From positions 445,842,001-445,906,000 of the forward strand of contig NW_027362762.1 of NCBI RefSeq assembly GCF_046119375.1: a stretch of 64,000 bases of DNA. Reading direction: 5' to 3'. A program made the translations under genes and the position numbers. This document shows, piece after piece, positions 1 through 64,000 of this stretch. Numbering within the stretch: position 1 is the first letter of the stretch; each line of letters starts with the position of its first letter. This stretch comes from Phyllobates terribilis (taxonomy: Eukaryota). The notes under the pieces were generated by a model that saw only the letters and a program-made list of their open reading frames with translations, was not told the origin of the DNA and ran no database searches.

Positions 1-503
1 AGCCTGCAAATGATACAAATGATACTGAAGGAGCGGTCTGAGAAGTAGAAGAAAGAAGTAGGAGGTTATTTCAAAAACATAACATAGCACATTATTAAAG
101 CTGTTGAAATTAAAATGACAGTTCGTGTAATTAGGTAAGAGCATGTCAATAATATTAGAAGAGTAGTCTCATGACAGATATTGATGGCAAATCACTAGAT
201 TATACTATCAATATTCAATCGCCTTTGTCCAACTGATGTAATCCTTGCCTATTGTTAGGGTTAAGCTGTTCCAATGCAAGCAAAGTGCCACACTGTATTG
301 TTTTCTCTTAGCTCTGCTTTTTTTTTTTTTTTCTGGAGTTCACATTATAAAACTGTTCATCAAGTATACTGTGTAATTTCAGTAGCAGCAGACACAGGCT
401 GTTTTACAAGCTGTTGCCTCCATATGCCTTGTTTGGATGCTTGAGGAAGGCTCCTTTCAGGCTGTTCATTTGCCATATCTTCCAGAATTTAAATCACTAG
501 CTA

Positions 504-1183
504 CAGGTACATCTCACAAAATTAGAATATCATCAAAAAGTTAATTTATTTCAGTTCTTCAATTCAAAAAGTGAAACTCATATATTACATAGAGTCATTA
601 CAAACAGAGCGATCTATTTCAAGTGTTTATTTCTGTTAATGTTGATGATTATGGCTTTCAGCCAATGAAAACACAAAAATCCTTATCTCAGTAAATTAAA
701 ATAATTAACAAAAAACACCTGCGAAGGCTTCCTAAACCTTTAAAAAGGCCCCTTAGTCTGTTTCAGTAGGCTCCACAATCATGAGGAAGACTGCTGACTT
801 GACAGATGTCCAGAAGGCAGTCATTGACACACTCCACAAGGTCCCAGAGTTCCAATTTTCATTTAGAAATCAAGGGCCCAGAGTCTGGAGAAAGAGTGGA
901 GAGGCGCACAATCCAAGCTGCTTGAGGTCTAGTGTGAAGTTTCCACAATCAGTGATGGTTTGGGGAGCCATGTCATCTGCTGGTGTAGGTCCACTGTGTT
1001 TTATCAAGACCAAAGTCAGCCCAGCCGTCTACCAGGAAATTTTAGAGCACTTCATGCTTCGCTCTGCCGACAAGCTTTTTGGAGATGGAAATTTCATTCT
1101 CTAGCAGAACTTGGCACCTGTCCACACTGCTAAAAGTACCAATACCTGGTTTAAATACAGCAGTATCACTGTGCTTGATTGGC
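504..1183 (+). mobile_element. Tc1 (DD34E-type) transposon, internally deleted and 3'-truncated
   Basis: TA followed by left TIR CAGGTACATCTCACAAAATTAGAATATC. ORF 781-1104 joins the N-terminus (MRKTADLTDVQK) directly to the catalytic region (VMVWGAMS). Sequence continues HTAKSTNTWFKYSSITVLDW and then breaks off. Confidence 0.85.
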
Positions 1184-2784
1184 CGCCGCGGAAACGCATT
1201 AAAATCGCTTGTTAAGATGTCTGCCATGTTTCCCAATGATAATCCTCAGCACAACCAATTTGGGCGCGATTTCGCAGCGAAATCGCGCCCATTGACTTGC
1301 ATTGAACCACATAATATCCGCATGTATACATGTGGATATGTGCAGTTGGTACCCGGGTTGGGAGAAGAGGAGACTCTCATCCCACCTGGGTACCATCATA
1401 CCTGCAAGTTAAAAAATAATTATAAAGTAAAAAGAAAAAAAAAACATATTCTCACCTCTCCGGCGGCCCCCGGTCTCCTCCCGGCGGCGATCCTCTCTCC
1501 TCGGCAGCCCGTGGTGTACTGGCAGGACCTGCGGTGACGTCATTTAGTCAGCTGATGGTCACGCGACCATCTTAATTTTTATTTAGGCTGCGTGCCCACT
1601 ATGCGTTTTTTAAGCGTTTTTGCCGCAGAATTTCCGCAGCGAAAACGCGTAAAAAACACTTGGTAATACGTGCCTCATGGTCCCCAATGATAATCCGCAT
1701 GTGCTGTCCACATGCTGCGGAAATTTCCCTGCGGATTATCATTGCGGAAAAATACGCAGCATGTCCATTAATTTTGCGGACACGCAGCGTAATTGCCGCC
1801 ATTGACTTGCATTGAAACGCATAATATCCGTGTCAGTACATTTGCACACACGGATATTATGCGATTCTATGTGCGAATGGTACCCGGGTTTGGAGAAGAG
1901 GAGACTCTCATCCAGACCCAGGTACCATAGAACCTGTTAAAAAAAGAATTTAAAATAAAAAATAAAGATTATACTTACCTTCTGATGTCCCCTGGCCTCC
2001 TCAGCGATGCGTCCGGTCTTTTGTACAGCTTGCGATGGTGTGAGGACCTGCCATGACGTCATTTAGTCATGTGACAGGTCACGCGACCGCTGACGTCGTC
2101 GGTCGCGTGGCCTGTCACATGACTCAGTGACGTCACCGCAGGTCCTTCACACCACCGCGACCGATACAACAGACTAGACATAGCGGAGAAAACACCGGGG
2201 GCCATCGGAAGGTAAGTATAATCTTTATTTTTTACCATTCTTATCCTTTTTTTTTAAACTATTACTTGGTCACACTATATAAATCCATGCCGGTTGCATG
2301 GATTTATATAGTGTGACCAAGTTGTCAAGCACTTTCCAAGTGATGCTAAAATCGCTTGGAAAAGCGCTTGATAACCCGCATGCAGAAATGCATGTGAAGA
2401 ACGCTTGACAAACGCTTCTACCTGGCAGGAAAAACGCATGTAAAAACCGCATGCGTTTTTCCTGCCAGGGAAAAGCAGAAAATATATGCATCATTTCTGC
2501 ATCGTGGGTACTTAGCCTTACACTAGATGCAGCATTTGAAGCTGAAATCTTCTCATCAGTTGATCACACAATATAAATACATGCCAGTTGCATGGATTTA
2601 TATTGTGTGACCAACTTGTCAAGCACTTTTCCAAGTGATGCTCAAAATCGCATAAACGCATGTAAAAACGCTTGAAAAACACTGAAAAAACGCATGTAAA
2701 ATCCGCATGCGTTTTTTTCTGCCAAGGAGATGTAGAAATGCTCAGGAAATTTCTGCTTCAAATCTGCATCGTGGGGACATACCC
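1184..2784. mobile_element. PIF/Harbinger-type MITE, outer copy, left end lost
   Basis: Right TIR ...ATCGTGGGGACATACCC followed by TTA. Internal motifs are shared with the copies at 1586-2517 and 36594-37295. Confidence 0.65.
1586..2517. mobile_element. PIF/Harbinger-type MITE nested in a same-family copy
   Basis: TTA TSD on both sides (1583-1585, 2518-2520). TIRs GGCTGCGTGCCCAC / GTGGGTACTTAGCC. Confidence 0.8.
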
Positions 2785-2883
2785 TTACTGCCACATACAC
2801 ATTGTATGCGTTTAATGGACACTGCAGAACTCAATTTTAAAGTTAGTGAATATGGTGCTGTATGAATGCTTGTGTCTCTATAA

Positions 2884-3464
2884 CAGGGATGTCAAACTCA
2901 AACACACAGAGGCCCAAAATGAAAAACTTGGACAAAATCGTGGGCCAACCAGTATACAGTATAATGGGCCCCACAAAGTCCTCCATACAGAATAATGGGC
3001 CCCACATAGTCCTCCATACAGAATAATGGGCCTCAGATAGTCCTCTATACAGAATAATGGGCCCCAGATAGTCCTCAATACAGAATAATGGGCCCACATA
3101 GTCCTCAATACAGAATAATGGGACCCAGATAGTCCTTCATATAGAATTATGGGCCCCACATAGTCCTCCATACAGAATAATGGGCCCACACATAGTCCTC
3201 CACACAATATAATGGGCCTCACATAGTTCTCCATACAGTATAATGGGCCCCACATAGTCCTCCATACCGAATAATGGGCCCCACATAGTCCTCCATACCG
3301 AATAATGGGCCCCACATAGTCCTCCATACAGAATAATGGGACCCACATAGTCCTCCATACAGAATAATGGGACCCACATAGGGGTGGCAGTTCTGGTGTC
3401 GCGGGCCAAATATAATCACACTGCGGAGCAGATTTGGCTCATGGGCCAGAGTTTGACACGTATG
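2884..3464. mobile_element. hAT (Charlie-like) MITE carrying a minisatellite
   Basis: Perfect 8-bp TSD CTCTATAA (2876-2883, 3465-3472). Imperfect TIR CAGGGATGTCAAACTC / GAGTTTGACACGTATG. Confidence 0.85.
2965..3380. repeat. 31-bp minisatellite (GGGCCCCACATAGTCCTCCATACAGAATAAT)n, ~13 copies
   Basis: Directly visible tandem unit; explains the 31-aa periodic pseudo-ORFs in the track. Confidence 0.9.
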
Positions 3465-5914
3465 CTCTATAATCATTGCCGTGCTGGACTCACCATTGCA
3501 TGATGAGGCTTTAGATTGTGGAAATCAAGGCTTTAGAACTATTATTCTAGGAAAAAAATAATTAGTAAAAAAAAATTAATAAATTATGCTTAATTCCCTC
3601 TCATAGTGCCATAGTGCGGTATGTGTATTTTTTATGGGATAGAAAGGCTCATAAAATCTTGTTTAAAAGATACTTTTAGAACAATTGTGAAACGTCCACC
3701 GTAGCAGCTGCATCTAGTTTGTTTTCCAATTTTCTGTAGCCTTTCTTGTTTATTAGCTGTGACTCTGAGGTCAGAATTAAAACAAATATTTTAATGGCTG
3801 CATTTATGATGTTGGCAAGGCGTAGTGCGACAGAGAGCTGTGATCTGGAGTGGACTCGATATGGGTGGTGCGAGGTACACAAGGAACAACTACAGATTTG
3901 TGATATGCTTCAGTGGAGCAGTGATAAGCATCATGGTGTCTGTGCATTTCAGTTGTAGTGTCAGAGCTGACATTCTAAAGAATGTGGAAGTGAGGCCAGG
4001 ATGGCCCCTTAAAGAAATATGTTCACTGTAGGATAGAAATATTAAAAAAACAAGATCTGCATATACTTCTATATAATTAATCTCTTATGTGTTTTTTTGT
4101 GTGGAATATTCTGAAAACCCACAACATACCCATAAATTCACACAGATTTTTTCACACCATCCTAAATGGTTTTCCAGTTTTGGAAAACCCCTGTCCCGTG
4201 GCTAAAGTATGTTTTAAAAAAAAAAAAAAAAAAAAAGACAGAAAACTCCTCTTTGCTCACCTTCCCTGGGTCCATCGCTTGGTTTACTCCGCTGCTCCTG
4301 GTGTCTGTTATTGTCTGCAGCGCTGACGTCATATCTGTGCTCAGCCAATCAGTGAGCTCAGTGGCGCTGAGATGCTCATGCTGTCAACTCGGGCAGAGCT
4401 ACTGAGCTCATTTTTGGCTGAAGTGCTGACAACTCGATGTCAACACTGCAGACAATAAAAGACATTAGGAGCAGCAGTGGTGACTTAACCATGGACCAGG
4501 GGAGGATGAGTAAAACACAGGTTGTTTTTTTTTTTTTTTTAAACTTCAGCCAGGCATGGGAGGGGAGAACAGGAAATTGAAACCCCTTTTAATAAGATTT
4601 GAGAAAATAATGACCATATCTACAAAACACATTTATATTGTGTCAAATACTCTTCTGCTTTACTTTTGCAAATAGTTAGAATTTCCTATATATTCCATTT
4701 AAATAAATGTACTCTATGTTTTAGTTGATTTTCAAATAGTATATATTACAGTAGGCAAAGATATTTTTTTACATTAAATGGTTATTCCCCAAATTATTCC
4801 CAAAATATTAAATTATGCCCTTTATATAGGAAAGGGAATAACTGCTGTAATCCCCTCCGATCACAAGAATGGTATTCTGAAACCTGGAGACTGGCTCTAC
4901 ATGGTGAGGAGGTGATTATACTCCACATCTGCTACATTCAAGACAGGGCTCTGCTGTCTCTGGCAGTTCCATAGACAATGAATGGAGCAGGGGTATTGCA
5001 CACTTCTTCTCCATTCAAGACTGCCAGTTCCCCAGGTTCCAGAGCCCTGTTATCGTAATTGTAGGGAATCCCAGCGATCGGACTCCAAATGATCAATATG
5101 GAGTGCCCCATCTTATGGGTAAAGGGCACGTTACTATATTTGGGTATTCCAATTATTAACAATTGATCTCCAAAAACAGTATTGCAAAAATATGTATTTT
5201 TGTTCATTATTTAAATATTTCTACAGTATTAGGTAACATGCCTAAAAGTGTACACTGTTGCCATTAGATATGTTTTGTGAACACCATTGCAATCCTGGCT
5301 TTTGCAGTTGGCGTTCCATGAATTTCATGGGTCCTATTCATGCGAGATATGTTTGCTAATATCGGTTCAGCGTCCCTGTCCACTTCTTTCTCTGAGACTC
5401 GCACATGCACAGATTGACTACAGCATCGTAATGCACAAGATGGCACAGAGAATTGGAGAGTGAGATGTAGTTCTGTAAGCAGTGCTGCTCATGTGGAAGC
5501 TGATGGCTCGCCCAATACCAGTGCCAGGGAGGGAATATATAATGTCATTTCAGACTGGACCGTCCTGTAGAAAGAGGCTAGTTTGCATTAGGTGGTACTA
5601 CACATTTGCTAGAGCTTTCTTTGTACTGCTACATACTACTTCCTTTACACAGGCAGTAAAGGGTGGCATGTAATGATATCTGTACCACAGGGTGCGGTGT
5701 TTGGATGACTGTCTTTGGACAGTGCTAGGTCTTGTAGTCAATTTAAGGTCTGGAGTAAATGTGAATGCTAATGTCTGAGATCTAAAAGTGGGCTGGCCAT
5801 ATGAAGTCTGGGTGGCATAGTGCAAATCCTAAATGTCCATATTTTCCCATACAGACTATGTGGATTGATCTTTTAAAGACATTAGCTTGGGATGAACATG
5901 ACTTATATTTAAGG

Positions 5915-6414
5915 TGTATGGTGGCTAATGGTCGCATAGTCGATGGGAGGTATGTGTCACAGAGATGTCCTCTGTGATGTAACCCGGAGTGCTTCTCTAG
6001 CGCATGTAAGCACTAAGAGGATTGTTTGGTGCGCCTGGGAGCCGGGTTCCGGGTAGTTTAGAGAGATGGGCGGGTCTAGCTACCCACATACCTCACCTCT
6101 GGGTTTGGTTAACAGCCTATAAAATGGAGGATGTTGTTTGGCACATGGTCTTTGTGTCTGGAAGGAGAAGGCCTCCTGTGTGTGGTTGTCTCCAGACTGG
6201 GCCGTGTGCTGCATGCCTACCAGTCTGTGTGACCACAGCGCTGCCTAACCAGAGACTTTAATAAATGGACTGTTTTCTTTGTTTTTGCCTGCACTAAAGG
6301 CTGTTTGTTTGCATTTTGCTTTTGACCGGTTTATGAAGCAAACAAACCGTTATGGACATTTAAAGGAACATGCCTCCTGTTTGCCATCGCATCCAAGTGA
6401 CTAACATCCCTACA
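5915..6414 (+). mobile_element. Solo LTR, 500 bp
   Basis: TGTA...TACA termini, 4-bp TSD AAGG, internal TATAAAA and AATAAA. Shares several blocks with 56622-57198. Confidence 0.7.
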
Positions 6415-6657
6415 AAGGTTACAGTGCAAATTTCTAATAATTTTACATGTAATGGGGAAGATTTATCAAGATTGTTGTCTTATTCAGCCATCCAAAAAAA
6501 AATTATTAAATTGCACCAAATTAATTGAACTTATAAATGTGTGCAGTTTGTAGTGTTACACTGTCCTAAAGTTCAAAAATGAAATATAGACCTTATATGA
6601 ATGGGTGTAGATTTGCAACAAAATGTGTGTCAAATTTCCTGGTATAAGGCTTATTAA

Positions 6658-7075
6658 AGGGGTTGTCCGGGCCTTTCACATTGATGGCCTGTCTTTAGGA
6701 TAGGCCAGCAATATCTGATAGATGAAGGTGGGACATCCCACACCCCCACTGATCAGTTGTTTCTGGTGCCTGCAGCAGCCGGAGGTGCTCAGTTGTAGGG
6801 CTGCACAGCAAAGCTCTTTCAACTGTATAGTGTCCGTAAATGAGTACTGCATATCCACCCTTAATTGAAATCAATAGGGGGTAGATGTGTACTACCCGGC
6901 CTCGGCCACTATACAGTTACGGGACTGTCCTGTGCAACTCCGCAACTGAGTTTTTCCAGCCACCACCATTGGGAACAGCTGAACCGTGAGAGTGCTGGGT
7001 GTCACACCCTCACCTATCATATTGATGACCTATCCTAAGGATAGACCATTAATGTAAAAGTCCTAGACAACCCCT
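6658..7075. mobile_element. Kolobok/T2-type MITE
   Basis: TTAA followed by AGGGGTTGTCC ... GACAACCCCT, then CTAA. Subterminal inverted blocks present. Confidence 0.75.
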
Positions 7076-7969
7076 CTAAATCTGTCTAAAAGTTGTTCAA
7101 CTTGTTAAAATCATAGGTGTTAAATATGTATGTATTGCCTTCATGGTGATATAATCCTAATTAACTTTATTATTGCTCAAAATTTGTGGTTTGCTAAAAA
7201 CATATAGCTATAGCAAATGTGAAGCTAGTGAAAGTCCAGCAGAATTAACCCTAATCTAGACAGCATACCTTTATCAGTCAGAAGAAAAGTGCCTTTTTTC
7301 TTCCAATAATTATGATATCATATCATAGTAAATACTTCTATTTAGGGAAATTCTGTTTCCTTCCAGCTGACTATAGTTCATATAAAGCAGCTGTGTTGTA
7401 AGAAAACGCCACCATTAAACACTACTGGTAGAAAATCAGATCCCAGTCGCTGGTTTGGCCACAGGGTGACAGTGTCCTACCTATTCATGTTTGCTCCCTT
7501 TTTATATAGATGGTTTTGCTATTCCAGCTAACATAATATCCTTTCTATGTTTCACACTGAATTTATCTATAATGATCAGACAATATGCCTTACAGCAGGG
7601 GCTGGCACTTCTACTGTCTTGTCTCAAAGTTTTACTAACTTGTAAAATACTTTCTTTTTTTTTTGGCCATTTGATTTTTCTATAATGCTCTGATTTTTTT
7701 AAAAAAAGAAAACAACTTTGCTAAGTACATTAAGTCTTTTGATATAGGGAGTATATTCCTGTAAATTAAATGCTTATAATCTGTAAGTTTCATTCCAATG
7801 AATATTTTATAATATGCTTTGGGAATTATTGAAGTTTCCAAAAACTAACCTAAATAAAAAATTGATTAAAAACGATTTGGTCCTGTTCATGTGATTTAAC
7901 AACTATACACTTGACATGTATGCTGGGAAAAGCTCCCTACATTCTCGTCAAGCTTATCCATATGGCTTT

Positions 7970-8238
7970 CCTATTATTATGCTTTTGCTTATATAGCGCC
8001 ATCATATTCCACAGCACTTTACATACATTTATCATCTCTGTCCCCACTGGGGTTCACTATATAGATGTCTTTGGAGTGAGGGAAAAAAAACGGACAACCT
8101 AGAGGAAACCCACGCAAACACAGGGAGAACATACAAACTCCTTGCAGATGTTGTCCTTGGTGGGATTGGAACCCAGGAACCCAGCGCTGCAAAGCAACAG
8201 TGCCACATGCCAAAGCAAACACTGAGCCACCATGCTGC
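7970..8238 (-). mobile_element. tRNA-derived V-SINE
   Basis: Minus strand reads: A box GGTGGCTCAGTG, B-box-like GGTTCCAATCC, V-domain GGAGTTTGTATGTTCTCCCTGTGTTTGCGTGGGTTTCCTC, L2-type tail, (ATA)n. Confidence 0.85.
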
Positions 8239-8709
8239 TCACCTCCGAGAAAAGCCAAGATGGTGTTCTTTTGGTCTCTGGCGGGCTGTAAGCGTTAATA
8301 TCCTATTTTTGTGCTTCGGAATAGTGTAGTAAACTATAGTATATATTTTACAGTGGGATATCCTACAGTCGTCTTTTGGAGTTATATAGTTTATCAGGAG
8401 GTTTTTCTGACATGAACATCAAAATGAGGCACAAAGCTTTATCTGTTTATAGCCTTCTTCTCAGTGCAGCTTGTTCGTCCTGGATCACCATCAGCTCCCT
8501 TTTTAAAATAGGACGTACCATGTGCCGCATATCTTGTGCCAGTTTTCTAAGGTATGACAAAAAACTCACTACTAATTATCAAATGTCAATAATAGTATTG
8601 GTGTCTCCATTTAGGAGAGAGAGACCATTGAGGACCCTTGATGCTTTAGGGCCCCGGTGTGACTGCACCTCTGCATTTTCAATAGTTTAAAGACTTTTCT
8701 CAAGATTAA

Positions 8710-9032
8710 TGGGGTTGTCCACTACTCAGACAACCCCTTCTCACTCACTCTAGTTCCCCATGTAAAATAATAATGGCCTATACTCACCACAGTGTCAGAG
8801 CTCTCCCGGGGCTCTAGTGATATTGTTATGTCAGGCTAGTCCTGCCGCCAATCAGCAACTGCTTCACTCTCACTCTTTGGAAGAAACGGACACCTGAAAG
8901 AAGTAAGAACTGATCCTGCTCTCTGACTTCTTCCAACTGCTAATTTTGTCATCACTGGAGTATGGGCTATTATTTTACATTGGGGGAAATATAGTGATTG
9001 AGAAGGTGTTGTCTGAGTGGTGGACAACCCCT
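8710..9032. mobile_element. Kolobok/T2-type MITE
   Basis: TTAA followed by (T)GGGGTTGTCCACTACTCAGACAAC, with the inverted copy GTTGTCTGAGTGGTGGACAACCCCT at the other end. Confidence 0.75.
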
Positions 9033-9775
9033 TTCATTTTTAGGATCATACTACTCCCCTGCCTTCCAGCTTTCTGCTTGCCAGGCGACAGTATTCTGAA
9101 GATTGGCAGTTCAGCTGGCAGCATAGTGAAGCCTATGGTCCAAACTGCGTGTTCCCCAGTGCTACTAGCAGAGGCAGCTTTGCGTACAAGGGGTCTGAAG
9201 CTGGTCAGCTTCAGCAGTCTAGCCGACTGTAGAGTAATACCTGCAAGCTCTATAGCAAGGAGCTTGCAAGCACTGCACTGCTTGCCTAGGAGTCTAGCAA
9301 CAAACTCCTTGTGGAGTGCACTTATATAGGACAGCCCGCCTGATCTAACAGTATGGGTGTCATCAATAGGCTGTAAGCCAGACACTGTGCATCACACTTA
9401 TCTGTGTGACTGGTGTCCTATGCAAGCCTCATCTGTGTGCATTTTTAATACTATACAGCCACCCCCTCCTTGAATTGGTAGGTTTGTGAGTGGTTGTTTC
9501 ATCAGTATGTTGCACCTGTGCTGCCCCCCGCCTTTATTATGGGAGTCTCCTGCATCCTGCTAGTGCATTGAGAATCTGACCTGGAGTTGGTAAGGCTGTT
9601 TCTTTTTCTGTGATGTTTTTTGCCTAGAAGTCTGGCCATATCTAATAGACTGCAGAGGTGGCCAGTAACCTAGACAATGAGTTAACTCTATGGAGTTAAA
9701 AATCCCACCGTTCTAGAGAATGGGCTAGATTTTTAACAACAAGTAAATTGGAAAGTTGTTTTTTTTTTTAAAAAA

Positions 9776-10178
9776 AGGGAACCTGTTACCATGAAAATGC
9801 AGTCCAAACTGCAAGCATCATGTTATAGAGGAGGAGTAGTTGAATACATTGTTAAATAGTTTTGTTAGTACAGATTCTGTATAACCTGAGTTTTAATCAT
9901 TTAAACTTCTGCTCTTTCTGTGATTTTCAGTCCAGTGGGCGGTCCTATCAGTGACTGACAGCTATCTCTATATGCACACCTACACAAAGACAGCTATCAA
10001 TCATTAATAGGACCGTTCACTGGACTTAAAACCCCAGAAACGGCAGAGGTTTAAATGATGAAATCACTGGATATTCTTAATCCTTTGTCACAAAACGATA
10101 CATCAGTCTACTCAGCTACTCCTGCTCTGTAAAATGGTGCCGCAGATTGGACTGCATTTTCATGGTGACAGGTTCCTA
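9776..10178. mobile_element. Kolobok/T2-type MITE
   Basis: TIR AGGGAACCTGTTACCATGAAAATGCAGTCC / GGACTGCATTTTTCATGGTGACAGGTTCC, followed by TTAA. Confidence 0.75.
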
Positions 10179-12818
10179 TTAATCACTTTTGCAATTTTAA
10201 CAATTTATTATGTTGAGGCAGCCCCTTTAAAGGAAGTTTTATATACTTTTATAGTACATTTGCATGCATGTCTGCATATGCACACGCCTCACTATTTTAG
10301 TACTTTTATACCTTTTCACCCAGCTTTAATGCAGTTAGGTTGGTATACTTACTAAACATTTATAAGAAAAGTAAACATGTGCATTGTATTATATGCAGAA
10401 ATGTTGGCGCTTACTGAGTGTATTTATGATCAATAGCTAGTGTACATATTTTATCGTTCCAATAGCTCTAAAAAATAATGAGAAAATCGTTTATAGTCCT
10501 TATTTATCATAGAAGATCAAAATGGTAAAGACATTTAACTTAATGAAGGCTGTAAACCCTAATAGGCCAGTAACAAGCAGTTTGTAGTTTAGTTATTATT
10601 TCTTTACATTCATTTAGTAAATGCTCCCAGTTCCATAATATAAGATATAAGAAAAAAAGAACATAAGACATCCTTACTAAACAGTGGGAAAACATTTTTA
10701 ATGTGCACGCACTTCAGAGATCCAGAGTAGTACATTTTACTAAAAAGTCATGTCATTTAGTCATTTATGATCATAGAAGTGAGAAACCACAAACTCAATT
10801 TAATAAATATCTTCATGTCTGTAGACATGGTAAATAATTAATGGTTTGTAGAGGCGTTACTTCTTCCAGTTGAGTGGCCTGAGAGCTGTGAAGTGCGACA
10901 CATCTACCTCTGAATTAATGACCCCTCCTTGGCCACCAGAGTGCTTTTCCATCTATTAAGAACAGTCAAATTAATGTTGGACTTGCTGTAAAACAGATTA
11001 AACTGTGTACCCCTTTGAATGCTTGACTGCGGCTTTAACGGACATGAAATTTTTCTGGTTACTTAAATGCTGTTTATTGAAATGTGGTGGTGGTCTCAAG
11101 TTAATCGTTACCCTGGATATTCAATCTTCTAAGATTTTAGCATTGATCAAAGTGTGCAATCAGAAAGAAAAAAAAAAGATGTTTGCCAGAACGTAAAATG
11201 GGGAAATCATTGCAGGTAAATCAAGATCCAAGGAATTGGTTATAGTGTTCTTGCCACAATAAAACATTATTAATTAAAAGAAAAAAAAAAGTAGTTTTAT
11301 GTCTTCCCAGGCAAAGCAGCCTTTGTGCATTAACACAATCGTAAAAGGTGTTGAAAACTTTTTCTGTGCAACCAGGTCCTATCAGATGAAAAAAATTATT
11401 TATACTTATAGTTTTATATTGACGCTTACAATCAGCAGTTCTGTTATTTGTGGCAGTGGTAAATGAAGAGTTAACATCATTTTACTGAACACTTTATACT
11501 TGTGTTTCTTCTTGACATAATTTATGAGCCTGCTGTTGCTAGCAGCTCTCTTTGGTCATTTTGCTGATGAAAGCCATTAAGTGTTGGGTTAACAACTGAT
11601 TTCAGAACTTTAGTAAGTGGAATGACTTTCAAAAGACAGACGATAGGTTCTCCCTTAACAGCTAGGCTTTAAAAAATTGGAATTTGATTGCTTCGTGGTG
11701 GTCAGGAGCCAATTGCACACCTGTCTAAGTTAACTTTCAAATTTCCTTAGAAATCTAAAATAATCACAGATGTTAGTCAATCAAAATGGTGAAATGGCTA
11801 AACCATTCCATGCTGTAGGAGGTTTATTCACACATCAGTATTTTGATCAGTATTGGTATTCCAAAGCCAGGAGTGTCCCCAAAACACAGAACAGGTGTCA
11901 ATCTTTCAGTTATCGTTTTTCTCTATAAGTTCCACTTCTGGTTTTGGCATACAAATACTGATGTAAAATGCTGACCAAATACTGACTTGAGAATGAGCCT
12001 TTAGGGCGCTGATCTCATATCAAGCCTTGATGTATCGCATTAATAACACTATACTTGGTAGGCATTCAGATCACATCAAGAAATCCATATTCAAAGGTAT
12101 TGTCAGACTAACGAAAAAAATACCCCATATATAAAAGTTAACTTTTAATCAGTGTACGTTAAAATAGTTCATCTCAACACAAAAAAACATAACTAAAGTG
12201 CAGTGCTTAAAGTGAACCAGTGCAAAGACCACGTCATATGTTCATCTAAGAAAAATGAAGGATACACTCTCCAAGTGTTCCTTCCTTATTGTGGGGGAAA
12301 TACCTTGATCAATACAAGTGGTGCCCCCACTAATACGTTGTCCTGACTCTGTGTTACTTGATTAGAACACTGGTCAAAGGAAGACACAAATCTGTAGTTA
12401 CTCAAAAGATATTAAAATTGCAAGATATGCATATAGAGTGTACCAATAGAATCTTGCAGTGTAAACCGTTTGCAAAACCACAATCAAGGCTAAAGGTAAC
12501 TATAACTTTAGATATGCAATAAATTATAGTTATAGCCCCTTTGACATCAAGTCCTCCAGTTCAAAAACTATTATACACAAACAGCCATATAGAGCTCCAG
12601 TCCTGAACATCGAGGCAATATATATATGAACAGGAAAACACTCCTACATATGCAGTCATAAACCAATCAATAGATACAAATCCCTGCCTGGGGTTTGTGG
12701 ACAAAAAAATCACAGGGCTGTAGTCACCAGCCACAACCTCGTAATGCTTAGAAATGATACAACAGATACAGCAGCCAGGGTTACTTATCTCAAGATGCAG
12801 ACGTCCTGCCCCCAGTAG

Positions 12819-12861
12819 TTCTCGACACGTTTCCCCGTTTGATGTTGGTTCATCAGGAGAA
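12819..12861 (-). ncRNA. Minimal type-I hammerhead ribozyme motif (Penelope-like element remnant)
   Basis: Minus strand: TTCTC-CTGATGA-16 nt-GAAACGTGTC-GAGAA. Perfect 5-bp stem I, intact core and GUC triplet, weak stem II. Confidence 0.55.
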
Positions 12862-12934
12862 GATGGCATAATAAGGTTGCGATGTCCTGCAGATGGCGTT
12901 GCAGTTTAGTCTGCCACCCGCCCCCCTATAAGTA

Positions 12935-14388
12935 CACTGTGTTCAGAATTATTAGGCAAATTGTATTTTAGAGGATTATTTTTATTATTGATCAACAACT
13001 ATGTTCTCAATCAACCCAAAAGACTCATAAATATCCAAGCTTAATATTTTTGGAAGTTGGAGTGTTTTTTTTTTTAGATTTGGCTATCTTAGGAGGATAT
13101 CTGTTTGTGCAGGTAACTATTACTGTGCCGAATTATTAGGCAACTTAATAAAAACCAAATATAATTCCATCTCGCGTGTTTATTTTCACCAGGTAAACCA
13201 ACATCAGTGCACAAACTTTAGAGATAAACATTTCTGACATGCAAAAACAAAAACCCCAAAAATTAGTGATCAATATAGCCACCTTTCTTTATGATAACAC
13301 TCAACAGCCTTTCATCCATAGATTCTGTCAGTTGCTTGATCTGTTTTCGATCAACATTGTGTGTAGCAGCCATCACAGCATCCCAGACACTGTTCCGAGA
13401 GGTGTACTGTTTTCCCTCCCTGTAGATCTCACATTTTATGATGGACCACAGGTTCTCTATGGGGTTCAGATCAGGTGAACAAGGGGGCCATGTCATTATT
13501 TTTTCTTCTTTTAGACCTTCACTGGCCAGCCACGCTGTGGAGTAGTTGGATGCATGTGATGGAGCATTGTCCTGCATGAAAATCATGTTTTTCTTGAACG
13601 ATACCGACTTCTTCCTGTACCACTGCTTGAAGAAGTTGTCTTCCAGAAACTGGCAGTAGGTCTGGGAGTTGAGCTTCACTCCATCCTCAACCCGAAAATG
13701 TCCCACAAGTTCATCTTTGATGATACCAGCCAATACCAGTACCTCACCTTCACCTTTGAAAAATCAGTCTTAAGATATTTCTTGGCCCATTCTTGGCGTT
13801 TTATCTTATGTTTCTTGTTCAAAGGTGGTCGTTTTTCAGCCTTCCTTACCTTGGCCATGTCCCTGAGTATCGCACACCTTGTGCTTTTTGATACTTCAGT
13901 AACGTTGCAGCTCTGAAATATGGCAAAACTGGTGGCGAATGGCATCTTGGCAGCTTCACGCTTGATTTTCCTCAATTCATGGGCAGTTATTTTGCGCCTA
14001 TTTTGGCCAACATGCTTCTTGCGACCCTGTTGGCTATTTGCCATGAAATGCTTGATTGTTCGATGATCACGCTTCAAAAGTTTGGAAATTTCAAGACTGC
14101 TGCATCCCTCTGCAAGACATCTCACAATTTTGGACTTTTCAGAGCCCGTCAAATCTCTCTTCTGACCCATTTTGGCAAAGGAAAGGAAGTTGCCTAATAG
14201 TTAAGCACACCTTATATAGGGTGTTGATGTCATTAGTCAACACCCCTCCTCATTACAGAGATGCACATCACCAGATTTACTTAATTGGTAGTTGGCTCTC
14301 AAGCCTATGCAGCTTGGAGTAGTACAACATGTATAAAAAGTATCATGTGATCAAAATACTCATTTGCCTAATAATTCTGAACACAGTG
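12935..14388 (-). mobile_element. Tc1-like DD37E (TRT-type) transposon with internal deletion
   Basis: TA TSDs and perfect terminal TIR CACTGTGTTCAGAATTATTAGGCAAA with inner repeats. ORF 14170-13676 is the HTH part and ORF 13733-13263 the catalytic part. There are 37 residues between D (QDN) and E (PIE). The first Asp region is deleted. Confidence 0.9.
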
Positions 14389-14421
14389 TACATATCAGCG
14401 CCACATCCAAACTTCCTGTAA

Positions 14422-15025
14422 GGGGCTGTGCCGTCGGTGCATCATTCGGTCTGCTCCCCTGTCCTCTCCTACGTTACTGCACATGTCCACTAATTCCTTG
14501 GACGCTAGAGGTCTCAGATGTACAATGTTCAGGCGCCGGCACTGGTCCGCCCAGCTGCGCATGCGTTACTTTCTTCCATTCACTAGGCTAGATCACAAAT
14601 ACATGGTAGGTACAATTGGCGAAGTTCCTCATATAGAAAACTTTACCATTGGGAGAACCTGAGAAATTTCTAATCCAGTTATGTTGGAAAAACGAAGAGG
14701 GAGCTACGGAGACCCGCTATTGTCTCCCTTAGTATGTTCGTATCCATATTTAACGTACGTACTGTGTATGTCTGGGTCGCATAGTCTTGGACTCAGTGTG
14801 AGTACGAATGCGTAATAGCCATCGGCACATGCGCAACAGGACCATACATTTGTGATCTAGTCTAGTGAATGCGAGAAAGTGGCGCATGCGCGGCTGGGCG
14901 GGCAGACCAGTGCCGACGCCTTAGCATAGTACATCTGAGACCTCTAGCGTCCGAGGAATTAGTGGACATACACAGTAATGTAGGACAGGGGAGAAGGCCG
15001 AATGATGCACCAACGGCACACCCGC
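14422..15025. mobile_element. Palindromic Harbinger-type MITE (~190-bp TIRs)
   Basis: 14422-14610 is an imperfect reverse complement of ~14840-15025. Flanked by TAA on the left and by TTA once the Gypsy insertion is removed. Confidence 0.75.
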
Positions 15026-15461
15026 TTTGTTATGTTCTGCTACCAAAGCTAAGGAAAGAGAGGAGATCTGTCCCTACTATAAGACTCAGCTGAATCCCTA
15101 CGATGTAACAGGGAACCTGATCCTGCGATCAGACCTGCTAAAGTCCTAATCTAGTCTGTACGAAGACCTATAGATGTGGGGAGGGAATCCCTACAAGTAC
15201 TAAGGACTGGGAGGAATATGGGACACCTCCTAACAGAAATAGTAGCAGACAGACGAACAAACAAAATAGATAGAACATAGAGGTCCGTAGACCAAGCAAA
15301 CTAACAGAGTTAGATACAGAGCACAGGCTAGCTAGAAAGTAGATATACAATGAAGTCCAGCAAAGCCAGAAGGGCGGAGCAGGACTAAATAGGCCAACAA
15401 GGTCATGTGACCAGCAAAGGAAAAAAAACCTAACAGCAAGGTTCTAACAGTACCCCCCCTT

Positions 15462-17180
15462 CTAAGAGGATCCTCCGGATCCCCTAGGACCAGGCTTATC
15501 AGGAAATCTCCTGTGAAACGCTCTGATAAGTCTGGACGCGGAAACATCATCTGACCTCACCCAAGAGTTATCCTCGGGTCCGAAACCTTTCCAGGCCACA
15601 AGATACTGCAAACTACCTCTATACCGTCTAGAGTCAAGGATGCGAGAAATTTCATATTCCCCGTCCTCCACCACCGGAGGAACAGAGGCAGAGGCGTCAC
15701 CATCCGACACAACAGCTTTTTTTAACAGAGAGACATGAAAGACCGGATTAATTCTCCAGGAGGTAGGAACCTCCAACCTAACAGCAGATTGGTTGACAAC
15801 CTGAAGCACCTTAAAGGGCCCTACAAACTTGGGACCCAATTTCTTAGAAGGAATCCTCAACCGCAGATTCCTAGAGGACAACCAAACCATGTCACCAACA
15901 GCGAACAAAACCTCCTGTCGTTTCCTATCAAAGTAGTCTTTAGATTTTCTGTTGGCCTCCTGAAGATTACCACGCACATCCGTCCAAACTCTCTCCAAAT
16001 CACCGGAAAAATTCTCCTCCTCAGGCACGGCAGATCCCAACTTGGAGAACGACCCAAACGACGGATGTCTCCCAGAACAACAAAAAAAAGGCGAACAACC
16101 AGCAGAAGAAGATGTATGATTGTTCAGAGCAAATTCGGCAAGTGGCAGAAACTCAGACCACCCCTCTTGATTGTCTGCCACAAAACAACGCAAGAACTGC
16201 TCAACATCCTGGTTTTTCCTTTCTGTCTGGCCATTAGATTCAGGATGATATCCGGACGAAAACGACAAATGAATTCCCAACCTGTCACAAAAGGCACGCC
16301 AAAAACGAGCCACGAACTGAGGACCCCTATCAGAAACAATGTCAGTAGGAACGCCATGAAGTCTGACAATTTCCTTGACAAAGGCCTTAGCGAGAGTTTT
16401 AGCGCAGGGCAGTTTGACGAAGGGAACCAAGTGACACATCTTGCTAAAACGGTCCACGACCACCCAGATGACAGTAAAACCCTCAGAGGGGGGAAGGTCA
16501 GTTATAAAGTCCATAGCCAAATGTGTCCAAGGAGCACTGGGGACCTCCAAAGGACAAAGCAACCCCGCAGCAGGAGTATGTGAGGACTTAGATCTAGCAC
16601 ATATAGTACATTGGCGCACCCACTTAATGACTTCCTTCTGCCATCCAGGCCACCAAAAACTGCGACCCACCAGTCTCTTGGTCTGAGATTCCGGGATGAC
16701 CTGCCAACCGAGATTCGTGACACTCAACAAACAAATCTCTCCTAAAGGTCTCAGGCACAAACAACCTCCCATGAGGAGTGTTAGATGGGGCATTCTCCTG
16801 AGCTTTAAGAATCTCATCTTCCAAAACAGAGTCTAAAGCAGCTATCACAACACCTTCTTGTAAAATGTTTTCCTCTTTCTCAGCACCGACTATGGGAGAA
16901 AAACTGCGAGACAAGGCATCCGCCTTAACATTCTTAGTACCAGGGATGTAAGTAACGGAGAAATTAAACCGCGAGAAAAACAGTGCCCACCTAGCCTGAC
17001 GGGCATTCAGGCGCTTGGCAGCATCAAGATATATCAGATTTTTATGATCCGTAAGAACCTGAACGGGAAATTCCGCACCTTCCAAGAAGTGGCGCCAGTG
17101 TTCAAATGCGAGTTTAATAGCCAATAATTCCCGATTACCAATATCGTAATTCAATTCAGTCTCCGAAAATTTTTTTGAAA
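15462..17180 (-). CDS. RNase H - integrase - chromodomain part of pol, split by two frameshifts
   Basis: YDIGNRELLAI and TDHKNL (RNase H); H..GHPG..CTIC zinc finger; MDF..SDRG..TER catalytic core; GPKFVGPF; YEISRILDSR..QYLVAWKGFGPEDNSW chromodomain. Confidence 0.93.
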
Positions 17181-19528
17181 AAAAAGGCACAGGGATGTAA
17201 TCCATCCCCGTTATCCTGAGACAATACTGCGCCAACCCCCACAGAGGAAGCATCAACCTCAACCAAAAACGGCCTAGTAACATCAGGCTGCATAAGGATG
17301 GGAGCAGAGGTGAACCTCTCCTTGAGATACACAAAAGCTTCAATGGCCTCAGAAGACCACTGAACCGCATCAGCACCTTTCCTGGTGAGATCAGTCAGAG
17401 GTTTGACAATACTAGAAAAATTTTTTATGAACTTTCTATAGTAATTGGCGAAACCCAAAAACCTCTGTATCGATTTCAAACCAATAGGCCTAGGCCATTC
17501 CTGCACAGCCTGAACCTTAACCGGATCCATCTCAAAACCTTTGCTGGAGATAATGTAGCCCAAAAAACTAATTCTCTGTACAGCGAACTCACATTTCTCC
17601 AGCTTAGCAAAAAGCGAATTGTCCATTAATAACTGTAATACCTCACGCACGCTCCGCCAATGAGACTCCAGATCTGGCGAATAAATCAAAATGTCATCCA
17701 AATACACAACCACATTTTTACCGATCAAAGGTCTAAGGATGTCATTAATCAGATTCTGAAAAAATGCAGGAGCATTAGTAAGACCAAAAGGCATAACCAG
17801 ATTCTCAAAATGACCCACAGGAGTGTTAAAAGCAGTCTTCCATTCATCACCCTCCTTCATGCGCAACAGATTGTATGCCCCCTTAAGGTCAATTTTAGAG
17901 AACCACTTGGCCCCCAATAACTGGTTAAACAGATCAGGAATCAATGGCAGTGGGTAAGGATTGCGTACCGTAACTTTGTTAATCTCACGAAAATCCAGAC
18001 AAGGACGTAAACCGCCGTCCTTTTTTTTTACAAAAAAAAATCCAACCGCCACAGGAGACTTAGAGGGCCTAATGTGACCGGCGGCCAAGCTTGTCTGTAT
18101 GTATTCCTCCAAAGCCTTCCTCTCAGGAATAGTAAGGTTAAATAAACGACTCTTAGGAAGAGTCGCTCCAGGGACAAATTCAATAGAACAATCATAGTCT
18201 CTATGGGGAGGCAAAACCTGCGATTCCTTCTCAGAAAAAACTCTCCAAAAATCCTGAATAGGAACAGGCAATTCTCCCCTATCCAAAGCTGCAATACGCC
18301 CGTTACAACACTTGTCATAACATTTATGGCTCCAGGATTTAATTTCACTGGTAGACCAATCCAGTACAGGATTGTGAAATTTTAACCAGGGCAAACCCAA
18401 TATTACTGGAGAAGGCAAGTTATTCAACACTACCAAATCCAATTTCTCATGGTGAACACCATTAATAGTGAGAGGAAATTCATTGACCTTGAGAGTAATA
18501 TTCTTCAAAGGGGAGCCATCCACAGAAACCACAGCAATGGGGGATGACAAAGGTTCAGGTTTTAAATTGAGTTTTTCCACGAATCCCCCATCAATTACAT
18601 TCAGTGTAGACCCGCAATCAACAAACACCCGAAATTCCATTAATTTTCCCTGAGCAATCGTGGAAGCAGCTAAAAATATACCCTTGGAATTTAAACAGGC
18701 AATACGGGCGTGACTGACCATTTTTTTTTCTTTCTTCATACGAAGCTCACAGCCTTTAATCAAATGACCAGATTTTCCGCAATAGAAACACAAGCCCTGC
18801 GAAAAACGACGGTCTTTTTCTAGAGAGCGAGGTGCCACCGATCCAATCTCCATCGGTTCACCACTGTTAGTACACACATTATCATAACCAGAAACTGACA
18901 TAGCAGAGGATTTGCTCTCATTAACCCTAGCACGCAGTCTTCTATCCACCCGTATAGCTAATTGCATAGCCTGTTGCAAATCTTCAGGTGTAGGATAAGC
19001 AATTAGCAGGTCTTTAACCCTTTCACTGAGCCCAGCAAGAAATAGACTTTTCAGAGCAGAATCGTTCCACCCTGTTTGAGTGGACCAACGACGAAAATGT
19101 GTACAATATTTTTCCACATTACCCGATCCTTGTTTTAGACGTCTCAACTCAGTCTCAGCTGATGCGACACGGTCAGGATCATCATATAATAGTCCCAAAG
19201 CAGAAAAAAAACTATCCACTGATCTGAAGCATGAATCACTAGGTTGCAAAGAAAAGGCCCACTCCTGAGGCTCTTTGCGCAAAAGTGACATTATGAACCC
19301 TACGCGCTGGGATTCATCCCCAGAGGACTTAGGTCTCAAACGAAAATACAATAAGCAAGCATTTTTAAATGAAAAAAATTCTCGGTGTTCACCAAAAAAC
19401 AAATCCGGCAAACATACCTTAGGCTCCAAGAAATGTGCTCCAGGACAGTTACTCACGTGCTGACGGAGCTCGGCCACCTCCAGAGAGAGTCCCTGCAGGC
19501 GATGAGCCAAATCCTGAACCGACACCAT
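17156..19528 (-). CDS. Gag-protease-reverse transcriptase polyprotein (frame breaks in RNase H)
   Basis: CFYCGKSGHLIKGC zinc knuckle, FVDCGS protease, MPFGL and YLDD RT motifs, VEVDASSVGVGAVL RNase H start. Confidence 0.95.
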   Translation of the reverse strand: MVSVQDLAHRLQGLSLEVAELRQHVSNCPGAHFLEPKVCLPDLFFGEHREFFSFKNACLLYFRLRPKSSGDESQRVGFIMSLLRKEPQEWAFSLQPSDSCFRSVDSFFSALGLLYDDPDRVASAETELRRLKQGSGNVEKYCTHFRRWSTQTGWNDSALKSLFLAGLSERVKDLLIAYPTPEDLQQAMQLAIRVDRRLRARVNESKSSAMSVSGYDNVCTNSGEPMEIGSVAPRSLEKDRRFSQGLCFYCGKSGHLIKGCELRMKKEKKMVSHARIACLNSKGIFLAASTIAQGKLMEFRVFVDCGSTLNVIDGGFVEKLNLKPEPLSSPIAVVSVDGSPLKNITLKVNEFPLTINGVHHEKLDLVVLNNLPSPVILGLPWLKFHNPVLDWSTSEIKSWSHKCYDKCCNGRIAALDRGELPVPIQDFWRVFSEKESQVLPPHRDYDCSIEFVPGATLPKSRLFNLTIPERKALEEYIQTSLAAGHIRPSKSPVAVGFFFVKKKDGGLRPCLDFREINKVTVRNPYPLPLIPDLFNQLLGAKWFSKIDLKGAYNLLRMKEGDEWKTAFNTPVGHFENLVMPFGLTNAPAFFQNLINDILRPLIGKNVVVYLDDILIYSPDLESHWRSVREVLQLLMDNSLFAKLEKCEFAVQRISFLGYIISSKGFEMDPVKVQAVQEWPRPIGLKSIQRFLGFANYYRKFIKNFSSIVKPLTDLTRKGADAVQWSSEAIEAFVYLKERFTSAPILMQPDVTRPFLVEVDASSVGVGAVLSQDNGDGLHPCAFFFKKIFGD

Positions 19529-20805
19529 GATGGAACAGAAAAATCTTTCCTTAGAGAATTTGCTGGCTGGACTTACTGTTATGTTCTGCTACCAAAGCTA
19601 AGGAAAGAGAGGAGATCTGTCCCTACTATAAGACTCAGCTGAATCCCTACGATGTAACAGGGAACCTGCTAAAGTCCTAATCTAGTCTGTACGAAGACCT
19701 ATAGATGTGGGGAGGGAATCCCTACAAGTACTAAGGACTGGGAGGAATATGGGACACCTCCTAACAGAAATAGTAGCAGACAGACGAACAAACAAAATAG
19801 ATAGAACATAGAGGTCCGTAGACCAAGCAAACTAACAGAGTTAGATACAGAGCACAGGCTAGCTAGAAAGTAGATATACAATGAAGTCCAGCAAAGCCAG
19901 AAGGGCGGAGCAGGACTAAATAGGCCAACAAGGTCATGTGACCAGCAAAGGAAAAAAAACCTAACAGCAAGGTTCTAACACGCTTAACTTTAATATATAG
20001 GATCTTTTTTCATTAGTTTGGTAGGCATTCAGTAGAGTTTGGATTTACCAACATAAAATGAATAATAGTACTATGTAATTTATACCAGGATGTAACATAT
20101 TTCCTTAAAAGGTCTAGCAGTAAATATAAAAGAGAATTAAAAAGACTGACCAGGAGGAAGAGAAAATGGACAATCAATTAAAGGAACACTACATCTTGAA
20201 GGTATAATAAAAGTAAAAGATAAACTTTCCTAGATTGTTTGACTATCTGCAGGAATTTTGCATACACCTAAAATATAGGTCCTTGTGGAAATCCTGCAGT
20301 GTATACTTGGCTTAATTTATCTCTAATCTGTTCCATTTTCAGCTATTGAACAGATTAGGGATAGGACTTAAGGCTTCAAAACATTTGTGTCCTTTTGCAG
20401 GCAGAGCAGAGGGGGGAGCTCCTGCTGAAGCCAGTTGCCTTACAGCAAAACATAGGATAGTGCGAATAAGGAAAAATGACAGTTGATCTCCAAAGACACG
20501 TGTTTCCTAGTTATAAAAGCAATATGAGGCAAAGTAGGAGGATAGAAGTAAGGCGATTTAAACATTTTCTAAAGTGTTTTGTGCATTTTCATTGTGCAGG
20601 TTTTTTTAGGAGGACATAAAAACAAGTAGCCATAAGTAAATTGCTGTTGTCTATAGAAATTAATAGGTTAACCTAAATATCTATGCAACATTGACATATC
20701 TGAGCATACAACAAGCAGGGCACTCGCATTTTCATCCAAATATCATTCCTAGAAATGATGTAAACATAAACTAGGTATACAATAAAGTGACATGTAATGC
20801 CTTAA

Positions 20806-21369
20806 AGGGGTTGTCCACTACTTTTTATTATCCCCCTAATGTATTCCCCCGGGGCCCATAAGGGTTTTTGTAAATACCTTGCATTGCTGTTACTGCCTGT
20901 GAGCGGCGCTATCACTAGTCGCTCACAGGCATTACGTGCCCCCCGGCTGCAGCTGGCTCTGACATCTACTGATGTCACGTCAAGTTCCGGCTGCAACCGG
21001 GGGTGACTTACTTCTGCGTTCCACGGTGGATGATGGGATGTGGGCGGGGTTACCCCGTGCGTCACAGCCAGCATCCACCGCGCGCTCTCCCTCTCCTCAT
21101 TCATTGGAAAAGCGCGCAGTGGATGCTGGGTGTGATGCGCAGGGAAACCCCGTCCACAATCCAGCATCCACCGCGGTGACTGCGTCGTTGATGTCACGCC
21201 TCACTTGACGTGACACCAGCAGTGGGTCACGTGATGCCTGTGAGCGGCCAGCGATAGCACCGCTCACAGGCAGTAAAAGCAACGCAAGGTAATTACAAAA
21301 ACCCTTATGGGCCCCGGGAGAATACAATTGGTACAATTGGGGGATAATAAAAAGTAATAGACATCTTCT
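20806..21369. mobile_element. Kolobok/T2-type MITE with ~150-bp TIRs
   Basis: TTAA on both sides; long inverted arms (e.g. GGGCCCATAAGGGTTTTTGT / ACAAAAACCCTTATGGGCCC). Confidence 0.8.
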
Positions 21370-22252
21370 TTAAACACAGTGTTCAAGATCTTATTTAATC
21401 TTTGGCAAAGCTTAAAAGTGGTGAAAGTAATACATATAGTGACTGTGTTGTATTTCAAAAACTCGAGCAGCAGAATAGATAGAGAAGATGGTTTGAAATG
21501 GATGATATTAAGGCCAACTGATCAGTGAGTTTAAAGGAACCTGTTATCAGAAAATAACCTAATGTTTAAATCAAGTTTTTGTGTTACATGTATTTTTTAC
21601 AGTTTTTGGCAAATTTTTTTCATATCACAAGTTTTATTGAAGGGTTTGTCATGGATAGGTGATACCTTGCGTATAGGAGGATGTCCTATAGCTGAGACTT
21701 TCACAAATTGGAATTTCTGTGCCAGAAGCAAAATAAACTAACAACCACAGCTCCATTCATTCTCTATGGGGCTGCCGCAAAAACCTGTGCACAGTGCTCA
21801 GCAGTGAACACTCATTGAACACTTAGCTTGTAGTTTCACACACAGGCATCTTAGATAAAGTAATGTTTTAACTCCTTATCGATGGCCAACATACATGTAC
21901 AATGGTTGTGCGCTATAACTGTATGGAGCAGGCTCAGGAGCTCATAGCTGGCTGCCGATAGTACCTGATACAACTGGAGCTAGAGCCAATCGCATCACTT
22001 TAAAGATGATGTATAAGTGGCTGCAGAGCAGAAAAAATCTTTTTATTTTTTATTTTGCCTCTCCATTGAAGAGATATTAGCAATCAAATTATTTGTCCCC
22101 TAATGAGTTTATTTCTGTTAATTCCAAATGGGTGGTATCAGACAGTTTTCACTTAGGGTGTGTGCTTCTTCTCCCTGTATCATAAGCAGGTAGCAACATT
22201 TCAATAAGGCACTGTCATTTGCATATGCAATAGCAACTGGTCACTTCATTTA

Positions 22253-22718
22253 GGGTCCATTTACACTATGTAATACACATTGTTAAATGAACGCTGACCA
22301 ACATGTTTGCCCGTCGGTAGCCTGTTTACACAAGCCGACCCTGCTTCAAATACGTACTTAACGATTTTAAGACTGTCTAGTCTAATAGTTCGTTTACACG
22401 GACTGACCGGCGGCATGATACAACTTCTGATTGCTACACCTTTACAACAGTAAATGATGTGCAGTGACCGATCTGTAATAGGTCACTCAGTGCACATAGG
22501 CCGCCATTGTTCTCGGTGATGCAGGTCCTGTTTGCACAGGATTATGCACTGCCATCGACTATGATCTTTTATGCAAACCAAAAGATCATTTCACAGGACG
22601 AATGAGCATTTTGCTCATTCGTCAGGTGATCAGCAGTCCATTTAGACTTCATGATTAACATGAATTAAGCGTTTCTAAGAATGCTCAATCATGATAATCT
22701 CGCAGTGTAAATGGACTT
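22253..22718. mobile_element. Harbinger-type MITE
   Basis: TTA followed by GGGTCCATTTACACT ... AGTGTAAATGGACTT. Confidence 0.6.
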
Positions 22719-22852
22719 CAGAAAGAGCATCTAAAGCACTCCCTTTCAATAATGGAAAGAACAAAGCATAAGCCTAATAAAAGTACTACTTTAAAAATGC
22801 ATAATAATAGAAGGTGTGAAGAGAGAATGGAACATTTATCTGCTTCTCATCG

Positions 22853-23008
22853 ATTGTAAGCTTGCAAGCAGGGCCCTCACTCCTTTTGGTATCTGTTGAG
22901 TTATGTCTTACTCTGTAATGTCTTTATTGTCTGTACAAGTTCCCTCTAAAATACAAAGTGCTGCGGAATATGTTGGCGCTATAGAAATAAAAAATATTAT
23001 TATTAGAT
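22853..23008 (+). mobile_element. L2-type LINE 3' end
   Basis: TTGTAAGCTTGCAAGCAGGG ... AAAGTGCTGCGGAATATGTTGGCGCTATA, then AATAAA and an (ATT)n tail. Confidence 0.7.
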
Positions 23009-23779
23009 ATTATTCTCATCGTTAGCTTGTAAATCTTAAATAATTCTATTTTTCTACATTTTGATTGGACATAAATTTCTCCAGAAAATCTTACAACTTT
23101 TTGGTGACTTGGGTCCAAGTGATGCTAGACAACATCAGTTTCCTGTATGTAAGCTGTAATATAGTCCGTTCTTACCAGTGTTTTTTTACATGGTTATAAA
23201 ATAGAGTCAACACAGTATTGGGTCTGTACATATTAATTTCCACTTGAAGCCGATTGCTGAAAGCCGTTGTTTATAAACTCTCAACTTTCTTATCTTGATA
23301 ATGTGCAGATTACCAGCCTTGTGGAAGACTTCATTACTTTGGGAACTAGACAAGACGTCCAATGGATTGTATCCCTTTGATCTTTAACCATTACATTCTC
23401 TTGTCCTCTCTAGAACAGAATAATTTAGATGACATTTTTTAATAATTTCTTATTCCCATAAACACATTCACACATTAAAGTATATTAAATATTTGCTCCA
23501 CTACATCAATGCATATAATAATAAAAATCATTTTTAGATTCAGAATATACAGTGGATATAATTCATTCCTTAAATGTGTGTATGTAGTGTAGTGTGAGTG
23601 TATTGATATACTCACCTACCGCCGCTTTCTCCGGTGTACAGCTCCGTTCTTGTAAGTGACTTCACTGCGATTACGACTACCCAGCTCACTCTGTGCGCTT
23701 TGCCATGTGCCTCTAACAGCCAAGGGTGGATTCTAGCCAGGTAAATGTTGCCGGAAATCACTGACAGTGGCATTTAACA

Positions 23780-24705
23780 CACCCCGGCTGGAAGCACATC
23801 ACAAGTCCCGCCCTTTGGCATCCCTGTCACATGATCACGAGGCACCGATGGATTGTTATGATAGCCGGAGGTCTGAAGAAGACCCCCGTGCCTGTCATTG
23901 TGAATCTCCTATGAATGCCAGCTCACGGCCGGCATTCATAGGAGATCATGATTTTTGCTACACATAGCAATGATGAAGCCCTGCTACGTGTAGCACCGGT
24001 GATCATATGATCGCAGCTTCAAGTCTCCTAAGGGGACTATTGAAGACAGTAAAAAGTAGAAAAAAAGTTTTAAAATATATTTTAAAAAATTCAACAAAAG
24101 TTCAAATCACCCCCTTTTACCCCATTAAAAATAAAACAATTAAAACAAATTAAAAATAAACATATCTGTTATCGTGTTCAGAAATGAAAAAAAAATCGAA
24201 AATCCAGAATTATATTGTTCACGAGAGCAAAACATTGCATCTACCCCAAAATGGTATCAATAAAAACATCAGCTCTGGGCATAAAAAAATAAGCCATCAT
24301 CGAGTCCCCGATCACAAAAAATGGAGACACTATGGGTCTTGGAAAATGGCGACATAAGCTAATTTTTTTTTTTTACAAATTTCGGAAAAAAAATTCACCA
24401 CTTAAATAAAAAAAAGATTCTATACCTGTTTGGTATCTGCAAACTCGTACTGACCTAAGAAATCATATTGCCAGGTCAGTTATAGCATTTAGTGAACATG
24501 GTAAATAAAAATCTCAGAAAACAATTATGGACTTGCACTTTTTCCAGTACATTATATGCTAAAATCAATCAAAAGTACAACTCATCCCGCAAAAAACAAG
24601 ATTGATACGGCTATATTGATGGAAAAATAAAAACTTATGGTTCTGGGAAGAAGGAGAGCAAAAAACGAAAGCGCAAACATGGGAAATTGCAAGGTGGTGA
24701 AGGGG
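23780..24705. mobile_element. piggyBac-like non-autonomous element, right-hand fragment
   Basis: Ends ...GTGAAGGGG followed by TTAA; AT-rich body. Left end not located. Confidence 0.45.
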
Positions 24706-25604
24706 TTAATAGACTCACACTACATGACATGCACATACACACACATTTACTGAATAAAAAAGTTTGTGGGATTGCTTCTTTAAAGAGTTTTTCTTACTAA
24801 AGTAAGTGTTTGCACTTATTAATTGATGGAGGTCCAACTACCTGGACCCCAGGCCATTCTTAAAATCAAGTGATGCCGCAGCACCTCCACTGAATTTCTC
24901 TGCAGATAGATGCCTACAACCACCTACTATGCAGGTTACTGCAACACATCCCTTTTCACTTAAATTCGGCTATATTGTACACAAAATATGTGTTCCATCC
25001 CAACGTAATCATTAAAAGGCTTTTCCGGGCCCTCTAAGTTCCTCATCAGAATGTGCATGATACTTGCCAGTAACACACAAGGTAGGCATCCATCAACACA
25101 ACGTCATCCGCACCTCCCGCTTCTCATTGAGGAAGTGAGAGGCACTGGGGAACCCTTTTAAAACCACTGCTAACTGTTACAAAAAGAAAAACATCTTGGG
25201 ATGATGATTTTCTAGACTATGGCCTTCTAACACCCCTCATATCCTGTGCACATGGGAGGAATAATTAACAGTCATGATTATATAGAAATGCAATCATACA
25301 TTCCGGCTACACCATTATCTAAAAAAATCAGCAATGGAATAATGAGAAAATAGATAAAAGACCAGTAAATGTACATTAAATACCTCTTGTTGTTGAGATT
25401 TTGGTGATCTAGTGTCCAAATTTAACATTTAGAAAGCCTCTCTGTTAAAGTTCAACTTCAGTCACCTCTCCTCCCTTTTTTTAACCCTTTTAAATGCAGT
25501 GACCTGTAAAGTCTTACAGTTTCAATGGTGACTGAGCAGAATTGCTTGGAAAATACTGATAAGTTGAGAGACTCTGGTTCATCAATATTAGAGATGTATT
25601 CTAA

Positions 25605-25807
25605 GGCCACGGCCCCATTATCAGTATTTGGTCAGTATTCGGTCAGTATTTTTTCTCAGGAGTGGGAGCCAAAACCAGGTGAGGAACAATCAGAGAAAAG
25701 GTATAATAGAAACAAGTCACCAATTCTGCATTTATCACCCACTCCTGGTTTTGACTCCCACTCCTGAGAAAAAATACTGACCAAATACTGATAGTGGGGC
25801 CGTGGCC
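25605..25807. mobile_element. Harbinger-type MITE (~200 bp)
   Basis: TAA/TTA flanks and TIR GGCCACGGCCCCA. A second copy lies in the opposite orientation at 57560-57773. Confidence 0.8.
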
Positions 25808-26158
25808 TTATACAAACTTCCTTAGGCCTCCTTCACACGTCTGCTTAAAAAAATGTACGCATTAGACGGTCCGTTTTTACTCTTCGTGTGGTTTTCTGTT
25901 GGCTATCCCTATCTACATATGTACCATCTGTGTACAATACGTGTGTACGTGTGCACTATCCGTGTGTCATTCATGTGTACGTATCATTCATGTGCACCAT
26001 CTGTCTGCTGTCCATATGCCGTCTGTGTGACACGTACTGGAATAAAATGCATTCAAGAATTTCTTGGTTTTTATGTATTAAAGATGTGCAAAGAAAATAT
26101 ATAGATTAGTAGATACTTAATAGATGGATAAATAGATAAACAGATAGATAAATAGATA

Positions 26159-27612
26159 CAGTAATGGCCAAAAGTGTTGGTGCCCTCAAAATTGTTCCAG
26201 AAAAGGAAGTATTTCTCCCGGAAAATTATTCCAATTACATATGTTTTGTTATACACAGGTTTGTTTTCTTTGTGTGTATTATAACAACGCACAAAAAAAA
26301 GGCAAATTGGACAAAATTTCACACAAAACCCCAAAAATGGCTCTGACAAAATTGTTGGCACCTTTCCAAAAATGTGGATAAACAACTTTGTTTAAAGCAT
26401 GTGATGCTCGTTCAAACTTACCTGTGGCAAGTAACAGGTGTGGGCAATATGAAAATCACGCCAGAAACCAGGTAAAAAGGGGAAAAGTTGACTCAATCTT
26501 TGCATTGTGTGTCTATGTGTGCCACACTAAGCATGGAGAACAGAAAGAGGAGAAGAGAACTGACTGAGGACTTGAGAACCAAAATAGTTGAAAAATATCA
26601 ACGATATCAAGGTTACAAGTCCATCTCCAGAGATCTTAATGTTCCTTTGTCCATGGTGCGCAACGCAATCAAGAAGTTTACAACCCATGGCACTGTAGCT
26701 AATCTCCCTGGACATGGATGACAGAGAAAAATTGATGAAAGGTTGCAATGCAAGATAGTCTGGATGGTGGATAAGCAGCCCCAATCAAATTCCAAAGAAA
26801 TTCAAACTGCAGGCTCAGGGTGCATCATTGTCAGCGTGAACTACTTGTCAACATTTGAATGAAATGAAATGCTGTGACGGGAGACCCAGGAGGACCCCAC
26901 TACTGACTCAGAGACATAAAAAAGCTAGACTTCAGTTTGCCAAAATGAACGTGAGGAAGCAAAAATCCTTGTGGGAAAGCGTCATGTGGACAAATGAGAC
27001 TAGGATAGAGATTTTTGGTAAAGCACATCATTCTACTGTTTGCCGAAAATGGATTGAGGCCTACAAAGAAAAGAACATAGTACCTACAGTCAAATATGGT
27101 AGACATTCAAAGATGTTTTGGGATTGTTTTGCTGACTCTGCACTGGGTGCCTTGACTGTCTGCAAGGCATCATGAAATCTGAAGATTACCAAAGGATTTT
27201 GGGTGGCAATGTAGTGCCCAGTGTCAGAAAGTTGGGTTTGTGTCCTAGGTAATGGGTCTTCCAGCAGGAAAATGACCCCAAAAATACTTGAAGAAGCATC
27301 CAGAAATGGAAATAAAGCCCTGGAGAGTTCTGAATTGGCCAGCAATTAGTCTGGATCAAAATCCCAGTGAACACCTGTGGAGAGATCTTAAAATTGCTGT
27401 TCAAGAGAAGGCACCCTTCAAATAAGAGAGACCTGGAGCCGTTTGCAAAAAGAAGAGTGGTCCAAAATTCCAGTTGAAAGGTGTAAGAGGCTTGTTGATG
27501 GTTATAGGATCAATTGATTGCAGTTTTTTCATTCCGAAGGGTGTGCAACCAAACATTAAGTTGAAGATGCCAATAATTTTGTCGGACCATTTTAAGGGTT
27601 TTGTGTGAAATT
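26159..27612 (+). mobile_element. Degenerate Tc1 (DD34E-type) transposon, outer right TIR missing
   Basis: TA followed by CAGTAATGGCCAAAAGTGTTGG. Transposase remnant from ATG ~26534 (RRRELTEDLRTKIV, PTVKYG, FQQENDPK) has stops and frameshifts. Confidence 0.85.
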
Positions 27613-28401
27613 AATTCATGAGAACCTGACACATTGAACATGATCTGATCTTTACACAGCAAGGTGTAGAGCAGGAGAAGTTGTATAGATTAATATATTA
27701 GTTTGTAGCAAAAGATTCAGTATAACTTGTATCCATATTCATTGAAATCCCTGCTAATTATAGGCTTACTACTCAAGAGGTGGTCCTAATCAGTGAGTGA
27801 TAGCCATCCATGTATAAATATGCATATTAATATAGCTGTCAATCACTGATTAGCTCCACCCCCTTGACTTCTGATTCCTCAATGATAGATTAGTGAAATT
27901 ACTATCTATGCTGAATGTTTTCCACAATCATACACATTAATCTACTCAACTTCGTCTGCTCTATAACATGGTGCTCATAGATTTCCAAGTTTACAGGTTT
28001 CCTTTAAATAGTAGCATAAGTATTTTTTATAATGTTATATATTTGGTCACAATCTTTTGCGAGTACCCATGTAATTAAGAAGATCATATGCCCGAACAAA
28101 TTCAAGGAGATCACTACAGCTCCTTTTTGCCCAAGTTAATTAACCAACTTGTAAATTCTTTACAACTTGTCTGGGTAGCAACTTATAGCATGTAGGGTGG
28201 AATTGCTAACAAAGGCAAGAGATACTACAGCACACTCATGCCCTTTCTGCATATGAAATACAAGCATACACTCGCTTACACACATATATAAAAATTACAT
28301 AAATATATTTTCTACCAAAATAAGCATTGTGTGAGGAGAGAGGCAACTGTATGCCACTTAGTGTGTACTTTAATCCATGGAAATTTTGGTGATGCACTTA
28401 A

Positions 28402-28702
28402 AGGGAATCTGTCAGCAGGTTTTTTGCTATGTACTCTGAGGACAGCATGAAGTAGGGGTTAAAACATAGAATTCAAGGATGTGTCACATCATATGTCAAG
28501 CTGTGTGCTGTTTACTTACACTGAAGGTTTTATCACCTGGTGATTACAATTGCTGTGACTTGTGCTTGCAAGTCCAACTCCGCCTACTTCTCTGATAAGC
28601 AGCTCACCATCTATAGACAATACACATAGCGAGCCTGGTGTTTGCGGGGTTAGCATCATACTGCTTACAGATGAGGTAGCAAAATCTGATGACAGATTCC
28701 CT
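28402..28702. mobile_element. Kolobok/T2-type MITE
   Basis: Perfect TTAA TSDs and 13-bp TIR AGGGAATCTGTCA. Confidence 0.85.
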
Positions 28703-29089
28703 TTAATCAGATGACCAGAAGATGCTATGATTAAGTAATGTTCTAGTCTGAAACGCGTTTGCGTGCTTAGCTGCGATTGATCTCTTTGCACAAAACGTTT
28801 TGCTTTTACTTTCCCATGGTCAAAGCAATAATAACCATAACTTTTTATTTAATACAAAGTTCGCTATACACGTTTTTTTTTTACATTATGAGCTGGATTA
28901 GGCACCACCTTGTCATAACCTATGTAAACATTACATTTATATGAACTTATGTACTCTCCTCAACATTGAAATTGTAACTCCAAGAAGGAAAAGTTATGAA
29001 GTTATGGAAATCACAGGATCGATAGACATGTTATTGAAATGGAAATGACAAAATAGATAATTTTTAAAGCATTTCAATTTATTCAATAA

Positions 29090-29990
29090 ATGCAAAAATA
29101 CTCATTATTACTAGCCTTGGCATGCTATCAGTGAGGTTATTAATGGATGTCTGAGGAATGTTCTGCCATGCTGAATGCACTTAGCCACAGAAATCATCAA
29201 GATTCGCTGCTCACAGCTTCCTATGCAATTACTGACCAATGATGTCCCAGATGTGCATAATGAGAGACAAGTTCAGAGATGCCTCAGGCCATGGTAGCAC
29301 ATTTATGCCTCACAAGCTGCTCACATTAACACAAGCAACATGCGGCCTGGCTTTGTTGAGTTGAAAAACTGCTCCTTGGACACTTTTGAGAAATGGCCAT
29401 ACCACTGGTTTCACAACCAAATCAGTTTAATTCTGAGCTGTTAGTGTATCTTGATTGAAGATTAGAGGCATACGGCTACCGTGCATTATGCCAGCTAACA
29501 CCATAATCCTGGGAGTAGAATAGCCGTGTGACGTTTCATGGTCAAGGCCTCTTTGTGGTGTTGCCAAGGCGGTCTCCAGACCAATTTCCGGCTATCATTG
29601 CTTCCCAAAATAAAAGCAGGACTCATTGCTCAAGAGAATAGACCTCCATTCCAGATGCCACTGCTATCTTGCTCTGCAGTATGATAGCCTTTTAGAGTGG
29701 TTGCGTGAAGTCAATGGATCACCTGTAGCTGGACGTCTGGCTCGTGGCCCAATGTTGTACAAACGCATTCTGATGGTTTGTGTACACTCTTTGAAACCTT
29801 AGGCTTGGTATATGACGTCCAATTTCACTCGCAGTTCAAAAAGGATCAATCGTGGTATGCAAATTTCCCAAATTTCCTGTCCCAGGAGCCATTTTGGACT
29901 TTTCTTCCATGGAGCACATAAATGAATGAATAGACACCTCACACTCCACCATGCCCCTCATCAAGATTAAAACAAAAAACGCCAGTCTTG
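29090..29990 (-). pseudogene. Highly decayed Tc1/mariner transposase
   Basis: Minus strand gives ..ARPH.., VLPWP.., HIWDIIGQ and AWQNIPQTSINNLTDSMPR remnants with many stops. Confidence 0.6.
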
Positions 29991-30936
29991 ATGAATCGAG
30001 GCTTTAATTTCTAAGCATTGTTTTTTCTTGCCCAACACAATATACATTACAGAATATGCAGCGCTACTAAAATAAAAGACTTCAAGATAAAAAAAAAGGA
30101 AAACATGAACAATGGCTATTTTTCTCTAGTGCCAGATCTTTGCTTTATAATGATTTCATCTTTGTTTTCTTTTGATGAAGGTGTTAAAGGAAACCCAAAT
30201 TATAGGCTATGTTTTATGTCTTGCTGGCATAAACATATCTTTGGTATAGTATAACGGTTTCTGGTACAAGAAGACATGTGGCAAGCTAGGTGTTATAAAT
30301 AGGATCTTCTGAACTTCACTGGTTTTCAACATTCCTAGTGGCTACTTGGGGAGTAAGATACAGTCTTTAATTATGGTCTTTCAGGCTAACCATCTGACGC
30401 CTGTTTCAAAGGACTTGCTGCCTTCTTAATCAGCCTCAATAAAATTTGCTAGCAAAGAATTTTCTGTACCACCAGCAGATTGGATCCTACCTTCTAAGCC
30501 AAGCTTCATCTATCAAATTCATTCTAGAAGAGCAAGTAGGAGAGAAAGAAAGAGGAAGCTCCCAGATAAACATACCGCAGCGCCTAAACTCCTAATCACT
30601 CTAGGCTTCCTCTTCCAGGGCCTATAATTAGAAGTCCTTCTCTTCCTTGTATTCCTGGTTGACGCAAATGCTTTTTGTGGCTTGGCACCTCATTTGGGGC
30701 GTGGGTTTAGTTTACTGCTCAGCCAGAGTTTGGTTTAGTCTTCTGATACAGCATAAATAGCTTTCAAGCCACAGTCTACATCTGTACACTTTTCTTCCTT
30801 TTATGTATATGTGCTCTGAATTTTTTTTCAAGTCCCTTCCTGAAAGCAGCTTATTGTTTGGTATTCAGTACGTGCGAAGGATAGGAAGTTGTAAATTAAA
30901 ATAAAAAATATGTATGCCTCATTCCACTCCTGTATA

Positions 30937-32568
30937 CAGTACAGACCAAAAGTTTGGACACACCTTCTCATTTAAAGATTTTTCTGTATTTTCATAACTA
31001 TGAAAATTGTACATTCACACTGAAGGCATCAAAACTATGAATTAACACATGTGGAATTATATACTTAACAAAAAAGCGTGAAACAACTGAAAATATGTCT
31101 TATATTCTAGGTTCTTCAAAGTAGCCACCTTTTGCTTTGATGACTGCTTTGCACACTCTTGGCATTCTCTTGAAGAGCTTCAAGAGGTAGTCACCGGAAA
31201 TGGTCTTCCCACAATCTTGAAGGAGTTCCCAGAGATGCTTAGCACTTGTTGGCCCTTTTGCGTTCACTCTGCGGTCCAGCTCACCCCAAACCATCTCGAT
31301 TGGGTTCAGGTCTGGTGACTGTGGAGGCCAGGTCATATGACGTAGTACCCCATCACTCTCCTTCTTGGTCAAATAGCCCTTACACAGCCTGGAGGTGTGT
31401 TTGGGGTCATTGTCCTGTTGAAAAATAAATGATGGTCCAACTAAACGCAAACCGGATGGAATAGCATGCCGCTGCAAGATTCTGTGGTAGCCATCCTGGT
31501 TCAGTATGCCTTCAATTTTGAATAAATCCCCAACAGTGTCACCAGCAAAGCACCCCCACACCATCACACCTCCTCCTCCATGCTTCTCGGTGGGAACCAG
31601 GCATGTAGAGTCCATCCGTTCACCTTTTCTGCGTCGCACAAAGACACGGTGGTTGGAACCAAAGATCTCAAATTTGGACTCATCAGACCAAAGCACAGAT
31701 TTCAACTGGTTTAATGTCCATTCCTTGTGTTCTTTAGCCCAAACAAATCTCTTCTGCGTGTTGCCTGTCCTTAGCAGTGGTTTCCTAGCAGCTATTTTGC
31801 CATGAAAGCCTGCTGCACAAAGTCTCCTCTTAACAGTTGTTGAAGAAATGTGTCTGCTGCTAGAACTCTGTGTGGCATTGACCTGACCTCTAATTTGAGC
31901 TGCTGTTAACCTGCAATTTCTGAGGCTGGTGACTCGGATAAACTTATCCTCAGAAGCAGAGGTGACTCTTGGTCTTCCTTTCCTGGAGCGGTCCTTATGT
32001 TAGCCAGTTTCTTTGTAGCGCTTGATGGTTTTTGCAACTACACTTGGGGACACATTCAAAGTTTTCCCAATTTTTCGCACTGACTGACCTTCATTTCTTA
32101 AAGTAATGATGGCCACTCGTTTTTCTTTACTTAGCTGCTTTTTTCTTGCCATAATACAAATTCTAACAGTCTATTCAGTAGGACTATCAGCTGTGTATCC
32201 ACTAGACTTCTGCACAACACAACTGATGGTCCCAACCCCATTTATAAGGCAAGTAATCCCACTTATTAAACCTGACAGGGCACACCTGTGAAGTGAAAAA
32301 AAAATTTCCGGTGACTACCTCTTGAAGCTCATGAAGAGAATGCCAAGAGTGTGCAAAGCAGTCATCAAAGAAAAAGGTGGCTACTTTGAAGAACCTAGAA
32401 TATAAGACATATTTTCAGTTGTTTCTCACTTTTTTGTTAACTATATAATTCCACATGTGTCAATTCATAGTTTTGATGCCTTCTGTGTGAATGTACAATT
32501 TTCATAGTCATGAAAATACAGAAAAATTTTTAAATGAGAAGGTGTGTCCAAACTTTTGGTCTGTACTG
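30937..32568 (-). mobile_element. Full-length Tc1-like DD38E (Intruder-type) transposon
   Basis: TA TSDs and ~265-bp TIRs starting CAGTACAGACCAAAAGTTTGGACACACC. There are 38 residues between D (QDN) and E (PIE). Confidence 0.93.
31100..32152 (-). pseudogene. DD38E transposase, 350 codons with a single premature stop
   Basis: ATG at 32152 (MARKKQLSKEKR), TAA at codon 51 (32002-32000), then open through GRPR, WSDE, QQDNDPKH and SPDLNPIE to the stop at 31100. Confidence 0.88.
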
Positions 32569-32969
32569 TATATAGTTGTAGATGAAAAATAACACATTTC
32601 TATTGGTGGGTTAGTGGTGTAACACGTCAATGGTATTGTTTGCTTTCTAAACTGCAATGATATCAGCAGAGCTGGCAACATTGTGACTGCTCTTAGAGCT
32701 TATGGATGAGACCATAACTAAGATATATATATATATACATTTATAACAAAAACACAACAGCTGAACCGCTACAACAGATATGGGGCACTACTATGCGGGA
32801 TGCACGTGCAAACAATCCTAGTCCCCAAAGTCGGTATATTAAACTTCAAAAAGGGCTCTGAAGGCCGATGCAAATATTCTATTCTAAAGAGCTGGTTTTA
32901 GCATGAAAGATCTATTTTATGTATTATTTTTTATATTTTTAATATTCTCATTTAAATGGACATATATAA

Positions 32970-33544
32970 TGTCACGCAAGGTGTGAGAAAGACTTAGTGC
33001 ACCACAAAGGGAAGAGGGAAATGGAGCCCAGACACTAGGGAAAGGGGGAAGTGGAGACCTCCTAGGCTGATCTAATATCACCCTGCCTACACTAATGTCC
33101 CTATATTGGTTCTTCACTAATCGCCTCACGCGAACCTCGCCCTGTCTTTCCCTGGCGTTAGGCCCTTGCTAGGGAAGGGAGGGGGATGAGCGCTAGTCGA
33201 TACCCTCTGACAACTAAAGACAACAATGGGGTACAAACAAGGGAAGATAGCTTAGCTTTAGTCGACTTCAGAGAGATGAACACCCGTCCTCATAGCTCCA
33301 GAGAGGAAGAAGTAATGCACTTTCTCTGAGTCTTCACAAGGGGTAATGTGAGTATTGCCAGCACCTCCCTCTAGCAGACAGCAGGTATTTTTACACCCAG
33401 GCCAGGGTGTTAATTAGCCAGAGGAAGTTAGCCGCTGGGTCCTAGAGAGACAGCCTCTAAGAAGGTGTCTGTAATGCCAATCGTAGAGTTCTCCTGCAAT
33501 CAACTGCAGGGCGACTGTCTGTCACTTCTGACACACCCTTGACA
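32970..33544. mobile_element. Solo LTR, 575 bp
   Basis: TGTCA...TGACA termini and 5-bp TSD TATAA. Related to 44417-45066 and the copy starting at 63391. Confidence 0.85.
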
Positions 33545-33779
33545 TATAATTATAGGATATTTTTTCATATAAAATGTCTGAGATTAGATCATGAGTTAAG
33601 AGAGAATGTAAAAAAAAAGTGTGTTTAGTTATGTTTTTTTTTTCTTTTTGTTACATATGCTCGATCACATAGTACAATATATGGACATACTGCATAATAT
33701 CAACTTGTAGGAAGTAATGAAAATTACAAAAACCTAATGATTTTGTGCACATTAACTGTATATTAGTATGCAAATTGCC

Positions 33780-34720
33780 CACACCTCCCAAATTTCCTGG
33801 ATCCAGCAGGATAGTCCTGTAAATGGAAAGCTGACCCTCTGTCCCGTAAGGCGGGGGTATGTCCCAACTTCAACTGTATCTGTGTCCTCACAGCACAGAT
33901 ACAGTTGAATATAATGTTGGAACACAGAACCATCATTTTGACCAGGTAGAGGTCACATGAGGTTCTCTGGTGGAATGCTTATGTGAGGTTCACTATGAGA
34001 ATTTCATACTGTGTGCCTGGAATGCTGTGGGGGCATCATACAGAATTTTTGGGGGAAGGGAAGAGTCCATGCAGGGCAATATGCTGTGCACTGGGAAGAT
34101 TGTGCGGCAATCATACTGTGTAGGGGGGTATTGTGGGGACATAATATTATGTGGGTGGTGACCGTGGGGTGAATCATAATGTGCAAGAGGGACTGTGGGA
34201 ACATTATTCTGTATGTGAGGAGACATCATACTGTGTGTGGGGACTTTGGGGACATTATACTGTGTAGTGGGGAATCATACTGTGGGGAGGGGTATAAAGA
34301 AGAGATATCATACTGTGTAGCAGAGACTTTGGGGTTGTTATACTGTGTGTGGAAGGCTGTAGGGATATCATTTTGTGTGTATGTTATGTGAGGGCTGTGG
34401 AGGCAACACACTGTGTATTTATGGGGCACTCTGTGAGGGCATCATACTACATGGGGGCATCATACTGTGTGTGTGAAAATGTACTCTATTATTCTATGTG
34501 TGGGGCACTGTGGGAGTATTATGCTGTGTGTGGGAGGCAATGTTGGAGTATCATATATTATGGGTGGAAAGTACTACGGGGGCATCATGCTGTGACTAGA
34601 GCATTCTGTGTCAGGGCACTGTAGGAGCAGAATACTGTGTGTGGGCATTGTGGGGACATCATACTGTGAGTTGTGGAATGTACTGGGTCGTCTTCATACA
34701 GTCTGTGGGGGCATTGTAGG
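33780..34720. repeat. Degenerate GT-rich minisatellite (CATCATACTGTG core) behind a perfect 16-bp hairpin, probably a non-autonomous DNA transposon
   Basis: Recurrent CATCATACTGTGTG motif. Hairpin TTCAACTGTATCTGTG / CACAGATACAGTTGAA at 33869-33909. Confidence 0.55.
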
Positions 34721-34724
34721 TATG

Positions 34725-35430
34725 ACATGACACGATACACTTTATTGATCCTGAGGGAAATTACAGTATCACAGCAGCAGAACATAGACATGAATTACAA
34801 CATAACAGTAGAATTTTTCAGGTATAATCTCATACATTCCTATTCATGACCGGTCAGTACGATATACAATTAGAACACCAATAATACACCAGTCACTTGG
34901 AGAATTTCACACTTAGGTAGTTGTTGTTCATTACCATAGCAGTCGGCACAAACGATTTTCGGTATCTTACCTTTTTACATCTTAGTAGGATTAGACGGTT
35001 ACTGAAGGTGCTCCTCTGCCTCATGAACAGCTCATATAATGGGTATGCATTATTGTTCATTATCGCAAAACACCCGCACACTACTTCCCCAGCATATGAT
35101 TGCAAAAAAGATGGCACTTGCCACTACGGACTGGTAGAACATTTTTAAAATTTTTCTACAAAAATTAAACTATCTTAGTTTCTCTAAGAAGTACAATTTT
35201 CTCATCTCCTTCTTGTAAATCTTCTACGTATGGCACCTCCATTACATTTTGCTGTCCAAGTGGACCCCCAAATATTTGTTGTCTACCTGCTCCACTTCCT
35301 GACCAGCAATAGTGACAGATAAACAGTCCATCTTTCTCCTGCTATAGTTCACCACCAGCTCCTTAGTTTTCTTTATGTTTAGTTGTAAATAGTTAGCCTG
35401 GCACCATATGGATACATTATTTAACACTGT
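34725..35430 (-). mobile_element. Rex1/Babar-type LINE, 5'-truncated remnant
   Basis: WCQANYLQLNIKKTKELVV, KYLGVHLDSK and NRLILLRC..RYRKSFVPTA motifs; 3' end AATTTCCCTCAGGATCAATAAAGT. Confidence 0.8.
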
Positions 35431-35584
35431 GTGGGCGATAATTTATTTTCAGGTTATGTTTATTCAGTTTAAAATGACAGTATAATTGATGGTTGACTAC
35501 TACTACTGCGACATGTTCCTTTTTGTTTTTTAATCCCCAAAAGTTGAATATCTTGAAACTGAACTAAGAACTACTAGAAGTTGA

Positions 35585-35767
<183 letters not shown>

Positions 35768-35777
35768 TAGGATGAAA

Positions 35778-36139
35778 AGAGGTTGTCCGGCCTTAGGGTA
35801 CAAATCTGCAGTCCCTTTATGTGACTGCAGACTTGTGAGTCCTCATAAGTCGCCTACTGAGAGGATTTGTCCTTGTCGGGAGTGGCCTTTCATGTGACAT
35901 CAAGTATGGAATTTGCATACTTCCAGCCACATTCTGATTAAATGTCTCCAGCCTTGCTTAATAAATACACTTAGAATTAGCGAGACCATGCACGTCTAGT
36001 CGGCATGTGACCACATGTATGCAAATCACATACTTGTGGTCACATGCTCACCGCTGCCAGCATCAGGGAATCCTCACAACATGTAGTGTTTGTACCCTGC
36101 AGTGATTGCAGACTTGTACCGTAGTACCGCACAACCTCA
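35778..36139. mobile_element. Kolobok/T2-type MITE ~25 bp downstream of the BCAS3 donor
   Basis: AGAGGTTGTC ... ACAACCTCA followed by TTAA; inverted GTACAAATCTGCA / TGCAGACTTGTAC. Confidence 0.6.
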
Positions 36140-36593
36140 TTAATGTAGACTTTTAATTCTCTTGTGCAATAAGGGGTTTTCTCCCTCAATTAATATTTAT
36201 CATCTCTTTAAAAGACAAGCTGGGTAGACTAGACTTTCTTACCACGTGAAGTCTTGCTTGCTTGTTCGTCAGATGAAAGAACCTTTTTTGCAGGCATAAA
36301 ATAATCATCGTTATGAAACAAAAAAGAGTTTCTTCAAATCTCCCTCAAGATAGTTAAATGGCCAAAATTATATAGGCCACATTAAAGGAAATGGTGAAAA
36401 AACAGCAAAAAGGAACCAAATGAATAAAAAAATATTATAGTTTATTACATAACAATTCATGACATAAAATATTGCACAGTAGAGGTAAGGGAAAAAAATG
36501 GCTAAAAATAAATAAATAGGGAATATGGAAACGCTAACCTCAAATGGGGAGGATCACCATCTCTCTAAATAAGTGGCAGAACAACCCCTGTAA

Positions 36594-37295
36594 GGCTGTG
36601 TGCCCACGTAGCGTTTTTCAAGCGTATATGCTGCGGAATTTCCGCAGCGTAAACGCTTGAAAAACGCATGTATATCCGCACCCCATGGTCCCCAATGGCA
36701 TTCCGCAATGTCAATGCCCATGCTGCGGATTTTTCCGCAGTGTATATGCTGCGGTCAAAAATCCGCAGCATGTTCATTAATTTTGCGGAAGCGCAGCGGA
36801 ATCAATGTGCGGATGGTACCCAAGTCTGGATGAGAGGAGACTCTCATCCAGACCTGGGTACCAAAGAACCTGTAAAAAAAAGAATAAAATAAAGTTTATA
36901 CTTATCTTCTGATGTTTTCCCTCCGTCGCGCTGTTGTCTGAAGGACCTGCCACGTCATTGAGTCATGTGACCCACCACATGACTCAATGACGTCACCGCA
37001 GGTCCTGCACACAACAGCGTGAGCCGCTCAAGCCTCCGGACGGGGCAGAGAATGCATCAGAAGGTGAGTATAAAGTTTATTTTTTTATTTTTTACCATTC
37101 TGAACAAGTTGTCAAGCACTTTTCCAAGTGATGCTTGGAGAAGTGCTTGATAACCCGCATGCGGAAATGCATGCAAAGACGCCTCACAAACGCTTCTACC
37201 TGGCGGGAAAACCGCATGTAATATCCGCATGCGATTTTCCCGCCAGGGAGAAGCGTAAAAAATATGCTTCAGGTCCGCAACGTGGGCACATAGCC
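36594..37295. mobile_element. PIF/Harbinger-type MITE, same family as 1586-2517
   Basis: TAA TSD on both sides; TIR GGCTGTGTGCCCACGT / ACGTGGGCACATAGCC. Confidence 0.88.
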
Positions 37296-40200
37296 TAACT
37301 GTGCTCCAATGACGTAAATCAATTAAAGCCTAAAAAGGTATGAAGGTACTGGGCACATGCATAGATTGCTGTAATAGTTAATAAAGTTAAAAAGTGCAAA
37401 GAATAATGAAGTTAAAGCAACGAAAAATGCAGGCGCAATATAAATAACCATAGGCACGATTGTAGGAGTGTATATACAACACCAGAGCCACTCAGATAAA
37501 TAGCCCAAAGCATAAATAAAGGGTACAGATCATGTATAGACAATACCTTGAGAGATGTTTAGGCAGGCAAGGCAAGCAAGCAAGGCTAGGAGGCGCACAG
37601 GCATCGCAATGTGCGTTTCACCGTACTGGACTTTGTCAGGAGGCGGCAAAAATAATCATCTTTATTGCCAGTACCTACCACCGTGTAAATAGGGGTCAAC
37701 AACCTATTGTCTTATTATATAGCACTGTGTATGTACAATTACTCATTTTGCCTTTCTACTCAGTAAATCCTTCTGTTTTCCATTAGGTCTATGACATCAC
37801 ATGATTAAAAACTGATTAGCTGAATCCTTTTTAGCTCTATGTAGAAACAGGAGGTCCATTTTCCCTGCATGAGTCCTCACTAGAAAAGTCACTGGCAGGA
37901 GGGAGGAAAGGAGCATCTGGGTCAGGAGTTGAAGAGGGGGAATGATAAATGCATGGACAAGACACTTTCTGTTTCTACATAGAGCAGAGAAAAGAGAAGA
38001 ATTAGCTGGGTAGAAAGGCAAAGGAGCAATTGTAAGTACACAGTGCTATATAATGTGATGTCTGCAATATATTAAGAGGGTAAAAACTTAGATGGGAGAA
38101 CTGCTTCTTTAAGTCCACTAAATGAATCCTGTTTGTTAACTCTTTAAGTTGTATTTTAGTCTTGTTTGTAGTGTGGCTGTTATTTATCAAGTGTGTGTAG
38201 ATGAGGAATAGCAGTATTTCTGGTCAATATATGACTTGTATTGCATACTAATAGTTTTTAATTATGCAGGCTCTAGTCACTAGCAGCTCAGGCACCCACT
38301 TTGTGTGTCTCTCTGCCTCTGTCTACCTTCGAGCACCCTCCCCATTGACTTTTATAGGCAGCAGCTCTGATCTTTTAGTGAACACAGGTCTGAGGACAAA
38401 TGTGAGCAGTGAATTCAAAATGCAGAAGATGGGGTTGGTGGGAGAAGTGACCGAAAAATGAGGAAAGAGATATTTTTCTCTAATAATAAGATATTTTACA
38501 AAGTTTATCTTTGTTTATTCTACTGATTTATAAAAAAAATGAAATATTGTTACCCTTTAAGAAATCAATCTGACTATTTCTGTGTAAGGTAACAGAAGTG
38601 CTGCAATATTACCAAAATTATACCAAATATGGTTATGTTTGTAGTAGTAATCATATGTATAATGAAGAACCGCTGCTCAGTATGGAAGCATTCTCATTAG
38701 TTTCAAACAATGATGCAATCTTATGGTGCATTTAGACAGACCGATAACATTGGTATACAGAGATGTCTGAATGGTTTTATATTCCGTTTTTGGTGCTGAT
38801 TAAGAATATGACTTTGGTTTTGCCAGATTGGATCTAGTGTCTGAGATATTTAATAGTTAATTAATTACAGAATTCTGGCTTCAAAAAGTGGCTTTTTTAG
38901 CATTGTGAGCCTAGAAATTGAAATGCAAAATAATTATATGGGATAATTCATTACCTAAGACACTGTTAAAGTGTCAAAAGACAGACTAAAAGACCAAAAG
39001 CTATTGCATTTTATCACTCACAAGTCGCATTAGGGGAATGCATTATTTTCATGGATGAATTCTCTCAAAAACTAGAACCAATTAAGCAAAAGTAATGGGA
39101 TTTTTTTAATTCAGCGCCCTCAAAATACCCTAAATCCATTCAAAAAACCTTGGCACCTGAAAACAAAATTTGACGAAAGAGCATTCGTAAAAATGCGTGT
39201 TTCCTAATATTATCCTTTTTAAACATGCCAGCAATTACTCAACAAATGAGGAAAATGCTTCTTCATCGGATGATAGGTCTTTTTATGCTGACATAAAAAA
39301 ATCATCTTTATTGCCAGTAGATTTCCCCGTGTAAATGGGATGTGCTGCCGATAATACAATGTATGAGGATAGAAACAATTACCATTTCCAATCGTTCTGT
39401 TCCCATCAGTATTCATCGGCCTGTGTAAACTGGCAAATTAACTTTTAAAAAATAGCTTGGCGCTCATCAAAGTGTATTGACGGGCTGAAATCAGCTTGTC
39501 TAAGTGTTTCATTAGTTGTTCGATGGCCATCATTTGCACCTCCTATATTGTATAATAATGTATGATAATGTCAGATAATATATTACTTTTCATTATATAA
39601 ACAAGGGTGTCTTCCATTTATGATGTCAATATAAATGTTAAAACTAATCTGTCACACCCAAAACTCAATTTAAACGAATCAGACAGTCATAAAGGGGACT
39701 TGGCCCCTACAAAAATGCCTGTTGTGTAGAAAAACATGAAACAAAAACAGCAGACAGGAGGAAGGAATGTCTTCTGCGCCCACTGTACTCCTGGATTTAC
39801 GCTGTGTGCGCTCCACTCCTGGACTGTTCAGGGAGCGGGCACTCTGGGCTAGCAAATGCTGTCAAGCTACATATGGGGAGGTGGTGAGGGATAGTAAGTG
39901 AAGGGGCAGGACGGTGCACATGACACTTGGTCTTGCCAGGAATGCACCAAGCTTTCTAATTTGCATAATGAATGAAGACTGTTATCTGCACAAGGAAGGG
40001 AGAACAAACTACACCACAGGCATGATTTTTTTTATAGGGGGTGATCTTGACTGATTACAATAAGTATAAATTTAGTTTTGAGGTGAAAGACTCAAGGTAA
40101 GTCATTGCTGAATCTCTGATCTATTACTGGATCTTTCCCACTTGTGGAGCACAAATACAAGCATGCTGCTCACAGTGCTGTAAATGCATGTTTCTATCTC

Positions 40201-41548
40201 CACAGTGCAGCTGTCCCTTGGCTGGAGTCCCATCATTGCTGTACTCTTAGCTGCAGCCTTCAGCTTGTAAGGGACCCTTTGCGGCGAGTTTTGCTTCGCA
40301 GTTCCTAAACACCCTGTTATGGTACTCCTTAGTGTGTGTGTGTGATCAGGGGGTTTGGTGATAACCTATATTCAGACCACAAGTGGTTTGATGGTACCGA
40401 GACCTTGAGAATATGCGATGAATCAGTGAGACCAGGATACGTTCTAAAAATATTAACATTTCTTTACTGGAATTCTTCAATCAGGATTTCAACAATTGAT
40501 AGCAGACACAATACTTTCTATACAGTTCTTCTGCATCATGCAGAAGCTCCTTCTTTGAGATAATTAAATATGGCATTTCGATAGTATATGTACAATTCAA
40601 GAGTAACAGAGTAGTTCTCAAGCTTTCTCTGTTCTTACTTTCTTTGTCCTCCACTGCAATGAGTACCTGATGTTCCTTCCTGGTTGGAATAGGACTTCTC
40701 AACACCTCTAGAACCCCGGTTTACACTCTGCATTTTTTGTAGCCCACTCCTTCTAGCTGCCTAGGGGATTTCTGCCTCCCTCAGCTCTGTTTATTGCTAT
40801 TGCTGGTACTCACTGATAGTGAAAGGAACCTTCTATATACTCCTCCGATCTCTGCACTCTGGCCGTATAGGTAATCAGTTGCTGAAACACTTGTTCTGGA
40901 AAGCTGCTATCCTTTCAAAAACTTCTGTCACTGAACACACTTTCCAATCTGCGGCCTACTCCTGCTAAACAATAATGCTTCTTTTCTCCTCAGTAGGTAT
41001 TTATCAACTGCTTAACAACCAGGAACTAGCTTCCTGTGTGCCCATGTAACTCCTCCCAACCTGGACTGGCACTAACAGTTAACCCTGTCACCTCTGAGTA
41101 ATCAGGAAAACTGCAGCACATTAGAATAAATCACATAAAACAGCAGGTCAATACAATAATAAAAGTCTTCAGAGAGGGTGTTTAGATGACTTCTCCACCT
41201 TTACAAGCTGACTATGGTCCATTCCTTGAGTCCAGTGGATGTTTCTCATGCACCAAAGGCCACTCTGTGCAGGCTCGGACTGGCCCTCCACAAGGTCCAA
41301 ATCAGCTTCAAAAATCCAAGGAAATCCGAGGCACCAGAAAACTGAACCATTCTTGATTCATCTACCTCATTCGTAACTACTGCTGGTGCCTCCGATTTCC
41401 TTAGATTTATGCTCCATTCCTTCTAGCACCTCCTGTTGGATATGGTCTAGCCTAAATTCTCTCTAACTCCTGCAGATCTCATTAGATACAACCCTAGCAG
41501 TGTCCATACTGTAAAGATAGTCCCAGACTTTTACACAGCAAGTTTTTT

Positions 41549-41765
41549 ATTATTAGCTTATTTATTATATTTAGCTTATATAGCGCCATTATATTCAACA
41601 GCTCTTTATAGACATTGTCATCACTGTCCCCATTGGGGCTCACAATCTAGATTCCTTATCAGTATGTCTTTGGAGTGTGGGAGGAAGCCGGAGTACACGG
41701 AGGAAACCCACGCAAACACGGGGAGAACATACAAACTCCTTGCAGATGTTGTCCTTGGTGGGATA
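41549..41765 (-). mobile_element. 5'-truncated V-SINE
   Basis: V-domain and tail closely match 7970-8238; the tRNA head is missing. Confidence 0.8.
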
Positions 41766-43311
41766 CAGCACTACTAGCATCACTCATACAGTAGGTACAG
41801 CCCAAGCAGTGTCCATACTATTGTTATTTTTCCTGCAGTGTCTATACAGTACAGATAGCTATTCCAATAAAAGAGATACACCCCTCCAATTATTCACTGC
41901 CCCCCATGCAAGGTTGAAGATGGAATTGAAGGAAATGATGGCTCTTACATGGCTTGGTGCATTTATTCATTCTTCTTCCCTTAATTATTATGTGCTATGC
42001 TTATAAGCCCATCTAACAACATTCACAATCATAACTGAGCTGCAAATGATTGTGGTGATGGGTTTATGTGATGTAAAAACATTCCGAATGGATACATTTT
42101 TGTTTTGCTCTTTTGTTGTCTTTTGTAAACTGTATGCTTCATATTTTGAAAACTTATGTTAAAGAATTGAAGTAATTAAGTAAAATAATATATGTAAATA
42201 AAAGTATGGACTTGTAATAAATGCCGTCCTTTATAAAATGTCAATAGTTTGATCTAGTATGATGAACTGTGCTTTTAAAGTTATTAGAAATGACTAATAA
42301 GTCAGAGTTCAAGATAATTGCGTGGTTGAGACAATGTGTAGCTGCCAAACCATTTTGGATCAATACTTAGAGAAGACTCCCGTATTGTGAGATTCTTTTA
42401 TTTTGGTTAAATGCTATGCTTAACTTCATTGCAATGCAGTTGACCTTGTGACCTCTTTGTGGTTTTGTGGATAGATTACATAATACGTGTTTTTTATAAT
42501 GGACCGGATGTATGCTTATTGGGTTTTTCAAGGGTTGCGTTCTATGGACATGGAGTACAAGTACACAGATCTATAACACTCATTCCCCTTTAATTAGGAC
42601 TGATTAGAGGAGTTTTCCATATCAAGTGTACAGTACAGTGAATAAGTATATTTGACTTTTTGAGCTTATTACCTGCCTTATGCCTAACATTGTAAAGAAA
42701 GCCTTGACTATGACATTTCATTGATATCTCATAGGTAGCAGAGTACATAAAAATGTATTTTTTAAACAGAGTTCATAAATGTCCGACATGATTCCCTGCA
42801 CTGTAGTACAAAAATGACATAACTTAGTCCAAAGTTTTCAGAACACTTTTATTTTGGCATTAGTTGTGACACTCCATGTGGTCCTGCACAATATAGTACA
42901 CTGTTATATGCTGGGTTTTTCTGTCTGGCATATGGAACCCAGATTGGTGTACAATGTACCCAAAAATATCATTTGTGTTTTTAAAAAAAAAAAAGCAAAC
43001 AGTCAAAATGATATGCAGTGCCCAGCATAAATTATATATTTGACCCCCTTTTTCAGTTTTTGAGGTGTACTCAGTTTCAGTATTAGTTTATAATTTATTA
43101 CCTTCTAGGCTTTAAGTTAAGTTATACATTTTGCTTCATTAACATTTCTTTTATGTAATTTTTCAGTGTCTTTGATGTAAAAAGAGTTTTATCACCTGAT
43201 GACTTCATGATGTAGACGTCCATAATGAGTGGAGTTTCATTTACATTCAATCTCTCATGGGTACACCTATTGTTCCTAATGACCTAATGACCCCAGCATT
43301 TAAGCTGTTAA

Positions 43312-44207
43312 GGTACCGTCACACTAAAGGCCCCGTCACATTAAGCGACGCTACAGCAGTCCCGACAACGATACGACCTGTCAGGGATCGTTGCGTCGCT
43401 ATGTGGTCGCTGGTGAGATGTCAAACAGTCAGATATTCCCAACGACGCAGCAACGATGCGACGACCTGTAACGATCTGTATAACGATGCACGCCTATGTG
43501 TTTCTGTGTCTGAGTCGTTAACAAGGTCATTGGTAAGGTGTCAAACACACCGATGCATGCTACCCAGCGGGGCTTCAACGATCAAAGAAATGTCCAGACC
43601 ATTCTGACACGACCAGCGATCTCACAGCAGGGGCCTGGTCGCTGCTACGTGTCAAAAGTAGCGAGATCACTGCTGAGGTAGCTGTTGCGTCACAAAACTT
43701 GTGACACAGCAGCGATCTCGCTAGCGATCTCGCTTAGTGTGACGGGGGCTTTAGCGACGCTGCAGCAATCCCTACAACGATACGACCTGGCAGGGATCGT
43801 TGCTGCGTCGCTATGTGGTCGCTGGTGAGATGTCAAACAGTCAGATCTTCCCAACGACGCAGCAACGATACGGCGACCCGTAGCGACCTGTATAACGATG
43901 TCAGCGGTCGTTGGGATCCTGTCACATAGCAGCTACTCTGACGATTCAGACCTCGACTTCTCAGTTCTGAGTCGCCAACGAGGTCATTGGTAAGGTGTCA
44001 AACACACCGATGCATGCTACCCAGCGGGACCTCAACGATCAAAAAATGGTCCAGGCCATTTTGACACGACCAGCGATCTCACAGCAGGGGCCTGGTCGCT
44101 GCTACGTGTCAAACGTAGCGAGATCGCTGCTGAGGTCGCTGTTGCATCACAAAACATGTGACTCAGCAGCGATCTCGCTAGCGATCTCGCTTAGTGTGAC
44201 GAGGGCT
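43312..44207. mobile_element. Harbinger-type MITE with a same-family copy (43329-43750) inserted in its own left TIR
   Basis: Outer TAA TSDs. Two near-collinear ~420-470-bp units share CGTCACA(C/T)TAAGCGACGCT ends. Confidence 0.85.
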
Positions 44208-44416
44208 TAAGGCTAACAGTTGCGCAGATTTGTTGTCATGGTAACCGGAAACCTAGCAATGGCCCCTTAAGATTGTATCCTAGTTTTCTTTTTAGAACCA
44301 AGGATGCCTGTCATAAGAATACAATCCATTGGCTTTTATTGTATTTCTGATGTTGGCAAAGGGCTTATTCCCAGTCTCTGTGGTCCCCCTCAACATAGTT
44401 GTTGGGATTGACTAGA

Positions 44417-45066
44417 TGTCATGCTAGGTATGGAGATAACTCAGCGCATAACGACGGGAAAACGGGAGGGAGCCCTACAATTAGGAAAAGGGAGAGTGGA
44501 GACCCCTAAACAGATCTAAACAACAAACCCTAACTCTCCTATAAACCCTAAATAGGTTCTGCACCTATCGCCGAGCAGGAAACTTGGCCCTAGCTGACCC
44601 TAAGGCTAGGCCCTAGGTAGGGAGCGGGAGGGGTGAGCACTGAGTCAGCCCCACTACCAACTAAAGTACACACAGTAGAGACAAACAGAGGAATACACTT
44701 AGCTTCCTAGATGACACCTGAGAAAGCTCAGCAACAATCCACGAGGAAGCTCCAAAGTAATTCTAGCCTACTACTAGAATCCCAAACCTGAATAGGTATA
44801 AAACGCTATCACCAGTAACTCTCTGAGAAATCTGAGCATATTTAAGGACACAGCAAGGAAGTGCTGATTAACAGCAGAAGGGTGAGGATACCTCAGGGTC
44901 CTAAAGGGAAAGGTATAATCCCCAAGCAAAGGTGAGGATCACCGCTGGGTCCTGAAGAGAAAGGAAACATAAAAAGGATCACTGAGTTTTTTGTAAGGCC
45001 AAACGCAGCAACCTTCTACAGCCGGACATCGTATGACTGTCTGTCAACACTGACACACCCGTGATA
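44417..45066. mobile_element. Solo LTR, 650 bp
   Basis: TGTCA...GTGATA termini and TSD CTAGA/CTGGA; same family as 32970-33544. Confidence 0.75.
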
Positions 45067-45399
45067 CTGGAAAATTGTGACAGCCCTATGTCTAATAAAA
45101 GCCTCCTGGTCAGTCTTGTAATATTGTCTGTTAGGATAAGTGTACTCTACGTCTATGCCTCTTGCCTAAAGCATGAAAAGCTTTCGAGGTGTATGTTAGT
45201 CTTCCCATTGGCACCAGTTCATCAGACGAAGGCCAGAGGTGTTTTCTTTAGCCTCAGCCTGACTAGTATGCATCTGTACATTTTTTAATTAACTGTATGT
45301 AAAAGCACAGACTGCGCTTTCATATACAGAGGTCTATCACAATAAAATGTATGAAAAAATAGCGGCATATATCCATATCCTAAACGTATCCTGATTTAT

Positions 45400-46085
45400 G
45401 CATTCTGATATGCCCTAAGTAGGGACAGACAATCATTCCTTAAACCTAAGATCAAGGAGGATAGTGGGAAGAGACCGATTAAATTCATTGGCACCTTTGA
45501 CAACCAGCCTCATAGGGTCTTCAGCAAGCATTGGAATATCCTCCTTGTGGATCCAGACCTTAGTGATGTATTACTGCCCTGCCCCTAGAACACGTACATG
45601 AAAGGGAGGTCCATAGGTGATAAAATAGTCCATAGTTTCTATAGAAGACCCACACAACCTAGATCGTGGTTGGATAGGAAACCATGTGGGACATACAGGT
45701 GTGGAGATTGAAACATTTTGCTAGCACTACAACTGGAAAACGCTACTATACGAGGGATTTTGCTAACTGCAAGAAAACGGGTAATTTACCTAGCCATCTG
45801 TTGATTACCTTGTCATTATGTAGGGAAAACAAAACGAGAACTGCGCAGAAGAATTGGGGAACACCTCAGAGATATAAAACAGAAGAGAGATACCCTGATT
45901 GCGTGGCATGTGAGAGATTTTCACCACGGTGACAATAGGGCTATCTCTTTCTCTGTTATAGAGGTGATAAGTGAGAGCCAAGGAGGGGAGATTTGGATCC
46001 TACAAAAGGAATGCTAGTGGATCTTTTAGATGGAGTCCCCAAGCCTGAAAGGTTTAAATGAAGAAATGTCCTTCTTTTCATTCCA
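45400..46085 (+). pseudogene. Penelope-like element remnant, GIY-YIG endonuclease region
   Basis: KHWNILLVDPDL, VIYLAIC..HYVGKTKRELRRRIGEH and LQKEC*WIF..KGLNEE motifs with stops and frameshifts. Confidence 0.8.
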
Positions 46086-47879
46086 ATAATAATTTGTCTC
46101 TATTTTGAACAGTGGTATAGCTTGAAACAACAGCTTTTCCTGGTTGGATACAGTATCATACTCGACGAATACCATTTTGGAGGTGTTCCTACTACTCCAT
46201 GTTTTCTTTGATAGGACTGTATAATATATTTTTCTTATTAAGGTAGGATACCATTTATCATCACCTAAAAATGGGTTTTATTGTGGCTATTGTGTATCTA
46301 TGGGGAGATATCCCCACTCTATATCTTTATTTTATTATCATCCATCTTTGATATTTACGGTAAGTTAAAAATATCTCTACCATTTTTGGGATTAACTGGA
46401 GCATTCCTTTCCATTCCGGTGGGTGCGGAAAGTATTCAGACCCCTTTAAATTTTTCACTCTTTGTTTAATTGCAGCCATTTAGTAAATTCTAAAAAGTTC
46501 ATTTTTTTCTCATTAAAGTACACTCTGCACCCCATCTTGATTGAAAAAAATACAGAAATGTAGAAATTTTTGCAAATGTATTAAAAAAGAAAAATTTAAA
46601 TATCACATGGTCATAAGTATTCAGATCCTTTGCTCAGACACTCATATTTAAGTCACATTCTGTCCATTTCCTTGTGATCCTCCTTGAGATGGTTCTACTC
46701 CTTCATTGGAGTCCAGCTGTGTTTAATTAAACTGATAGGACTTGATTTGGAAAAGCACACACCTGTCTATATAAGACCTCACAGCTCACAGTGCATGTCA
46801 GACCAAATGAGAATCATGAGCTCAAAGGAACTGCCCAAGGAGCTCAGAGACCGAATTGTGGCAAGGCACTGATCTGGCCAAGGTTACAAAAGAATTTCTG
46901 CATTACTCAAGGTTCCTAAAATCACAGTGGCCTCCATAATCCTTAAATGGAAGAAGTTTGGGACCACCAAAAGTCTTCCTAGGCCTGGCCGTCCAGCCAA
47001 ACTGAGCAAATGTGGGAGAAGAGCCTTGGTGAGAGAGGTTAAGAAGAACTCCATGATAACTGTGGCTGAGCTCCAGAGATTCAGTAGGGATATGGGAGAA
47101 AGTTTTACAAAGTCAACTATCACTGCAGCCCTCCACCAGTCGGGCCTTTATGGCAGAGTGGCCCGACGGAAGCCTCTCCTCAGTGCAAGACATATGAAAG
47201 CCCGCATAGAGTTTGCTCAAAAACACATGAAGGACTCCCAGACTGTGAGAAATAAGATTCTCTGGTCTGATGAGACGAAGATAGAACTTTTTGGTGATAA
47301 TTCTAAGCGGTATTTGTGGAGAAAACCAGGCACTGCTCATCACCTGCCCAATACAATCCCAACAGTGAAACATGGTGGTGGCAGCATCATGCTATGGGGG
47401 TGTTTTTTCAGGGACAAGATGACTGGTTACAATTGAAGCAAACATAAATTCGACCAAGTACAGAGATATCCTGGATGAAAACCTCTTCCAGAGTGCTCTG
47501 GACCTCAGACTTAGCCGAAGGTTCATCTTCCAACAAGACAATGACCCTAAGCACACAGCTAAAATAACAAAGGAGTGGCTTCAGAACAACTCTGTGACCA
47601 TTCTTGACTGGCCCAGCCAAAGCCCTGACCTAAACCCAATTGAGCATGTTACGCTCACGCCCGGACTGACTGGTGTGAGCGTGATTAGTGATCCCACTGT
47701 ACCATGAACCGAGGAGTGCCTGGAGGGGCGTAACTAAGTATCAACCCGATCCGACCAAGGTCGCACGGCGGCTTAGTCGACTCCGTGAACCAAGGAGGAA
47801 CCGAGCAGAGGGACCAGGTGCTACTCCAGGTCAGACCCCGGTCACAGTTGTTGACCCACACCGGGGAATGCAGGAACAG

Positions 47880-48165
47880 GCAGGTTAGACTGGCATACAG
47901 GCAGGTGGGTATTGGCAGGCACGGCTGGTATGTAGACAGGTGGATACTGGTAAGCACGGCCAGTATGCAGACAGGTGGGTACTTGCAAGTACGGCTGGTA
48001 TGCAGACAGGTGGGTACTGGCAAGTACGGCTGGTATGCAGACAGGTGGGCACTGGCAAGCACGGCTGGTATGCAGACAGGTGGGCACTGGCAAGCACGGC
48101 TGGTATGCAGACAGGTGGGCACTGGCAAGCATGGCTGGAGTGCAGACAGGGAGGTACTAGCAGGT
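47880..48165. repeat. 35-bp minisatellite (~8 copies) inside the solo LTR
   Basis: Unit GGCACTGGCAAGCACGGCTGGTATGCAGACAGGTG. Confidence 0.9.
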
Positions 48166-48304
48166 TGGAGCGCAGGCTGGATAGGGTCCAGTACAGACTA
48201 GGAGACAGGTACAGAGCCACAGATGCTTTAGACAAGCAGAGTAAAGTGAAACTGCCGGAGCGGAGGACAAGGCAGAGCAGAGAGGAACTGCTGGTGCGGT
48301 GAGC

Positions 48305-48640
48305 AAGCAGAGCGGAGCGAAAACCGCAGGTGCGGTGGACGAGGCAGAACAGAGCGAAACCGCAGGTGCGGTGGACAAGGCAGAGCAGAGCGGAACCGCC
48401 GGAGCTGTGGGCAAGGCAGAGCAGAGCGAAACCACAGGTTCGGTGGACAAGGCAGAGCAGAGCGAAACCGCCGGAGCGGTGGGGAAGTCAGAGCAGAGCG
48501 AAACCGCAGGAGCGGTGGGCAAGGCAGAGCAGAGAGAAGCCGCCGGAGCGGTGGGTAAGGCAGAGCAGAGAGAATCCGCCGGAGCGGTGGGTAAGTCAGA
48601 GCAGAGAGAAACCGCTGGCGCGGTGAGCAAGCAGAGTCGA
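48305..48640. repeat. 36-bp minisatellite (~9 copies) inside the solo LTR
   Basis: Unit GAGCAGAGCGAAACCGCAGGTGCGGTGGACAAGGCA; gives a 12-aa periodic pseudo-ORF. Confidence 0.9.
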
Positions 48641-50685
48641 ACAGGGCTGAAGGTGCAGGCAGAGAGGACAGGGATCTGTTCACATGGAACAGACTGGAAA
48701 ATACAGGAAGATGGCTAGAACATAGGAGGAAGATACTGAGGAAGGGAAAGGGACAAGCAGAACCAGATTCAAACAAGGTACTTACTATGAAGTAGCGAGT
48801 GGACACAAAACTCACAAACAGAAGTACAGAGACAACGAGTTGGAGTTAGGTGCAGGTTCAGATACTGCAGGAAAAGGGAAGGTACGGACATAGAGACAAA
48901 CAGGTAACAGGCTAGGATGCAGTTCAGACAGGAACTACTACTGCAAAGAGATACAAGAACAAGCCTGGGTATACAGCCCCCAGAGTGGCGGAAACAGACT
49001 AGAAGTCAGAAATAACATGCCTGGGTATGCAGCCCCCAGGGTGGCAGAAACAGACAAGATAACAGGCCTGGGTATGCGGCCCCCAGGGTTCAGAAACAGA
49101 CAAGATACGAGACAAGACCTGGCATCTCAGAGGCAAGAAGCACACTGAAAGTTAGTGTTGCTCAGTAACCTCTTTCTGGGTGGAGGGGATTTAAATATCC
49201 AGTGACTCACAGCAATAGGCTGGAGACGCATTAGGGGTGCGCCCACAGCAGCTATAAGAATCAGGAAGTAACCGAGCCGCCGCCCTAAGCAGTCAGTCAA
49301 GAGACATGCACACAGCATGAACTTGAGCAAGGTTTTCAGGCTGGACTGACAGGTAAGATTGCGGTCTTGCATGGTGGGAGGTGGTGCACTATGCAAATGT
49401 GGCGCCCCTGGGGGTTCGGTCGCCACAGGGGTACTGCATCTCTTTAATGAGGTGTGGTATCCCTCCTTCGAGGTAAGGATGGTGCGGCTGACAGGACCTC
49501 ACCTCTGCATGCAACACTACACCTCTCCCACCTGAGGGGGGCTTATATGCACCAGTGTGCTGCCCCATCCGGGATAAGAAGAGATGGGGGGAACCAAAAG
49601 ATAGGGGGAACCATGTAGTGGGTGAGGGTGGAGGACGCACATTTAGGTTACACTTAATAATTCATATTTAATAAACAGCCATCTTGGACTTATGGTCTTT
49701 TGATTGTGATCTTCATCACTGAACGTGGCTTTCTGTGTGAACCTGCAGTTGATGGGGACACGGTCCTCGTTCTCTGGCCTTGAGTTGAGGAGCGGGCAAG
49801 AGTTAACGGTTGTCTCTACCCAGTCAAGGTCCCTGCCCAAGAAGGCCTGGAGCGAAGGATTAAAGCTCCACAAGCAAAAGGATCCCAGGGGGATGCAGAC
49901 GGAGCGGTATACGCCACCTGTCCTCACTATTCTGGCCTAGCCAGAGGGACTCCTGCTGCAAAAGGGGTACCGGCCCCCGATATCTGACTCTGTCACTTCA
50001 AGTCTTAGTCGGAGAAGCCCGGAGGCTCAGTGGATCCCACCGGGTAGCGGAAGGAGCGGAGTCGCCACCCATACCCTGGTTCTGTGCATAGTCCAGAGGG
50101 AGACCCGGCCTTAGTACAAGCACTACACACGGACAGGAGGGGACCTAGTGGGAAAGTCTAGGAACACTCTGGTGCGGGGTCCTGATCAAAGTATTTGAAT
50201 AACTCGGAGGTTGTCGATCCCCGGACCTGGTGGCCGCAGCGTGCCGTGAGGAGCAGGGAGAAGCCTTGCAGCTGTGCATTCTACCGTGAGTAAAGCTTGG
50301 AAGACTACCCCTATGGCCTTCGGTTTCTTATTGCAACGTGGCACCGCACCACACCGCACCACATCTACCACTACAGCTCCCATCCTCTTGTCCCCTCTGC
50401 CCTGAGGCCCTGCTCTGCCTGTGGGGAGTAGTATCCTCTCCGGCTGCCACTACATCCCGCCTCAGAGGACTGAACGCAGCGCTGGTGGGGAATCACCAGA
50501 CACCACAGGTGGGTGTAGTCAATACAACCACTCGATTAACAACAACCCTGAAAGCCCATTACACCCTTTTAGTGTGACGGCCCTGGGCATGGAACGGGTC
50601 CAGGCCACGGCTACAACCCACCAAACATCTGACCCGGCTCCGAGTACCCCCATCTCCCAGGGAAGGGCTGCGAGCGTCACACAAC

Positions 50686-50704
50686 TGACGTAGTCGGCAG
50701 GATT
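50686..50704 (+). other. Primer-binding site complementary to tRNA-Ser
   Basis: TGACGTAGTCGGCAGGATT versus TGGCGTAGTCGGCAGGATT expected from the vertebrate tRNA-Ser 3' end (one mismatch). Confidence 0.85.
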
Positions 50705-51067
50705 GCGTGCCCGCAGCAACTCAAGAGGATTGCCCATTGCTACTGGGTACTGTGCGCCTTTTACCTCAGACTGTCATTTTCCACTTAAAATGGTGCCCGC
50801 CCAAGAAGAACGGACGCCATAATGTGTAGAAAGGACGGCGTTCAAGTACCTCCTATCTTGGGCCTGGCTCCCCCATGGCGCCAAAAGAGCAAACCGCCCC
50901 TTCCATTAGAGACTGTCCGCGGGGTAGTGCCCGTCAAGACGGATGGGATGTCCGGAGGGGGGCCTGCCAGCTCACCGCTCTGGAGCCACCCCGAAAAGAG
51001 GAGGGAACGAGGAAAATCACAAGGTGCGGCCATAACAGTCCAAGACTTACCATCCTCAGGAGCAGAC

Positions 51068-52147
51068 ATGGACGCTGCTGAGGGAAGTCTACCGGAGCCT
51101 TCCGAACCCGGCCCAGGTCCTTTTCCCGCCGACGAGGAGGGTGGCATGTCCCTGACCCTGGGAGATATTGAGTTTCTCCGGAGGGAAACCCCGGACCTTG
51201 CCCGAAGGGTAGCTGAGGCCCAGCATGCAGCGTCCGTCGCGTGGCGGGGAGAAATGCTGCAGTGGATGCGGGCCCGCCACCAAGGAGCAGCAACTCGGGA
51301 GGAAGAAGCAACAGAGGTCGCTTGCAGCCCAGGCTCGGCTGAGTGTGATACCCCCGTCCCGGCTGCTGAGCCCACCGTGCCCCTCCTGGATCTGATAACG
51401 GAGTACCTGCTACCTGGCTCGGTAACCTGGGAGCAGGTCTTTGCCCCGGAGCTGGAAGCGTCCGCCATCGCCGGAGGCCTGCATTGCCTCCCGTCTCGGA
51501 GGAACCTGTGTCTGCTGGGGAATCCACCGACCCCAACCCAAACTGGCCGCACTCCCGGAGGACTTGCAGCAGCCCCTGCTGTCACCGCTGCCCGCACCTC
51601 CAGTTACCTGGCCGGCAGCTGAAGAGTTGGTCTGGGACAACCAGGGGGGGACCTGATGGGCTTCCCCCGGGAGACCTGGGCTGAAGCGCGGAGGAGGAGC
51701 GCGCTGTGTCGGCAGCAAATCCTCCAGTTCGACCGGGAGCAACGGCAGAGGGAGGTTCGCTGCGAGCGCCTGGAAGTGCACGCCAAGGCCGCAAAATCCA
51801 GGGCCCGCCGAGAGGAGGCAGCCTGTCCAAGCCCCCGTGAGGAAGGGCAGATAGTCCGCTTCCACCACGAGGCAGGCTGGGGCTTCATAAGGAGTCCCCA
51901 GTTTGAGCAAGACGTCTTTGTCAGCTGATGGGACGTCGAGCCGCGGCTGAAGAAGGGACACACTGGCCGGAACCTCTTCCCGGGTGACTTTGCATCGTAC
52001 ACCCGCCACCACGGGGTGCGGGGGTGGTACGTTCTGGATGTTCACAAAGTGTCCAGGAGTAACGCCCCCTCGCGCTCGGCAGTGGAGGACCGACCAGCCT
52101 CCGTTGGGAGGAATGAGCCTTTTCCCCGGTGGGGACCTATGGAGTAA
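51068..52147 (+). pseudogene. Element-borne ORF (~359 codons) ending in a cold-shock domain, with two in-frame TGA stops
   Basis: Track ORFs 50822-51622 and 51656-51928 and the continuation to TAA 52145-52147 are all in one frame. CSD at 51845-52042: GQIVRFHHEAGWGFIRSPQFEQDVFVS*WDV..RNLFPGDFASYTRHHGVRGWYVLDV. Confidence 0.75.
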
Positions 52148-54871
52148 GCGGCCCTGGCGGCTGTAACCTTTTTGCAGTTATTATGTTATTATGTTCAAGT
52201 TAACCCCATGTTTTCCTCCCAGATTATAGAGACATTCGTCCCTGCGGACTTGCAGTAGACAGACTCTTCTATTTTATATAGTTTGCATCTCTTTAGGTGC
52301 TCCCTGTTGGTTTTATGCAAAACCGCGTCTACTTCTACCTCAGACCTCGGAAGAAAAACCTGTCTGGCGTGGCTCTCCTGGAGGTCCAACTCGGGATCTT
52401 CATGCCCTGCAGCCACCCCAGGGCCTACGTTGAGGGTTTGGGACAGGTCCCTCGCTCTTCTGATCTGACCTTTTCATACCGCACTTTAATCAGTCTGTCT
52501 ATATGCATAATGTCTCTGTGATGTTTTTATATGTTTTTATACTTTTGTACTATTTAAAAATTTGTAACGTTTAAGAAAAAGTGCCTCCCATAATGGGAAG
52601 ATTGTTCAATTGTTATACAAAAATATAAAAAGTCTGTACCAGGTTTTGCTCTCTTTGCAGTCCGCGGACGTGCTGTGTTTCACCAGGGGGGAATGTGGCG
52701 CCCCTGGGGGTTCGGTCACCACAGGGGTACTGCATCTCTTTAATGAGGTGTGGTATCCCTCCTTCGGGGTAACGATGGTGCGGCTGACAGGACCCCACCT
52801 CTGCATCCAACACTAGACCTCTCCCACCTGAGTGGGGCTTATATGCACCAGTGTGCTGCCCCATCCGGGATAAGAAGAGATGGGGGGGGGACCAAAAGAT
52901 AGGGGCAACCATGTAGTGGGTGAGGGTGGAGGACGCACATTTAGGTTACACTTAATAATTCATATTTAATAAACAGCCATCTTGGGCTTATTGTCTTTTG
53001 ATTGTGATCTTCATCACTGAACGTGGCTTTCTGTGTGAACCTGCAGTTGATGGGGACACGGTCCTCGTACTCTGGCCTTGAGTCGAGGAGCGGGCAAGAG
53101 TTAACGGTTGTCTCTACCCGGTTAAGGTCCCTGCCCAAGAAGGCCTGGAGCAGAGGATTAAAGCTCCACAAGCAAAAGGATCCCAGGGGGATGCAGACGG
53201 AGCGGTATACGCCACCTGTCCTCACTATTCTGGCCTAGCCAGAGGGACTCCTGCTGCAAAAGGGGTACCGGCCCCCGATATCTGACTCTGTCACTTCAAT
53301 TCTTAGTCGGAGAAGCCCGGAGGCTCAGTGGATCCCACCGGGTAGCGGAAGAAGCGGAGTCGCCACCCGTACCCTGGCTCTGTGCATAGTCCAGAGGGAG
53401 ACCCGGCCTTAGTACAAGCACTACACACGGACAGGAGAGGACCTAGTGGGAAAGTCTAGGAACACTCTGGTGCGGGGTCCTGATCAAAGCATCTGAATTA
53501 CTCGGAGGTTGTCGACCCCCGGTCCTGGTGGCCGCAGCGTGCCGTGAGGAGCAGGCAGAAGCCTTGCAGCTGTTCATTCTACCATGAGTAAAGCTTGGAA
53601 AACTACCCCTATGGCCTTCGGTTTCTTATTGCAACGCGGCACCGCACCACATCTCCCACTACAGCTCCCATTCTCTTGTCCCCTCTGCCCTGAGGCCCTG
53701 CTCCGCCTGTGGGGAGTAGTATCATCTCCGGCTGCCACTACATCCAGCCTCAGAGGACTGAACGCAGCGCTGGTGGGGAATCACCAGACACCACAGGTGG
53801 CGTAGTCAATACAACCACTCGATTAACACAAACCCTGAAAGCCCATTACACCCTTTTAGTGTGACGGCCCTGGGCACGGAACGGGTCCAGGCCACGGCTA
53901 CAACCCACCAAACATCTGACCCGGCTCCGAGTACCCCCATCTCCCAGGGAAGGGCTGCGAGCGTCACACACAAGCACGCTGCCAGGGATGTTACAGAGCA
54001 TCTCTGGAGAGACCTGAAAATGGCTGTCCACCAACGTTCACCATCCAACCTGACGGAACTGGAGAGGATCTGCAAGGAAGAATGGCAGAGGATCCCCAAA
54101 TCCAGGTGTGAAAAACTTGTTGCATCGTTCCCAAGAAGACTCATGTCTGTACTAGCTCAAAAGGGTGCTTCTACTCAATACTGAGCAAAGGGTCTGAATA
54201 CTTATGACCATGTGATATTTCAGTTTTTCTTTTTTAATACATTTGCAAACATTTCTACATTTCTGGGGGGTTTTTTTCAGTCAAGATGGGGTGCAGAGTG
54301 TACTTTAATAAAAAAAAATGAACTTTTTAGAATTTACCAAATGGCTGCAATGAAGCAAAGAGAGAAAAATGTAAAGAGGTCTGAATACTTTCATTACCCA
54401 CTGTATATCTCTCATAGCATGGGATTTAGCATCTGGAATATGTATTTACTAGTTTTTAATCCCACGTCCTACTGTGTGTAGAAATTGCATTTTTTTTTAG
54501 GGATTTTTTATCGTGACTGCCTTCTAGTGCTTCACAGAACTGACATGTTCAGTAGATATTTTGAAGACATTCATGCCTCTTTTCCTCAATACACACTCTA
54601 TCCGTCTAGCGGCTGGTTACATGGGGTTGCGGTCTACTTGCTTTGAGGGATTTTATGTCATGTGACCACACTCTAGTGCTTCACAGAACGGACATGTGCA
54701 GTAGACATTTTGAAGACATTCAGGCCTCTTTTTCTCTATACACACTCTATCCCTCTATCGTTTTGATACTTTTTGATCAGAATTGGATTGGCTATATAAA
54801 CCAGCTCTGCCATTCCTGGGATACACACGCACCAAGTATGTTGTGGAGTTGTGCTTGTCCATCCGTTCTGG

Positions 54872-54912
54872 CCTCCTGATGAAACTGATCTTGGAAGGGA
54901 AACGCGTCGGGA
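54872..54912 (+). ncRNA. Minimal hammerhead ribozyme motif with palindromic stem III (ACGCGT)
   Basis: CTGATGA 54876-54882, 16 nt, GAAACGCGTC 54899-54908. Stems I and II are weak. Confidence 0.5.
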
Positions 54913-55007
54913 TCATGATTATGGACACTTAAGAATATTGGAGATATTCTGTGTCGATCATTGTATCCTATTTGGCAGAGGATTATAAAGCCTCCTCAGT
55001 GTGCAGT

Positions 55008-56126
55008 TGTAACAGGACACCTAGCAGGGGGGGTCAAGAGACTGTGAGTGACAAATATCCCACCTATAGTCAGCTCTCTCAGGACAAAGAGCCTGCGGCC
55101 ATGTGGTCCCAAGCCATGTAGGTGTCCTTTAGTTAGACAGATAGGAATTCCATACGGAGTTATGGAAATACTGTGCATCTTAGCCATACATCGAATAGAT
55201 TTTTGAAGTCCCGAGGACATGGTGAATGTCTGCTTGGGTCTCGACCCAGTCTAGACCATAGGGATAGAGAGATAAACGGCACAGCCATTCAGAAATCCAT
55301 AGGGCTGCTATGTTTAGTTTCCACACATAGCAGGGACCTGGCTGCATCTGATGACACCAGAACCGGCTCCCAGGACCGTCCTTTAAGGAGCTATGACCTG
55401 TCTTAGTTTCTGTAGTTGTTTCTTGCTGCTAGAAGCCAGGGGTACAGATTTGGATCCAGCCCAGGGAGCAAAAGGGGGCTGACCCAGAGGGGTTAAAAAG
55501 CTCCTGCAGCTCTTGGCCTATTGCTTTTTCTCTGGGAGGCCGCGACGATACATCGTGTGGGAGAACTCACCCAACAGAGGGAACCACAAGCCTTCCATGT
55601 GGCAGCCCCTCCCCCGCAAGCCAGGCCTTTCATCTGACTAGTAACTGACTCTTAATATCTGCATACTTCTGTACCACTACTATCGTGTTTGCATCTCTGA
55701 CCATTATGTATGTATAATCCTTATGTATATGGTGTATTGTCTAGTGTGCCCTTAAGGTGAATAAATATATAATTTAACCTTGGGCTGCTCTTTTATCTCG
55801 ATCCACGTAACCACGCGTTCGGTTCAACTCACATTCTACCGGGGCTGGTTTCTGGCCCGATATAATTCTTTTTACGGACTGGGGCTTATGTCTAACAAGA
55901 ACTGGTGGCAGCTCTACTGGGCTGATAAGGTTCGGTTTTACTGGGGTCAGTAAGAGGGGCCTCTCAGCCTGTCTGGGGTGTAAACGAGTGTGGTGCCATG
56001 TCAGTGACTGAGTAGGCACCTCTTCTCCCGGTACCTTCCTGAACACGTCATCCATCTGACGTTATAGCGACGTCAAGCGGGAGGCGCGGTGGGGATCCTT
56101 CACATGTGGTGGCAGCGGTGGGATTC
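55008..56126 (+). mobile_element. 5' LTR (~1.1 kb) plus tRNA-Leu PBS; interior lost
   Basis: TGTAACA...CTTCACA, 2-nt spacer, then TGGTGGCAGCGGTGGGATTC (56107-56126), the complement of the tRNA-Leu(AAG/TAG) 3' end. The left boundary is less certain. Confidence 0.75.
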
Positions 56127-56621
56127 TGCGTGATCTCTCTGGTGCCATTCATCACAAACACCTATTAAGAAAATTACATCTGTTTCTCCCAATTGTTTTA
56201 CAATGCAGTTTAGTCAATTCTATTTAGTGATAGCCACCTGCAAATTCTGTATATGCGTCTAAAACCATAGCATTTGAACATGCTGCATTTATACACATGT
56301 ATGGCACCCTGTTTCACACAATTTATCAATTTATTAAATTGGGATACGCTGTTGCACCTATGCGGCTGGTTATTTATCTGTTTTTTTTGTGGAGGTGCAC
56401 ATATTTTTTGGACACTATCAACTTGACATCTTTTACATGTACCCATATGACTTTTCTATTGCCACATAAGGAGACTACTGCTTTTTTGTGTCTTCAAGCT
56501 TATCATGTCTGTGTTTCTTGTGGTAGAATCTGTGCTTTAAGGGTAAAATACCTATCTAGGGTTTTCATGGGGTCTCTCAGAGCTAGACAACGAGGAGCAC
56601 GCCTTCACTTTCATTGACTAT

Positions 56622-57198
56622 TAGGGTGTCAACCTCCGCGGATAGCTAGGGCTCATGATTTAAGGTTATACAGGGATAAAGTAGTGGTTATTTTGCCACA
56701 TTTTCCCCCGAGTCACTGGTGTGATATATGAGGGAAGGTATGTGTCACTCAGGTTGCTCTCCTGTGTGAACTGAGACCTACTGAATTTCTGCCAGCATGT
56801 TATATGCTGGGGGTTAACTCTTTTAAAGGGTGTAGTTTTATGTGAATGACAGAGATGGGAGGGACGTCATTCACCATACCTCCCCTCTGGGTGTGGCTGA
56901 GCATGGTTTAAATATTCAGTCCTGTTTTTTTCTGTGTTGTGGTCTGGAGAGGCAAGGTCTCCCGACTGGGAAAGCTTCAGCTCAGGATGGAGCTGAAGGC
57001 TGGGATTACCCCCTGTGTGTGAGAATTCCACATACATATGGACTGTGCTATCGTTTAACTTTTGTTTTGTCTTTTTGACAGTAAGGCCGTGTTTATTTTT
57101 GCTGGAGTTGCAAGGCTTTATGCCATATAATAAAGCCTGCAGAGAAAACCCAGTTCCTGAGTGTACTTCCGGAAGCGGCCGAGCGAGTCGCCTTACCA
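56622..57198 (+). mobile_element. Solo LTR related to 5915-6414
   Basis: Shared blocks (GGTATGTGTCAC, CATACCTC.CCTCTGGG, TGGACTGT); possible CTAT TSD; degenerate left end. Confidence 0.55.
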
Positions 57199-57559
57199 CT
57201 ATATATATATATATATATATTTATTTTATTTATTTTTTCTTATTTCTCACTTCACAACTTTTAATGTATATCCATGAAAGAATTTGTCTTTTAATAATAA
57301 GGGTTTCTTCACTTAGACTAACATTGTTATGTCACAATACACCTGTGGCCAATCATGGCTGACTTCACTCTCTTCGCCTTTGGATGAATTACATGCAGCT
57401 CTTACCTCCTCTGGATGTATATGATTTGTCTGAAGGCAGGGAGAGTGAAGTCAGTGCTGACTGGTCACAGGGATTGCATGACATAGCAATAGTATGTGAT
57501 CTCCAGAAAAATAAGTGCCAACACAGTTGGGACTGTGCCCGCACTGCAGGTGAGTATAA

Positions 57560-57773
57560 GGCCACAGCCCCACTATCAGTATTTGGTCAGTATTCGGTCA
57601 GTATTTTTTCTCAGGAGTGGGAGCCAAAACCAGGAGTGGGTGATAAATGCAGAATTGGTGACTTGTTTCTATTATACCTTTTCTCTGATTGTTCCTCACC
57701 TGGTTTTTGCTCCCACTCCTGAGAAAAAATACTGACTGAATACTGACCAAATACTGATAGTCCGGGCATGGCT
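57560..57773. mobile_element. Harbinger-type MITE, inverted copy of 25605-25807
   Basis: TAA TSDs; the asymmetric core is the reverse complement of the 25.6-kb copy. Confidence 0.8.
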
Positions 57774-57848
57774 TAAAGAGTTATTATTTTCCAAGAGGAA
57801 AACCTAAGGATTGATAAAGGGTTGTTCGAGTAGTGGACTATGCCTTTA

Positions 57849-58119
57849 GGGAATGTGCACACATTGAATATTTGATTGTAGAAATTTCTGCAACGTTTCT
57901 GCATCTCTTGGCAGGAAAACGCAGCCTCAAACACATTGCGTTCTTGCAGCATTTTTTGCCTGTGGTTTTTCATTGTATTCAATGGGTGAAAAATGCAGGC
58001 AAAAACACACAGAGAATTGACATGCTAAAGATTATTTTCTGCACCAAAATTTTGTCACAAATCCGCCCAGAAAAAAACGTGACAAAAACGCAACAAATCT
58101 GCAACGTGTGCACATAGCC
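57849..58119. mobile_element. Harbinger-type MITE
   Basis: TTA followed by GGGAATGTGCACAC ... GTGTGCACATAGCC. Confidence 0.65.
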
Positions 58120-60563
58120 TTCAAGTTTCTAACAAGCCCAAAACTTACTTTGGCAGAGTTCATCAACTAGCACTAACATTGAAAAAACTGAACTTATGTT
58201 TATTTTCCTCTGGTGTTTAACCTCACCTTCAAGTTTGTCTAGCAGAAATTAGGAAAATGGAAAAATAGAAAAGTGTAATTTCAAGTTTAGCCCATTTATT
58301 TAGTGTCAGAATTTTATTTTAAACCGTTTTTTTTTGTTACACCAGTATTGTGAGTTTTTTTGTTACAATATAAAAATTGCTGTGTTCATTCCAATAAAAA
58401 CCTTGTTTTCGAATCAAATCATAAGAAATTAAATATTAGGGGTTTTTTTTCCTTCTCTGTCTAGAATATGTATTTCCTCTGCGGATCTATTTGGTAATGT
58501 TTTATCATCTATTTGTTTAACCTTCTACCCTTTACAATGACTGTCAGGTTGTCTGACAAATGTCTTGAGCAAAGGTTACTGCTTTGCAAACCCACCATTA
58601 TTCCAATTTTTCTGGTAAATTGGCCACTAGGGAGACACTATGGCAGCTTCCATTCATCTAGAAAAATGCAGATGACATTTTGTACGTGCAAAATATTTGT
58701 TTATATGTGTTTACAAAATCTTTTATAAAAAAAAAAAAAGGGAAAATTACCTTACTTGTCATATTACCAGTCTTCTCATGTAGCTGTCACGTAAAGGTTT
58801 TCCTTTTGTTCTTCAATGGTTCTTTTAAGGACAGTAGATGTGTACATCATACAATTAAAGACATTGTCAATTAATGTCATTAACATGCTTTCTGCATTAA
58901 AGTTGTAGAATTTAAGTCATAATAAAGCATTTTCTTGGCGAAATGCTAATGTACCTTTTATAACGGAGAGACATTTTCTTTGTCAGAGCGAATTGTATTC
59001 GTGGGAATGGGAGCATCAATTATCTGTTTACATCTCGTATAATCTTTATTTAGTAGTTTCTTGTCTTTGAATTTGACTCCAGACGACTGGTTAAGTGTAA
59101 GGAATCATCCACTGTGCTTTCGAGTTATTTTACTAATGAAAGAGAGATAAATTCTGGATTATGCTGATGATGCCTGGAACTTTAATAAGGTTTCCTCTAA
59201 ACAAAGTAATATGGAGAATGCGTACCTAATTATTTGAACAGAAAGCTGTTCTGTGGTCACTGACTTAGTGAGAAAGCTTTCATCTGACAACAATTTTCCT
59301 GTTAAGAGTGCACATAGGGTAAAATCCAATAGATACGCTCCACATTAACTCATCTGTGGTGCAAGACATATAAATGCTTTATTACCTTGCAGATCACAAC
59401 TTTGCCCAAAAAGGTTTCACAACCTGCAAAGTGCTTACAAATTTGTCTGTAATGCTAACATGCTTTTAATGCAATGCATAGTAGTGCAGTCGGATTCAGC
59501 GCGAGGCAGACAAACATCTAACCTACAAGAGAAGTATTAGCTTTCTAAACTGCTCCCAAGATATTAAACCAGTTCCGCAGCAGCATAAAGTTGGCGCCTG
59601 TGATTGCCAGAGGAATGCTATTATTGGTAAATGAAGTATTCCTGCTATCGTGTTTAAATAATTTTATGATAGATGTGTTTGCCCTTTGCATATGATGGAA
59701 GAAAATACATTCACGGTTTGGAGGCTAATGAAATTATACCGCTTTTTTCTGTCACATGGGGATTTTCTGCCTAGAATACACTTGTCTTGTTTGATTACTT
59801 ACTCCAGGTTTGTACCAGTCGTAATCATGTTTTTGAATGATTTTTATATGCTTATTTCCATATTTCTTTCCTCTGTTTCTATAGATGTTAATATTTACCT
59901 GTCCCAAGTCTTGCACTGATCACCGCTACCCGACGACTCTGTTACATCCAGAGACATTTGGGAAGGGGTGGTAAGAGGGCTGCTGACACCACTTGTCGTC
60001 CATCTGACCGGACAATCACAAGGGTTTTGTCCGAAAAACAATCAGAGGTTCAGCTCCCAATTTTCTTTCACAATGCCCTATTTAAATCCCTAGAGTGTCA
60101 TTATCATTTCCAGTTATTGTACTGTTAATAGTACTCAATTGCTGTTTTATTGGATTGAACTGTTGTGTTTCTGACACAGCTTGTTCTTGACTATTTCTCT
60201 GCCTTTCCCCTGGATGTCCTTTTGGATTGACCCTTGTATGCAATTACTTTTCTCTCTCCCTGTTATCATTGCCTAACCGCTTGAACACTAATACAGCTTA
60301 CTTTAACTGTGGTATTGGTTTCAATTTTGTCCCTATGGGGAAAAAAAAAAGGTGCATTCTTTCAGTATAAATACGCACCGGTCACCCATTTTATTAAAAC
60401 ATTCTGAAATAATCTTTTGTGCACCAGAAAAGATCATCAATTGCACTGTAATAAATTATTGAAGCCTATGAGAACTGTACGATCTATTTTAGTTCAGTGT
60501 GCCTCACTTACCGCCGTCTGCCTGTGTAAACAGGCCTTGAAACAAACCGCTGACTGGTACCTA

Positions 60564-61278
60564 CTGTTTTTTGCGGACTATAAGACACACTGGACAATAA
60601 GGTGCAACTCAGATTTTGGGAAGGAAAATTGAAAAAAAATGTTTTAATAAAATGGTGGTGTGTCTTATAGTCCTCTTTTACGGTAGCTTATCGGGGTGCG
60701 GTGGAGCGGGGTCTTAGGAGGCAGGGTCCCTGCTGCAGAAGCTGGCGGTGGAGGCAGGAGTGGGGTGATGCCGTGGGCCCTTGGCTTGGAGGAGGGGGTG
60801 TTCGAAGGTGCGAGGCTGTGGCGGGCTCCGGGCTTTCAGAAAATGTCAGGAATCCCTGCACTTCCATCCTTTTCAGTGTGGTGGATCCTGGGAAAATGGC
60901 CATCTCCAGCAGTGCATGCGAAGATTGAGATTTCTGGAGCTGAGATCTCCATCTGCGTTTGTCCGCTGGAGATGGACATTTTCTTGAAGTCCACCATAGT
61001 GAAAACAATAGATGTGCAGGGACTCCGCAGATAGCTTGTGAAAGCCCAGGGCCCGCAGCCTTGCATCGCCGAACGCGCCCTCCTCCCAGCCCGGGGCCTG
61101 CAGCATCGCTCCTCTCCTGCTTCCACCAGCTTTCTGCAGCACCAACCCTGCTTCCTGGGGCCCAGCTCCACCGCAACCGACGCCCCCCCGGTAATCTACA
61201 TTCGGATTATAGGATGCACCCTCATTTTCCCCCCAAATTTGGGGGGAAAATGTGAATCTTATAATCCGAAAAATAAGG
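60564..61278. mobile_element. pogo/Tigger-type palindromic MITE
   Basis: TA flanks; termini ..CGGACTATAAG / CTTATAATCCGAAAAATA; GC-rich internal inverted arms. Confidence 0.7.
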
Positions 61279-62522
61279 TAATTATTCATCAGTGGTCATT
61301 TAGTGTCGCAGGTTGGTCAGTGTAAAAATGAACATTTAGAGACCCTTTAAATAGACAGATTTCTGTTGATAAAGTGCGGCAAATGTGGATATACGACTGC
61401 TCATTTAACGGCACTTTTAGAAGAGATAATGGAAACTGGATGGGGACAAATGATCATTAATATGAGAGCAGTGGAAGATGCATGGAAGATACTGTCTACA
61501 TGCAGAAATATGCTACCGGCAACAATTATTTTTCTGGCTGCATTAAAAATATTATTAGCTGACTACCTAACTGATTGCTGCCATGTTTACAGTGGTGAGA
61601 GATCAGACACTGAGTGTTTTTGCGAATACTTTTTTGGGCCATGTAAAAGAGCCTTTACAGTGAGGTTTTAATGAAAGAAAAAGTTCCCTTATGTTATTGG
61701 TGTTTGGGGGTTAGATTCTCTGTTAGTCCTCCTAGGAATTAGCCAAGTTGGATTTCACTGTCAAACTTTGTGCTAGCAGCTTTGTTTGGCAGAATTTACG
61801 AAGATTTGTGTTATTGACCACAATGATCTGGACTTCACTGCAGGGCTTTCAGGTTGAATCTGCAGAATATTTACTGTCTGGGATAGAGAGCTAAGTGGCT
61901 AACCAAACATATTAGTGAAAGAAGCAGTGAATCACTAGACGAAGGCAGAATCAGAACCGATTAAGGATACCTGGGTCAGAATCCAAGAGAGGCATACAGA
62001 GTATTTACACTAAGGAAGTCGAACCAGAATGGGCCGAGTCAAGTAACAGCCAGTTCAGAACACTGCTTAATAGCCCAGAATAGTGTACCAGGCATTAATC
62101 TTTAAAATACAATAAGTTCCAATGTGCTTAATGAACAAAAAAATTAAATAGCGCATGGGGATTGCTGATTGACTGCCCTTTGATTGGTTTCCTGACCAGT
62201 CCACCTAACTAGTCATTCAGTTTGAATCCTTCGATTGTCCAAAACAAGTGCCACTTAACCTGATTGGACGGCCGAGCGCACTGAATACATATCATTCAAC
62301 ATTTCTACTGGGTCCACAAAGACCTATGTAAGGACCCAAACCTTTGAAAAGAAGTATGAAAACATCTAGCTGTCAGGGTATTCAGAAATATGTCAGAGGA
62401 ATAATAATACAGAGTTTATCCAAAGTTGCAAATTCATGGGAACACAAATATTTACTATAACAAAAATGTAAAAATAAGCTGACAGGTGCACATTAAATAA
62501 TGTGACGCAATAATTACATTAA

Positions 62523-62950
62523 GTTGTCCACTACTAGGACAACCCCTTCTTGTTCTAAAGGTTTGACCCCGATAAAATAAAAATGCTTATACTCACCTCG
62601 CGGTCCCAGGGCTCTCGTGCGGTTGTTGTGACACGTGAGGTCGGTGCCCAATCAAAGCCGGCGGCACTCTCCCCGCCTTCGGACAAATCAAACATGAAGA
62701 GGAAGTCCGGACTGCGGCTACTCTCTGACTTCCTCTTCAGGTTCAATTCGGCAGAAGGCGGGGGGAGTGACTCCACCGCAGATTGGTTGCCAGGCTCGCG
62801 TGTCACAACAAGCGCGTGGGAACCCCAGGGAGAGCATGTGCCGACACCACATGACCGGCATCGGCACGGGAGGTGAATATAAGCTTTTTTATTTTATCGG
62901 GGTCAAGCGTGGGGTATGACAAGGAGTTATCCAAGTAGTAGACAACTTCT
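62523..62950. mobile_element. Kolobok/T2-type MITE
   Basis: GTTGTCCACTACT ... AGTAGTAGACAAC followed by TTAA; inverted ACCCCGATAAAATAAAAA arms. Confidence 0.65.
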
Positions 62951-63390
62951 TTAATATAACATCTTATTCTCAATGTACATGGAAATGAAATAATACCAGA
63001 GTTCTTAATTTATATGCTCTTTCATTTATAAATGTTCTGATATGAAGGCAATAAATATTTCTGGTTATTAAATGACTTGTTTTTATATTGATAACATCAA
63101 TTTGTCAAAAGTGCATTCCATAAATTTCTTTCAAAATTGAGTTCCAGAACAATATAAAAACAAATGTTCTCATGTAGAAATAAATATTTATACCTGCACA
63201 TATTTTAGCATGTGTCATCAGATTTTTTGTAAAGATTTTGCAATTAGAGAAATGGTGACATCAAAACTTTTTTCACAGCAAGGCCGTTTCACATTTCATT
63301 ATTGATCAGTATTTCAAGCCAAGTACTTCTAAGTAAAAAAAAGGAGTGGAAACCTAGAGAGAGAAAAACTATGAGTTAATATTCATACCA

Positions 63391-64000
63391 TCTCACTCTG
63401 GGTATGGGGCAGAGCTGTGGAGTCGGAGTCGTGGAGTCTGAGTCAGTGTCCATTTTGGTAGAGTCGGAGTCAGTATAAAATAGACAGACTCCAACTCCTA
63501 AAATATATAATAAATTGGGTGCAGTAGTTCAATACAGTTTGTGGGGAATATTTTTTTCATAAGAATTTGGGAAAGTTATGAAATGTCCTGTAAATGTCTG
63601 TCCTATTCCTGATCTAAGGAGCTAGACTTTTAGCTGAAATGAATCTGTGCTAGAGTAAATGTATCACTTAAACATGAGCCATGTATGAGGGAGTCAGAGT
63701 CGTGGAGTCAGAATCTGTGTCATGGAAATTGAGGAGTTGGTGCTTTGGCTTACCGACACCACAGCCCTGGTATGGAGAGAACCCAGCGTATAATGGCAGG
63801 AAAAGGGAAGGGTGTCTACAAGTAGGAAAAGGGGGAGTGGAGACCCCTAAACAGCTCAAACGACAAATCCTGTCTCCCCTATGAACTCTATATAGGTTCT
63901 GCACCTATTGCCGAGCAGGAAACCTGGCCCTAGCTAACCCTAAAGCTAGGCCCTAGGTAGGGAGGGGGAGTGGTGAGCAACAGTCAGCCTCACTGCAAAC
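63391..64000. mobile_element. LTR of the 44417 family, interrupted by the hAT MITE and running off the window end
   Basis: 63770-64000 is collinear with the start of 44417-45066 (GAGTGGAGACCCCTAAACAG, ATAGGTTCTGCACCTAT). Confidence 0.75.
63410..63769. mobile_element. hAT MITE with GGAGTC repeats
   Basis: TIR CAGAGCTGTGGAGTCGG / CCGACACCACAGCCCTG; 8-bp TSD GTATGGGG/GTATGGAG. Confidence 0.8.

What the first reader, a model, noticed from the sequence alone, without database searches (positions are those of the whole stretch)
49398..53970. Pol-less LTR retroelement carrying a cold-shock-domain gene
Seen: a complete LTR element (two ~1.28-kb LTRs, Ser PBS, PPT) has no protease, RT, RNase H, integrase or CCHC knuckle. 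Its single reading frame (51068-52147) ends in GQIVRFHHEAGWGFIRSPQFEQDVFVS*WDV..LFPGDFASYTRHHGVRGWYVLDV. By manual alignment to recalled CspA ([50 protein letters not shown]) the spacing is exact apart from one 5-aa loop insertion, with about 17 identities, including RNP-1-like GWGFI and RNP-2-like DVFV. The TGA inside the domain could be a single CGA>TGA CpG decay. Established: CSD proteins (CspA, Y-box, Lin28) bind and chaperone single-stranded RNA/DNA. Inference: a retroelement lineage may have adopted a CSD as a nucleocapsid substitute, an RNA-packaging factor or a counter-silencing factor. I know of no described LTR family with this cargo.
Basis: partly seen in the sequence, partly recalled or inferred. 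Interest (0 to 1): 0.92.

Follow-up and report, generated by a model that had tools for sequence, protein, structure and literature searches.

The report
Frog LTR element encoding cold-shock protein
This is a decayed copy of a poison-frog jumping-gene family that has no copying enzymes of its own and encodes only one protein with a true cold-shock (RNA/DNA-binding) domain; the family is real, conserved and recently active in related frogs, and the only similar case I found in print is in bird endogenous retroviruses.

Summary
Window 49398-53970 is a complete LTR element with two ~1.28-kb LTRs (3.3% diverged), a tRNA-Ser primer-binding site, a polypurine tract and a 2.0-kb interior. It has no protease, RT, RNase H, integrase or zinc knuckle.

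Its one long frame (50822-52147) ends in a cold-shock domain (CSD). This copy is dead: it has two in-frame stops and a 146-nt out-of-frame stretch.

Six related copies from three other dendrobatoid frog genomes show the same layout, and none has pol. Some are very young, with LTRs 99.5-100% identical and intact ORFs of 382-617 aa.

The CSD passes Pfam's cut-off in three relatives. It folds as a five-strand barrel matching CspA and YB-1. It is the most constrained part of the ORF (dN/dS 0.15-0.23, against about 1 or more in the other frames).

Best reading: a non-autonomous LTR retrotransposon family, copied in trans by an unidentified helper. Its own protein is probably an RNA-binding chaperone or packaging factor, analogous to Gag-NC or LINE ORF1p. 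That function is inferred.

The claim of no precedent is outdated. CSDs captured by 46 bird ERVs were published in 2025, although those ERVs keep RT. I rate this a new variant of a known kind.

The parts
49394..49397 (+). Candidate 5' target-site duplication (CAAA)
   Evidence: Compare CACA at 53969-53972: 3 of 4 match, if the LTR ends at ...GTCACA as in the relatives. Clean 4-bp TSDs are seen in L002 (AATG), L003 (ACAA) and L006 (TAAA).
49398..50683 (+). 5' LTR (TG...CA, about 1.28 kb)
   Evidence: Direct repeat with 52694-53970, 96.8% identical at aligned positions, K2P 0.033. The first 13 nt, TGTGGCGCCCCTG, are shared with LTRs of L001, L002, L004 and L006.
50686..50703 (+). Primer-binding site complementary to the tRNA-Ser 3' end (17/18)
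   Evidence: Unique in the window, 0.02 expected by chance. The tRNA-Ser sequence was confirmed from PMC3299991. The match is perfect in L001 and L003.
50707..50750 (+). Stem GUGCCC.../...GGGUAC just 3' of the PBS, with a nested hairpin
   Evidence: The same stem is predicted in L001, L003 and L004 with different loops. There is no covariation and the energies are mostly unremarkable, so this is only suggestive.
50822..52147 (+). Remnant of the family's single ORF (ancestrally about 440 aa in this subfamily)
   Evidence: dN/dS is 0.32-0.45 in frame against about 1.0-1.3 in the other frames.
51498..51643 (+). Out-of-frame stretch caused by deletions of 7, 1 and 1 nt relative to L001; contains the TGA at 51620-51622
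   Evidence: Three-copy nucleotide alignment.
51845..52048 (+). Cold-shock domain (Y-box-like), interrupted by TGA at 51926-51928
   Evidence: Pfam PF00313 at E 0.003-0.011 on this copy. L001 aligns to positions 8-65 of 66 in the model. Relatives pass the cut-off. The family profile hits only CSD structures, with YB-1 best at E 2e-8. AF2 pLDDT is 84.8, and Foldseek matches CspA and YB-1. dN/dS is 0.15-0.23.
51926..51928 (+). In-frame TGA inside the CSD; CGG (Arg) in both sister copies
52148..52684 (+). 3' untranslated interior; 52347-52465 is 92-97% identical among the three sister copies
52658..52675 (+). 18-nt motif (CAGYCCGNGGACGTGCTG) about 10 nt upstream of the PPT, preceded by a pyrimidine-rich run
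   Evidence: Nearly invariant in all six copies aligned, although the surrounding sequence and the LTR bodies have diverged beyond BLAST recognition.
52685..52693 (+). Polypurine tract AGGGGGGAA
   Evidence: Abuts the 3' LTR and is conserved in all copies.
52694..53970 (+). 3' LTR

Best explanation
Window 49398-53970 is an old, inactivated copy of a non-autonomous LTR retrotransposon family found in dendrobatoid (poison and rocket) frogs.

Shown:
- Family members consist of two 1.15-1.29-kb LTRs, a tRNA-Ser PBS, a PPT and a 2.0-2.6-kb interior.
- The interior holds one ORF of about 380-620 aa and no enzymes.
- The protein has a Pro/Ala/Ser/Glu-rich, poorly conserved N-terminal region, then a roughly 50-aa highly charged segment, then a Y-box-like cold-shock domain, then a short charged tail.
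- The ORF, and above all the CSD, evolved under purifying selection.
- Young copies with intact ORFs exist.

Inferred:
- The element is reverse-transcribed and integrated in trans by an unidentified autonomous LTR element or ERV. That helper would recognise the conserved LTR tips, the PBS-Ser, the PPT and a conserved motif beside the PPT.
- The CSD protein binds the element's own single-stranded RNA, probably as it is translated.
- The protein would then act as a multimerising RNA chaperone, stabiliser or packaging adaptor that gets the RNA into the helper's particles.
- This role is analogous to Gag-NC or LINE-1 ORF1p, but the protein itself has no capsid.
For: Anatomy of the window copy.

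Same architecture elsewhere:
- L001 and L002 (Phyllobates terribilis) are 82-91% identical in nucleotides to the window copy.
- L003 (P. terribilis) and L004 and L006 (Anomaloglossus) belong to more distant subfamilies.
- TSDs differ from copy to copy, as expected of independent insertions.

No pol was found in any copy. The extra 4.9 kb in L006 is an unrelated RT-encoding element nested in the ORF.

Recent activity: LTR K2P is 0 in L003, 0.0055 in L004 and 0.0017 in L006. The ORFs there have no stops, while the other two frames of L003, L004 and L005 have 12-28 stops.

The three sister copies carry different lesions, so their ancestor was open.

Selection: CSD dN/dS is 0.15-0.23 (Fisher p from 2e-5 to 2e-3) and whole-ORF dN/dS is 0.32-0.45. 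Off-frame controls give 0.6-2.8 for the CSD and about 1.0-1.3 for the whole ORF. Between subfamilies dS is saturated, while the CSD keeps 41-55% amino-acid identity and the N-terminal regions barely align.

CSD identity:
- The exhaustive profile search gave 62 hits. The single-domain ones were five frog proteins; all ten other hits I ran through Pfam or the source look-up were multi-CSD proteins.
- Pfam CSD scores are 36.9, 32.1 and 33.7 bits in P0007, P0012 and P0016.
- The PDB profile search hit only CSD-containing entries, with YB-1/YBX2 on top.
- AF2 gave pLDDT 84.8 with five strands.
- Foldseek gave TM 0.87-0.90 to CspA and CspC.

Cis elements conserved across subfamilies whose LTR bodies no longer match: the LTR tip, the PBS-Ser (two tRNA-Ser isoacceptors), the PPT and the 18-nt motif.
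Against: - No nucleic-acid binding, expression or mobilisation data exist.
- The helper was not found.
- Two of the base-stacking positions I recall from YB-1 are not conserved. The Trp in beta1 is variable, and the His of the VFVH motif is Ser, Thr, Ala or Asn. The binding mode may therefore differ.
- The intact relatives were found because they are annotated as proteins. That biases the sample towards open ORFs.
- Only three close copies were available for dN/dS.
- L005 has a rearranged structure, with only a 3' LTR recognisable.
- The window copy's TSD is imperfect, and its two flanks are non-adjacent parts of a Tc1-like transposon.
Confidence: 0.6

Rival explanations
1. Passenger gene. A defective ERV or LTR element once transduced a host CSD (Y-box-like) mRNA, much as acutely transforming retroviruses carry host genes. 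The ORF then rides along without contributing to the element's own propagation.
For: The CSD is closest to vertebrate YB-1/YBX2 among solved structures and has the eukaryotic long loop. Bird ERVs are reported to have captured CSDs repeatedly. No gag-like domain is detectable.
Against: A useless passenger should decay. Instead the ORF is kept open in young copies of several deeply diverged subfamilies in two frog families, and the strongest constraint is in the CSD. Identity to YB-1 is only about 31-32%, no closer than to bacterial CspA at 36%, so any capture was ancient and was followed by long retention.
Confidence: 0.12
2. Host-directed factor. The CSD protein mainly manipulates the host. 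It could mask or stabilise the element's transcripts in germ cells, as Y-box proteins do for maternal mRNA, or it could interfere with small-RNA or translational silencing. It would not act in packaging or reverse transcription.
For: The layout is Y-box-like: an Ala/Pro-rich N-terminus, a CSD and a charged tail. The rapidly evolving N-terminal region would fit a host-conflict interface.
Against: There is no direct evidence. This rival also predicts selection on the ORF, so the present data cannot separate it from the best explanation.
Confidence: 0.15
3. Degenerate gag. The ORF is what remains of a conventional Gag (MA-CA-NC), and the CSD replaced the zinc-knuckle NC.
For: The position fits: it is the first and only ORF after the PBS and leader, with a nucleic-acid-binding domain near the C-terminus. 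The ORF starts a short way downstream of the PBS, and its first residues are conserved between subfamilies.
Against: No Gag, capsid or matrix family hits any member at E up to 1. The N-terminal region is 57-69% Pro/Ala/Ser/Thr/Gly/Glu/Gln and scarcely alignable between subfamilies. That is unlike a folded capsid domain. No structure prediction of the N-terminal part was run.
Confidence: 0.1
4. Chance or artefact. The CSD resemblance is fortuitous, or the LTR-ORF-LTR units are segmental duplications of a host gene.
For: On the window copy alone the Pfam score is below the cut-off.
Against: Family members pass the cut-off, and the profile hits only CSD proteins. The predicted fold matches CSD structures. 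Each copy sits in a different genomic context with its own TSD, and its LTR pair is more alike than LTRs of different copies.
Confidence: 0.02

Closest known systems
Bird endogenous retroviruses with captured cold-shock domains (PMC12287698, Mol Biol Evol 2025)
   Same: An LTR retroelement of a vertebrate carrying a Pfam PF00313 CSD. The authors likewise suggest that the domain helps the element proliferate.
   Different: The bird ERVs were classified by their RT, so they still have pol. Their CSDs sit at various positions and were acquired several times. Here the element has no pol at all, and the CSD protein is the sole ORF of a long-lived, diversified non-autonomous family in frogs. Whether the bird and frog CSDs are related could not be checked, because no supplementary sequences were held.
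Non-autonomous LTR retrotransposons that keep only a gag-type ORF (TR-GAG elements and BARE-2 of plants; named from my own knowledge)
   Same: LTR-PBS-single ORF-PPT-LTR with no pol, mobilised in trans. The retained ORF is presumed to help package the element's own RNA.
   Different: Those ORFs are recognisable Gag with a capsid domain and usually a zinc knuckle. This ORF has no detectable Gag domain and uses a CSD instead.
LINE-1 ORF1p (from my own knowledge)
   Same: The layout is similar: a disordered N-terminus, a charged helical segment, a single-strand RNA-binding domain and a tail. ORF1p is an RNA chaperone that coats the element's own transcript.
   Different: ORF1p belongs to a non-LTR element and uses an RRM rather than a CSD. 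The similarity is an analogy only. Oligomerisation and cis-preference were not tested here.
Vertebrate Y-box proteins (YBX1, YBX2/FRGY2)
   Same: They are the best sequence match among solved structures (E 2e-8). The long beta3-beta4 loop aligns with at most a one-residue gap, and the GxGFI and VFV motifs are kept.
   Different: Identity is only about 31-32%. By my recollection of YB-1, the beta1 Trp and the His after VFV are not conserved. The protein is encoded inside an LTR element as a single exon.

Membership tests
LTR retrotransposon / ERV-like element (structural definition) | Two long direct terminal repeats ending TG...CA | tested here: met
   49398-50683 and 52694-53970, 96.8% identical at aligned positions.
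LTR retrotransposon / ERV-like element (structural definition) | tRNA primer-binding site next to the 5' LTR and a polypurine tract next to the 3' LTR | tested here: met
   The PBS matches tRNA-Ser at 17 of 18 positions (50686-50703). The PPT is at 52685-52693.
LTR retrotransposon / ERV-like element (structural definition) | Target-site duplication | tested here: inconclusive
   In the window the candidates are CAAA and CACA (3 of 4). Clean 4-bp TSDs are present in L002, L003 and L006.
Autonomous LTR retrotransposon / retrovirus | Encodes protease, RT, RNase H and integrase | tested here: not met
   The interior is 2.0 kb. Pfam finds only CSD, and there are no YxDD, HHCC or CCHC motifs in any of the six frames. 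The relatives are the same.
Cold-shock domain, Pfam PF00313 | Profile score above the curated cut-off (27 bits) | tested here: inconclusive
   The window pieces score 16.1-17.7 bits and L001 scores 17.4 bits over positions 8-65 of 66. Family members P0007, P0012 and P0016 score 36.9, 32.1 and 33.7 bits and pass. P0003 and P0004 score 23.7 and 24.1 bits.
Cold-shock domain, Pfam PF00313 | Five-stranded OB-type beta-barrel | tested here: met
   The test used the intact relative P0007, which is 42-44% identical to the window's domain. AF2 gave pLDDT 84.8 with five strands. Foldseek's top hits are CspA, CspE, CspC and YB-1, with target TM up to 0.90. A first model from the shallow alignment of the window subfamily had low confidence (pLDDT 44.8) but the same strand order.
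Cold-shock domain, Pfam PF00313 | RNP1 (GxGFI) and RNP2 (VFVH) aromatic motifs | tested here: inconclusive
   GWGFI and VFV are conserved across the family. The position after VFV is Ser, Thr, Ala or Asn instead of His, and the beta1 Trp position is variable.
Cold-shock domain, Pfam PF00313 | Binds single-stranded nucleic acid | not testable with these tools
   This needs EMSA, fluorescence polarisation or CLIP with a naturally intact family member.
Retroviral / retrotransposon Gag | Capsid (CA) domain and usually a CCHC nucleocapsid | tested here: not met
   No Gag, capsid or matrix Pfam family appears at E up to 1-10 in any member. There is no CCHC. The fold of the N-terminal region was not predicted.
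Y-box protein family | Highly conserved CSD with a long beta3-beta4 loop | tested here: inconclusive
   The loop length matches YB-1 with at most a one-residue gap, and YB-1 is the best PDB hit. Identity is only about 31-32%, so this is not a recent copy of a Y-box gene.
Bird ERVs with captured CSD (PMC12287698) | ERV with RT plus an inserted CSD | tested here: not met
   The CSD is present but RT is absent.

The most novel reading that the evidence does not exclude
A lineage of LTR retroelements has given up Gag, Pol and Env. It persists over long evolutionary time as a parasite of another element while encoding only a cold-shock-domain RNA chaperone. That would be a third kind of retroelement RNA-coating protein, beside zinc-knuckle Gag-NC and the RRM of LINE ORF1p. 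The CSD protein would be what lets the element's RNA compete for the helper's particles.
Probability: 0.35. Interest if true: 0.8.

Novelty: new variant of a known kind. Interest (0 to 1): 0.6.

Why it matters
Non-autonomous LTR elements are usually thought of as non-coding (LARD, TRIM, VL30) or as keeping a normal gag. A family that keeps only a CSD protein under selection would show that a retroelement can replace the classical nucleocapsid solution for handling its RNA with a different, cellular-type RNA chaperone fold.

Taken with the repeated CSD captures reported in bird ERVs, this points to a recurrent advantage of CSDs for retroelements. Naturally intact, very young copies (for example the one encoding P0007) make that directly testable.

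It also matters for annotation. Pieces of this ORF are fused into RefSeq-type gene models of Phyllobates terribilis, and intact copies are listed as 'uncharacterized protein'.

Tried and rejected
- Searching PDB sequences with single pieces of the window or L001 domain gave only spurious hits. The family profile was needed.
- The first AF2 run, on the shallow window-subfamily alignment, gave pLDDT 44.8.
- The search for homologous proteins with the full-length family alignment, and with the CSD region of P0007, returned only P0007 itself. Low-complexity words swamped the first search.
- The first protein search found only two chimeric gene models. These were still useful as handles to two more copies.
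- Rfam has no family in the element.
- No tRNA genes are present in the window or the loci to compare with the PBS, so the tRNA identity was taken from printed oligos.
- dN/dS between subfamilies could not be computed because dS is saturated.
- Literature searches for frog or other LTR families with a CSD found only the bird ERV paper. Its supplements are not held.
- The BFVD structure search found CSDs only in phages and giant viruses, and none in retroviruses.
- The multi-CSD proteins that score well against the profile come, where the source names the species, from dinoflagellates. They score by summing repeats, so they say nothing about origin.
- The helper element and the element's superfamily (ERV class or Ty3/gypsy) could not be determined. 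No frog genome is searchable by DNA here, and LTR-tip and PBS patterns occur only in the copies already in hand.

Full report
**1. What is in the window**

A repeat search and a pairwise alignment show two direct repeats, 49398-50683 and 52694-53970. They have 41 mismatches and 13 gap columns over 1273 aligned positions (K2P 0.033) and begin TG and end CA.

Three nucleotides after the 5' repeat lies an 18-mer (50686-50703). It matches the complement of the tRNA-Ser 3' end at 17 of 18 positions. It occurs once in 64 kb, against 0.02 expected by chance. I checked the tRNA identity against a human tRNA-Ser template oligonucleotide printed in PMC3299991.

A polypurine tract, AGGGGGGAA (52685-52693), abuts the 3' repeat.

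The interior is only 2,010 nt. Pfam finds nothing in the pieces of its long frame except a cold-shock domain. A six-frame motif scan finds no CCHC, YxDD or HHCC.

The reading frame is longer and more damaged than described. It opens at ATG 50822 and ends at TAA 52145-52147. It has TGA stops at 51620-51622 and 51926-51928. Positions 51498-51643 are out of frame because of deletions of 7, 1 and 1 nt relative to a sister copy. This copy is dead.

**2. Other copies of the element**

A protein search with the first 266 residues hit only two gene models of the poison frog Phyllobates terribilis. They are named 'fibrinogen-like protein 1' and 'jeltraxin-like', and their first exons are pieces of this ORF.

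Fetching those loci gave two complete sister copies of the element, L001 and L002. Both have the order LTR-PBS-ORF-PPT-LTR and are 82-91% identical in nucleotides to the window copy.

Each sister copy is broken differently:
- L001 has a 160-bp deletion near the ORF start and three nonsense codons.
- L002 has a 1-nt and a 2-nt deletion, plus a shortened G-run that it shares with the window copy.
- At the window's TGA inside the domain, both read CGG (Arg).

The common ancestor therefore had an open frame of about 440 codons.

**3. Is the domain a CSD?**

On the window pieces and the sister copies, Pfam PF00313 scores 16-17.7 bits (E 0.003-0.011). This is below the 27-bit cut-off, but in L001 the match covers positions 8-65 of 66.

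An exhaustive HMMER search of 1.84 billion representative proteins with the subfamily profile gave 62 hits. The only single-domain hits are five 'uncharacterized proteins' of dendrobatoid frogs:
- Anomaloglossus baeobatrachus (two proteins)
- Ranitomeya variabilis
- Ranitomeya imitator
- P. terribilis

The ten other hits I checked are multi-CSD proteins and, where the source names the species, they come from dinoflagellates.

Three of the frog proteins pass the Pfam cut-off, at 36.9, 32.1 and 33.7 bits.

A profile of the family domain searched against all PDB sequences hits only entries with a cold-shock domain. YB-1 and YBX2 are best (E 2e-8), and the long beta3-beta4 loop aligns to YB-1 with at most a one-residue gap.

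AlphaFold2 on the nine-row family alignment gives pLDDT 84.8 and five strands. Foldseek places the model on CspA, CspE, CspC and YB-1, with target TM up to 0.90.

The domain is a genuine CSD. GWGFI and VFV are conserved. The His after VFV and the beta1 Trp of YB-1 are not (which residues stack on bases in YB-1 is from my own knowledge).

**4. The frog proteins are all inside LTR elements**

- L003 (P. terribilis, protein P0007): LTRs are 1247 bp and 100% identical. The PBS-Ser is perfect. The TSD is ACAA. The frame is open for 617 codons from a start that aligns with the window's start.
- L004 (Anomaloglossus, P0003): LTRs are 99.5% identical and the ORF is 481 codons.
- L006 (Anomaloglossus, P0012): LTRs are 99.8% identical and the TSD is TAAA. 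An unrelated RT-encoding element is nested in the ORF. By eye it shows a YIDD motif and a GIY-YIG-like C-terminus, so it is probably Penelope-like. Pfam gave no hit for it.
- L005 (Ranitomeya variabilis, P0004): the ORF is intact but the copy is rearranged, and only a 3' LTR is recognisable.

No pol was found in any copy.

The PBS of L004 and L006 is complementary to another tRNA-Ser, the 3' end of tRNA-Ser-CGA as printed in PMC9659620.

The LTR bodies of these subfamilies no longer match the window's LTR by BLAST. Several cis elements are nevertheless shared:
- the first 13 nt of the LTR (four of the six loci exactly; L003 has a variant);
- the PBS-Ser;
- the PPT;
- an 18-nt motif about 10 nt upstream of the PPT, nearly invariant in the six copies aligned;
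- a short stem just 3' of the PBS, seen in the four copies folded.

This pattern fits cis signals kept for a shared or related helper machinery.

**5. Selection**

I compared the window copy, L001 and L002 in the ancestral frame.

| Region | dN/dS in frame | dN/dS in the two other frames | Fisher p |
|---|---|---|---|
| CSD core (69 codons) | 0.15-0.23 | 0.6-2.8 | 2e-5 to 2e-3 |
| Whole ORF | 0.32-0.45 | about 1.0-1.3 | 4e-5 to 7e-13 |

Part of the divergence between dead copies is neutral decay after insertion, so the constraint in the active lineage was stronger than these values suggest.

Between subfamilies dS is saturated. The CSD keeps 41-55% amino-acid identity, while the N-terminal regions are barely alignable.

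The N-terminal regions are 57-69% Pro/Ala/Ser/Thr/Gly/Glu/Gln. The 48 residues before the CSD are 62-79% charged, Gln or Ala.

The intact ORFs have 12-28 stops in their other two frames.

**6. Interpretation**

Shown: this is a long-lived, diversified and recently active family of pol-less LTR elements in two frog families, Aromobatidae and Dendrobatidae. Its single, selected ORF ends in a CSD.

Inferred: the elements are mobilised in trans by an unidentified autonomous element, and the CSD protein works on the element's own RNA as a chaperone, stabiliser or packaging adaptor.

A strict 'NC inside Gag' reading is unlikely, because no capsid-type domain is detectable and the N-terminal part looks disordered. 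I could not predict the structure of that part.

Two rivals remain that the data cannot exclude: a retained passenger gene and a host-directed factor. A chance match is excluded.

**7. Comparison with what is known**

The literature search found one direct precedent. PMC12287698 (2025) reports Pfam CSD in 46 bird ERVs of two major groups, acquired several times, and proposes a benefit to the viruses.

Those ERVs retain RT. No paper on a frog or pol-less CSD element was found, and no retroviral protein in BFVD has this fold. Repbase and Dfam could not be consulted.

I therefore rate it a new variant of a known kind. The element combines the 'gag-only non-autonomous LTR element' layout with a CSD in place of Gag.

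**8. Age and state of the window copy**

LTR divergence of 3.3% marks an old insertion. I give no absolute date because I have no rate from a tool.

The nearest copies I found are in P. terribilis at 85-88% identity. The window is therefore from a dendrobatid or a close relative, but the species was not determined.

All comparisons were made copy by copy.

Noticed in passing
window 52658-52675; also L001, L002, L003, L004 and L006 just upstream of their PPTs: An 18-nt motif (CAGYCCGNGGACGTGCTG) is nearly invariant in all six copies, although the neighbouring sequence and the LTR bodies have diverged. It follows a pyrimidine-rich run ending in CAG, so it also looks like a splice acceptor. Its function is unknown; it may be a helper-recognition signal or an RNA-processing signal.
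   Followed up: partly
window 50707-50750; L001 9717-9780, L003 9205-9240, L004 9754-9790: The same short stem (GUGCCCG / CGGGUAC) is predicted just 3' of the PBS in four copies, with very different loops. There is no covariation, and only L004 stands out from shuffled controls (z = -3.0).
   Followed up: partly
window 52347-52465: This is the most conserved stretch of the 3' untranslated interior, 92-97% identical among the three sister copies, at or above almost every stretch of the ORF. It is not recognisable in the distant subfamilies.
   Followed up: no
window 49300-49397 and 53971-54184: By eye, both flanks of the LTR element look like Tc1-type transposase sequence, but from non-adjacent parts of it. 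The TSD is also imperfect (CAAA / CACA). Either the Tc1 copy was already deleted, or a deletion or recombination accompanied the insertion. Pfam gave no hit for the 3' flank ORF.
   Followed up: partly
window 15462-19528, minus strand: A nearly intact Ty3/gypsy chromovirus. It has gag, a CCHC knuckle (seen by eye in the translation), aspartyl protease, RT, RNase H, integrase, an SH3-like domain and a chromodomain, spread over three overlapping ORFs. Its LTRs are unrelated to the CSD element.
   Followed up: partly
window 46927-47436 (+), 31100-31705 (-), 13263-14170 (-): Three further Tc1/mariner-type transposase remnants, with HTH_Tnp_Tc3_2 and DDE_3 Pfam hits.
   Followed up: partly
window 48000-48680: Tandem arrays of 35-nt and 36-nt units lie immediately upstream of the element's 5' flank.
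   Followed up: no
window 2878-3348, minus strand: A 156-aa ORF made of a repeated peptide unit of about 20 residues. It probably translates a tandem DNA repeat.
   Followed up: no
L006 4776-8204: A 1142-aa ORF of an unrelated retroelement is nested inside the CSD ORF of a young Anomaloglossus copy. By eye it has a YIDD RT motif and a GIY-YIG-like C-terminus, so it is probably Penelope-like. A 263-bp stretch of the host ORF is duplicated on either side (5104-5366 = 9984-10246). Pfam gave no hit at E <= 0.001.
   Followed up: partly
L001 10001-21899 and L002 10001-46575 (Phyllobates terribilis, GCA_046119375.1): The public gene models 'fibrinogen-like protein 1' and 'jeltraxin-like' start with exons taken from this element's ORF. 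These are either annotation chimeras or real exonisation of the element. The intact element ORFs are annotated as 'uncharacterized protein'.
   Followed up: partly
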